A stretch of DNA of 32,000 bases from the NCBI GenBank assembly GCA_041659445.1, contig JBAZYG010000002.1, forward strand, positions 90,001 through 122,000, written 5' to 3'. The position numbers and the translations under genes were made by a program. Shown in pieces: positions 1 through 32,000 of this stretch. The stretch comes from Candidatus Saccharimonadota bacterium. Its GTDB lineage: Archaea > Nanobdellota > Nanobdellia > Pacearchaeales > GW2011-AR1. Position 1 is the first letter of the stretch. Every line of letters starts with the position of its first letter. The notes under the pieces were generated by a model. The model ran no database searches, had not been told where the DNA came from, and saw only the letters and a list, made by a program, of their open reading frames with translations.

Positions 1-108
1 TAAAGTAAAACTTTTTTCACCAATAGCTTGTGCTATAGGGAGCATTTTTTTCTCTAGTGGATAACCATTCGGTAAATATTCGATTATTATTGCATATTCT
101 TCTTTCAT
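1..108 (-). CDS. DUF655-like putative RNA-binding protein; only the N-terminal 36 codons are present because the gene runs off the window start
   Basis: Own translation of the minus strand from the ATG at 108 gives MKEEYAIIIEYLPNGYPLEKKMLPIAQAIGEKSFTL. It is open to position 1 and is absent from the ORF track because it is truncated. GGAG lies 9 nt upstream of the ATG. It sits in the conserved archaeal order L21e-RpoF-DUF655, and the EYxxxLDYLPxGYP-type N-terminus is recalled from that family. Confidence 0.6.
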   Translation of the reverse strand, partial: MKEEYAIIIEYLPNGYPLEKKMLPIAQAIGEKSFTL

Positions 109-173
109 TTAAATTTTCTCCTGAATTTCTCTCTGAATTAATTGTTTTTTTATTTTGATTGTCATTATTTTTT

Positions 174-464
174 TTAAATTGCATTTTTAATTGTTTGTAA
201 AATTGTATTTGTTTCATTTTCATCTAAATTCACTTCATGAATAATTTTATTCAAATCTTCTTTATTTTCTGGAAGTAAATCAATTATTTTTGAAATTTGT
301 CTTTCATTAATTTTTATAATATTTAAATTTTCTAATTTTTTTCTTAATTCTTTTGCTTTTTCAGGTGTTAAAGAACTAAATGATTTTATGAAAGATTTTA
401 GATTTACGTTTTTTGTGTACTCGTTAGATTCTGCCATGCTTAAAGGTTTTCTATTGTGTATCAT
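174..464 (-). CDS. rpoF: DNA-directed RNA polymerase subunit F (Rpo4/RpoF-like)
   Basis: 96 aa. The ATG is 1 nt after the rpl21e stop, matching the conserved archaeal rpl21e-rpoF pairing. The helical, Lys/Glu-rich pattern '...ISKIIDLLPENKEDLNKI...' is typical of Rpb4/RpoF. A start at the internal Met (437) is also possible. Confidence 0.6.
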   Translation of the reverse strand: MIHNRKPLSMAESNEYTKNVNLKSFIKSFSSLTPEKAKELRKKLENLNIIKINERQISKIIDLLPENKEDLNKIIHEVNLDENETNTILQTIKNAI

Positions 465-465
465 T

Positions 466-729
466 TTAATTATTTGTTTGTTTCAATTTTTTTAAATGTA
501 CTGGTTCGATTATAAATCTTTTTTCTAAATTTTGGTCTTTTATTTTTACAATGTATGCTTTTCCTCTTTGATCTTCGATTTCTCCTGTTCTTCCTTGAAG
601 TCTTATTGGAAAGCTGAAATTAAGAGAAGATTCAATTACAACTGCGACTTTGTCTCCTTTTTCAAATTTTTGAAAATATCGATTTAGTTTTATTTTTCCC
701 TTTTCACGAACTTTCTTATTTAATAACAT
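466..729 (-). CDS. rpl21e: 50S ribosomal protein L21e (short N-terminus)
   Basis: 'FEKGDKVAVVIESS...RLQGRTGEIEDQRGKAYIVKIKD...KRFIIEPVHLKKL' matches the L21e SH3-like core. The in-frame upstream sequence has no Met and hits a stop at 787-789. A TATA-like box lies about 26 nt upstream of this ATG. Confidence 0.85.
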   Translation of the reverse strand: MLLNKKVREKGKIKLNRYFQKFEKGDKVAVVIESSLNFSFPIRLQGRTGEIEDQRGKAYIVKIKDQNLEKRFIIEPVHLKKLKQTNN

Positions 730-747
730 GAATAACGAAGAAAAATT

Positions 748-760
748 CCCTTTAAAAAGC
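748..760 (-). promoter_or_regulatory. putative BRE/TATA box for rpl21e-rpoF
   Basis: Minus strand gcTTTTTAAAggg. The TATA centre is about 25-26 nt upstream of the ATG at 729. Confidence 0.45.
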
Positions 761-786
761 TTATCTTTTTGTTGCAGAATTATTAA

Positions 787-981
787 CTATGCAAATTTTT
801 TCTTGTCTAGACATTCTCCAGAATTAAAATTCAAATCCCCTCTTTCTTGTGCCGCATCTGTTTCATTTTTTATGTTTGCCCATTGTTTCGGGCCCCAAAC
901 TCCAACGCCACATCTATCACAAATTTCCATTGAACGACTATCTGGAACATCTGATTTACAGTAAACACATTTCTTTGACAT
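787..981 (-). CDS. small Zn-ribbon protein (CxxC...CxxC), function unknown
   Basis: 64 aa with C5-x2-C8 and C21-x2-C24. Same strand as the rpl21e operon, with its own atcTTTAAAt box upstream. The opposite-strand ORF 728-964 is Cys/Phe/Ser-rich and looks like a shadow ORF. Confidence 0.55.
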   Translation of the reverse strand: MSKKCVYCKSDVPDSRSMEICDRCGVGVWGPKQWANIKNETDAAQERGDLNFNSGECLDKKKFA

Positions 982-1005
982 TTTTGCCTCTTTTTACTTT
1001 AAGCA

Positions 1006-1015
1006 ATTTAAAGAT
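1006..1015 (-). promoter_or_regulatory. putative TATA box for the Zn-ribbon gene
   Basis: Minus strand atcTTTAAAt, centred about 28 nt upstream of the ATG at 981. Confidence 0.4.
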
Positions 1016-1060
1016 AATTTAAGTTTTTAAATTTTTGTGTGATTTTTTGCAACTTTTAGT

Positions 1061-1072
1061 AACCTTTAAAAA
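1061..1072 (+). promoter_or_regulatory. putative BRE/TATA box for rpoN
   Basis: aacCTTTAAAAA, centred about 25-26 nt upstream of the ATG at 1094. Confidence 0.5.
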
Positions 1073-1093
1073 CCCCTGTTTAAGAATAATAAT

Positions 1094-1291
1094 ATGATAA
1101 TTCCAGTTAGATGTTTTTCATGTGGAAAACCAATCGGGCATTTGTGGGAAGAATTTAAGAAAAGAGTTTCTTCAGGCGAAGCTCCGAAAAAAATTTTAGA
1201 CGAATTAGGTTTAGAAAGATTCTGTTGCAGAGCAATTTTTTTAGGTCAAGAAGATTTTATTGAGTTAACAGGGAAATTCAAAAAAGCTTAA
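1094..1291 (+). CDS. rpoN: DNA-directed RNA polymerase subunit N (Rpo10/RpoN)
   Basis: 'MIIPVRCFSCGKPIGHLWEEF...LGLERFCCRAIFLG' is the canonical Rpb10/RpoN zinc-bundle signature. Confidence 0.9.
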   Translation: MIIPVRCFSCGKPIGHLWEEFKKRVSSGEAPKKILDELGLERFCCRAIFLGQEDFIELTGKFKKA

Positions 1292-1392
1292 ATTGATTTT
1301 ATTTATATAACTTTTATATATATTTTTTACTAGCAATAATTTTAATAAGTCTAAATTCATTAAATATTTCAGTTTCAGTATCAAAAAGTAAA

Positions 1393-2361
1393 ATGGCAAA
1401 AATAGATAATACAATTTACCTTTCAAAATTAACCTTGCGAGAAAAGATAGGGCAATTAATAATTGTAAAACCTCAAAGATTAGATAAGAGATATATCGAC
1501 GAATTACACGTCGGAGGAATCTTTTTAAATAATTTAAAATCTTCTTCAGAATATTCTGAAGTAATTGGATTTTATCAAGATGTTTCTAAAATAAAATTAT
1601 TTGTTGCAACAGATATGGAAGGATATTTAAATCCGTTCAGTAAATTTTATTCATCAAAAAATTTTAGCGAGATAACTGACGAGCAAGAAGCATATGATTT
1701 GGGAATTGAACAAGGAAAAATTTTGTCTGAATTAGGGTTTAACCTAAATTTCTCTCCTGTAGTTGAAACAAGAAATGAAGTTTGGCCAGGAAGAAGTTTT
1801 ACAGGAACTAAAGAACAAATAAAAGAAAAAATAAATGCTTACATGCAGGGTTTGCGTAAATACAAAATTTTTACAACTGCAAAACATTATCCTGGTGGGA
1901 GTTTAATAAAAAATCCACATTTATTAAAATTTAGGGCACCTATTTTTGAAGAGGATTTAGAATATTTTGATTATGCTATGGACAAAGATGTTGATGCTAT
2001 AATGGTTGGACATCCAATTGTTTATGGAGCAATTGATTCTAATGGTAAGCAAGCATCTCGTTCAAGAGAAATTTTAGAACCTTTAAGAAAAAAATTTGAT
2101 GGTTTGATTATTACCGACGCTGTAACAATGTTGGGTTTAAGGCTTTCTTATTTATTTGATTTTAAGAGCATTTACCCTGATTTAATAAGAGCAGGAAATG
2201 ATATAATCTTAGATACTTCTCTTGGTTCAGGCTATAGCTCTCTTAAAAATAGAATAGAAGAATTAGAAGACCAAATTAAAAAAGGAAAATTATCAGAAGA
2301 AATAATTAATTCAAGAGTAAAAAAAATTCTTGAAAAAAAAGGTTATTTAGTTTTACGTTAA
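1393..2361 (+). CDS. glycoside hydrolase family 3 N-terminal-domain protein (NagZ-like beta-N-acetylhexosaminidase)
   Basis: GH3 motifs are present. 'LTLREKIGQLIIV' is there, 'ATDMEGY' resembles DQEGG, 'KHYPGGS' resembles KHFPGHG, and 'LIITDAVTM' is in the nucleophile Asp context. At 322 aa it is a single-domain, NagZ-sized protein with no obvious signal peptide. Confidence 0.7.
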   Translation: MAKIDNTIYLSKLTLREKIGQLIIVKPQRLDKRYIDELHVGGIFLNNLKSSSEYSEVIGFYQDVSKIKLFVATDMEGYLNPFSKFYSSKNFSEITDEQEAYDLGIEQGKILSELGFNLNFSPVVETRNEVWPGRSFTGTKEQIKEKINAYMQGLRKYKIFTTAKHYPGGSLIKNPHLLKFRAPIFEEDLEYFDYAMDKDVDAIMVGHPIVYGAIDSNGKQASRSREILEPLRKKFDGLIITDAVTMLGLRLSYLFDFKSIYPDLIRAGNDIILDTSLGSGYSSLKNRIEELEDQIKKGKLSEEIINSRVKKILEKKGYLVLR

Positions 2362-2921
2362 TTTTGTTTATTATCAAAGAATTTTTTAATTTTATAATAA
2401 ATTGGTGGCCAATAAGCTGTTGGTAAATGCGGAATGTAATCTTGTATTGGATTTTCTCCTTTTCCAGATTTTCCAGGAACAAGCAAATCAATGTAATTCC
2501 AAAAATTTAATTGATTTATTTTGGTTTTATTCTTAGATAATTTTTTAATAAATTTTGAATTTGTTTGCATTTGTTTTAATCCCTTAAATTTTTTTGAGAA
2601 TAATCTTGGAAGACAAGTTCCTTTTATTGGAGAATGAATCGTTACAATTTTATTAACTAATTTTTCTTTATCCAAAAATTTTGCATAATAGAGAGCAATA
2701 ATTCCTCCTGCACTAAGCCCAATTAAATTTATTTTTTCTTTTTTATTCAAATTAATACTTTTTATAAATTTCTGTAATTCTTTTCCTATTTCTTCAACAC
2801 GCTGAATTAAAAAAGTATTATACTTAAAGTAAATCATTTTATAATCTTTTAAAATTCTTTTGGAAAGAAAAATATCTCTCTTTCCCCCTGTAAATCCAGA
2901 AATATAAACTATTTTTTGCAT
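2358..2921 (-). CDS. alpha/beta-fold hydrolase (lipase/esterase-like)
   Basis: N-terminal beta-strand 'KIVYISGFTGG' and nucleophile elbow 'GLSAGG' (GxSxG). The stop overlaps the convergent GH3 stop at a shared TTAA. Confidence 0.6.
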   Translation of the reverse strand: MQKIVYISGFTGGKRDIFLSKRILKDYKMIYFKYNTFLIQRVEEIGKELQKFIKSINLNKKEKINLIGLSAGGIIALYYAKFLDKEKLVNKIVTIHSPIKGTCLPRLFSKKFKGLKQMQTNSKFIKKLSKNKTKINQLNFWNYIDLLVPGKSGKGENPIQDYIPHLPTAYWPPIYYKIKKFFDNKQN

Positions 2922-2931
2922 TTTTAAAAAA

Positions 2932-3030
2932 TGCGCGAGCCGGGATTCGAACCCGGGTCATCTGGTGACTTCATAAGTTTCGATTAAAAAAGTTTGGAAG
3001 CCAGAGATTCTGCCGCTGAACTACCCACGC
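2932..3030 (-). tRNA. tRNA-Gly(UCC) with an intron of about 28 nt at the canonical 37/38 position; CCA not encoded
   Basis: Hand-folded reverse complement: acceptor GCGTGGG/CTCGCGC with two G-U pairs, D-arm GTTC..GAAT, anticodon stem TCTGG/CCAGA, loop CTTCCA|intron|A, T-arm CCGGG-TTCGAAT-CCCGG, discriminator A. A T6 run follows the 3' end. Confidence 0.8.
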
Positions 3031-3054
3031 TTATAGTTTTGAATTATTTTCTTT

Positions 3055-3066
3055 CTTTTTAAGTTT
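3055..3066 (-). promoter_or_regulatory. putative BRE/TATA box for tRNA-Gly (and possibly the downstream hydrolase)
   Basis: Minus strand aaaCTTAAAAAg, centred about 29 nt upstream of the tRNA 5' end at 3030. Confidence 0.4.
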
Positions 3067-3116
3067 TGTTATTTTTTAATTCCAATGCAATTTTTCGCTA
3101 CAATTTAAGCATAATG

Positions 3117-3124
3117 TTTATTAA
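3117..3124 (+). promoter_or_regulatory. putative TATA box for the membrane protein at 3146
   Basis: TTTATTAA, centred about 25 nt upstream of the ATG. Confidence 0.4.
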
Positions 3125-3145
3125 TTCTAAATCTATTTTTCTAAT

Positions 3146-3637
3146 ATGAATAAAAAAAAGATATTTCTTATTGTAGAACTTTTGATTTTTTTAATTATGT
3201 TTTCTTTAACAATTTTAGAACTATTTAACTTTGAATTATTCAGAAAAATATTTTTATTATTAGTAGAATATATTTCATGGTTTGTTAGTTTTAGCTTTGG
3301 ATATTTAGTATCTGAAATTTTTAAAGATTCTACGATTTCTTTGATTTCAAAATTTTCTAAAAAAAGAGATAAATCTGGAAAAAAAGAAGGAGATGTTTTT
3401 TTAGGGTTTTTAATAATTATAATTTTTGTTGCTATTGGAATTTCATATTTTAAAGATTTTATAAGTAACATCTTCACAAACTTTTTTATTTATTTTCATA
3501 TCCTATTTATGCAATCAATAATTCTTTTATATTTGTTTTATAAAGTCAAATATGATTACGAAATTTCTGTCAAAGTTTTTTTAATAAATGAATTTGTAGT
3601 TTTAATAAATATCTTAATAATACTTCTTTTTACATAA
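3146..3637 (+). CDS. hypothetical multi-pass membrane protein
   Basis: 163 aa with 4-5 hydrophobic segments and a central Lys-rich loop. A TTTATTAA box is centred about 25 nt upstream of the ATG. The antisense ORF 3133-3477 is low-complexity. Confidence 0.5.
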   Translation: MNKKKIFLIVELLIFLIMFSLTILELFNFELFRKIFLLLVEYISWFVSFSFGYLVSEIFKDSTISLISKFSKKRDKSGKKEGDVFLGFLIIIIFVAIGISYFKDFISNIFTNFFIYFHILFMQSIILLYLFYKVKYDYEISVKVFLINEFVVLINILIILLFT

Positions 3638-3638
3638 A

Positions 3639-3739
3639 TGCCCGAGGAAGGATTTGAACCTTCGACCTTCGCATGTCTCCTATTAATTTTGAATTTATTT
3701 TAGGAGTGCGACGCTCTATCCAAACTGAGCTACTCAGGC
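3639..3739 (-). tRNA. tRNA-Arg(CCU) with a 26-nt intron at 37/38; CCA not encoded
   Basis: Hand fold: acceptor GCCTGAG/CTCGGGC, D-arm GCTC-AGTTTGGATA-GAGC, anticodon stem TCGCA/TGCGA, loop CTCCTA|intron|A. The intron carries TAGGAG complementary to the anticodon loop (BHB-type helix). T-arm GAAGG-TTCAAAT-CCTTC, discriminator A. Confidence 0.8.
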
Positions 3740-3819
3740 TTTTTGAATTTTGCTCATGATGGACTAACGAAATTTTAATTTCAGTTTCCAAACTGAGCTA
3801 CTCAGGCTTTTTGAATTTT
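3719..3819 (-). repeat. 33-nt perfect direct repeat with 68-bp period: the tRNA-Arg 5' leader plus tRNA positions 1 to about 21, duplicated as an orphan copy
   Basis: 'tccaaactgagctactcaggctttttgaatttt' occurs at 3719-3751 (part of the real tRNA-Arg) and again at 3787-3819. The second copy lies 5 nt downstream of the tRNA-Leu 3' end on the minus strand and is not followed by the rest of a tRNA. Confidence 0.9.
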
Positions 3820-3824
3820 CGCTA

Positions 3825-3908
3825 TGCGAGAAGAAGGATTCGAACCTTCGCAAGCACTAAGCTACGAGAGCCTTAATCTCGCCCGTTTGACCACTCCGGC
3901 ATTCCCGC
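3825..3908 (-). tRNA. class II (long variable arm) tRNA, Leu-type; the best hand fold gives anticodon AAG
   Basis: Reverse complement GCGGGAA-TG-CCGG-AGTGGTCAA-ACGG-G-CGAGA-TTAAGGC-TCTCG-TAGCTTAGTGCTTGC-GAAGG-TTCGAAT-CCTTC-TTCTCGC-A. It has a 15-nt variable arm and discriminator A, which points to Leu rather than Ser. There is no intron and no encoded CCA. The anticodon register needs tRNAscan-SE confirmation. Confidence 0.75.
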
Positions 3909-3930
3909 ATGAAAAAACTAAAAACTTATC

Positions 3931-3949
3931 ATATAAAAACCTTTATAAA
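3931..3949. promoter_or_regulatory. back-to-back TATA boxes driving tRNA-Leu (-) and 5S rRNA (+)
   Basis: Minus-strand TTTTATAT (3931-3938) is about 26 nt from the tRNA-Leu 5' end at 3908. Plus-strand aacCTTTATAAA (3938-3949) is about 25 nt from the 5S start near 3970. Confidence 0.5.
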
Positions 3950-3969
3950 CTAATAATTTGTTCAAAATT

Positions 3970-4087
3970 CGAAGACAGCCACAGTAGGTTGGAAACACCT
4001 GTTCTCATTCCGAACACAGAAGTTAAGCCTCCTACGTTGTTGGCAGTAGTGTCCCGTAAGACGCAAACCCTTCAAGCTGTCTTCGTC
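3970..4087 (+). rRNA. rrf: 5S ribosomal RNA, stand-alone
   Basis: The conserved core 'CACCTGTTCTCATTCCGAACACAGAAGTTAAGC' is present. Terminal helix I is cgaagacagc (3970-3979) paired with gctgtcttcg (4076-4085). It forms a GC-rich island in AT-rich DNA. The exact ends are uncertain by a few nt. Confidence 0.85.
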
Positions 4088-4108
4088 TAATTTTAAATAT
4101 TTCTCTCT

Positions 4109-4121
4109 AAAACTTTAAATA
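4109..4121 (+). promoter_or_regulatory. putative BRE/TATA box for secF-secD
   Basis: aaaaCTTTAAATA, centred about 25-26 nt upstream of the ATG at 4143. Confidence 0.5.
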
Positions 4122-4142
4122 CCATTTAAAATTATTTTATTA

Positions 4143-5036
4143 ATGGAAGAAAACCCGGAAATACAAAATAAAAAGAATTGGCATGATAAATATTATAAAA
4201 TTCTTTTAATTATTCCAGCAGTTTTAATAATTTTTTGTTTAATATATCTAGGAATTTTTTATTCTAATAACGGAGATTTTATAAGAAAAGATATTTCTTT
4301 GACAGGTGGAACAACTGTAACAATTTATGAAAAATTAGATATTTCTTCGTTAGAATCTTTTTTAAATGATAATTTAAACGAGTATCATGTTCGAGAAGTT
4401 TCAGATTTAATTACAAGAGATCAAATTGCAGTAATTGTTGAAACAACTGCAGACGGAGATACAGCAAAATCTGTTTTAGAAAAATATTTAGGTCATTCAT
4501 TAGACGAAAACAACAGTAGTTTTGAATTTTCAGAATCTTCATTCACAAGAGATTTTTATAAGCAATTACTTATCGCAGTTGCAATTGCTTTTGTTTTAAT
4601 GTCAATTGTTGTATTCATTTTATTCAGAAATTTTGTGCCTTCTATTACAGTTATATTTAGTGTATTTGCAGATATTTTAATGACCATTACATTCGTGGAT
4701 ATAATTGGATTGAAAATTTCAACTGCAGGAATTGTTGCTTTCCTTATGTTAATAGGTTATTCTGTAGATACAGATATTCTTCTTACAAATAGAATTTTAA
4801 AAAGACATGAAGGAACTTTAAATGAAAAAACTAAGGGAGCGTTCAAAACAGGAATAACAATGACTTTAACTTCTTTAGTTGCAGTTGTCGCTTCTCTTTT
4901 TGTTGTTAAATCTTTTTCTCCAATATTAACTCAAATTTTTCTGATAATTTCAATTGGATTAGTTTTTGATATAATTAATACATGGATTACAAATACTTCA
5001 ATAATTAAATGGTATGTTTTATCTCGGAAAAAATAA
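4143..5036 (+). CDS. secF: protein-export membrane protein SecF
   Basis: 297 aa with one N-terminal TM, a small extracytoplasmic domain and a C-terminal 5-TM bundle. It carries 'GYSVDTDILLTNRILKR' (compare GYSINDTIVVFDRIRE) and lies immediately upstream of secD. Confidence 0.85.
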   Translation: MEENPEIQNKKNWHDKYYKILLIIPAVLIIFCLIYLGIFYSNNGDFIRKDISLTGGTTVTIYEKLDISSLESFLNDNLNEYHVREVSDLITRDQIAVIVETTADGDTAKSVLEKYLGHSLDENNSSFEFSESSFTRDFYKQLLIAVAIAFVLMSIVVFILFRNFVPSITVIFSVFADILMTITFVDIIGLKISTAGIVAFLMLIGYSVDTDILLTNRILKRHEGTLNEKTKGAFKTGITMTLTSLVAVVASLFVVKSFSPILTQIFLIISIGLVFDIINTWITNTSIIKWYVLSRKK

Positions 5037-5038
5037 AA

Positions 5039-6568
5039 ATGAGAAAATTAGGTTTTAAAATTTGGCTTTTTATTATTGTTTTAATATTGGCAATTATTTC
5101 TATTTTTGTATCTTCAAATGGAATAAACTTTTTTCAAAAAGGAGTTTTAATAACAAGCGTTGAACAAAATTCAACTGCATTTCAAGAAGGATTGAGACAA
5201 GATCAAATAATTAAAACAATCGACGGTGAAAAAATAGATGATTTAGAAAAGTTCACACTGGTTATTAATCAAAAATTTCCTTCAAATGTTTCTCAAAAAA
5301 CAATTATTGAAACTCAAGATTCTGAAATTATTTTATATTCATCAACTGCTCCAGAAATAATTGTATCAAATATCCCGAAGACTAATATAAAAACAGGATT
5401 AGATTTATCTGGAGGAGCAAGAGCTATAATCAAAGCAAAAGATGTTCAGTTAACTTCACAAGAGGCAAGTGATTTAGCGGATATTATAGAGAATAGAGTT
5501 AATAATTATGGACTTAAAGATATAAAAGTTTCTCCTTTTTCAGATTTATCTGGAAATAATTACGTTCGTATGGAAATTGCAGGAGCAACTCCTAAAGATT
5601 TAAAAGATATGATTGAAAGTCAAGGAAAATTTGAAGCAAAAATTGGAGATGAAATTGTTTTCGTCGGTGGAAATAAGGATATTGCTTCTGTTGGAAGAGA
5701 TGCTCAGAACTCAAGAATAGAATCTTGTGATGGTTCTGATGGAGAGTATTATTGTAAATTTACATTTACAATTACTTTAAGTGCAGATGCAGCAAATAGA
5801 CATGCAAATATAACAAATAATTTATCTGTAAATTCAACACCTCAAGGAAATTATCTTTCTAAACCTTTAGACTTGTATCTCGACGATAAATTTGTAGAAA
5901 GTCTTCAAATAAGTGAGGATTTAAAAGGAAGAGTAACAACACAAATTGCAATTTCTGGTTCTGGAACAGGCACAACAGAAGAAGAAGCTTATGAAGCTGC
6001 AACTGATGAAATGCATAAATTACAAACAATCTTAATAACAGGAAGTTTCCCATATGAATTAGAAGTATTAAAGCTCGACGTGATTTCTCCAAACTTAGGA
6101 AATAAATTTGTTATGATTGTTCTTCTTGCAGGTTTAGCTGCGCTTATAAGTGTGGCAATTGTTGTTTTTATTAAATACAGAAAAATTAAACAATCCCTTG
6201 CTGTTTTAGGAATTGGAATATCTGAAATAATAATTACTTTAGGAGTTGCATCATTACTTAGTATTAATTTAGATTTATCAGCAATAGCAGGTGTTTTAGC
6301 AGCGATAGGGACAGGAGTCAACGACCAAATAGTTATCCTCGATGAAGCAAAAAGAAATACAGAATCTAGTTTGAAAGAAAAAATAAAAAAAGCATTTCAG
6401 GTAATTGTCGGAGCTTATTTAACTTTAGTTGTAGCAATGATTCCTCTTTACCTTGCTGGAGGAGGATTGTTAAAAGGATTTGCATCAACAACAATTATAG
6501 GTTTAACACTGGGTATTTTGATAACACGACCTGCATTTAGTGAAATGATAAAAAGATTTGAAAAGTGA
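5039..6568 (+). CDS. secD: protein-export membrane protein SecD
   Basis: Large extracytoplasmic domain followed by a 5-TM bundle with 'GTGVNDQIVILDE'. I prefer the ATG at 5039 (MRKLGFKIW..., an N-terminal TM), 2 nt after the secF stop, over the track's 5009 start, which overlaps secF. Confidence 0.85.
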   Translation: MRKLGFKIWLFIIVLILAIISIFVSSNGINFFQKGVLITSVEQNSTAFQEGLRQDQIIKTIDGEKIDDLEKFTLVINQKFPSNVSQKTIIETQDSEIILYSSTAPEIIVSNIPKTNIKTGLDLSGGARAIIKAKDVQLTSQEASDLADIIENRVNNYGLKDIKVSPFSDLSGNNYVRMEIAGATPKDLKDMIESQGKFEAKIGDEIVFVGGNKDIASVGRDAQNSRIESCDGSDGEYYCKFTFTITLSADAANRHANITNNLSVNSTPQGNYLSKPLDLYLDDKFVESLQISEDLKGRVTTQIAISGSGTGTTEEEAYEAATDEMHKLQTILITGSFPYELEVLKLDVISPNLGNKFVMIVLLAGLAALISVAIVVFIKYRKIKQSLAVLGIGISEIIITLGVASLLSINLDLSAIAGVLAAIGTGVNDQIVILDEAKRNTESSLKEKIKKAFQVIVGAYLTLVVAMIPLYLAGGGLLKGFASTTIIGLTLGILITRPAFSEMIKRFEK

Positions 6569-6602
6569 AAATATTATTAAACATCTTTATTTTTAATATA
6601 AA

Positions 6603-7964
6603 ATGGATTTCTTAGATGGAGAGAGAACAGAAGTAAAAGGGCTTTTTAATAAACTTAAAAAAAGAGATTTTTCAGGAACAAGTGGGCAAGTATTGCGAAA
6701 TTCAAGTTACCAACTTGCAACAATCCTTATATCAAAAATTGCTTCTTTATTTTTCACAATTATTATTGCAAGATTAATGCTCCCAGAATTATTTGGATTA
6801 TATACTTTAACCTTATCAACAATTGCTATTTTTTCTTCTTTTTCAGATTTAGGAATTGGTTCTGCATTAATTACATTTGTTTCAAAATTTTTAGATAAGA
6901 GACAGAATAAAAAAGCAAAATCTTTTTTTAAAGTTTTAATGAAATATAAAATTTATTTATCACTAACTTCATCTTTTTTGCTTGTAATTTTTTCGTATTA
7001 TCTATCAAATATTTATTACAATAAACCAATTTTTCTAGCACTCTTAGTTGGAGGTTTATATCTTTTTATATTTTCATTTTTAGAATTTTTAAATAATTTA
7101 TATAAATCCAACAATAACTTTAAATATCCTTTTTTCAAAGAAGTAATCTTACAAATTCTAAGATTTTGTTTGGTTCCAATTGGAATTTTATTTTTATTAA
7201 AGAATTCTCTTTCAAACGAGATTGTTGTTTTTGGAGTAATTTTAATTTTAACAATTTGTTATTCTTGTGCAACTCTTTTTTTAATATTGTTTTCAAAAAA
7301 GAAAATTTCTTTTTTAAAAGAAAAAAGTGTAAAATTATCAAATAAAGATAAGATTAATTTAAGGAAATTTATTTTACCTCTAAGTACTATGGCTCTTTCA
7401 GGAGTTTTTTTTGGATATATTGATATAATTATGTTGGGACATTTTGTTTCCGAGGAGTTTATAGGTTATTATAGCGCTTCTTTTAGTTTAATTACTTCTG
7501 CAGCTGCAATTATTGGTTTTGTGGGAGCATCAATTCTACCAATTTTTTCTAGGATAAAAAAAGATTTGTTAGAAAAAACATTTAAGAAATCCATAATTTT
7601 CACATTAATTATTTCCTTACTTGGAGCAATATTTTCTTTTTCATTTGCATTTTATATAATTAAAATTGTTTATGGTTTGGAGTATTTTAATTCAATTATT
7701 CTTTTGAAAATATTTTCATTAATGTTGCTGATGATTCCCATTTCAAGCATTTATGAAGCTTATTTTATTTCTCAAGAAAGAACGAAATCTCTTGCATTAT
7801 TTTTGATTTTATCAACTTTACTTAACATAATTTTAAATTACTTTTTTATTACTTTTGGATTGAAGTTTGGATTTATGCAGGCAGTAATCGGAGCATGTGT
7901 TGCAACAATTATTAGTAGGTTTTTTTATGTAATAAGTTTAGCATTGATTAGAAAAAAGAAATGA
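6603..7964 (+). CDS. MOP-superfamily polysaccharide/oligosaccharide flippase (Wzx/RfbX/AglR-like)
   Basis: 453 aa with roughly 12-14 predicted TM helices along the whole length. The N-terminal region 'SSYQLATILISKIASLFFTIIIARLMLPELFGLY' is typical of Polysacc_synt proteins. It lies at the edge of the glycan island. Confidence 0.7.
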   Translation: MDFLDGERTEVKGLFNKLKKRDFSGTSGQVLRNSSYQLATILISKIASLFFTIIIARLMLPELFGLYTLTLSTIAIFSSFSDLGIGSALITFVSKFLDKRQNKKAKSFFKVLMKYKIYLSLTSSFLLVIFSYYLSNIYYNKPIFLALLVGGLYLFIFSFLEFLNNLYKSNNNFKYPFFKEVILQILRFCLVPIGILFLLKNSLSNEIVVFGVILILTICYSCATLFLILFSKKKISFLKEKSVKLSNKDKINLRKFILPLSTMALSGVFFGYIDIIMLGHFVSEEFIGYYSASFSLITSAAAIIGFVGASILPIFSRIKKDLLEKTFKKSIIFTLIISLLGAIFSFSFAFYIIKIVYGLEYFNSIILLKIFSLMLLMIPISSIYEAYFISQERTKSLALFLILSTLLNIILNYFFITFGLKFGFMQAVIGACVATIISRFFYVISLALIRKKK

Positions 7965-7965
7965 A

Positions 7966-9261
7966 TCATTTTTTTTGTTTTTCTATTTCATCAAATGTTT
8001 GTTTCCAATTTTTAAAAGGAATAGCTCTGTCATCAATATAAATTTTTGCTCTTGGTTTTTCACTAGTAACCTCTTTAATATACTTGTCTAAGTTATTTTT
8101 TTTTAACCATTCCCAAATTAGTTGCTTTCCTGTTTTTCCATTTATTAAAGGTCTATCTTCTCTAGCTTTTGCAGTATAAATAATTAAATTATATTTTTTA
8201 GATAAATTGCTTAATGCTTTTTTAGTTTCTGGAAGAGGGTTTCCATAAATTGTTCCGTCATGAAAGCCCTTATCATTATTATGTATGACCCCATCAAAAT
8301 CAATTCCAATATTTTTTTCTTCATCAGGAAAACAAAATTTTCTTATATCTTTTTTTTTAGAATAAGAAGTTTTATCTTCTTTATTTATTTCTTTTAAAAT
8401 TTCTATCATACCTTTTCCAAGTTCTATGTAATTCTCGTTAATAATTTTCTTAGGAATTTCTTCATAGTAAGAATAGGGGGTTATTTTATAGTGTGATTCT
8501 TTTTTTGCTTTCGATGCTTTAATGTTGTAATTTATTTTTACTCCATTTAATATTTCATTAATCATTTCAAAAAGATCTTTAACTCTAATTGGATGTTGGC
8601 CCGTGATAATTATAGATTGATTTTCATATTTTTTATCTAAAACTTTAACACTTAAATTTGCAGCATCATTTACATGAATATATTCTCTACTTTCATTTCC
8701 ATCCCCCAAATAATTAATTTCCCTACTTGTAATAGCTTGCTTTAAATAACGATAAACACTATTTGTTTTTGGAGCACCATATCCATATACTGTTCCATAT
8801 TGTAAAATGGTATATTTTAAACCATAATATTTATAATAATCTTTAATTATACTTTCACATGCTTTTTTTGTTGAAGAATATATTCCTCCAGAACTTCCAT
8901 GAGCATAAAGACTACTTGCAAAAACTATCCTTTTTATTTTATTCTTTTTACAAGATTCAAGGATAATTGCATTTCCAAGAATATTATTTTTTATAGCTTC
9001 AATAGGTTTTTCTATGCATTCTTCAATGTCTGCAATTCCACTAAAATTATAAATAATATCTATTTTTTTTAAGGATTCTTCAACTTTCTTTTGGTCAAGA
9101 GTACTTCCAGATATAAATTTTATTTCTTTATTGAAGGATTCTTCAATTTTTTTTTGATCAAAAATTGATACATCATATCCTTCTTTCAATAATTTTGCAA
9201 CAACATGTTTTCCTATAAATCCTGCTCCTCCAAATACCATTACTCTTTCTTTATTTTTCAT
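7966..9261 (-). CDS. two-domain fusion: NAD-dependent extended SDR epimerase/dehydratase (aa 1 to about 295) plus a C-terminal HAD-like phosphatase domain (aa about 317-425)
   Basis: N-terminal part: 'VFGGAGFIGKHVV' (GxxGxxG) and 'Y128SSTK132' (YxxxK). C-terminal part: HAD motif I 'IDFDGVI' (DxDG), motif II 'IIYTAK', Lys 'EKPRAK', motif IV 'YIDDRA'. It is one uninterrupted ORF whose start is 1 nt after the stop of the upstream gene. Confidence 0.75.
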   Translation of the reverse strand: MKNKERVMVFGGAGFIGKHVVAKLLKEGYDVSIFDQKKIEESFNKEIKFISGSTLDQKKVEESLKKIDIIYNFSGIADIEECIEKPIEAIKNNILGNAIILESCKKNKIKRIVFASSLYAHGSSGGIYSSTKKACESIIKDYYKYYGLKYTILQYGTVYGYGAPKTNSVYRYLKQAITSREINYLGDGNESREYIHVNDAANLSVKVLDKKYENQSIIITGQHPIRVKDLFEMINEILNGVKINYNIKASKAKKESHYKITPYSYYEEIPKKIINENYIELGKGMIEILKEINKEDKTSYSKKKDIRKFCFPDEEKNIGIDFDGVIHNNDKGFHDGTIYGNPLPETKKALSNLSKKYNLIIYTAKAREDRPLINGKTGKQLIWEWLKKNNLDKYIKEVTSEKPRAKIYIDDRAIPFKNWKQTFDEIEKQKK

Positions 9262-9262
9262 T

Positions 9263-10186
9263 TTATTTTTTTTCTAAAAATTTTTTTATATTTTTTACTG
9301 CCCCCATTTCCATGTCTAATCTACTTTTTTCAGTGCAACTTCCTAAATGAGGGGATAAATGGCAATTAGATAATTCAATTAATTTTCCAAAATAAGGTTC
9401 TTGTTCGAAAACATCTATAGCAGCAGAGGCGGATTGATTATCTTTAAGCCAAGAGTATAAGTCTTGTTCGTTAATTATTCCTCCTCTAGAAGTATTAATT
9501 ATTATTGAATTTTTTTTCATAATTTCAAATTCTGTTTTAGATATTAAATTTTTATTTTCTTCATTTAAAGGAATGTGTAAAGTTATAATGTCACAATTTT
9601 TTAAGATATGCTCTAGTTCTTTTATTTTTTCTTTAGAGACACCTATCAATTGAGAAGGTTCAATATCATTGACATACCATATCGAATGAAATCCATCTAA
9701 TTTTTCAGATATTTTTTTACCTATTCTTCCATATCCAATTATTCCAACACAAGATTCTGAAAGTTCTCTTCCAATATATCTATTCCAATTATGATTTTTT
9801 ATATCATTACCTACTTCAGGAATTTTTCTTAAGAGGTTTAACATATGTCCCATAGTTAATTCTGCTACTGCATTCGAAGGAGCGTCAGGAGTATTTGTTA
9901 CATAAATTCCATTTTTTTCGCATTCAAGCAAATCTACAGAATCCAAGCCAATGCCCACTCTAGATATAATTTTTACTTTTTTGCAATAATTTAAAATCTC
10001 TTTGTCGTATTTTTCAGTTCCTGCTATAATTATATCTGGATTATAATCTTTTAAAACTTCTATTAATTCTTCTTTAGAATATTTTCTCCCAATTTGATTG
10101 TATCTTATCTCTCCAATTTTTTCCAAGGTTTCTCTTGGTGCTGAATTAATTTTCCCAAAAGAATCTGTATTAACTAATATTTTCAT
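9263..10186 (-). CDS. D-isomer-specific 2-hydroxyacid dehydrogenase (phosphoglycerate dehydrogenase-like)
   Basis: 'GIIGYGRIGKKISEKL' is the NAD fold. 'NTSRGGIINEQDL', 'DVFEQEP' and 'SPHLGS' give the catalytic R/E/H pattern. I prefer the ATG at 10186 (MKILVN...) because a TATA-like box is centred about 25 nt upstream of it; the track start 10198 is only about 12 nt from that box. Confidence 0.8.
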   Translation of the reverse strand: MKILVNTDSFGKINSAPRETLEKIGEIRYNQIGRKYSKEELIEVLKDYNPDIIIAGTEKYDKEILNYCKKVKIISRVGIGLDSVDLLECEKNGIYVTNTPDAPSNAVAELTMGHMLNLLRKIPEVGNDIKNHNWNRYIGRELSESCVGIIGYGRIGKKISEKLDGFHSIWYVNDIEPSQLIGVSKEKIKELEHILKNCDIITLHIPLNEENKNLISKTEFEIMKKNSIIINTSRGGIINEQDLYSWLKDNQSASAAIDVFEQEPYFGKLIELSNCHLSPHLGSCTEKSRLDMEMGAVKNIKKFLEKK

Positions 10187-10206
10187 ATTAAGGAGCATGA
10201 ACTTTA

Positions 10207-10218
10207 TTTTTTAAGGTT
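10207..10218 (-). promoter_or_regulatory. putative BRE/TATA box for the 2-hydroxyacid-DH / SDR-HAD operon
   Basis: Minus strand aaCCTTAAAAAA, centred about 25 nt upstream of the ATG at 10186. Confidence 0.45.
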
Positions 10219-10318
10219 TTGTATGATTCATCTCATATTTTAATTCTACTTGATGGTATTTTTTATTGGGAAATTTTTTTACTTATATTGGTATTTTATT
10301 CATATTTTTCATTATAAT

Positions 10319-10330
10319 AATCTTTATAAA
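10319..10330 (+). promoter_or_regulatory. putative BRE/TATA box for the GT-B-like gene at 10354
   Basis: AATCTTTATAAA, centred about 27 nt upstream of the ATG. Confidence 0.5.
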
Positions 10331-10353
10331 GAAACATTTCTCCTGTTTTTTCA

Positions 10354-11538
10354 ATGGAAAATAAAAAAATTTTAACAACATCTTGGCATCCATCTGCAAC
10401 AAATATGCTTATTCCAGTTCTTAACATATTGCAAAAGCAAAAAGAATTAGATATATCTATTATCGGAACTAAATATTCTAATAGAGTATTTGAAAAAAAC
10501 GGTTTTTCTTATCTCCCTATTGAATCATATGGTCTCAAAAATTTCGCAGAAGCAAATATGGAAAAAATTTTATTAAAGGAAAATCCTGATTTGGTTCTTT
10601 TAGGAGCAAGTTTTCAAGAAGTTCAGAGTGGAGAGAGGTACATCCCTGATCAAACAATGATTAATGCAGCAAGAAGACAAGGTATTCCTTCTATCACAAT
10701 TCACGATTATTGGAGAGATATGGCAAAATATACAAATAAAATAACTGGAAGAATTGAATTTATCCCAGATGCTATTGCAGTATTTGATTCTTATGCTAAG
10801 AAAAAATTAATTGAAGCAGGATTACCTGAGCAAGTTATCAAAATTACTGGAAATCCAGAAGCAGATATTCTTAAACAAACAAAAGAAAATTTTTCAGATA
10901 CAAGAAAATATGAATTAAAAAAAGTTTTTGATATAAAAGTTCAAGATGTTTTTCTTTATTGTGGTGGTGTTGAATGGAATAAAAATAAATCTAAATTAGG
11001 GTATACCACTCTTGATAATATAAAAATTATTACAGATTCTTTAAAAGATATTGGAAGAGATGATCTGAATGTTATAGTAACATTACATCCACGAATGGCT
11101 CAGAATGATGAATCAGGTATGAGAGATGTATTAAATCATTTAAAAAATTGTGGGGATTCAAGAATAAAATATATAGATCAAGTTTATGAAAAAGGGTTTA
11201 CAATGGAAGAATTGGCTTTAGCCTCTAATGCTGTTTTCACTGCTTTTTCAACAGTTGCTATTAAAGGAGCATGGATGGGCAAGCCATGTATGAGCTTACA
11301 ACCAAATTTAATTCTTCCAAATGATTTTACAGATGGGGAAATCGGATTTTTTCTTGATCATTCAAATGTAATTCCTTTAGGAAAAAATTATAAAGAAGCC
11401 AAGGATTTAGTAATTAAAATGTTCACAGATAAAAAATTAATAAGCGATTTAGAAAAAAGTTTAGTTAATTGTCCAGATATGACTCTTCAATCAGGCTCAC
11501 AGGGAATAATGGATTTAATTAAAGAAAACATTAATTAA
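10354..11538 (+). CDS. two-Rossmann-domain (GT-B-like) protein of unassigned family; resembles UDP-GlcNAc 2-epimerase and TagF/capsule-synthesis layouts
   Basis: 394 aa. Landmarks in the order seen in Epimerase_2/TagF/KpsS-type proteins: 'ITIHDYWRD', 'ITGNPEADIL', 'VIVTLHPR' (HP motif) and 'AVFTAFSTVAIKGAWMGKP'. It is certainly a real gene with a leaderless promoter; the function is not assignable by eye. Confidence 0.45.
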   Translation: MENKKILTTSWHPSATNMLIPVLNILQKQKELDISIIGTKYSNRVFEKNGFSYLPIESYGLKNFAEANMEKILLKENPDLVLLGASFQEVQSGERYIPDQTMINAARRQGIPSITIHDYWRDMAKYTNKITGRIEFIPDAIAVFDSYAKKKLIEAGLPEQVIKITGNPEADILKQTKENFSDTRKYELKKVFDIKVQDVFLYCGGVEWNKNKSKLGYTTLDNIKIITDSLKDIGRDDLNVIVTLHPRMAQNDESGMRDVLNHLKNCGDSRIKYIDQVYEKGFTMEELALASNAVFTAFSTVAIKGAWMGKPCMSLQPNLILPNDFTDGEIGFFLDHSNVIPLGKNYKEAKDLVIKMFTDKKLISDLEKSLVNCPDMTLQSGSQGIMDLIKENIN

Positions 11539-11562
11539 TTTTTAATAATCTTTTTTATCAAT

Positions 11563-12267
11563 TTATAAATAATCTTTTCCAGTTATTTTTTTTATTCTAT
11601 CTCTATTTTCAAAAAATAATTCTGCTTTTAAGAAGTCAAGAGGATTGTCAAGATCTAATCCTTCAATGTCATCAACTTCTAACATGTAAGGATAATTTCC
11701 GATTCTTCTTTTAAGTTCTTTTAATGCCTCTTTTTTAATAGCATAAAGTCCAGTTGTTTCAACTTTTATTGGAGTTGCATCTTGAGATCTTGGAAGTTTT
11801 CCAGGAAAGTAAGTAATAGGATTTCCATTATACCATATCCAATCATGTCTTGTATTAATTGTAAAAATAGAATCATGTTCATTTTCTTTTAAGATTTTTA
11901 TTGCTTCATTTATTGTTTCAACTCTTAAAAAAGGGGCAGTTACAAATAATTGAACATAAATATCAGCATCTATTTTTTCAAATGGGATGGTTAGCATCTT
12001 GTCTCCAGTTATATCTCTTTCAAAATAATAGTTTGGAACTTCAAAAATTTCAGCCCCCATTTCTTTAATTTCTTCTTTTATGTTATCATTTGCATCTGTA
12101 ATAACAAAGATTTTATCTAAATTACTTAGCAAAGCCTTTTTAATCATATAATAATATAAGGGTTTTTCTCCTAAATTTTTAAGATTTTTTTCTGGAATTC
12201 TTTCACTTCGAGATTTAAAAGCAATTATACCTACACTTTCATAATTCATTTTACTTGAGTTTTCCAT
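11563..12267 (-). CDS. NeuA/KdsB-family cytidylyltransferase (CMP-ulosonic acid synthetase-like, CTP_transf_3)
   Basis: 'VGIIAFKSRSERIPEKNLKNLGEKPLYYYMIKKAL...KIFVITD' matches the N-terminal CTP-binding pattern (ARxxSxRxPxKN...GKPLI). 'LFVTAPFLR' resembles LQPTSPLR. 'PRSQD' and 'LDLDNPLDFLKAELF' resemble IDIDTxxDxxxAE. Confidence 0.8.
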   Translation of the reverse strand: MENSSKMNYESVGIIAFKSRSERIPEKNLKNLGEKPLYYYMIKKALLSNLDKIFVITDANDNIKEEIKEMGAEIFEVPNYYFERDITGDKMLTIPFEKIDADIYVQLFVTAPFLRVETINEAIKILKENEHDSIFTINTRHDWIWYNGNPITYFPGKLPRSQDATPIKVETTGLYAIKKEALKELKRRIGNYPYMLEVDDIEGLDLDNPLDFLKAELFFENRDRIKKITGKDYL

Positions 12268-12288
12268 ATAAATTTCTTTCTTTGTTAA

Positions 12289-12296
12289 TATATAAA
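12289..12296 (-). promoter_or_regulatory. putative TATA box for the cytidylyltransferase gene
   Basis: Minus strand TTTATATA, centred about 25-26 nt upstream of the ATG at 12267. Confidence 0.45.
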
Positions 12297-12314
12297 TTTA
12301 ATTGTTTTAAATAG

Positions 12315-13646
12315 CTATTTTATTCTTTTAATAACTTCCTCATAATAAACCTTTGGTGTTTTTTTATTTGGGGTTATTTTAAAATTTTTTTCAAACTCTT
12401 TTGCATAAAATTTTTTGAATTTTTGGTATGTTTTTGGATTTTTAATCTTTTCAAATCTTCTTTCTAATTCTTTTTTATCCTTAAATTTGTCTTCATTTTT
12501 CCAGAGATTTATTAAAAATTTATCATTAAATCTAAAAATTGGTTTTTCATATCTTAAAGCTTCAATAGCAATTGTAGAATTATGTAAAATTATGAAATCA
12601 CTTTCTTCAATTCTTTTCATTATAGGGATATTTGAATCAGCAAAATTTACATTTTTAGCATCCATTATTTTTTTGTAATTTTCAAGGTTATCAAATGGAT
12701 GAACAGAAGCTTCAAAAATTATTTTAGGATATTTTTTAGCAAAATCATTTATTATTTTTGCCATATTTTTGTTGGTGTTAGTTTCTCCTCCTGGAACAGG
12801 GAAGAATACAACGCATTTTTTTGGATTAAAAATTTTTGAATCATTCTTAACTATTGAAGAATATTTTGGGTTTCCAACAACTATTAATCTAGAATTATTG
12901 GTATATTTTTTTAAAACATTATAGGTAGTTTTTCCCCAAATTAAGTTATAATCTGAAATAACATTTTCATTTAATATCATGGCTCCATGAAAATAAGGAT
13001 ATTCAACAATAAATCCATGTTGCAAAGTAAATGTGGGAATTTTATTTATTTTGCAAATTGAAGTTAAAATTGTCTCCTCTGCAAATGCTTGTGAGCAAAA
13101 TGATATATATGCTTTCGGTAAAATTTTTTTATAAAGTTTATGAAATCTCTTTATTTCTTGATGTCTTTGGTATGTTCTTGCTAAAATAATATAATAATAT
13201 TTTCCCAATAGTTTTTTCAATTTATTTCTTTTAAATTTATTAAGTATTTTAAGGAACAAAAAAATATTCGGAAAAATAATTCTTCCTTTTTTTAATCCTT
13301 TTTTCTTTTTTAACTCATAATTGTCTAAAATTATTAAATCTTCTTTTGGAAAATCTTCTATTGCTTTGTAAACTAATGAATGATGGTCTTCTCTAGGCAT
13401 AAAATAACTAACCAATATTTTATTTTTTTCTTTATGGGTTAAATTCATTTCATCTTTAAAAAAAAGACATTTTAAGAAAATCATTTTTCTTTCTTTCTTT
13501 TCTATGTTTTTGTTTGAATAATATGTATAAATGTCATTTGCCATAATTGGCCATAAATTTATTCCTTTATAATTCATTTTAAGATAGAATTCTTTCATTT
13601 CTTTTATGAAGGGGATTTTTTCATTCCATAGATTTTCCTTTTTCAT
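12315..13646 (-). CDS. TagF/capsule-synthesis/sialyltransferase-like 'HP-motif' GT-B-type transferase (family unassigned)
   Basis: 443 aa, very Lys-rich. The landmarks 'TLQHGF' (compare WHG of TagF-type enzymes), 'VVFFPVPGG', 'ASVHPFD' (HP motif) and 'SDFIILHNSTIAIEALRYEKP' occur in the order used by CDP-/CMP-donor GT-B enzymes. This is motif recall only. Confidence 0.45.
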   Translation of the reverse strand: MKKENLWNEKIPFIKEMKEFYLKMNYKGINLWPIMANDIYTYYSNKNIEKKERKMIFLKCLFFKDEMNLTHKEKNKILVSYFMPREDHHSLVYKAIEDFPKEDLIILDNYELKKKKGLKKGRIIFPNIFLFLKILNKFKRNKLKKLLGKYYYIILARTYQRHQEIKRFHKLYKKILPKAYISFCSQAFAEETILTSICKINKIPTFTLQHGFIVEYPYFHGAMILNENVISDYNLIWGKTTYNVLKKYTNNSRLIVVGNPKYSSIVKNDSKIFNPKKCVVFFPVPGGETNTNKNMAKIINDFAKKYPKIIFEASVHPFDNLENYKKIMDAKNVNFADSNIPIMKRIEESDFIILHNSTIAIEALRYEKPIFRFNDKFLINLWKNEDKFKDKKELERRFEKIKNPKTYQKFKKFYAKEFEKNFKITPNKKTPKVYYEEVIKRIK

Positions 13647-13666
13647 ATCTTAATCAAAAGAAACAC

Positions 13667-13676
13667 TTTTTTAAAT
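13667..13676 (-). promoter_or_regulatory. putative TATA box for the 443-aa HP-motif gene
   Basis: Minus strand aTTTAAAAAA, centred about 25 nt upstream of the ATG at 13646. Confidence 0.45.
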
Positions 13677-13687
13677 ATTATTATAAT

Positions 13688-14623
13688 TTAAAATTTAGAA
13701 TAAAATTCAATACTTCTTCTCAAACCTTCTTCTAGGGAGACTTTTGGAATCCAACCAAGTTTTTGTAATTTTGTTGAATCTTGATATTGTTCTTGAATTT
13801 CCATAAGACTTACTGGTCGTCCGTGAACTTTTATATTTGTATCAGGATCTTTTTTCATTAAAATGCATATTTTTTCCATAAGGTCTTTGATTGTTAAATG
13901 TTCTGTTCCACCACAACAATATATTTCACCAGGTTTACCTTTTTTTGATACTAAATTAAATGCATCCAAAGCGTCGTCGATATATACAAACTCTCGAATA
14001 TGTTTTTCAGAATCTTCCCAAAGAAAAGCTGATTCTCCTTTTGAAAGACGAGTAATTGTTTTAGGAATAACACGAGACATATTAAAGTCTCCAGGACCAT
14101 AAAGATTTGAGCATGTAACAATTTTTATTGGGAGGCCATATTGTCGATGAAAATGCAATCCTGTAAGTTGTTGGCATGCTTTTGAAGTATCATAAGTAAA
14201 AAGAGGTTCAAGGTTACTTTCTTCATTATAAGGCACTTTTGCTTTTCCATACGCTTTATCACTAGTAGAAATAACTATACTTTCGATATTCCCTCCACCA
14301 TAATTTTTACAAGTTTCAAGCAATGAAACTGTTCCAAGAACATTTGTTTTAAAAGTTTTATATGGATCATTAGAGCATATTCCTACAATTGATTCTGCTG
14401 CAAAATGATACACCTCATTTATTTGATGCCTTACAATTATTTCTTTAATTAATTCTATATCATTTAAATCTCCTTGTGTATGGAAATCTGGATTGTATTC
14501 AATATTTTTGCTAAAAACATTTCCCCTATCTAATCCTATTACTCTGTTGTTTTTATCTTGTTTTAATTTTTTTACTAATGCTTTTCCAACAAATCCTTCA
14601 GAGCCAGTAATGAGTATATTCAT
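13688..14623 (-). CDS. NDP-sugar 4,6-dehydratase/epimerase (extended SDR)
   Basis: 'ILITGSEGFVGKAL', 'STSDKAYG' and 'YDTSKACQQL' (YxxxK), 311 aa. The STSDKxYG pattern resembles CDP-/NDP-hexose 4,6-dehydratases. It is divergent from an aminotransferase-acetyltransferase pair. Confidence 0.75.
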   Translation of the reverse strand: MNILITGSEGFVGKALVKKLKQDKNNRVIGLDRGNVFSKNIEYNPDFHTQGDLNDIELIKEIIVRHQINEVYHFAAESIVGICSNDPYKTFKTNVLGTVSLLETCKNYGGGNIESIVISTSDKAYGKAKVPYNEESNLEPLFTYDTSKACQQLTGLHFHRQYGLPIKIVTCSNLYGPGDFNMSRVIPKTITRLSKGESAFLWEDSEKHIREFVYIDDALDAFNLVSKKGKPGEIYCCGGTEHLTIKDLMEKICILMKKDPDTNIKVHGRPVSLMEIQEQYQDSTKLQKLGWIPKVSLEEGLRRSIEFYSKF

Positions 14624-14644
14624 AAATTTTATTTGTTTTATTCT

Positions 14645-14700
14645 TTTTTAAAGATTTATATGCTGATGTAGTTTATTAATTAGATATAAATCTTTATAAA
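14645..14700. promoter_or_regulatory. mirror-symmetric divergent promoter pair: a 17-nt inverted repeat (16/17 match) that contains both BRE/TATA boxes
   Basis: 14645-14661 tttttaaagatttatat matches the reverse complement of 14684-14700 (tttataaagatttatat). Each AATCTTTA(A/T)AAA box is centred about 26 nt from its ATG (14623 on the minus strand, 14723 on the plus strand). Confidence 0.55.
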
Positions 14701-14722
14701 CATCTATTATAATTTATTTTTC

Positions 14723-15829
14723 ATGGTCAAGCATATTCCTTTATCTTCACCAGATATAAATTTAAATGATAAAATGGAAGTCTTAAAAGTTTTATCTACT
14801 CGTCATTTGACGCAAGGTCCTAAAATAAATGAGTTTGAAAAAAAGTTTTCAGAATATTTAGAAGTTCCATATGCAATTGCAGTAAATAGTGGAACAAGTG
14901 CATTGCATCTTGCAGTTAGAAGTTTAGGTTTGCAGATGGGAGATGAAGTAATTGTTACACCTTTTAGTTTCATTGCTTCAAGTAATTGTTTGTTAATGGA
15001 AAAAATAAAACCTGTTTTTGTTGATATAAATGAAAAAGATTTTAATATCGATCCAGAATTAATAGAAGAAAAAATAACAAAAAAAACAAAAGCAATTCTT
15101 CCAGTAGATATTTTTGGAAATCCAATAAAAATTAAGGAAATTAAAATTTTATCAGAGAAATATAGTTTACCTATTTTAGAAGATTCTTGTGAAGCTCTTG
15201 GGGCAGAGTATAGTGGTGCAAAAGTCGGAACTTTATCTGACATTGCGACATTTGGATTTTATCCAAATAAACAAATAACAACTGGAGAAGGAGGAATGAT
15301 TGTTACCTTTAATAAAAATCTTGCAGAGCTTTGCATAAGTATGAGAAATCAAGGAAGAAATATAAATGGAGATTGGTTTTTTTATGAAAGATTAGGATAT
15401 AATTATCGAATGAATGAAATGAGTGCAGCATTAGGTTCTGCTCAAATGAATAGGATTGAAGAAATTTTATCTAAAAGAAAAAAAGTCGCAAATATTTATC
15501 TTAAAAAATTAAAAGATTTAGAAGGAATTATTTTACCTTATAATGACGAAAATAAAAGTTGGTTTAACTTTGTTATTAGAGTTGATGAAAAAATTAGAAA
15601 TAATCTTTTAAAATATCTTCAAACAGAAGGAATTGAATGTAAAAATTATTTTCCATCAATACATTTAGAACCTTTTTACATGAAAGAATTTGGATATAAA
15701 AAAGGAGATTTTCCAATTTCAGAAAAAATTTCAAGTCAGACAATTGCTCTGCCTTTTTATAATTTATTAAAAGAAGAAGACATATCTTATATTAAAGATA
15801 AATTAGAAAAAGGAATAAAAAATGCATAG
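14723..15829 (+). CDS. DegT/DnrJ/EryC1/StrS-family PLP-dependent sugar aminotransferase
   Basis: 'IPLSSPDIN...LTQGPKINEFEKKFSEYLEVPYAIAVNSGTSALHLA' and 'FYPNKQITTGEGGMIVT' (PLP-Lys context). Confidence 0.85.
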   Translation: MVKHIPLSSPDINLNDKMEVLKVLSTRHLTQGPKINEFEKKFSEYLEVPYAIAVNSGTSALHLAVRSLGLQMGDEVIVTPFSFIASSNCLLMEKIKPVFVDINEKDFNIDPELIEEKITKKTKAILPVDIFGNPIKIKEIKILSEKYSLPILEDSCEALGAEYSGAKVGTLSDIATFGFYPNKQITTGEGGMIVTFNKNLAELCISMRNQGRNINGDWFFYERLGYNYRMNEMSAALGSAQMNRIEEILSKRKKVANIYLKKLKDLEGIILPYNDENKSWFNFVIRVDEKIRNNLLKYLQTEGIECKNYFPSIHLEPFYMKEFGYKKGDFPISEKISSQTIALPFYNLLKEEDISYIKDKLEKGIKNA

Positions 15830-16223
15830 TCAAGAATGGAAAGATAAGTGGAAATTATCAAAGATAGAACATGGTAAATTAACAAAATACAATTTCTTAG
15901 TTCATTATCCTGAAGGACTTACTTTAGGGAAGTATATTGATATTTCTCAATTTGTTTATATTCAATCAAGAATGGGAGTAATAATTGAAGATGATGTTGA
16001 AATTGGACCATTTACAGCAATATTATCTGAAAGTACAATAGATAATAAATCTGGTTTAATTAAAATTTGTAAAGGGGCAAAAATAGGAACTCATTCAACA
16101 ATAATGCCGAATGTCACAATAGGTGAAAATTCAATTATTGGAGCATATAGTTTAGTAAAAAAAGACATACCACCGAATGTAATAGCTTACGGCGTGCCTT
16201 GCAAAATAATTAAAAAACTTTAA
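15822..16223 (+). CDS. left-handed beta-helix (hexapeptide-repeat) sugar N-acetyltransferase
   Basis: Hexapeptide repeats 'IGTHSTIMPNVTIGENSIIGAYSLV', ending '...PPNVIAYGVPCKIIKKL'. It has an 8-nt overlap with the upstream aminotransferase. Confidence 0.8.
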   Translation: MHSQEWKDKWKLSKIEHGKLTKYNFLVHYPEGLTLGKYIDISQFVYIQSRMGVIIEDDVEIGPFTAILSESTIDNKSGLIKICKGAKIGTHSTIMPNVTIGENSIIGAYSLVKKDIPPNVIAYGVPCKIIKKL

Positions 16224-16247
16224 ATAAGTATTTTGCTTGTTTTTAAA

Positions 16248-17165
16248 ATGAATAATTTATCTATAAATACACCCATTTTATTAATCGCTTTTAATCGTCC
16301 AGATTTAGTAAAAAAGGTTTTTGAAGAAATAAAAAAAGCAAAACCAAAAAAATTATTTGTGTCTGTAGATGGTCCGAGAAATAATGAAGAAAAAATAAAA
16401 GTAGATGAAGTAAAAAAAATAGTTTCTAATGTAGATTGGCCTTGTAAATTAAATAAAAGATTTCAAGATAAAAATTTAGGAATCATTGGTGGGGCGTTGG
16501 GTGCAATTGATTGGTTCTTTGAAAATGTTGAAGAAGGAATAATTCTTGAAGATGACGCAATACCAAATCAAGATTTTTTTAAATTTTGTTCTGAGCTTTT
16601 GAAAAAATACCGAAACGATGAAAAGATTATGCAAATTAATGGTTGTAATTTTCAAAGAGGTTGGAAAAGAGAAAAATATTCTTATTATTTTTCAAAATAT
16701 GCTCATACTTATGGATGGGCTACTTGGAGAAGAGCTCGTAGAAAATATGATTCTAAAATGCAATTTTATTTGGAGTTAAAGAAAAAAAAATATTTTTCAG
16801 ATATTTTTCCAAATAAAATAGAAAGAAAATATATTTTACATATAATGGATGATGCCTATTTTAAGATTCCAGAAGCAATAGATACAAGATGGGTTTATTC
16901 TGTTTTAATTAATGACGGTTTATGTATTACTCCAAATGAAAATTTAGTTCAAAACATTGGATTCGGAAAAGATGCAACACATACAAAGAAAAGTGATTCT
17001 TTTTTTTCAATTCCTACAAATAATTTAAGTTTTCCATTAATTCACCCACAATTTATTATTAGAGATAGGCTTTCTGATGAAAGATATGCTAAATGGTTAT
17101 TCAAAAATAGAGTAAAAAAATTTATTATAAAAAGATTTAGTTTTTCTTTAAAACATAAAAAATAG
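16248..17165 (+). CDS. GT-A-fold nucleotide-diphospho-sugar transferase (HlpA-like/GNT-I-like)
   Basis: 'PILLIAFNRPDLVKKVFEEI...LFVSVDGPR' and 'ILEDDAIP' (DxD-like). The ATG at 16248 is preferred over the track's TTG at 16233. Confidence 0.5.
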   Translation: MNNLSINTPILLIAFNRPDLVKKVFEEIKKAKPKKLFVSVDGPRNNEEKIKVDEVKKIVSNVDWPCKLNKRFQDKNLGIIGGALGAIDWFFENVEEGIILEDDAIPNQDFFKFCSELLKKYRNDEKIMQINGCNFQRGWKREKYSYYFSKYAHTYGWATWRRARRKYDSKMQFYLELKKKKYFSDIFPNKIERKYILHIMDDAYFKIPEAIDTRWVYSVLINDGLCITPNENLVQNIGFGKDATHTKKSDSFFSIPTNNLSFPLIHPQFIIRDRLSDERYAKWLFKNRVKKFIIKRFSFSLKHKK

Positions 17166-17922
17166 ATTGAGGTCTTAATTTTTGATAAAAATTAGTTGAA
17201 TGATATTTATTATTCCAAAAAAATAATTTGCTTATCAAATAATCGAAGTAAACAAAAAGAACATTATTTCCAGCTTTTTTATTTTTATAATTTAATCTTC
17301 TTAAAAGAGGGAACATGATTTTTCTTTTTGAAACTATTTTAAGAGAATTTTCTTTAATTATTTTATCTAATATGTTTTCAGGTATGCCTCTTTCCCTTTT
17401 AGTTAATCCTATTCTTGGTTTTCTCCAATCACCCATAGATACAATTGGTTCTCTTAATAAGATATATCCATTCTTTTTAACAACCTTTGACATTTCTTTT
17501 AAAACATAACTAACATTAGGTATATGATGAAGTGTTCCAAAACAAGTTATTAAATCAAAAGTATTGTTTTTAAATTTTAAATTTCCTTTTGAAGAAGGAG
17601 AAATATATTTTATTTTTTTGTTCATTAAATTATTTTTTCTCAGTTTTTTTGAAGGTTCTATAATAAATATTTCATTTATTTTGTTGATTATTGGAATTAG
17701 TTCTTCTCCTGTCGCACCGCCTATGCTCAAGACTTTATCAAAAATTTTAATTTTCTTAATTTTAGAATATCCATGTATCTTGTTTATTTCATGATATGAA
17801 TACACTTCATAATCTCCTTTTAATTGAGAATATCCTTCTTTTTCATCATCATACCATTCTTTTATTTGTTTTAAATTAAAATCATCTCCATATAATTTTT
17901 TTCCAGAAAAATATTCATTCAT
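17137..17922 (-). CDS. class I SAM-dependent methyltransferase
   Basis: Motif I 'VLSIGGATGEEL', 'FDLITCFGTLHHIPN', 'GYILLREP'. ATGA overlap with the upstream GT4. Its 3' end overlaps the convergent gene by 29 nt. Confidence 0.75.
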   Translation of the reverse strand: MNEYFSGKKLYGDDFNLKQIKEWYDDEKEGYSQLKGDYEVYSYHEINKIHGYSKIKKIKIFDKVLSIGGATGEELIPIINKINEIFIIEPSKKLRKNNLMNKKIKYISPSSKGNLKFKNNTFDLITCFGTLHHIPNVSYVLKEMSKVVKKNGYILLREPIVSMGDWRKPRIGLTKRERGIPENILDKIIKENSLKIVSKRKIMFPLLRRLNYKNKKAGNNVLFVYFDYLISKLFFWNNKYHSTNFYQKLRPQSIFYVLKKN

Positions 17923-19025
17923 TTTATTTCTTTAATAAAAATTTCATTTAGTTTTATCTCTGATTTTTCAATTGTATAATTCTCTTTGAAAAATTTTCTT
18001 ATTTCATGAGATTTTACTTGTGAGTTTAAGTTTTTTATTAATTCTAAAGATAATTCTCTCCAGTCTCTTTTTTCAGAAGCATATCCTAAAAATTTTTTTG
18101 GTATCATTTCCTTTATAGCACCTTGACTATAAGAAAATACGGGAATTCCATGCATGTACGCTTCTAAAATTACTAATGGAAAAGACTCATTTTTATACTT
18201 TGTTGGAAATAACAAAAAATTTGTTTTATTAAATATTTCTTCCTTTTCATTATTATATTTTGACCCAAGATAAATACAATCTTTTTCTAATTTTAATTCT
18301 TTTCGCGTTTTTTCCCACTTTTTCCTAAAATTCTTTTCTTGCCAAGGTCCAACAAAATTACAAATAAATTTTTTGTTTTTTTCTTTTAAGATACTGCATA
18401 TTTTTAATGCATCTATTGCACCTTTTTCTTCAATCATATTTGAAATAAAGAGTATGCTTGGAATATTGTTAATTTTTCTTTGATTTAATATTCTCTCAAA
18501 TTCTTTTTTATTTAATTTATCTTCTATGCCATTTGGTAAAAAGTGAATGTCTTCTTTTTTTATTATTTCTTTTACTTCAGAATATAACATCTTGGATAAT
18601 AAGATTATCTTATTATTTTTAAAAATGAATTTGTAATAATCTTTCCATAATTTTTTTTTGACTTTTTGTTCAATTCCTCTAGCGTGAATTTGAAAGATTA
18701 TTTTTTTTCTAAAAATTTTGCATAGAATAACATAAATACTATCTCTAAGAAATGCTAAATTCGTAGGGGCAATTTCAAAATATATTATTTTTGGTTTAAA
18801 AAAGATTAATTTTTTTAATAAACTGAAAAAAACGTTAAAAATTCTAAAAAACTTTTTAATTTTAAATTTACCTATTTCCTCTAAATTTGAAGAATCATTT
18901 ATTTTTATTCTTTCTAATGTGAAATTTTTATTAAGCAATTTACTGTTGAAATAAAATTCATTCATGTTTGCGGCACCATGAACTGGTGGTGGAAATCTTC
19001 CAATAAAGAGTATTTTTTCTTTCAT
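17919..19025 (-). CDS. GT4-family (GT-B, Glycos_transf_1) glycosyltransferase
   Basis: 'EEKGAIDAL' and 'FPTKYKNESFPLVILEAYMHGIPVFSY' (E-x7-E). 4-nt overlap with the upstream GT26. Confidence 0.8.
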   Translation of the reverse strand: MKEKILFIGRFPPPVHGAANMNEFYFNSKLLNKNFTLERIKINDSSNLEEIGKFKIKKFFRIFNVFFSLLKKLIFFKPKIIYFEIAPTNLAFLRDSIYVILCKIFRKKIIFQIHARGIEQKVKKKLWKDYYKFIFKNNKIILLSKMLYSEVKEIIKKEDIHFLPNGIEDKLNKKEFERILNQRKINNIPSILFISNMIEEKGAIDALKICSILKEKNKKFICNFVGPWQEKNFRKKWEKTRKELKLEKDCIYLGSKYNNEKEEIFNKTNFLLFPTKYKNESFPLVILEAYMHGIPVFSYSQGAIKEMIPKKFLGYASEKRDWRELSLELIKNLNSQVKSHEIRKFFKENYTIEKSEIKLNEIFIKEIK

Positions 19026-19744
19026 TTTGTATTAATATTCTTTAAATATTTCAATGCAATTAAGCTTCTTAAAACCTTTTTTTTAGTTGTTTTAAAATCA
19101 GTGATTAATCTATATATCCATTCCAATCCAATTTTTTGGAAAAAACCCGGAGCTCTTTTCTTTTTTCCTAATGCAAAATCTATTCCAGCACCAACATTAA
19201 AAAAATATTTGTTCTTTGTTTTTTTTATAAGTTCTTTTACAAGAATATTTTGTTTTGGACATCCAATCCCAACCCAGACTATGTCAATTTTTTTATTGTT
19301 AATTATTTTAGATATTTTGTTTATTTCATTATCAGGAAAAGTTAAACTTTGAATATATAGTGGATTATAAGAAAATGTTTTTTTTTGATTTAGATTTTTA
19401 AAATTTTTAAATAATTTTTCTAAATCTTCTCTTTCAATTCCTATAAATAAACTTTTTTTATTTTTTGAAAAATTGCTATTTAATAAATTAATGGTAAAAT
19501 TCGGGCCCATTAATCTTTGAATTTTTTTCATTTTTTTTATTGAAATATACAGTGAAATAATAAATCCATCTAGAAAATTGATATTTTCTTTTTCTAAAAT
19601 TGCTGACTTGAACAATGGTTCTTTGACAAATTGATATAAATCATGTGAATTTATAAAATTTAAAATAAATCTATTTTTTGAATTTGAATCTTCTAGAATA
19701 TTCTTTAAATTTTTTCTATCTTCAATAAAAATTTTTTCATCCAT
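19022..19744 (-). CDS. GT26-family glycosyltransferase (WecG/TagA/CpsF)
   Basis: 'VWVGIGCPKQNILVKEL' and 'NVGAGIDFALGKKKRAPGFFQKIGLEWIYRLITDFKTTKKK' are the characteristic GT26 signatures (G.G.PKQE..., GxxFDFxAGxxxRAPxWxxxxGLEWxYRL). Confidence 0.85.
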   Translation of the reverse strand: MDEKIFIEDRKNLKNILEDSNSKNRFILNFINSHDLYQFVKEPLFKSAILEKENINFLDGFIISLYISIKKMKKIQRLMGPNFTINLLNSNFSKNKKSLFIGIEREDLEKLFKNFKNLNQKKTFSYNPLYIQSLTFPDNEINKISKIINNKKIDIVWVGIGCPKQNILVKELIKKTKNKYFFNVGAGIDFALGKKKRAPGFFQKIGLEWIYRLITDFKTTKKKVLRSLIALKYLKNINTK

Positions 19745-19765
19745 AATTCTCTGTCTTATTCTTAA

Positions 19766-19774
19766 TTAATAAAA
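19766..19774 (-). promoter_or_regulatory. putative TATA box for the GT26-GT4-methyltransferase operon
   Basis: Minus strand TTTTATTAA, centred about 26 nt upstream of the ATG at 19744. Confidence 0.4.
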
Positions 19775-19809
19775 TTTACCTTTAATTAATTATCCCTCTA
19801 GACTATAAC

Positions 19810-19821
19810 AATCTTTAAAAA
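19810..19821 (+). promoter_or_regulatory. putative BRE/TATA box for the SDR-fcl pair
   Basis: AATCTTTAAAAA, centred about 25-26 nt upstream of the ATG at 19843. Confidence 0.5.
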
Positions 19822-19842
19822 TTTGAAATCAAACGTATAAAA

Positions 19843-20823
19843 ATGAAAAATGAACGAGTTTTAGTAACAGGCGGGGCAGGATATGCTGGTGCAGTATTAG
19901 TCCCTATGCTACTTGATAAAGGATATAATGTTATTGTTTTAGATAAAATGATTCATGAAAATTCATATAATTTTTTATTATCTAATCAAGGAGGACATAA
20001 TTTATTATCCAATCCCAATTTTAAATTTTTTAAAGGAGATATAAGAGATACAGGATTAATAAAAAAATTAATAACTGAAGTAGATTCAATAATTCATCTT
20101 GCGGCAATTGTTGGAGAACCTGCTGCTAGAAGAAACAAATTTGAGACAGAAGACATAAATGTCAATGGAACAAAAAATATAATTGATAATCTATCTAAAA
20201 ACCAAAAAATAATTTTTGCTTCTACTGGAAGTGTTTATGGTCAAGTAGATGAAATGTGTTTAGAATCTACTGCTCCAAATCCGTTGGGAATTTATGGGAA
20301 TACAAAATTACAAGCAGAACAAATGGTATTAAATTATGGCGGCACTGCATATAGGTTTGCAACAGCTTTTGGTTTATCTCCTAGATTAAGAATTGATCTT
20401 CTTCCAAATGATTTTACAAACAAATTAGTTAATCAACGATCTATTGATTTATATGAAGTAAATGCTCGAAGAACTTTTATTCATGTTACAGATATGGCTC
20501 GTTCTTATCTTTTTGCTTTGGAAAATTATAAAAATATGCAAGGGGAGCCTTATAACTTGGGAAATGAATCTATGAATTTAACTAAAATTGATTTAGCAAG
20601 AAAAATAAGTAAAGAAATTAAAGGAATTTTAGGATTTGAACCTCGAATTTGGGAAAATGAAGGTGAAAAAGACCCAGATCAAAGAGATTATGAAGTTTCA
20701 TACAAAAAAATTCAATCTATAAATAAAGGTTTTTACACAGAAGTTGGTTTAGAAAAAGGTATTCAAGAATTGGTTAGATTCTTTTCAAACTTTCAACAAA
20801 AAAATCCGTTTACAAACGCTTAA
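19843..20823 (+). CDS. NAD-dependent epimerase/dehydratase/reductase (extended SDR)
   Basis: 'VLVTGGAGYAGAVLV', 'ASTGSVYG' and 'YGNTKLQAEQ' (YxxxK). Its stop is 1 nt before the fcl-like start. Confidence 0.75.
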   Translation: MKNERVLVTGGAGYAGAVLVPMLLDKGYNVIVLDKMIHENSYNFLLSNQGGHNLLSNPNFKFFKGDIRDTGLIKKLITEVDSIIHLAAIVGEPAARRNKFETEDINVNGTKNIIDNLSKNQKIIFASTGSVYGQVDEMCLESTAPNPLGIYGNTKLQAEQMVLNYGGTAYRFATAFGLSPRLRIDLLPNDFTNKLVNQRSIDLYEVNARRTFIHVTDMARSYLFALENYKNMQGEPYNLGNESMNLTKIDLARKISKEIKGILGFEPRIWENEGEKDPDQRDYEVSYKKIQSINKGFYTEVGLEKGIQELVRFFSNFQQKNPFTNA

Positions 20824-20824
20824 A

Positions 20825-21826
20825 ATGAATTTAAATTCTAAAAAAATTGGAATAAGTGGAGGAAGTGGTTTTTTAGGTAGAAGAATCGTCGATGAATTAC
20901 AAAAAAAAGGAGCAGAAGTTGTTGCTCCAAGAAGTTCAGAATATAATTTTACATTAGAAAAAGATACAGAAAGATTTTTTGTAAGTCATAATTTAGATAT
21001 GTTTGTTCATTCTGCAGCATTGTATGGTGGTTTAGGAATAAATGAAAAAATGCCTGCACATATTTTTAATTACAATATGCAAATGCTTTTGAATATTTTT
21101 AAACATTCAATAAATTATTCTTTAGGTTCAGAAGGAAAAGGAATTCCTCGAATAGAAAAGATGATTTCAATAAGTTCTGCTTGTGGATATCCGAGTAAAT
21201 GGGGAGATAATATGCGTGAAGAATTTCTCTGGGAAGGGGAATTAGATAAAAGTGTTTTGAATTATGGTATGGTAAAAAAATTAATGGAAACTCTTGGACA
21301 TGTTTATCGGAATCAACATGAATTACATTCAATAACCTTGCCTTTAGCAACACTTTATGGTGAGAATGATACTTTCAATCCATTTCGTTCTCATGTCCCT
21401 GCAGCATTAATTAGAAAATTTGTAGAAGCAGAACAAAAAAAAGAACCTTTTGTAAATTTGTGGGGAACTCCAGATAGTGTTCGAGAATTTATGTATGTTG
21501 GCGACGCTGCAAAAGGAATTGTTTTAGCTATAGAAAAATTTGATGGGATAGATAATGTTGGTTATTCTTCAAAATATACCTTAAATATCGGTTCTGGTGA
21601 AGGAATAACTATTGATTATCTTGCTACAACAATTAAAGATATTATCGGATATAAAGGGGATATAATTTATAATGGAAAAAGTCCAGGTCAAAAATCAAAA
21701 GCACTTGTTGTTGAAAGAATGGAAAAAGTTTTGAATTGGCATCCTCAAACTTCTTTAAGAGACGGTTTAGAAAAAACAATTAATTGGTATGTTAAGAATA
21801 AAGAAAAAGCAGATGAAAAATTTTAA
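20825..21826 (+). CDS. fcl: GDP-L-fucose synthase-like (GDP-4-keto-6-deoxymannose 3,5-epimerase/4-reductase)
   Basis: 'ISGGSGFLGRRI', 'FVHSAALYGGLGINEKMPAHIFNYNMQMLLNIF' (compare AAKVGGIxANxxxPAxFIxxNLxIQxNVI), 'SSACGYP' and 'YGMVKK' (YxxxK). A gmd gene is present in the same island. Confidence 0.75.
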   Translation: MNLNSKKIGISGGSGFLGRRIVDELQKKGAEVVAPRSSEYNFTLEKDTERFFVSHNLDMFVHSAALYGGLGINEKMPAHIFNYNMQMLLNIFKHSINYSLGSEGKGIPRIEKMISISSACGYPSKWGDNMREEFLWEGELDKSVLNYGMVKKLMETLGHVYRNQHELHSITLPLATLYGENDTFNPFRSHVPAALIRKFVEAEQKKEPFVNLWGTPDSVREFMYVGDAAKGIVLAIEKFDGIDNVGYSSKYTLNIGSGEGITIDYLATTIKDIIGYKGDIIYNGKSPGQKSKALVVERMEKVLNWHPQTSLRDGLEKTINWYVKNKEKADEKF

Positions 21827-21870
21827 ATTTCTTAAAGTGTATTAATTTTAAAGTAACACTTAAATTAAAA

Positions 21871-21881
21871 GGTTTATAAAT
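21871..21881 (+). promoter_or_regulatory. putative TATA box for the 119-aa hypothetical gene
   Basis: ggTTTATAAAt, centred about 25-26 nt upstream of the ATG at 21902. Confidence 0.45.
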
Positions 21882-21901
21882 GCAAGGACTATTAAAAAAT
21901 T

Positions 21902-22261
21902 ATGGAAAAAAAGATAATTAGATTACCAGAAGAATATTCTGAAAATTTAGTTAAAAGTAAAAGGAAAGCTTTTTCTAAATTGCATAAAGAGATTTCTGGT
22001 CTTTTTGGAAAAAATGAAAAAACAAAGCAAGAAATAGAGTCTTTATTAATAAATTCGGGATTGGTTAAAAATAATGTAGAATCCTTAGAATTATTTAATA
22101 TACTCTCTAATAATGCAATACTCGTTGAAAAGGGTAGTTTTAATATTATGCATTGGGATTACATCTTTTTTTTAGAAAGGATTTCTGGAGAGGAAAGATA
22201 TAAGTCTAAATTTGGAACATATTATAATCCTAGCTTTGAAGGGTATTTTTTAAAAAATTAA
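21902..22261 (+). CDS. hypothetical protein (119 aa), no recognisable motif
   Basis: The ORF has its own ggTTTATAAA box centred about 25 nt upstream of the ATG. It is soluble with mixed composition. Confidence 0.5.
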   Translation: MEKKIIRLPEEYSENLVKSKRKAFSKLHKEISGLFGKNEKTKQEIESLLINSGLVKNNVESLELFNILSNNAILVEKGSFNIMHWDYIFFLERISGEERYKSKFGTYYNPSFEGYFLKN

Positions 22262-22299
22262 AAGGCTATTTACAATTTTGTTTTAATTAAAATATAATT

Positions 22300-23184
22300 T
22301 TAGATTTCTTCTTCAATTTTTATCCAATTCTTAGGTAATTCTGGATCTTCTTTTGAATCTTTAAACATTGAAAAACTTTTTGGAGCAATTACAATTTTTT
22401 TTGGATTTTTATTCAAATAACCTGCCCACCAACTTAATGCACTATTTGCTAAAATATTATGCTTACATGATTTCATTAATTCCAAATCTTCATAATCTTT
22501 GTTTCCCTCGACAAAATTTAATTTAATTCCAAGATTTGATAAATTTTCTTTGCACCAATCAATTTCATCAGAAAAAATATAAAAAATAGGATTTTTCACT
22601 TGTTTTTTTATGATTTCAATAGCTCTTTTGTAATAATCTGCACTCAATACTAAGCAATTTTTTAATTTTAAAACATCTCCACGTCTTACATGGATACTTA
22701 TAGAATTTTGTGAAGATATTTCTTTTAATCTTTCTTTTATTTGTTTTTTATATTCTTCTTTTAATTCAAATTCTTTTTTTATTATATTCTCTATTGGTTT
22801 AAAAAATTTTTCTCTTCCACAATAAATAATTAAATAACTGTTATTTGGTATTTTGAAAAAATCTTCTGCATCTCCATTACTTGGAAAACGATAAACGTTT
22901 CTTTCAAATAATTTTAATTTTCTTGTTAGTTTATCAATTGGTCTAAAATAGGTTCTAAAAATATATCTTTTAATTTCTTTTTTTGTTGCAATTTGAGAAG
23001 AAATATTAAATTTTTCTATAACTAAATCCCATGTTCCTCCAAACTTTTTTTCAAATCTTGGCCAAGATTGAAGATAAGTTTTATCTAGTTTAAGTTCTGT
23101 TTTGTGTTTTTCAGATAATGCTTTTGCAGCAGCATAAACATACATAGAATTTCCCAATCCACGTCCAATTTCAGCAATTATCAT
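22300..23184 (-). CDS. GT11-family alpha-1,2-fucosyltransferase
   Basis: N-terminal 'GRGLGNSMYVYAAAKAL', 'SIHVRRGDV' (the HVRRGDY motif) and 'ANSALSWWAGYLN' (compare SNSTFSWWAAYL). 4-nt overlap with the upstream GT4. Confidence 0.85.
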   Translation of the reverse strand: MIIAEIGRGLGNSMYVYAAAKALSEKHKTELKLDKTYLQSWPRFEKKFGGTWDLVIEKFNISSQIATKKEIKRYIFRTYFRPIDKLTRKLKLFERNVYRFPSNGDAEDFFKIPNNSYLIIYCGREKFFKPIENIIKKEFELKEEYKKQIKERLKEISSQNSISIHVRRGDVLKLKNCLVLSADYYKRAIEIIKKQVKNPIFYIFSDEIDWCKENLSNLGIKLNFVEGNKDYEDLELMKSCKHNILANSALSWWAGYLNKNPKKIVIAPKSFSMFKDSKEDPELPKNWIKIEEEI

Positions 23185-24275
23185 AATGCTTCCTTATAAA
23201 TTTTAATTAATTTTTTATCTCTTTCTTTAATTGAAAATTTTCCAAATTCAATTTCTTTTAAAGAGTTTTTTGACATTCTTTCTCTAAGTTTTTTGTTTTT
23301 TATTAATATTTCAACTTTTTTTTCAATTTCATCAATTGTTTTGTTCAATGTTTTTAAATTTTCTAATTCTTTTGTATTTTTCAAATTTGGATTTTGTATA
23401 ACAAAACCTGTTTTTCCGTCTTCAATTATTTCTTTTCTAGAATGCCCGTCTACAGAAACAACAGGAATTCCAAAAGACATAGCTTCTGTTATTGGAAAAC
23501 CAAAAGTATCAGTGTAAGATGGGTAAACAAAAATATCTGTTGTAGGGTATATTTCTTCAAATAATTTTTTTTGAGGCATTACATCATAAAATGTTATTTT
23601 TTTATTTTTTGAATATTTTTCTAAAATATCTCTTGGAATATCAGAAATAAATATTCCATTAACATCTTTATATTTTTTAGTTAACCTATCTATTACTTCT
23701 AAGGCATGCAATCCTCCTTTGAAATAAAATCTTCTTGAAACAAAAAGCAAGTTTATTTTTCCTGTTTTTATTTTTTTTAGTTTTTGTGTTGGAATTCCAG
23801 GATAAATAACTTCAATTTTATTTTTTATTTCTGGAAATTCTTTGACAATACCATCATAAGACCATTTTGTCCAAGCAAGAATTTTTTTGCAATTTTCATT
23901 TTTTAAAATTTTTTTAACTAAATATTTTTTAGGATGTTTGTCAAAGTTAGCAGCAACCCAGAATTGCCCAACCCATTCAGTGTCGCAAATCCAGGGTTTT
24001 TTATTTAAACTCAAACAATGTGCACAATGAATTAAATCATATTTTTCATTTGTTCTTGTTAAATGTGCATTTGGAATTGGAAGATTAAATATTCTGAAAA
24101 ATAATCTAATTAAATTTTTTGATTTATGAAGTATTTTGAATTTGCTTTTTTTAACTACAACACCAGATTTTGAATTTTGACCAATGTATTCAATTCCTTT
24201 TGGAGGAAAATTGAGTAAATATTGATAATAAGGGGAATCTGCAAATTTCCAAGGTCTTTGAATATAAACTTTCAT
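23181..24275 (-). CDS. GT4-family (GT-B) glycosyltransferase
   Basis: 'YPSYTDTFGFPITEAMSFGIPVVSVDGHSRKEIIEDGKTGFVI' is the typical Glycos_transf_1 C-terminal domain. Confidence 0.85.
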   Translation of the reverse strand: MKVYIQRPWKFADSPYYQYLLNFPPKGIEYIGQNSKSGVVVKKSKFKILHKSKNLIRLFFRIFNLPIPNAHLTRTNEKYDLIHCAHCLSLNKKPWICDTEWVGQFWVAANFDKHPKKYLVKKILKNENCKKILAWTKWSYDGIVKEFPEIKNKIEVIYPGIPTQKLKKIKTGKINLLFVSRRFYFKGGLHALEVIDRLTKKYKDVNGIFISDIPRDILEKYSKNKKITFYDVMPQKKLFEEIYPTTDIFVYPSYTDTFGFPITEAMSFGIPVVSVDGHSRKEIIEDGKTGFVIQNPNLKNTKELENLKTLNKTIDEIEKKVEILIKNKKLRERMSKNSLKEIEFGKFSIKERDKKLIKIYKEAL

Positions 24276-24334
24276 TTTATTTTGTAATATATTTAAGAAA
24301 TGAATGTTTTTAAATTTGAATTTTTTTATTTGTA

Positions 24335-24712
24335 TTATAATTTGTTATAATCTTCAACAATTTTTCTCAATTTTGGATCTTTAACATCTGCTATTTTTTC
24401 AGAAGTAGTTACTCCCCATTCAGAAACAATAGAATCTTCTAACCCTACAAATGCATGTGCTATTTTTGGATTTATTGTTCCAGAATTTCCTTTATTAAGA
24501 ATTTTTTCTTCATATGGTCCATCAATTTGACCATAAATATATTTTATTTGACCTTTAATTACTACAAAATTTTCTGGAATAGTATGATAACATCCTCCTC
24601 TTGCTCTTCCTTTTTTTATTTCCATAAATGTGAATTCTTGCTGATTGTCAAGTAATCCTTCAACAGATTTTATATATCCTCTTTTATCTTCATGAATATC
24701 TATAATTTTCAT
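24335..24712 (-). CDS. small cupin, sugar-nucleotide keto-isomerase/epimerase-like (FdtA/WxcM/RmlC-type)
   Basis: 125 aa. 'DKRGYIKSVE' resembles the D.RG...E entry motif, and 'RARGGCYHTIPENFVVIKGQIKY' resembles the RGxHxH...G strand pattern. ATGA-coupled to the upstream aminotransferase. Confidence 0.5.
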   Translation of the reverse strand: MKIIDIHEDKRGYIKSVEGLLDNQQEFTFMEIKKGRARGGCYHTIPENFVVIKGQIKYIYGQIDGPYEEKILNKGNSGTINPKIAHAFVGLEDSIVSEWGVTTSEKIADVKDPKLRKIVEDYNKL

Positions 24713-25830
24713 TTTGTTTTGTAAAATTCTTTGATTTTATTTATTATTAAATTTATATCTTCTTCTTTAATTGCAGGTCCATTTGGCAACCATAAAAAAT
24801 TATTTGCAAAAAATGCAGAATTTGGAAATTTTTCATCATTGCCTTGATTTTGGTAAGGTGGATTTTGATGAAGTGCTGGCCAACAAATACGTGGGTAAAT
24901 TTCGTTTGAGTTTAAAAATTGAATTAAATTATTTCTACTTTCTGCAAAAACATCTATCCAAAGTGGAACTTCTCCTTTTTCTATTCTAACTTCTGGAAAT
25001 TTTATTTTTCCTTTTTTTATCAATGAATCTAATCCTTGAATATATTGAATAAGTTGTGAAGTCAACATTTCTTTTCTTTTTTCTAATTTATTTAATTGAC
25101 TTAATGTCAAGGCTGCTTGTAAATCATTGAATTTAAAATTATATCCTATTTCTGAATGTAAAAATTCTTTATTATTATTTCTTCCAAAATCCCTTAATCT
25201 TCTCATTATTCCATAGGATTCTTCATTTGATGTAACAATTATTCCTCCTTGGCCACAAGTGATTATTTTATTTGCTTGTAAAGAATAGCATCCAATGTCA
25301 CCAAATGTTCCTAAATCTTTTTTTAAATCATGTTTTGAACCAAGTGCATTAGCAGCGTCCTCCACAATAAATAAATTTTTTTCCTTGCAAAAATTCAAAA
25401 GTTCTTTACTAATTGCAGACCTTCCCAATGTATGAACTGGAACTATTCCAATAGTATATTTTGTAACTTTTTTTTCTAAATTTTCTAAATTCATAGTCAT
25501 TCTAAAATCATCAATTTCGACATCAGAAAGTATAGGTGTTCCTCCTGCAGCTTCAACAGCATTTGCTGTTGCAATCATAGTCATGTCTGGAACAATTACT
25601 TCAAAATATCCCTTTTTTCTTTTCATAGCTTCTGCTTTTATTCCGAGAAATAAAGCACTTGTTCCATTTGTAGTTAATAATACATAAGGTACATTGAGGA
25701 GTTCTTTTATTTTTTCTTCTAATTCTTTTGTTTTTGGCCCTTCATTAATATATCCTCTTCGTAAAACATCTATTATGGCTTTTTCATCATCTTTATCAAA
25801 ATTTGGTTCATACCAATTTATTCTTTTCAT
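24709..25830 (-). CDS. DegT-family sugar aminotransferase (GDP-perosamine synthase-like by context)
   Basis: 'YINEGPKTKELEEKIKELLNVPYVLLTTNGTSALFL' and 'SLQANKIITCGQGGIIVT' (PLP-Lys). ATGA overlap with gmd upstream. Confidence 0.8.
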   Translation of the reverse strand: MKRINWYEPNFDKDDEKAIIDVLRRGYINEGPKTKELEEKIKELLNVPYVLLTTNGTSALFLGIKAEAMKRKKGYFEVIVPDMTMIATANAVEAAGGTPILSDVEIDDFRMTMNLENLEKKVTKYTIGIVPVHTLGRSAISKELLNFCKEKNLFIVEDAANALGSKHDLKKDLGTFGDIGCYSLQANKIITCGQGGIIVTSNEESYGIMRRLRDFGRNNNKEFLHSEIGYNFKFNDLQAALTLSQLNKLEKRKEMLTSQLIQYIQGLDSLIKKGKIKFPEVRIEKGEVPLWIDVFAESRNNLIQFLNSNEIYPRICWPALHQNPPYQNQGNDEKFPNSAFFANNFLWLPNGPAIKEEDINLIINKIKEFYKTK

Positions 25831-26954
25831 ATTTTTCTTTCCAAGTTTTTTTTATAAACATTTTTCGCTTTCTCAATATAAAAATCATCTTCTTCATTTG
25901 TTTGCGTTAAAGAGAGGTATCCTTTTTCTTGCATTTTATCTTTTAATTCAGATGCAATCATCATTTTAACTAAATCCTTAAATTTAGTTTTTGCTTCCCA
26001 ACCTAAAGTTTCTTTAGCTTTCGATGGGTCTCCTAAAAGAGCAGGAACTTCAGCAGGTCTTTTATAATGGTCACTTGTTTTAACAAAATCTTTCCAATTT
26101 AAATCAAGCAAACTAAATGACTCATTTAAGAATTCTTTAATTGTATGTGTTTCTTGTGTTGCAATAACAATGTCTATAGGTTTATCTTGTTGCAAAATTT
26201 TCCATATTGCTTCGACATATTCTTTTGAAAAACCCCAATCTCTTTGTGCTTCAAGATTTCCCAAAGTAATAGATTTACTATCTCCAATTATAATATCTGC
26301 AACTCCCATTGCAATTTTTTTAGTAACAAAATTATATCCTCTTCGAGGAGATTCATGATTAAATAAAATTCCATTTGAAGCAAACATTCCATAAGAGTTT
26401 CTATACACTCTTGTAATATTGTATGCTGCTAATTTTGCAGTGCCATATGGGCTTTGAGGTAACATTGGTGTATCTTCATTTTGTGGAGGTGGAGAAATTC
26501 CAAACATTTCACTTGAACTTGCTTGATAATATTTGCAATTTAATTTCATATCTCTTAATGCTTCTAAAATTCTTAATGGTCCTAATGCATTAATATTAAA
26601 TGTTAATTCAGGATTTTGAAAACTTATACCTACGTGACTTTGTGCTCCAAGATTGTAAACTTCATCGGGTTTAACTTCTTCTATAATTCTTCTAATACTA
26701 GTAGCATCAGTTAAATCCCCATATTGCAAATAAAACGGAGATAAAGGTGTTTTTCCATAGATATCGTCATAGACATCCAAGTGTCTTATTCTTTGTGTAT
26801 TTGAAAAACTGGATCTTCTTATCATCCCACGAACTTTATATCCTTTTTCTAAAAGCAATTCAGCTAAATAACTTCCATCTTGACCAGTAATTCCAGTTAT
26901 TAATGCAGTTTTTCCATTCCAATTAAATTCCTCTTTAGAACTTTCATTAGTCAT
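25827..26954 (-). CDS. gmd: GDP-mannose 4,6-dehydratase
   Basis: 'KTALITGITGQDGSYLAELLLEKGYKVRGMIRRSS', 'ASSSEMFG' and 'YGTAKLAAYNITRVYRNSYGMFASNGILFNHESPRRG' are near-textbook Gmd signatures. Confidence 0.95.
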   Translation of the reverse strand: MTNESSKEEFNWNGKTALITGITGQDGSYLAELLLEKGYKVRGMIRRSSFSNTQRIRHLDVYDDIYGKTPLSPFYLQYGDLTDATSIRRIIEEVKPDEVYNLGAQSHVGISFQNPELTFNINALGPLRILEALRDMKLNCKYYQASSSEMFGISPPPQNEDTPMLPQSPYGTAKLAAYNITRVYRNSYGMFASNGILFNHESPRRGYNFVTKKIAMGVADIIIGDSKSITLGNLEAQRDWGFSKEYVEAIWKILQQDKPIDIVIATQETHTIKEFLNESFSLLDLNWKDFVKTSDHYKRPAEVPALLGDPSKAKETLGWEAKTKFKDLVKMMIASELKDKMQEKGYLSLTQTNEEDDFYIEKAKNVYKKNLERKI

Positions 26955-26974
26955 TTTCTTGTTAAATTTTGTTC

Positions 26975-26987
26975 TTTTAAAAAGATT
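26975..26987 (-). promoter_or_regulatory. putative BRE/TATA box for the gmd operon
   Basis: Minus strand AATCTTTTTAAAA, centred about 25 nt upstream of the ATG at 26954. Confidence 0.5.
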
Positions 26988-27002
26988 GTTGTGATGAAAA
27001 AA

Positions 27003-27530
27003 CTATTTCAATACTTCTAATTCAAACTCTATTTCAGAAGAGGGAAATATCCATGCAAGAAATCTGCAATAAAATTCATGATTCAAATTTATTAACGGGT
27101 TAAAAATTTTGTTCAAAATTTTTGCTCTTCCTATTGCAAAATTTATTTTCACTTTTTTTACATTAAACATGTCTTCTTTGCATCCAACTTCGTGAGAATA
27201 ATTATTTCTTTTAAAATAGTTAAAAGTAAATGGGCTAAAAAATCTTACATGTGTTGGGTCATTGTATTGACCCCATGCAGAATAAAATGGAGTTTTTATT
27301 TTAATTAATGTTCCTTTTTTTGAAATTCTTCTTAAATCGTGCATAAGGGGAATAAAATTTTGTATGTGTTCAAAAACATGTTCTGCAATTATTTCATCAA
27401 CAGAATTTTCTTTAAATGGAAGAGGGGTTTTTTCCAAATTCCATACTTTATCAGGATTTACATCTTTTGAAGAATCAATATTTAGATATCCTTTTTTCTT
27501 GTCAAGTCCACAACCAAGATTTAATTTCAT
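27003..27530 (-). CDS. class I SAM-dependent methyltransferase (Methyltransf_11-like)
   Basis: 'MKLNLGCG' (motif I at the N-terminus) and 'VDEIIAEHVFEHI'. The ATG at 27530 is preferred: it lies 1 nt after the aglB stop (27532-27534), whereas the track start 27560 would overlap aglB by 29 nt. Confidence 0.7.
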   Translation of the reverse strand: MKLNLGCGLDKKKGYLNIDSSKDVNPDKVWNLEKTPLPFKENSVDEIIAEHVFEHIQNFIPLMHDLRRISKKGTLIKIKTPFYSAWGQYNDPTHVRFFSPFTFNYFKRNNYSHEVGCKEDMFNVKKVKINFAIGRAKILNKIFNPLINLNHEFYCRFLAWIFPSSEIEFELEVLK

Positions 27531-27531
27531 T

Positions 27532-30258
27532 TTATTCGAATTTATAATCCATTCCTCCAAATGTAAAATTACTTTCTAAAAATTCAGAATATTCTGTCGT
27601 ATTTTCAGGATAATTTATTTTCCAAATTTTTAAAGGTCCTCTTAATCCTTGATAATACATAAATTCTTCATCTGTTTGATAAATTGATTTGATATAACTT
27701 ACAAATGTATCATCTTCTTTGTGAGTGAGAGTAATTCCAGAAAATTTATTCTTTGGGTCATTTAAAATATAAACTTGTCCAAGTAAACTTCTTGAAACTC
27801 TAGGAGATAAATACATTAATGCCCCTGTTGAATCATAAGAAAGTCCTTGATTTGATTCAGTTAATTGAGGAATTATATAAACTGTTGAATTTAATCCTTC
27901 ATTATAGATTATTAATTTGTTATTAAAATAAATATTTTTAATTGGAATGTAATACTGATTTCCTTTATAATAAAAGACACCTATTGGTTGATTAAAACTA
28001 ATCAAATCTTCTTCTTGAGAAATTTCGATCATTATTCCAATTAAATAAGATGAACAAGAAATTCTTTGTTGTTTTGAAACAGATAATCCTGGTAAAAATA
28101 CTTTTGTTTGATTTTTTTCGTAATATATATCTTCATCAACACAAGAATTCATATTATAAATTCTAACTATTCCTGTTGATGTTTCTTGAATATCTTTCTT
28201 TGAACTAATTCCGGCATCAACTCCTGTAGAAAGTCTATCCCAATTATTGTTACTTCCTATTTTTGAGAAAGCACCATATTTTGACATTTCTGTAGGGTCA
28301 ATTAATAAATATGAAACATTCCATGTTTTCATGAAGCTGTATGCTGTCTCAGGATTGTCTGTTGTTAGAATATATCTTCCAATATAATGATCTGTATTAT
28401 CTCCTCCAGAATGTCCACCGTCGGTAACAGTTGGTCTTTTTGCCATAGACTGTATGAAATAACCATAATCCCACCAATGAACAAAAATTGAATTTTCAGA
28501 AGTATTTTCTCTAACCCATTTCATTGCATTTTGCCACTGATAATTTGCAGAAGGACCCAGATATTTTCCTTGTTCTTTTGAAATTTGATAAATTCCTTGA
28601 TTATTATTTAATGGGTTCCAAAAAATAAATAAAATTAAAATTATTATTAATATGCAGGATAGAATTATAAAAAAATATTTCCAATTTTTATCTTTGCTGA
28701 TTTTCGAATTTTTAATTAATTCAGAGATAGAATATCCTGAGAAAAGTAACATAAATGGAATAACTAAAAAGAAACTTCTAGTTGCAGCTCTTGCGTTTAT
28801 CGCAACTGCTAATGCTAATGAAAACATAATTAAATATTCTGGTTTTATATTGAATTTTTCTTTAGAATAAACATAAAAAAACCCAATCAAAAATATAATA
28901 CATCCTATAAGATAGAATGCTTGACTAATGAAATTTTCTCCATTTAAAATTTTTGAATCAGACACTCTAGAGAATAATATCGCAACATAAATTAAAATTA
29001 AACTAGCTGAAAGAATTATTTTATTTTTTTTGTTTGTGATATCTTTTGAAAAATTAATTGCTAAAAATATTAAGCCTAATATAAACATCCAGAAAAGAGG
29101 TCTTCCAATGTTTGAAATCAAATCCTTTAAATATGGCTGAGAGTTCTCAGCAACAGTTGAGCTTAATCTTCCTGAAAAATCTTTAAAGAAAGGATATATT
29201 AATGTTGCCCAAGCTTTTTCTAGAAGATTTAATGGATTGATTTTTAAAATGGCTAAGAAAATTATTCCAATAATCATCGTAGATATAATGGAAATCAATA
29301 ATCTTTTTTTCTCATTTTCTTTTATTTTCTTTAAAACTTTTTTTGAAATAAAATCTAAAATTAGAAAAATTAAAACAAATGAAACTAAAATTCCTTGTGT
29401 TTCAGTAAATCTTGCCATTAATTGTTTGAGAGTATATTCTCCAATCAAAGAAATTATAGAAAAAATTACTATCCAAATTAAATAAAAAATGAAAAATTTA
29501 TCTTGATTTTTTGGGTTTAATAAATAATAGAAGAAACAAGTAATAGGGATTATAATAAACAAGAAAGTTATTCCTCCTGCCCAGCTGAATAAAACAAAAC
29601 TTAATAATGCTCCAGTAATAATTCCCCAGATGATTGTTTGTTTCCAATTTTTTTCATAATTTTTTAATGATAAAATAAAAACAATTAAAAATAAGATTAT
29701 TGCTAAAACTCCTAAATGGTCATGGTCATAAAATCCTCTAGAGCTTCTAAATAAAAAAGAAGGAGTAATTGCCAAAGCTGTAGAAGCAATTAAACCTGCT
29801 AATTTAGATTTAGTTAATATAAAGCATAAAATAAAAAAAGCAATTATAATTAATGCAAAAATAAAAACTGCAGAAATTGTAGCAACATAATTAAATGTGA
29901 TATCTGGAGAAAATATTTTCATAATTTTATATTGTCCAATTAAGATATTTGGAAGAATTTCGTTTAACCAAGTTATGTTGTAACTCGGAGACCTAAGTTC
30001 ATCTATTTGAGGTAATGTTCCTTCGTTTAATTTGGTTTCTGCAATTCTGTAAAAATACATTGAATCAAGGTCTGTTGATAAATATTCCCCTGTAGTTTGG
30101 TCTTTAAGGATAGGTAAGTTTTGCAATCTTAAAAAACATCCCAGGAATAAAATTAACAATAAAAAGATTACTGTAATTATTATTTGAACTTTTTTTTGTG
30201 AGAAAAAATTTATAACTTTTTCTGAATTTTCTTTCACTCTCTTCCAATTTTCACTCAT
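27532..30258 (-). CDS. aglB: archaeal oligosaccharyltransferase AglB (STT3 family)
   Basis: 908 aa with an N-terminal region of about 13 TM helices and a C-terminal soluble domain. It has the catalytic 'WWDYGY' motif ('VHWWDYGYFIQ') and acidic loop motifs such as 'GFYDHDH'. Confidence 0.9.
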   Translation of the reverse strand: MSENWKRVKENSEKVINFFSQKKVQIIITVIFLLLILFLGCFLRLQNLPILKDQTTGEYLSTDLDSMYFYRIAETKLNEGTLPQIDELRSPSYNITWLNEILPNILIGQYKIMKIFSPDITFNYVATISAVFIFALIIIAFFILCFILTKSKLAGLIASTALAITPSFLFRSSRGFYDHDHLGVLAIILFLIVFILSLKNYEKNWKQTIIWGIITGALLSFVLFSWAGGITFLFIIIPITCFFYYLLNPKNQDKFFIFYLIWIVIFSIISLIGEYTLKQLMARFTETQGILVSFVLIFLILDFISKKVLKKIKENEKKRLLISIISTMIIGIIFLAILKINPLNLLEKAWATLIYPFFKDFSGRLSSTVAENSQPYLKDLISNIGRPLFWMFILGLIFLAINFSKDITNKKNKIILSASLILIYVAILFSRVSDSKILNGENFISQAFYLIGCIIFLIGFFYVYSKEKFNIKPEYLIMFSLALAVAINARAATRSFFLVIPFMLLFSGYSISELIKNSKISKDKNWKYFFIILSCILIIILILFIFWNPLNNNQGIYQISKEQGKYLGPSANYQWQNAMKWVRENTSENSIFVHWWDYGYFIQSMAKRPTVTDGGHSGGDNTDHYIGRYILTTDNPETAYSFMKTWNVSYLLIDPTEMSKYGAFSKIGSNNNWDRLSTGVDAGISSKKDIQETSTGIVRIYNMNSCVDEDIYYEKNQTKVFLPGLSVSKQQRISCSSYLIGIMIEISQEEDLISFNQPIGVFYYKGNQYYIPIKNIYFNNKLIIYNEGLNSTVYIIPQLTESNQGLSYDSTGALMYLSPRVSRSLLGQVYILNDPKNKFSGITLTHKEDDTFVSYIKSIYQTDEEFMYYQGLRGPLKIWKINYPENTTEYSEFLESNFTFGGMDYKFE

Positions 30259-30276
30259 CTTTTTATCAAGAAAATT

Positions 30277-30289
30277 GATTTTAAAAACT
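30277..30289 (-). promoter_or_regulatory. putative TATA box for aglB-methyltransferase
   Basis: Minus strand agTTTTTAAAAtc, centred about 25 nt upstream of the ATG at 30258. Confidence 0.45.
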
Positions 30290-30295
30290 TGTTTA

Positions 30296-31297
30296 TTAGA
30301 AGAAAATTATAAATCCGATGCCAATGACAATTATTTGGAAGGCGTTTATTAATAGAGGGACTTCCCATTCATATGCTTTTTTGCTTGGTTTTATTTTCTT
30401 TAAAATTCTTATTGCAATGTGTTCTAATCCATAATTTTTTTCATAAGGGGGGTTTAAACTTCCGTCGGGATTCAATTTACCAAAAGATTCTTTTTTAAGT
30501 CTTCCTCTAATTTTTAAAATTGTTTCTAAAATATAGGGTATAAAAAAGAATATTGCAATTAATTCAACTTTTCCTAAAATTGCAATACAGGCAATCATAG
30601 CTCCAACAGAATATGTCAAAATATCTCCTGGAAAAACTTTTGCAGGATATTTATTAAATAAATAAAATGCGATTAATGAAACAACCATACACATTGAAAT
30701 AACACTTAGCCAAGGATTTCCTGTTAAAAATGTGACAATTGCGAGTGAGCCTAAGATTAAAATTCCTTGACTTGCTTCTAAGCCATTATACCCTGCTAAA
30801 AAATTAAAAGTTGATGTTGCTCCGACGATTCCGATTGGAACAATTAAAAGTGGAAATAATATTCCAAGGTTAATTCCAAAAATATGCGTGTCTCCTGCAT
30901 TAAGAACCATTAATGGAATTGCAGAAAAAATTAAAAGAATAATTCTTGTTCTATTACTTAATCCTCTTTTCCAACCAAGTAAATCATCAACAATACCGAC
31001 GATTGATGCAAAAAATAAAACTCCCAGTAAAGCAAAAATTTCAGAAGTGTGTGTATTTTCTTTAAATAAAAATGTTTTCAGTGCAATATATAATAAAGCA
31101 CCGAGAGTAACACCCACAAGAACAGCCATTCCACCGCCTTCTGCAACTTTTTTATTTCCTATTTTGTGAATATCTTTTCCTGTTAATCCTTCGGCATGCG
31201 CTCTTTTAATCCAAACAGGCAATGCTATGAATGTTATTAAAAAAGAAATCATTAATATAGGAAAAAATAAAACTCCCAAAAAAAATAAATTATCCAT
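30296..31297 (-). CDS. polyprenyl-phosphate HexNAc-1-phosphate transferase (MraY/WecA/ALG7 family; AglH-like)
   Basis: 10-11 TM helices. 'IVDDLLGW' is the Mg-binding DD. 'FNFLAGYNGLEASQG' resembles NxxNxxDGxDGL. 'VFPGDILTYSVGAMIA' is also present. Confidence 0.85.
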   Translation of the reverse strand: MDNLFFLGVLFFPILMISFLITFIALPVWIKRAHAEGLTGKDIHKIGNKKVAEGGGMAVLVGVTLGALLYIALKTFLFKENTHTSEIFALLGVLFFASIVGIVDDLLGWKRGLSNRTRIILLIFSAIPLMVLNAGDTHIFGINLGILFPLLIVPIGIVGATSTFNFLAGYNGLEASQGILILGSLAIVTFLTGNPWLSVISMCMVVSLIAFYLFNKYPAKVFPGDILTYSVGAMIACIAILGKVELIAIFFFIPYILETILKIRGRLKKESFGKLNPDGSLNPPYEKNYGLEHIAIRILKKIKPSKKAYEWEVPLLINAFQIIVIGIGFIIFF

Positions 31298-31317
31298 TTA
31301 AAACTTAAAATAATGCA

Positions 31318-31329
31318 GTTTTTAAATTT
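31318..31329 (-). promoter_or_regulatory. putative TATA box for the GlcNAc-1-P transferase gene
   Basis: Minus strand aaATTTAAAAAc, centred about 26 nt upstream of the ATG at 31297. Confidence 0.45.
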
Positions 31330-31337
31330 AATTGGTT

Positions 31338-32000
31338 TTAAGTGAATAGTAAAGGGGTAATATAAACTTCAATAAGTCCTGCAATAACTAAAATTATTAA
31401 TGAAATAAATATCAAGATTATAACATTTTCGAAGACCATTAAAAATCTTCTGCTTTTTAATCCATTTCTAGCTAATCCAACTCCGAGAATTCCTCCTGCT
31501 AAAGCAGTTATAAAGTATGCTGCTATTTCTGGAAGGCCATGGATCATATATCTTGAAATTCCTAATGGAATGGCAGATAATTTGTATTGTGTAAAAATTC
31601 CAATTGCTCCAGAAATTACTGTTGCATTCCATGCTAAAATAAAAATTGCACCTGCTCCAAAAATCAGCGAGAATAAAAGCGTGAATATCATTACATAAAC
31701 ATTATTTTCTAAAATAGATAAAAATCTATTTCCATTTGTAGCTGCACCAGTTACTCCTGAATTGGAAGAATTTGAAATAGAATATTGTTGTACACATTGT
31801 TCAACATTTCCAGGACTATTAATCATACAATAAGTTTCAATTTGAGCATTTAATATATTTGAATTTTGTAAAACAATTACCCAAAATGAAAATGCGACGA
31901 TAAATCCTAAAAATAACCAAATCAATGCAAAAATAGCATCTTTATGAACTTTCCAAACATGAAGCAATCCTTCAATTTCTTCGTCTTGTTTTTCTTCTTT
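31338..32000 (-). CDS. SpoIIM-like/DUF95 integral membrane protein; probably 5'-truncated by the window end
   Basis: 'SRYMIHGLPEIAAYFITALAGGILG' is typical of DUF95. The track's 'M' at 31967 is a TTG, and the frame stays open upstream to position 32000 (KEEKQDEEIEG-L...). Confidence 0.55.
   Translation of the reverse strand, partial: KEEKQDEEIEGLLHVWKVHKDAIFALIWLFLGFIVAFSFWVIVLQNSNILNAQIETYCMINSPGNVEQCVQQYSISNSSNSGVTGAATNGNRFLSILENNVYVMIFTLLFSLIFGAGAIFILAWNATVISGAIGIFTQYKLSAIPLGISRYMIHGLPEIAAYFITALAGGILGVGLARNGLKSRRFLMVFENVIILIFISLIILVIAGLIEVYITPLLFT

Follow-up and report, generated by a model that had tools for sequence, protein, structure and literature searches.

Cytidylyltransferases of the CTP_transf_3 family that carry PRSQD and DxD motifs have free 2-ulosonic acids, rather than phosphomonoesters, as their characteristic substrates. 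Canonical clusters for Leg- and Pse-type nonulosonic acids keep the synthase, LegI or PseI, inside the cluster, and those for Leg have a PtmF 'oxidoreductase' and PtmA next to LegF; in the established logic for UDP-ManNAc3NAcA, the enzymes are GFO_IDH, DegT, a hexapeptide acetyltransferase, and Epimerase_2. The window analyzed here (the whole stretch of 32,000 nucleotides) comes from a small symbiotic-type archaeon (Pacearchaeota). A sequence-only reading had pointed to five adjacent ORFs in it, A to E, with a central cytidylyltransferase and no visible synthase; this observation is confirmed, the coordinates and strands being exactly as claimed, and the unit is real, with E and CTP_transf_3 genes occurring together in 15 of 15 DPANN loci. 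The interpretation placed on it is partly supported. We read A–E as one lineage variant of a conserved cassette for a CMP-activated acidic sugar that is made with no synthase condensing PEP or pyruvate and is added to the AglB-dependent surface N-glycan of the surrounding island, with a probability of roughly 45%. The evidence consists of gene content, folds, co-occurrence, gene fusions, and the absence of a synthase from all loci examined. The sugar is apparently built by sugar-phosphate oxidation and not by a synthase of the sialic-acid/Kdo type, which, if true, would be a previously undescribed route to a CMP-activated acidic sugar.

At the center of the module, D (11563-12267, minus strand) is a CTP_transf_3 cytidylyltransferase of the NeuA/PseF/KdsB type. 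It matches PF02348 at 3.4e-16, above the Pfam GA, and keeps the N-terminal (K/R)xxSxR-P-KN, the PRSQD, and the C-terminal LDLD..D motifs, which are common to the KdsB-like enzyme of locus L022 and the PseF-like enzyme of L024; the earlier assignment to the NeuA/KdsB type therefore stands. The best NCBIfam model is PseF, at 66 bits against a cutoff of 205.7 and so below it. We consider it quite likely that D makes a CMP-acid sugar.

Two GT-B proteins flank D. For the 443-residue E (12315-13646, minus strand), the AF2 model has a pLDDT of 92.9 and a GT-B fold; there is no Pfam match, and TIGR04396 scores 40 bits, below its cutoff of 125. E has 3,299 relatives at E ≤ 1e-3; its superfamily comprises more than 3,000 uncurated clusters, and the Pse/Leg transferases of Tannerella forsythia are the only neighbors with an annotation. 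Of 73 distant relatives of E, 18 matched TIGR04396 and 16 the BFO_1060 family GT. Two bacterial homologs (E values 2.5e-36 and 1.3e-23) lie within O-antigen clusters that contain HMGL-aldolase, HAD, KdsB-like CTP_transf_3, and Wzx genes. E is probably the CMP-acid-sugar:glycan transferase for the product of D; its tie to known transferases is sub-threshold (40 versus 125 bits; E = 0.14 for KpsC, with whose HP region its 'vHP' and 'EAL..P' elements align), which counts against this role. As a GT1 or GT4 enzyme, E was ruled out.

The AF2 model of C (10354-11538, plus strand) has a pLDDT of 87.4, and its best Foldseek matches are WecB/MnaA (TM 0.67-0.70, E 1e-14, 15-17% identity), with UDP-2,3-diacetamido-glucuronate 2-epimerase (8syd/8syb) also among the matches. 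The Pfam scores for Epimerase_2 (23.3 bits, GA 30.6) and Glyphos_transf (15.8 bits, E 0.007, GA 22.1) are both sub-threshold. Only 5 homologs were found among 5.8e9 proteins, and a CTP_transf_3 gene directly precedes C in L005, L006, and L007. C and the E family are distant paralogs (hhalign probability 94%, E 1e-7), confidently modeled as GT-B proteins with a 2-epimerase-like fold. The 'HP' landmarks that had been noticed in both are genuine: H245-P246 of C is invariant across 6 sequences and H315-P316 of E across 33. The description of the pair as unassignable holds in that both stay below threshold for every curated family (Pfam, NCBIfam), and fails in that they are paralogs and the E superfamily borders the T. 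forsythia transferases; membership in the TagF or KpsC families is not borne out, Glyphos_transf being sub-threshold and the KpsC match insignificant. In a low-confidence alignment, D95 and E131 of WecB correspond to S86 and K125 of C, which thus appears to lack the WecB catalytic carboxylates. On this ground and on the Pfam cutoff, C does not place as an ordinary UDP-GlcNAc 2-epimerase, despite the fold; it would either be a further transferase using a CMP-sugar or epimerize a CMP-sugar at the carbon adjacent to its anomeric center.

The remaining genes encode putative redox and phosphatase functions. B (9263-10198, minus strand) is a PGDH/PdxB-like D-isomer 2-hydroxyacid dehydrogenase of the 2-Hacid_dh family (PF02826, 3.7e-47; PF00389, 4e-25), with PGDH as its best NCBIfam model at 249 bits, below the cutoff of 454. 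On the source contig the gene is called with 307 residues, and the true start is probably Met-5 at 10186. Members of 2-Hacid_dh interconvert aldonates and 2-keto-aldonates (GhrB/TkrA, KguD, PdxB), and we propose that B oxidizes a C2 hydroxyl to a 2-keto acid; NAD-linked 2-hydroxyacid oxidation is thermodynamically uphill and needs a pull from later steps, which counts against this direction. A (7966-9261, minus strand) had been described as an SDR-HAD fusion. Its N-terminal part (residues 1 to ~295) is indeed an extended SDR (PF01370, 1.6e-40; best NCBIfam matches GalE/RmlB/LegB-like, all far under cutoff). The tail of ~135 residues gave no positive HAD match by Pfam, PDB-sequence, or hhalign tests, and the order of its invariant motifs (DFD-G-IH ... 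T/S ... EKPRA ... YIDD) suggests a HAD-like phosphatase, the weak point of the assignment. The tail is kept in about 10 DPANN orthologs, and in P0078 an A-type SDR and a canonical Pfam HAD form a single fusion protein. A is proposed to oxidize C1 of a sugar phosphate, with later dephosphorylation. Extended SDRs of ~295 residues are usually NDP-sugar enzymes, which counts against an aldose-phosphate role; both the extended-SDR and GFO_IDH_MocA families include archaeal aldose/aldose-6-P 1-dehydrogenases (Haloferax xylose DH, Azf G6PDH).

Among the 15 distinct DPANN loci, all of which pair E with CTP_transf_3, 14 contain a 2-Hacid_dh gene, an association far beyond chance; 14 contain a second oxidoreductase (GFO_IDH in 10, an A-type SDR in 4). 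Gene fusions in relatives, GFO_IDH::2-Hacid_dh in L001 and L006 and both CTP_transf_3::GFO_IDH and 2-Hacid_dh::Inositol_P in L019, place the dehydrogenases, the phosphatase, and the cytidylyltransferase in one pathway, as had been supposed. The precursor genes are replaced non-orthologously: SDR alternates with GFO_IDH and the HAD-like tail with IMPase, the exchanged genes keeping their place where loci are colinear, as in L002, and GFO_IDH with Inositol_P stands in for A in sister loci. Phosphatase genes are absent from L005, L007, L015, L017, L012, and L020, which counts against our reading. Sister loci also contain SIS_2 genes that are near-equivalog to GmhA (187-199 bits against a cutoff of 209); one overlaps the 2-Hacid_dh gene in L005, and TAL_FSA genes come after SIS_2-like genes in L011 and L019. 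Nor is the module an archaeal oddity: its SDR(::HAD), 2-Hacid_dh, and CTP_transf_3 core is also found in bacteria, where the cassettes L026 and L027 contain orthologs of A (45% and 42% identical) and B (44% and 42%) beside CTP_transf_3 and no synthase.

Profile searches of all ORFs of 100 residues or more in the 32-kb window found no member of the NeuB, KdsA, DHDPS, or HMGL families, in line with the earlier reading, and neither 8.6 kb of upstream sequence from the source contig nor some 15 related loci, taken with flanks of 10 kb, contain one; with C below the Epimerase_2 cutoff and E outside GT1/GT4, the module does not reduce to a textbook nonulosonic-acid pathway at these loci. The surrounding island is an N-glycosylation locus, as judged from an AglB/STT3 oligosaccharyltransferase (27532-30258, minus strand; PF02516, PF21436, PF22627) beside an initiating enzyme of the GlcNAc-1-P-transferase family (30296-31297, minus strand; PF00953). 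A Wzx-type flippase (6603-7964, plus strand; PF01943/PF13440), encoded next to the module and in conserved synteny with it at most DPANN loci, would export the lipid-linked glycan. Since these genes are present and no ABC exporter (TagGH/KpsMT) or polymerase was found in the island, the product is likely to be an archaeal N-glycan, and the wall-teichoic-acid or group-2-capsule logic suggested earlier is not supported.

The route that we tentatively propose would start from an aldose phosphate, which in sister loci would arise from sedoheptulose-7-P through a GmhA-type isomerase, in some of them together with a transaldolase. An NAD-oxidoreductase (the SDR domain of A; GFO_IDH_MocA in most relatives) would oxidize C1 to an aldonate phosphate, and B would oxidize the C2 hydroxyl to give a 2-keto-aldonate (2-ulosonate) phosphate. 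After removal of the phosphate by the tail of A, or elsewhere by an IMPase-family protein, D would use CTP to form a CMP-ulosonate, from which E would transfer the ulosonate to the lipid-linked glycan for flipping by Wzx and transfer by AglB. This double oxidation would yield a non-3-deoxy 2-ulosonic acid; we know of no glycan reported to contain a non-3-deoxy hept- or hex-2-ulosonic acid, and a literature search found none, which counts against our reading. The GmhA and transaldolase genes are optional among the loci and the window has neither; the sugar phosphate that enters here may therefore not be the one used in the sister loci, a further point against our reading.

Alternatively, the module could belong to a Leg/Pse-type pathway with its NeuB-type synthase elsewhere in the genome. 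The dehydratase, aminotransferase, and acetyltransferase encoded by the adjoining 4,6-dehydratase/DegT/hexapeptide genes (13688-16223) would then make an NDP-2,4-diacetamido-6-deoxyhexose, with C or E as a LegG/PseG-like NDP-sugar hydrolase/2-epimerase and D as LegF/PseF; A, B, and the phosphatase would play accessory parts, in PtmA/PtmF-like precursor supply or for a glyceroyl-type N-acyl group (T. forsythia Pse5Am7Gra). The DegT protein reaches 319 bits with the PseC model and 271 bits with LegC (NCBIfam), the acetyltransferase is NeuD/PglB-like, and together with the PseF-like D and the NeuC/LegG fold of C and E these genes resemble five-sixths of the pathway, which counts against our reading; the PtmF and PtmA neighbors of LegF, the 4,6-dehydratase-like SDR directly adjoining E in 7 loci, and an NTP_transferase-kinase fusion reminiscent of PtmE in some loci point the same way. 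We nevertheless hold this explanation to be rather unlikely: about 15 independent loci with their flanks lack the synthase that canonical clusters keep inside, every equivalog cutoff is missed by a wide margin, C apparently lacks the catalytic carboxylates, and the aldolase, HAD, and KdsB-like clusters of the bacterial E homologs contain no diacetamido-sugar genes and better fit a transferase. Known Leg/Pse clusters do not include 2-Hacid_dh, and GmhA, transaldolase, and the L019 fusions would go unexplained.

If the functions were instead separate, A (or GFO_IDH) and B would act on NDP-sugars for another glycan residue, and D and E on an unrelated CMP-sugar; the NDP-sugar branch could be, for example, a 3-oxidation of the WbpB/WlbA type in which NADH is recycled by the 2-hydroxyacid dehydrogenase, with C as a WbpI-like 2-epimerase. 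The UDP-ManNAc3NAcA logic, the match of C to 8syd/8syb, and the likeness of A to an NDP-sugar SDR speak for this, but gene fusions, among them CTP_transf_3::GFO_IDH in L019, link the cytidylyltransferase with the redox and phosphatase enzymes, an NDP-sugar route has no use for phosphatases and GmhA, A, B, and CTP_transf_3 stay together in bacterial cassettes with quite different surroundings, and the window has no UDP-GlcNAc 6-dehydrogenase; we judge this improbable. Less probable still is a reading in line with the earlier suggestion, with a CDP- or CMP-linked polyol-phosphate or hydroxy-acid-phosphate donor, such as glycerate-phosphate from the PGDH-like enzyme, C and E as TagF/TagB-like phosphotransferases that polymerize or attach it, and a teichoic-acid- or capsule-like glycopolymer primed on GT26/GlcNAc-1-P-transferase products. 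B is closest to PGDH, C weakly matches Glyphos_transf, a TagB likeness is noted for the T. forsythia transferases, and the window contains a GT26 gene; the motifs of D, a phosphatase in the pathway, Wzx and AglB in place of an exporter and polymerase, and the missed Glyphos_transf and Capsule_synth thresholds all speak against it, and it leaves GmhA, transaldolase, and the second oxidoreductase unexplained.

The four separate leaderless-type promoters described earlier were recovered, one each for B (from its Met-5 start), C, D, and E. TTTATAA (10323-10329, plus strand) is centered ~27 nt upstream of the C ATG, TTTATATA (12289-12296, minus strand) ~26 nt upstream of that of D, and the TATA-like ATATTTAAAA (13668-13677, minus strand) ~26 nt upstream of that of E. 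A, which abuts B and has no TATA-like hexamer in its -32 to -22 region, is co-transcribed with B, the B-A operon being driven by the TATA-like TTAAAAAATAA (10204-10214, minus strand), centered ~25 nt upstream of the Met-5 start. Across the window, 13 of 29 genes have a TATA-like hexamer centered -32 to -22 from the ATG, against a background of 9.5%, and nearly all of these lie at -26/-25.

The five genes lie in a single glycosylation island at positions ~6600-31300 of the window, which has a G+C content of ~26% and carries the archaeal markers AglB/STT3 (27532-30258) and SecDF (4143-6568); the 8.6 kb 5' of it on the source contig hold ribosomal-protein and RNA-polymerase genes. The island comprises a Wzx flippase, the genes designated A to E, a 4,6-dehydratase-like SDR, a DegT aminotransferase and a hexapeptide acetyltransferase; a conserved GT-A-like protein, methyltransferases, and GT4, GT26 (WecG/TagA) and GT11 genes; and a GDP-mannose dehydratase with a second DegT and a cupin, followed by AglB and a GlcNAc-1-P-transferase-family enzyme. 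All five ORFs were recovered at exactly the coordinates assigned by the sequence-only reading: A (7966-9261, minus strand), B (9263-10198, minus), C (10354-11538, plus), D (11563-12267, minus) and E (12315-13646, minus; locus tag WC812_04075, annotated as a hypothetical protein). Its count of four leaderless-type promoters for these genes also held, with a TATA-like element preceding B (from a Met-5 start), C, D and E, and none at A, which abuts B. Across the window, 13 of the 29 genes have a TATA-like hexamer whose centre falls between -32 and -22 relative to the initiation codon; almost all of these sit at -26/-25, and the background rate is 9.5%. The consensus, roughly AATCTTTAWAAA, is sharply positioned 25-26 nt 5' of the ATG (examples from the TATA-position analysis: 10323-10329, 12289-12296, 13668-13677 and 14693-14700), an arrangement implying that most genes at the head of a transcription unit have leaderless mRNAs. 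For B, the mechanical ORF begins at 10198, but the source-contig gene call is 307 aa long and the TATA box suits translation from Met-5 (10186), which should probably be the annotated start. A scan for sigma-70 promoters and terminators gave 43 sites versus 46.8 expected, the chance level, and its bacterial model is inapplicable to an archaeon.

The central enzyme, D, scores above the gathering threshold of PF02348 (CTP_transf_3; 60.2 bits versus 22.6) but falls below the equivalog cutoff of its best NCBIfam model, PseF TIGR03584 (66.3 bits versus 205.7), and outside the KdsB equivalogs TIGR00466/NF009905 (at most 35 bits with KdsB models); its substrate therefore cannot be read from the family. 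The motifs KSRSERIPEKN, PRSQD and LDLDNPLDF of D align with a KdsB-like and a PseF-like enzyme from two bacterial loci (L022 and L024, respectively), and we take them to be the N-terminal Arg/Lys CTP-binding loop, the sugar-binding R-x-Q-D and the C-terminal DxD metal site. Because D keeps these NeuA/PseF/KdsB motifs, its predicted product is most likely a CMP-linked 2-ulosonic acid. B exceeds the gathering thresholds of PF02826 and PF00389 (D-isomer 2-hydroxyacid dehydrogenase; 160 and 88 bits) and contains RGG, DVFEQEP, SPHLG and GYGRIG, in agreement with an Arg-Glu-His triad and a GxGxxG element; its best NCBIfam model is that of 3-phosphoglycerate dehydrogenase (SerA, TIGR01327), for which it scores 248.7 bits versus an equivalog cutoff of 454. 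A is an extended SDR with a ~135-residue tail that, in isolation, matched no Pfam family even at E<=10 and no PDB sequence. The profile of the tail aligned by hhalign to three canonical HAD domains with E 0.013-0.09 over partial regions only, a DxD..T/S..K..DD pattern is invariant among 10 orthologues, and P0078 fuses an orthologue of the SDR to a canonical HAD that Pfam recognises.

AlphaFold2 models of C (pLDDT 87.4) and E (443 aa; pLDDT 92.9) adopt the GT-B fold and, among solved structures, lie closest to UDP-GlcNAc 2-epimerases; C matches WecB/MnaA structures with a TM score of 0.67-0.70 (E 1e-14, 15-17% identity) and E with a TM score of ~0.5 (E 6e-10, 10-14% identity). A profile alignment of C with E (hhalign probability 94%, E 1e-7, ~240 columns) identifies the two as distant paralogues that share a GNP turn as well as the HP and C-terminal (S/T)-x-A...P elements recognised by eye in both. 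The 2-epimerases (WecB/MnaA/NeuC) likewise share a GNP turn, an H-P element and a C-terminal (S/T)..E/K..P with C and E; they differ in their low overall identity (10-17%) and in lacking the extra N-terminal helical region of E. An ordinary UDP-GlcNAc 2-epimerase was the identity of C that the sequence-only reading had set against its own proposal; the fold matches, but C reaches only 23.3 bits against Pfam Epimerase_2 (PF02350; gathering score 30.6), in its C-terminal half only, and has no NCBIfam match. When C was aligned with Escherichia coli WecB by hhalign (E 0.029, low probability), H213 corresponded to H245 (kept, as H245-P246), D95 to S86 and E131 to K125/Y126, and no HVEAG segment was present. 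The catalytic residues of WecB are presumably D95, E117, E131 and H213 (E. coli numbering), the first three of which are apparently not conserved in C by this weak alignment. Going by the Pfam score and the low-confidence WecB alignment, then, C is probably not an ordinary 2-epimerase.

Nor do C and E reach the thresholds of the TagF and KpsC families to which they had been likened. C scores 15.8 bits versus 22.1 for PF04464 (TagF/TagB), which E does not match, and E matches no Pfam family at all, that of KpsC/KpsS (PF05159, GT107) included. Among PDB sequences the E profile matches KpsC best, with 'vHP' aligned to 'KVHPD' and 'EAL..P' to 'FEALLAGKP', at an E value of 0.14 that is not significant. 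Only five relatives of C, all from DPANN, were found among 5.8 billion proteins, and the family of E proper has ~36 members, almost all DPANN. With a threshold of E<=1e-3, an exhaustive profile search with E returned 3,299 cluster representatives; at E<=1e-10 there were still 884. None of 73 full-length distant relatives matches any Pfam family; 18 of the 73 weakly match TIGR04396 and 16 NF046086 ('BFO_1060 family glycosyltransferase'), with best E values of 1e-9 to 1e-10. E itself scores 40.1 bits against the TIGR04396 cutoff of 125 and does not match NF046086, which by profile score makes it a neighbour rather than a member of these families. BFO_1060, Tanf_01245 and TFUB4_00887 are Tannerella forsythia transferases for pseudaminic/legionaminic acid derivatives (442-445 aa, GT-B/TagB-like, HP motif), and deleting them removes the terminal nonulosonate (PMC5420450). 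These NF046086 proteins and those of TIGR04396 ('surface carbohydrate biosynthesis protein') resemble E in being ~443 aa, soluble, GT-B, HP-containing and encoded beside a CMP-acid-sugar pathway; unlike the T. forsythia transferases, E probably uses a donor sugar that is not a nonulosonate. Its strict co-occurrence with CTP_transf_3 and its bacterial cluster contexts suggest that E is a putative CMP-sugar-dependent GT-B transferase.

Another candidate glycosyltransferase is the 310-aa protein at 16233-17165 (plus strand), which is conserved at 45-68% identity in nearly all related DPANN loci. It has no significant family match; its weak resemblance to GT25 (E 0.002) and POMGnT1/GT13 (E 0.12) and its 'EDD' motif indicate that it is probably an uncurated GT-A enzyme. 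Single-sequence PDB searches with C, E, the A tail and this protein gave nothing significant. Both E and the 310-aa protein were considered as cryptic synthases and rejected, E being a GT-B protein and the other resembling a GT-A glycosyltransferase.

To place the module among its relatives, the contexts of E, C and A homologues were tabulated by BLAST against Pfam-labelled references, giving 15 distinct DPANN loci, the window included. E and CTP_transf_3 occur together in all 15, a 2-Hacid_dh gene in 14, and a second NAD-oxidoreductase also in 14 (GFO_IDH_MocA in 10; an A-type SDR in the window, L004, L012 and L020). An IMPase-family phosphatase is present in 6/15 and the HAD-like tail in the window lineage, and several loci are without a phosphatase gene. 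A GmhA-like SIS_2 isomerase, near-equivalog at 187-199 bits versus a cutoff of 209, is found in four loci; C is also found in four, in three of them directly 3' of CTP_transf_3. In two further loci (L011 and L019), a TAL_FSA transaldolase/aldolase gene comes after a weaker SIS_2-like gene. Gene by gene, L002 is colinear with the window but for one block, in which SIS_2, Inositol_P, 2-Hacid_dh, GFO_IDH and CTP_transf_3 replace A, B, C and D, a non-orthologous displacement at a fixed position. The fusions include the SDR with the HAD-like tail (the window and about 10 orthologues), GFO_IDH::2-Hacid_dh in L001 and L006, and, in the nanoarchaeotal L019 (1966-5425, minus strand), the apparent fusions CTP_transf_3::GFO_IDH (612 aa) and 2-Hacid_dh::Inositol_P (547 aa), which may be assembly or frameshift artefacts. 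Together, such fusions are a strong argument for assigning both dehydrogenases, the phosphatase and the cytidylyltransferase to a single pathway. The claim that no synthase is recognisable was substantiated: NeuB, KdsA, DHDPS and HMGL are absent from the 32-kb window and the 8.6 kb upstream on the source contig, and no gene of these types was found in the gene tables of L001-L007 or among 30 unclassified ORFs of L011-L021.

The A+B pair extends into bacteria. A-type SDRs have hundreds of standalone relatives of ~295 aa (40-50% identity), and those with a named organism are bacterial (Armatimonadetes, Omnitrophica, Magnetobacterium and Desulfobacter). One bacterial locus (L026) reads SDR::HAD, 2-Hacid_dh, radical SAM, CTP_transf_3 and, further on, Wzx, with TAL_FSA, an HldE-like gene and IMPase nearby; another (L027, Desulfobacter) reads 2-Hacid_dh, CTP_transf_3, SDR, GFO_IDH and, further on, an A-like SDR; neither context contains a synthase. 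The window proteins are 45% and 42% (A) and 44% and 42% (B) identical to their L026 and L027 counterparts, whereas B is only 39% identical to the 2-Hacid_dh of the DPANN GFO-type modules, so that A+B constitutes an orthologous cross-domain cassette. The 577-aa (L026) and 630-aa (L027) proteins beside CTP_transf_3 were considered as relatives of E or C and rejected as unrelated, and these bacterial cassettes must therefore use another transferase. Bacteria do have true homologues of E (E 2.5e-36 and 1.3e-23 versus the DPANN profile), which occur in O-antigen-type clusters of Brenneria salicis (L022, 5214-10804) and a gammaproteobacterial MAG (L024, 6468-10711), together with a ~540-aa 4-hydroxy-2-oxovalerate-aldolase-like HMGL protein, a HAD, a KdsB/PseF-like CTP_transf_3, Wzx and a hexapeptide acetyltransferase. 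The Brenneria CTP_transf_3 passes a KdsB-subfamily cutoff (283 bits versus 255). In these clusters the aldolase plausibly fills the synthase role, and the obvious candidate for the transferase is the E-like protein; the clusters look like another uncharacterised CMP-keto-acid-sugar pathway, with a class-II-aldolase-type synthase instead of NeuB/KdsA.

The lack of a condensing synthase in the loci examined and the enzymes that are present suggest an oxidative route. Its input would be an aldose phosphate, formed in the sister loci from sedoheptulose-7-phosphate by the GmhA-like isomerase, with transaldolase supplying the ketose phosphate. GFO_IDH or the A-type SDR would oxidise C1 of this sugar; both the GFO_IDH and extended-SDR families include archaeal aldose and aldose-6-phosphate 1-dehydrogenases. 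B would then oxidise C2, for which PdxB, KguD and GhrB/TkrA are precedents in its family. The same two steps, from aldose phosphate to aldonate phosphate by an aldose-phosphate dehydrogenase and on to 2-keto-aldonate phosphate by a D-2-hydroxyacid dehydrogenase, make up the chemistry of Epd/PdxB, KguD and GhrB/TkrA, which serves vitamin B6 synthesis or catabolism; we know of no such enzyme that feeds a CMP-sugar or glycan. The phosphatase would remove the phosphate from the oxidised sugar, D would activate the free 2-ulosonate, and E would transfer it to a lipid-linked glycan that Wzx would flip and AglB would move onto protein. C may act as a second transferase, by analogy with KpsS/KpsC, or may epimerise the CMP-sugar at the position adjoining its anomeric carbon. 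TAL_FSA genes in glycan loci (L011 15976-17572; L019 5532-7032; L026 2183-2848), adjoining the SIS_2-like isomerase genes in both DPANN loci, are unusual for a glycosylation island, and their placement hints that pentose-phosphate-pathway ketose phosphates feed the pathway.

The main attraction of the oxidative scheme is that it gives every conserved or variable gene a role and leaves none over. Its weaknesses are that the window has no GmhA, that extended SDRs usually act on NDP-sugars, and that several loci have no phosphatase; also counting against it, our literature search found no hept- or hex-2-ulosonic acids in glycans. The cassette itself is real and is not a textbook pathway, combining a known cytidylyltransferase family, a transferase from a large, uncurated GT-B superfamily bordering the Pse/Leg transferases, and a redox route that appears not to depend on a synthase; the biochemical route and the sugar identity are what we infer from it. 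In its full form, to which we give a probability of only about 30%, the proposal is that DPANN archaea and some bacteria make a hitherto unknown class of CMP-activated sugar, a non-3-deoxy hept- or hex-2-ulosonic acid, independently of NeuB/KdsA, by oxidising a sugar phosphate of the pentose phosphate pathway first at C1 and then at C2; that members of the uncurated GT-B superfamily (>3,000 clusters) install it; and that C is a CMP-sugar 3-epimerase with WecB-like elimination and re-addition.

The strongest rival is a legionaminic- or pseudaminic-acid-like pathway whose synthase is encoded elsewhere in the genome. It agrees with the dehydratase, DegT and acetyltransferase genes nearby, with the 2-epimerase folds and with the PseF-like D, and canonical legionaminic acid clusters (LegB, C, H, G, I, F plus PtmA, E, F), which have the same three neighbours, a 2-epimerase-fold protein and a PseF/LegF-like enzyme, also carry oxidoreductases (PtmA/PtmF) beside LegF (PMC4481668). 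Those clusters keep LegI and LegG in the cluster (PMC4481668), however, whereas LegI (NeuB) is absent from every module locus examined, and the module loci add 2-Hacid_dh, phosphatase, GmhA and transaldolase, fusion-linked to the cytidylyltransferase; the 2-Hacid_dh, GmhA and transaldolase genes, the fusions themselves and the bacterial contexts of E are left unexplained by a displaced synthase. The fusion of CTP_transf_3 to GFO_IDH contradicts the idea of separate pathways, in which the neighbours would carry out a WbpB-type NDP-sugar oxidation. GmhA and the phosphatase were also considered as an NDP-heptose pathway, prompted by an NTP_transferase-GHMP kinase fusion in L001 and L007; this was rejected because L002, L015 and the window do not have the kinase fusion, the GmhA and 2-Hacid_dh genes overlap, and in L019 the phosphatase forms a fusion with 2-Hacid_dh.

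The weakest alternative is the analogy with teichoic-acid or group-2-capsule assembly drawn in the sequence-only reading. KpsC/KpsS (GT107) and TagF/TagB do share the GT-B fold, CMP/CDP donors and the HP motif, and C and E form a paralogue pair like KpsS/KpsC, but the module has no ABC-exporter context: neither an ABC transporter family nor a polymerase was found in the window, in which Wzx, AglB/STT3 and GPT are present. A phosphatase in the pathway argues against a phospho-donor, and Wzx with AglB indicates an N-glycan rather than a capsule or teichoic acid. The oxidative route shares its logic with CMP-Kdo synthesis (KdsD isomerase, KdsA synthase, KdsC HAD phosphatase, KdsB cytidylyltransferase) and the vertebrate/Bacteroides Neu5Ac-9-P/Kdn-9-P routes, which run from an isomerase through an acid-sugar phosphate and a phosphatase to CTP_transf_3 and an HP-motif GT-B transferase. 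Unlike the Kdo loci, the module loci have two NAD-dependent dehydrogenases in place of a KdsA/NeuB-type PEP-condensing synthase, the isomerase of the sister loci is GmhA-type and not KdsD-type, and the proposed product would keep its C3 hydroxyl and so not be 3-deoxy.

To our knowledge, every CMP-activated sugar described so far (Kdo, sialic, legionaminic and pseudaminic acids, and Kdn) is built by a PEP-condensing synthase. If the oxidative proposal is true, a cytidylyltransferase and an HP-motif transferase with the synthase replaced by two dehydrogenases would amount to a novel biosynthetic logic, probably with an acidic sugar that is new as well; it would also offer the first functional handle on >3,000 clusters of unannotated GT-B proteins, and one on bacterial O-antigen and surface-glycan cassettes now labelled only 'NAD-dependent oxidoreductase / hypothetical protein'. 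The cassette belongs to the N-glycosylation island of DPANN archaea; the obligate attachment of these organisms to a host is mediated by the cell surface, and their glycans are, as far as we know, essentially uncharacterised. Our searches (GmhA with cytidylyltransferase and 2-hydroxyacid dehydrogenase; HMGL/HAD/cytidylyltransferase O-antigen clusters; DPANN glycosylation and nonulosonic acids) found no publication describing the cassette, and the new CMP-ulosonic acids of the SugarBase preprint are higher-carbon sugars from Magnetospirillum.

Several further features accompany the cassette. SecF-SecD, Wzx and the CMP-sugar module follow one another in the window (4143-7964 for SecF-SecD and Wzx) and in L002, L004, L005, L006, L012, L014, L015 and L020, and this synteny block, which is conserved in MAGs of Pacearchaeota, Woesearchaeota and Nanoarchaeota, may serve as a helpful anchor when searching for such glycan islands. 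Radical SAM genes, some B12-binding and some SPASM, recur beside the cassette in bacteria and DPANN (L026 12353-17378 and 18614-19633; L004 14000-15130; L018 17594-18715; L011 2-1903), and possible modifications of the acid sugar by their products include C-methylation or epimerisation. Within the window, a second sugar sub-pathway at 22300-26954 (minus strand), comprising a GDP-mannose 4,6-dehydratase, a DegT aminotransferase, a small cupin, a GT4 and a GT11 fucosyltransferase-family gene, suggests that this glycan also contains a 6-deoxyhexose of the GDP-perosamine or colitose kind. Outside the island, an intron-containing tRNA at 2932-3030 (minus; Rfam RF00005, 52.4 bits, E 1.3e-10), with a ~30-nt insert at the anticodon loop, was missed by ARAGORN, which reported only tRNA-Leu at 3824-3909 (minus). 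Two antisense ORFs, at 12415-12678 (plus; 87 aa) inside E and at 14803-15243 (minus; 146 aa) inside the DegT gene, are most likely spurious products of AT-rich sequence.

What the first reader, a model, noticed from the sequence alone, without database searches (positions are those of the whole stretch)
24335..26954. gmd - DegT aminotransferase - small cupin, all ATGA-coupled: possible GDP-linked amino-deoxyhexose branch with a candidate GDP-4-keto-6-deoxymannose keto-isomerase
Gmd makes GDP-4-keto-6-deoxy-D-mannose. The next gene overlaps it by 4 nt and is a DegT aminotransferase. The gene after that also overlaps by 4 nt and is a 125-aa cupin with the D-x-R-G entry motif of FdtA/QdtA/RmlC-type enzymes that act on 4-keto-6-deoxy sugars. 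Gmd plus aminotransferase alone would give GDP-perosamine. Adding a cupin suggests 3,4-keto isomerisation or epimerisation on a GDP-sugar. Characterised 3,4-ketoisomerases act on dTDP-sugars, and for the GDP-mycosamine route (GDP-3-amino-3,6-dideoxymannose) the isomerase step has no assigned enzyme as far as I know. This tight three-gene unit is a natural candidate for that missing activity.
Basis: partly seen in the sequence, partly recalled or inferred. Interest (0 to 1): 0.6.

Follow-up and report, generated by a model that had tools for sequence, protein, structure and literature searches.

The report
Conserved GDP-sugar aminotransferase–cupin module in archaea
A tiny uncultured archaeon carries a tightly linked, widely conserved gene trio (a sugar dehydratase, an aminotransferase and a small uncharacterised barrel enzyme, the last two often fused into one protein) that most likely makes an unusual GDP-linked amino sugar for its surface glycan, and the small enzyme is a credible but unproven candidate for a sugar-rearranging activity that has never been assigned to any protein.

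Summary
On the minus strand, gmd (25827-26954), a DegT aminotransferase (24709-25830) and a 125-aa cupin (24335-24712) overlap by ATGA, inside an N-glycosylation locus of a Pacearchaeota (DPANN) genome.

The trio is not a chance neighbourhood. Every close cupin relative with enough context lies within 3 kb of a true Gmd and the orthologous aminotransferase. In 29 of the 120 best aminotransferase clusters the cupin is fused to the aminotransferase C-terminus.

The cupin belongs to no curated family. Its nearest relatives are nucleotide-sugar cupins: the Zn-dependent epimerase domain of S. aureus CapF (best fold match) and FdtA/QdtA-type 3,4-ketoisomerases. It keeps their D-x-R-G motif and a complete cupin metal motif in which Cys41 replaces the first His.

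So a GDP-linked branch with a cupin acting on GDP-4-keto-6-deoxymannose before transamination is well supported. Whether the cupin is a 3,4-ketoisomerase (about 0.4) or a C3/C3,5-epimerase (about 0.35) cannot be decided by sequence. Published work says perosamine and mycosamine synthases are inseparable by sequence, and that no GDP-specific ketoisomerase is known.

The parts
25827..26954 (-). gmd, GDP-mannose 4,6-dehydratase (375 aa). It makes GDP-4-keto-6-deoxy-D-mannose.
   Evidence: TIGR01472 433.1 bits against a 415 cut-off. PF16363 401.6 bits. Orthologues lie next to the cupin in all related loci.
24709..25830 (-). DegT-family PLP aminotransferase (373 aa), Per-like. Its start overlaps the gmd stop (ATGA at 25827-25830).
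   Evidence: PF01041 264 bits. The best functionally defined PDB match is Caulobacter perosamine synthase 3bn1, 136 bits over the full length, with the catalytic Lys conserved. JGI names orthologues perosamine synthetase. 29 of the 120 best clusters carry a C-terminal cupin.
24335..24712 (-). Stand-alone 125-aa cupin of an uncharacterised family. Motifs: D9-x-R11-G12; G35-x5-C41-x-H43-x3-E47-x6-G54; G75-x10-H86. Its start overlaps the aminotransferase stop (ATGA at 24709-24712).
   Evidence: Only sub-threshold curated hits: Cupin_2 17.6 bits, PF14667 18.2 bits, and the WbcJ/CapF-type reductase C-terminal region at E 3.2e-5. AF2 pLDDT 94.2. Top Foldseek hit is the CapF cupin domain, E 6.6e-7, TM 0.68. 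Family invariants are listed.
27003..27560 (-). Small class I SAM methyltransferase (185 aa) immediately upstream of gmd. It is a conserved fourth member of the block.
   Evidence: Methyltransf_11/23, weak. Orthologues sit directly upstream of gmd in L001/L017 (315 bits) and L007 (263 bits). A 179-aa methyltransferase occupies the same place in the ERZ1426829 locus.
23181..24275 (-). GT4-family glycosyltransferase directly downstream of the cupin. It is the candidate transferase for the amino sugar.
   Evidence: PF00534 82.6 bits. Orthologues (456-558 bits) follow the cupin in L001, L002, L003-5 and L007.
22300..23184 (-). GT11 (alpha-1,2-fucosyltransferase family) glycosyltransferase.
   Evidence: PF01531 107.2 bits. 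Conserved in L001, L003-5 and L007.
20825..21826 (+). Fcl-like SDR (GDP-L-fucose synthase-like). It is the second consumer of the Gmd product.
   Evidence: NF047922 192.5 bits over the full length, below the 500 cut-off.
27532..30258 (-). AglB/STT3 oligosaccharyltransferase (908 aa). It marks the locus as an archaeal N-glycosylation cluster.
   Evidence: PF02516, PF21436 and PF22627. The same order SpoIIM - GT4-family phosphotransferase - STT3 - methyltransferase - gmd - aminotransferase - cupin is seen.
30296..31297 (-). Glycos_transf_4 (AglH/GPT-type) initiating phosphosugar transferase.
   Evidence: PF00953 103.5 bits.

Best explanation
The genes methyltransferase-gmd-aminotransferase-cupin-GT4 form a conserved module in the N-glycosylation locus of a DPANN archaeon.

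Proposed steps:
1. [quoted passage not shown]
2. The small cupin binds this GDP-ketosugar and removes the C3 proton next to the 4-keto group. It does this through a CapF/FdtA-type active site built from Cys41, His43, Glu47 and His86, which probably holds a divalent metal that chelates O3/O4 of the enediolate (inferred).
3. My preferred outcome is reprotonation at C4, that is 3,4-ketoisomerisation to the labile GDP-3-keto-6-deoxyhexose.
4. The translationally coupled, and in many relatives covalently fused, Per-like aminotransferase traps this at once as a GDP-3-amino-3,6-dideoxyhexose (mycosamine-type sugar). The adjacent GT4 then transfers it to the lipid-linked glycan.

The general scheme (cupin acts on the Gmd product before the aminotransferase, so the product is not plain perosamine) has confidence of about 0.75. 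The specific ketoisomerase outcome has about 0.4.
For: Coupling:
- ATGA overlaps at both junctions.
- gmd, aminotransferase and cupin lie within 3 kb in the window, L001/L017, L003-5, L006, L007, L012, L015 and the ERZ1426829 locus.
- 29 of the 120 best aminotransferase clusters are aminotransferase-cupin fusions, all with R-G-G-C-x-H. One fusion was seen in context after gmd (L007).

GDP specificity:
- All adjacent dehydratases are Gmd-type.
- Gmm-like NUDIX genes neighbour the cupin.

Sugar-cupin identity:
- The only NCBIfam hit is the C-terminal cupin region of WbcJ/CapF-type reductases.
- Foldseek's top hits are CapF, with RmlC, FdtA-like, QdtA and DdahB all in the top 50.
- A profile of the N-terminal half hits, among cupins, only FdtA-like ketoisomerases (7n67, 5tpu) and Cap5F. 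D-x-R-G and R-G-G-C-x-H align to their D-x-R-G and R/K-G-x-H-x-H.

For isomerase specifically:
- From established knowledge, every characterised cupin that feeds a DegT aminotransferase directly after a 4,6-dehydratase is a 3,4-ketoisomerase (FdtA/FdtB, QdtA/QdtB, Tyl1a/TylB, WlaRA/RB with WlaRG).
- The size of about 125 aa matches FdtA/QdtA.
- By sequence profile, FdtA-like and QdtA rank above CapF.
- Fusion fits channelling of an unstable 3-keto intermediate.
- Per-like scaffolds are known to give C3 amination in mycosamine synthases.
Against: - The closest structure and the closest curated model are CapF's cupin, which is an epimerase, not an isomerase.
- The position that aligns with the first His of the FdtA-type H-x-H motif (the catalytic base in FdtA, from memory of the FdtA literature) is Cys here. 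PF05523 does not hit the window protein.
- His-type relatives sit with a dehydratase plus RmlD/Fcl-like reductases, a layout typical of epimerases.
- The aminotransferase's best characterised relatives are C4 aminotransferases: Per in the PDB, and LegC and PseC in NCBIfam.
- No activity, metal content or product has been measured.
- All E-values linking the cupin to characterised sugar cupins are weak (3e-5 to 0.6).
Confidence: 0.4

Rival explanations
1. The cupin is a C3- (or C3,5- or C5-) epimerase of GDP-4-keto-6-deoxy-D-mannose that works like the Zn-dependent cupin domain of CapF. The aminotransferase then aminates C4 of the epimerised ketosugar. The product is a GDP-4-amino-4,6-dideoxyhexose of non-manno configuration, for example altro, or L-galacto after 3,5-epimerisation. 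In effect this is Fcl chemistry with transamination in place of reduction.
For: - CapF's cupin domain is the best Foldseek match (E 6.6e-7, TM 0.68).
- The WbcJ/CapF-type reductase model is the only NCBIfam hit.
- Motif 1 maps C41/H43/E47 onto CapF H288/H290/E295. His290 is a Zn ligand, and Zn is essential for the epimerisation (PMC5393024).
- Position 41 varies only among C, H, D and E across relatives, as a metal ligand would.
- His-type relatives co-occur with a 4,6-dehydratase plus RmlD/Fcl-like reductases.
- A GDP-linked cupin epimerase already exists (DdahB, 7ani).
- The aminotransferase's nearest characterised relatives are C4-specific.
- Fucosyltransferase-family GTs (GT11, and GT10 in L015) accompany the module.
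Against: - To my knowledge no epimerase paired with, or fused to, a C4 aminotransferase on a 4-keto-6-deoxyhexose has been characterised.
- The window's Fcl-like SDR already accounts for a fucose branch feeding GT11.
- Sequence profiles rank ketoisomerases slightly above CapF.
Confidence: 0.35
2. The pathway makes ordinary GDP-perosamine (Gmd plus a Per-type C4 aminotransferase). The cupin has an accessory or unrelated role, for example a GDP-sugar-binding or regulatory subunit, or an enzyme acting later on the glycan.
For: - Gmd plus Per suffices for GDP-perosamine in vitro (PMC8944477).
- JGI names orthologues of the aminotransferase perosamine synthetase, and the protein aligns over its full length with Per.
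- Two loci place a GNAT acetyltransferase directly after the aminotransferase, as expected for N-acetyl-perosamine, with the cupin on the other strand.
Against: - An accessory role does not explain strict co-occurrence and 29 independent fusion clusters.
- It does not explain the invariant catalytic-type residues C41, H43, H86 and E98.
- It does not explain homology to enzymes that act on 4-keto-6-deoxy sugars.
- Once the keto group is aminated there is no obvious chemistry left for such a cupin.
Confidence: 0.1
3. Gmd serves only the fucose branch (Fcl-like SDR plus GT11). The aminotransferase-cupin pair acts on a different nucleotide sugar, or the cupin is a small metal-dependent phosphosugar isomerase (PMI/PGI-like) that supplies mannose-6-phosphate.
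For: - The window has an Fcl-like gene and a GT11.
- JGI labels some homologues mannose-6-phosphate isomerase-like.
- Cupin-type PGIs are among the Foldseek hits at about 5e-6.
- The cupin has a full metal motif.
Against: - Gmd-aminotransferase adjacency holds in loci where no Fcl-like gene is seen in the 14-15 kb examined (L007 and ERZ1426829) and in L012.
- The D-x-R-G region aligns only with nucleotide-sugar cupins.
- Fusion to a nucleotide-sugar aminotransferase is not expected for a PMI.
- No other 4,6-dehydratase lies next to the pair.
Confidence: 0.1

Closest known systems
[quoted passage not shown]
   Same: - Best fold match and the only NCBIfam hit.
- Shared D-x-R-G.
- The CapF motif K285-G-N-H288-W-H290...E295 aligns with R38-G-G-C41-Y-H43...E47.
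- It acts on the product of a 4,6-dehydratase and is physically joined to the enzyme that traps its product.
   Different: - CapF's cupin is fused to an SDR reductase. This cupin is free-standing or fused to an aminotransferase.
- Cys replaces His288.
- The partner dehydratase is Gmd (GDP-D-manno), not CapE (UDP-L-sugar).
- PF14667 scores 18.2 bits against a 28.7 cut-off.
FdtA / QdtA / HCAN_0198 / WlaRB 3,4-ketoisomerases (PF05523)
   Same: - A small single-domain cupin of about 125-140 aa with D-x-R-G.
- R-G-x-H-x-H is in register with R-G-G-C-x-H.
- The same gene logic: 4,6-dehydratase, then cupin, then DegT aminotransferase.
   Different: - These enzymes use dTDP-glucose-derived substrates.
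- The first His of the motif (the catalytic base in FdtA, from memory) is Cys here.
- There is no PF05523 hit for the window protein.
- The known enzymes are metal-independent (from memory), whereas this family keeps a complete metal motif.
RmlC-type epimerases, including the GDP-specific DdahB/MlghB of Campylobacter jejuni
   Same: They are cupins that enolise nucleotide-4-keto-6-deoxy sugars. DdahB shows that GDP-manno-configured ketosugars are cupin substrates (7ani).
   Different: They are about 180 aa with a different active-site arrangement. They appear only as weak fold and profile matches. They are followed by reductases, not aminotransferases.
Two-enzyme GDP-perosamine pathway (Gmd + Per/RfbE) and the GDP-mycosamine pathway of polyene producers (AmphDIII/DII, NysDIII/DII)
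   Same: A Gmd followed by a Per-like PLP aminotransferase. The aminotransferase aligns over its full length with Caulobacter Per.
   Different: Neither known pathway has a cupin. In mycosamine biosynthesis the isomerisation is thought to be spontaneous and no enzyme is known. Here an extra conserved, often fused, cupin is present.

Membership tests
GDP-mannose 4,6-dehydratase (NCBIfam TIGR01472) | Score above the curated equivalog cut-off, over the full length | tested here: met
   433.1 bits against 415, residues 15-338 on profile positions 1-340 of 342.
DegT/DnrJ/EryC1/StrS sugar aminotransferases (PF01041) | Full-length HMM match and the PLP Schiff-base lysine (not the His of the ColD dehydratases) | tested here: met
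   264 bits, profile positions 4-359 of 360. The Lys in A-N-K-I-I-T aligns with the Per lysine in G-N-K-I-I-T.
GDP-perosamine synthase (Per/RfbE) | C4 regiospecificity on GDP-4-keto-6-deoxymannose | not testable with these tools
   Per is the best functionally defined PDB match (136 bits). However, verified perosamine and mycosamine synthases cannot be told apart by sequence (PMC8944477).
Cupin superfamily | Double-stranded beta-helix fold with motif 1 G-x5-H-x-H-x3,4-E-x6-G and motif 2 G-x5-P-x-G-x2-H-x3-N | tested here: met
   The AF2 model (pLDDT 94.2) matches 531 PDB cupin chains at E <= 0.001. Motif 1 fits exactly with Cys41 in place of the first His. The motif 2 spacing G75...H86 fits (sequence).
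FdtA/QdtA 3,4-ketoisomerases (PF05523) | HMM membership | tested here: not met
   No PF05523 hit at E <= 0.01 for the window protein. One fusion relative, P0057, reaches only E 0.008.
FdtA/QdtA 3,4-ketoisomerases (PF05523) | Conserved His-x-His pair, with the first His as catalytic base | tested here: not met
   The first His is Cys41 and the second is kept as His43 (alignment to 7n67 and 5tpu). Cys is present in all 29 fusions and all close homologues.
FdtA/QdtA 3,4-ketoisomerases (PF05523) | 3,4-ketoisomerase activity feeding a C3 aminotransferase | not testable with these tools
   Only the gene logic (dehydratase, cupin, DegT) is shared.
CapF C-terminal cupin domain (PF14667; WbcJ/CapF equivalog NF047837) | HMM membership above the cut-off | tested here: not met
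   PF14667 scores 18.2 bits against 28.7. NF047837 scores 23 bits against 500, covering only the cupin part 252-327.
CapF C-terminal cupin domain (PF14667; WbcJ/CapF equivalog NF047837) | Metal-site residues (H288, H290, E295) and metal dependence | tested here: inconclusive
   The positions align as C41, H43 and E47. Position 41 is C, H, D or E across relatives. Metal binding itself was not measured.
CapF C-terminal cupin domain (PF14667; WbcJ/CapF equivalog NF047837) | Fusion to an N-terminal SDR 4-reductase | tested here: not met
   The protein is stand-alone (125 aa) or fused to a DegT aminotransferase.
RmlC 3,5-epimerases | HMM membership and a size of about 180 aa | tested here: not met
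   No Pfam or NCBIfam RmlC hit. There are only weak PDB profile hits (E 0.1) and fold hits.

The most novel reading that the evidence does not exclude
The cupin family is the first enzyme that catalyses 3,4-ketoisomerisation of GDP-4-keto-6-deoxy-D-mannose. It would use a Cys/His/Glu/His (probably metal) site and be physically coupled or fused to a Per-derived C3 aminotransferase. DPANN archaea would then decorate their N-glycans with a GDP-derived 3-amino-3,6-dideoxyhexose (mycosamine-type sugar). The pair would also give an enzymatic route to GDP-mycosamine, which has so far failed in vitro.
Probability: 0.38. Interest if true: 0.75.

Novelty: new variant of a known kind. Interest (0 to 1): 0.6.

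Why it matters
No enzyme is known for the 3,4-ketoisomerisation of GDP-4-keto-6-deoxymannose. GDP-mycosamine has not been made in vitro from GDP-mannose with the known dehydratase and aminotransferase (PMC8944477). This limits glyco-engineering of amphotericin-type antifungals.

This family gives a concrete, clonable candidate: a 125-aa protein, or a natural aminotransferase-cupin fusion of about 490 aa, with a clear assay.

If it proves to be an epimerase instead, it still defines a new route to GDP-4-amino-4,6-dideoxyhexoses and a new subfamily of CapF-like metallo-cupins. Either way it shows what sugar chemistry sits at the core of a conserved DPANN archaeal N-glycosylation locus, for which no glycan structures are known (to my knowledge).

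Tried and rejected
- A single-sequence PDB search with the cupin gave only noise (E >= 0.34). A search with P0088 gave nothing.
- Full-length family profiles are dominated by generic metal cupins such as oxalate decarboxylase and quercetinase. I therefore searched with the N-terminal half alone. This isolates the sugar-nucleotide cupins, but only at weak E-values (0.14-0.6).
- I did not build an aminotransferase phylogeny. Reference sequences were not retrievable here, and the literature states that C3 (mycosamine) and C4 (perosamine) GDP-sugar aminotransferases are not separable by sequence.
- Literature searches found nothing for perosamine + cupin, GDP-perosamine + cupin + aminotransferase, ketoisomerase + bifunctional + aminotransferase + cupin, or PDB codes 7B0D/7B0M.
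- I considered and rejected a PMI/PGI-type role (JGI label) because of the D-x-R-G alignment and the fusion to a nucleotide-sugar aminotransferase.
- I considered that the cupin supplies the epimerase step for fucose. This is unlikely in the window because the Fcl-like SDR appears to keep both epimerase residues. That was read by eye against my memory of E. coli GMER Cys109/His179 and was not tested with a tool.
- I could not inspect the geometry of the putative metal site because model coordinates are not exposed.
- The methyltransferase upstream of gmd has no informative PDB relative, so N- versus O-methylation is open.
Full report
**Source and setting**

The window has about 26% G+C. The cupin and the aminotransferase are 100% identical to proteins of a Candidatus Pacearchaeota (DPANN archaeon) MAG.

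The finding lies in an archaeal N-glycosylation locus. On the minus strand the order is:
- SpoIIM-like protein (31338-31967)
- Glycos_transf_4 phosphosugar transferase (30296-31297)
- AglB/STT3 (27532-30258)
- a small methyltransferase (27003-27560)
- gmd, aminotransferase and cupin
- GT4 (23181-24275)
- GT11 (22300-23184)

On the plus strand nearby are an Fcl-like SDR (20825-21826) and another SDR.

**Observation**

The three ORFs are exactly as described and both junctions are ATGA overlaps.
- Gmd passes the NCBIfam equivalog threshold (433 against 415 bits).
- The aminotransferase is a full-length DegT protein (264 bits) with the Schiff-base lysine, so it is not a ColD-like dehydratase.
- The 125-aa protein has only sub-threshold curated hits: Cupin_2 at E 0.0032, PF14667 at E 0.0028, and the C-terminal cupin part of the WbcJ/CapF-type reductase model at E 3.2e-5.
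- It nonetheless folds confidently as a cupin barrel (pLDDT 94.2).
- D9-K-R11-G12 is present and conserved.

**Is the trio a unit?**

Yes. Close cupin homologues (49-67% identity, about 121-127 aa) are found in DPANN contigs. I examined every one that had enough flanking DNA.
- The window, L001/L017, L003-5 and the ERZ1426829 locus have methyltransferase-gmd-aminotransferase-cupin-GT4-(methyltransferase)-GT11.
- L006 and L015 (a Woesearchaeota MAG) have gmd-aminotransferase-GNAT convergent with the cupin.
- L012, which is more divergent, has gmd-unknown-cupin-aminotransferase.
- L007 has a single 494-aa aminotransferase-cupin protein after gmd.

Only L016, cut 0.9 kb after the cupin, shows no aminotransferase.

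All neighbouring dehydratases are Gmd-type: 378-466 bits on TIGR01472, against at most 116 bits on dTDP- or CDP-glucose dehydratase models.

Searching with the aminotransferase shows how frequent the fusion is. Of the 120 best 90%-identity clusters, 29 are proteins of 436-504 aa with the cupin at the C-terminus. All 29 carry R-G-G-C-x-H, and their linkers differ. This Rosetta-stone pattern, together with translational coupling, argues that the cupin and the aminotransferase catalyse linked steps on a GDP-sugar.

**What is the cupin?**

Family conservation gives these invariant residues: R38, H43, G54, H86, S94 and E98. D9, R11 and G12 are nearly invariant.

The sequence fits both canonical cupin motifs. 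Motif 1 is G35-x5-C41-x-H43-x3-E47-x6-G54 and motif 2 is G75-x10-H86. So the four classical metal-ligand positions are Cys, His, Glu and His.

Among the 161 relatives (of 198 examined) in which the motif could be located, position 41 is Cys in 103, His in 39, Asp in 12 and Glu in 4.

[quoted passage not shown] An RmlC homologue, the FdtA-like ketoisomerase HCAN_0198, QdtA, RmlC and the GDP-specific DdahB all appear in the top 50, among many generic metal cupins.

Family profiles against PDB sequences give:
- FdtA-like 7n67 at E 0.013, and Cap5F and RmlC-like at 0.1-0.2, for the Cys-type family
- QdtA at 4.4e-7, Cap5F at 3e-6, an RmlC-like protein at 1.5e-5 and FdtA at 3e-5 for the His-type relatives

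A profile of only the N-terminal 60 residues hits, among cupins, only FdtA-like proteins and Cap5F. It puts D-x-R-G and R-G-G-C-x-H in register with D-N-R-G...R-G-A-H-A-H (7n67) and D-D-R-G...K-G-N-H-W-H-H-T-K-N-E (Cap5F). This maps C41, H43 and E47 onto CapF H288, H290 and E295.

In CapF the cupin domain epimerises the ketosugar made by CapE. It needs a Zn ion to which His290 is bound, and a tropolone inhibitor chelates that Zn through its carbonyl and hydroxyl oxygens (PMC5393024).

**Sub-structure of the family**

- Type I, the window type: D-x-R-G and A-R-G-G-C-x-H. It always occurs with Gmd and the Per-like aminotransferase.
- Type II, for example P0054: D-x-R-R and A-I-G-G-C-x-H. It sits as gmd-cupin-methyltransferase with no aminotransferase in 10 kb.
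- Type III, the His type: R-G-G-H-x-H, including Thaumarchaeota. It has no Gmd or aminotransferase link. In L008 it sits with a LegB/RmlB-like dehydratase, an Fcl-like SDR and an RmlD-like reductase, the layout of an epimerase.

The Cys and His types are clearly homologous (hhalign probability 100%). That figure is inflated because A1 contains five His-type sequences.

An outgroup aminotransferase (41% identity) in L030 also sits beside a true Gmd. It has a His-type 135-aa cupin and a TylC3-like C-methyltransferase nearby.

**Mechanism**

Both 3,4-ketoisomerisation and C3-epimerisation begin with removal of the C3 proton next to the 4-keto group, giving an enediolate. The two differ only in where the proton returns. 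The data support that shared first step on GDP-4-keto-6-deoxymannose, with the aminotransferase trapping the product (confidence about 0.75).

For the outcome I lean slightly to ketoisomerisation (about 0.4). My reasons are:
- Every characterised dehydratase-cupin-DegT arrangement is an isomerase plus a C3 aminotransferase (established knowledge).
- Size and sequence-profile ranking resemble FdtA/QdtA.
- Fusion makes sense for a labile 3-keto intermediate.
- Per-like scaffolds are known to give C3 amination in mycosamine synthases.

Epimerisation (about 0.35) is supported by:
- CapF being the closest structure and the closest curated model
- the complete metal motif
- the epimerase-like contexts of the His-type relatives
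- the C4 specificity of the aminotransferase's nearest characterised relatives

Plain perosamine with an accessory cupin (about 0.1), and a different substrate or a PMI-like role (about 0.1), fit the fusion data poorly.

**Comparison with what is known, and novelty**

The family is not captured by any Pfam or NCBIfam model above threshold. Public names are 'hypothetical protein', 'cupin domain-containing protein' or 'perosamine synthetase'. I found no paper linking a cupin to perosamine or GDP-sugar aminotransferases.

A 2022 review states that no 3,4-ketoisomerase acting on GDP-4-keto-6-deoxymannose has been identified. It also states that GDP-mycosamine could not be made in vitro with Gmd and mycosamine synthase alone. 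A 2015 review calls the step 'presumably spontaneous'.

The module is therefore a new variant of a known kind: a nucleotide-sugar cupin plus a DegT aminotransferase, on a GDP-mannose-derived substrate, with a Cys-containing CapF-like site and frequent fusion.

It would not by itself explain mycosamine synthesis in Streptomyces, whose clusters are reported to lack a candidate ketoisomerase gene. It would, however, make the enzymatic step testable and potentially usable.

Noticed in passing
L003 3520-5877 (also L004, L005): The Gmd orthologue is 785 aa. It has a 382-aa insertion inside the conserved F-N-H-E|S-P-R-R-G motif. The insertion begins C-I-S-E-N, ends V-I-A-N followed by Ser, and contains a LAGLIDADG-like L-F-L-G-M-M-I-G-D-G-Y-V. 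It is very probably an intein with a homing endonuclease in the Gmd active-site region. No Pfam intein model hit at E <= 0.001.
   Followed up: partly
Proteins P0095, P0115, P0129: HNH endonuclease domains are fused N-terminally to Cys-type cupins of this family. This may be a homing endonuclease inserted upstream of the cupin, or a viral context.
   Followed up: no
window 7966-16223: A second sugar-modification set. It comprises an SDR with an extra C-terminal region (7966-9261), a 2-hydroxyacid dehydrogenase (9263-10198), a weak UDP-GlcNAc 2-epimerase-like protein (10354-11538), a CMP-sugar-type cytidylyltransferase (11563-12267), a 4,6-dehydratase-like SDR (13688-14623), a second canonical DegT (14723-15829, 397 bits) and an overlapping hexapeptide acetyltransferase (15822-16223). 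It resembles a diacetamido-sugar or nonulosonic-acid pathway, but no NeuB-like synthase was seen.
   Followed up: partly
L015 10638-12933 and 6515-7522: In a Woesearchaeota MAG, gmd-aminotransferase-GNAT is preceded by NTP-transferase, GHMP kinase and SIS isomerase genes, a set like that for GDP-heptose synthesis. The cupin follows a GT10 fucosyltransferase-family gene. The 'Gmd' there might act on a GDP-heptose.
   Followed up: partly
L030 4893-9380: An outgroup aminotransferase (41% identity) lies next to a true Gmd (431 bits against the window Gmd). Nearby are a 135-aa His-type cupin (PF14667) and a TylC3-like sugar C-methyltransferase (Methyltransf_13/14). This suggests a GDP-linked branched-chain amino sugar pathway.
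   Followed up: partly
L013 3454-5321; proteins P0054-P0077: A sister subfamily of the cupin has D-x-R-R instead of D-x-R-G and A-I-G-G-C-x-H instead of A-R-G-G-C-x-H. It overlaps gmd directly and is followed by a methyltransferase, with no aminotransferase or reductase within 10 kb.
   Followed up: partly
L001 / L017 (BPGA01000001.1): The same contig is titled Candidatus Pacearchaeota in the genome collection, but its proteins are labelled Candidatus Parcubacteria bacterium in the protein source names. The locus carries STT3/AglB, so the archaeal label fits better.
   Followed up: no
L006 6471-6968; L016 6573-7112; ERZ1426829 locus: A NUDIX hydrolase lies beside the cupin in three loci. Its best NCBIfam hit in L016 is GDP-mannose mannosyl hydrolase. 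This echoes the gmd-fcl-gmm arrangement of colanic acid clusters (the latter from memory).
   Followed up: partly
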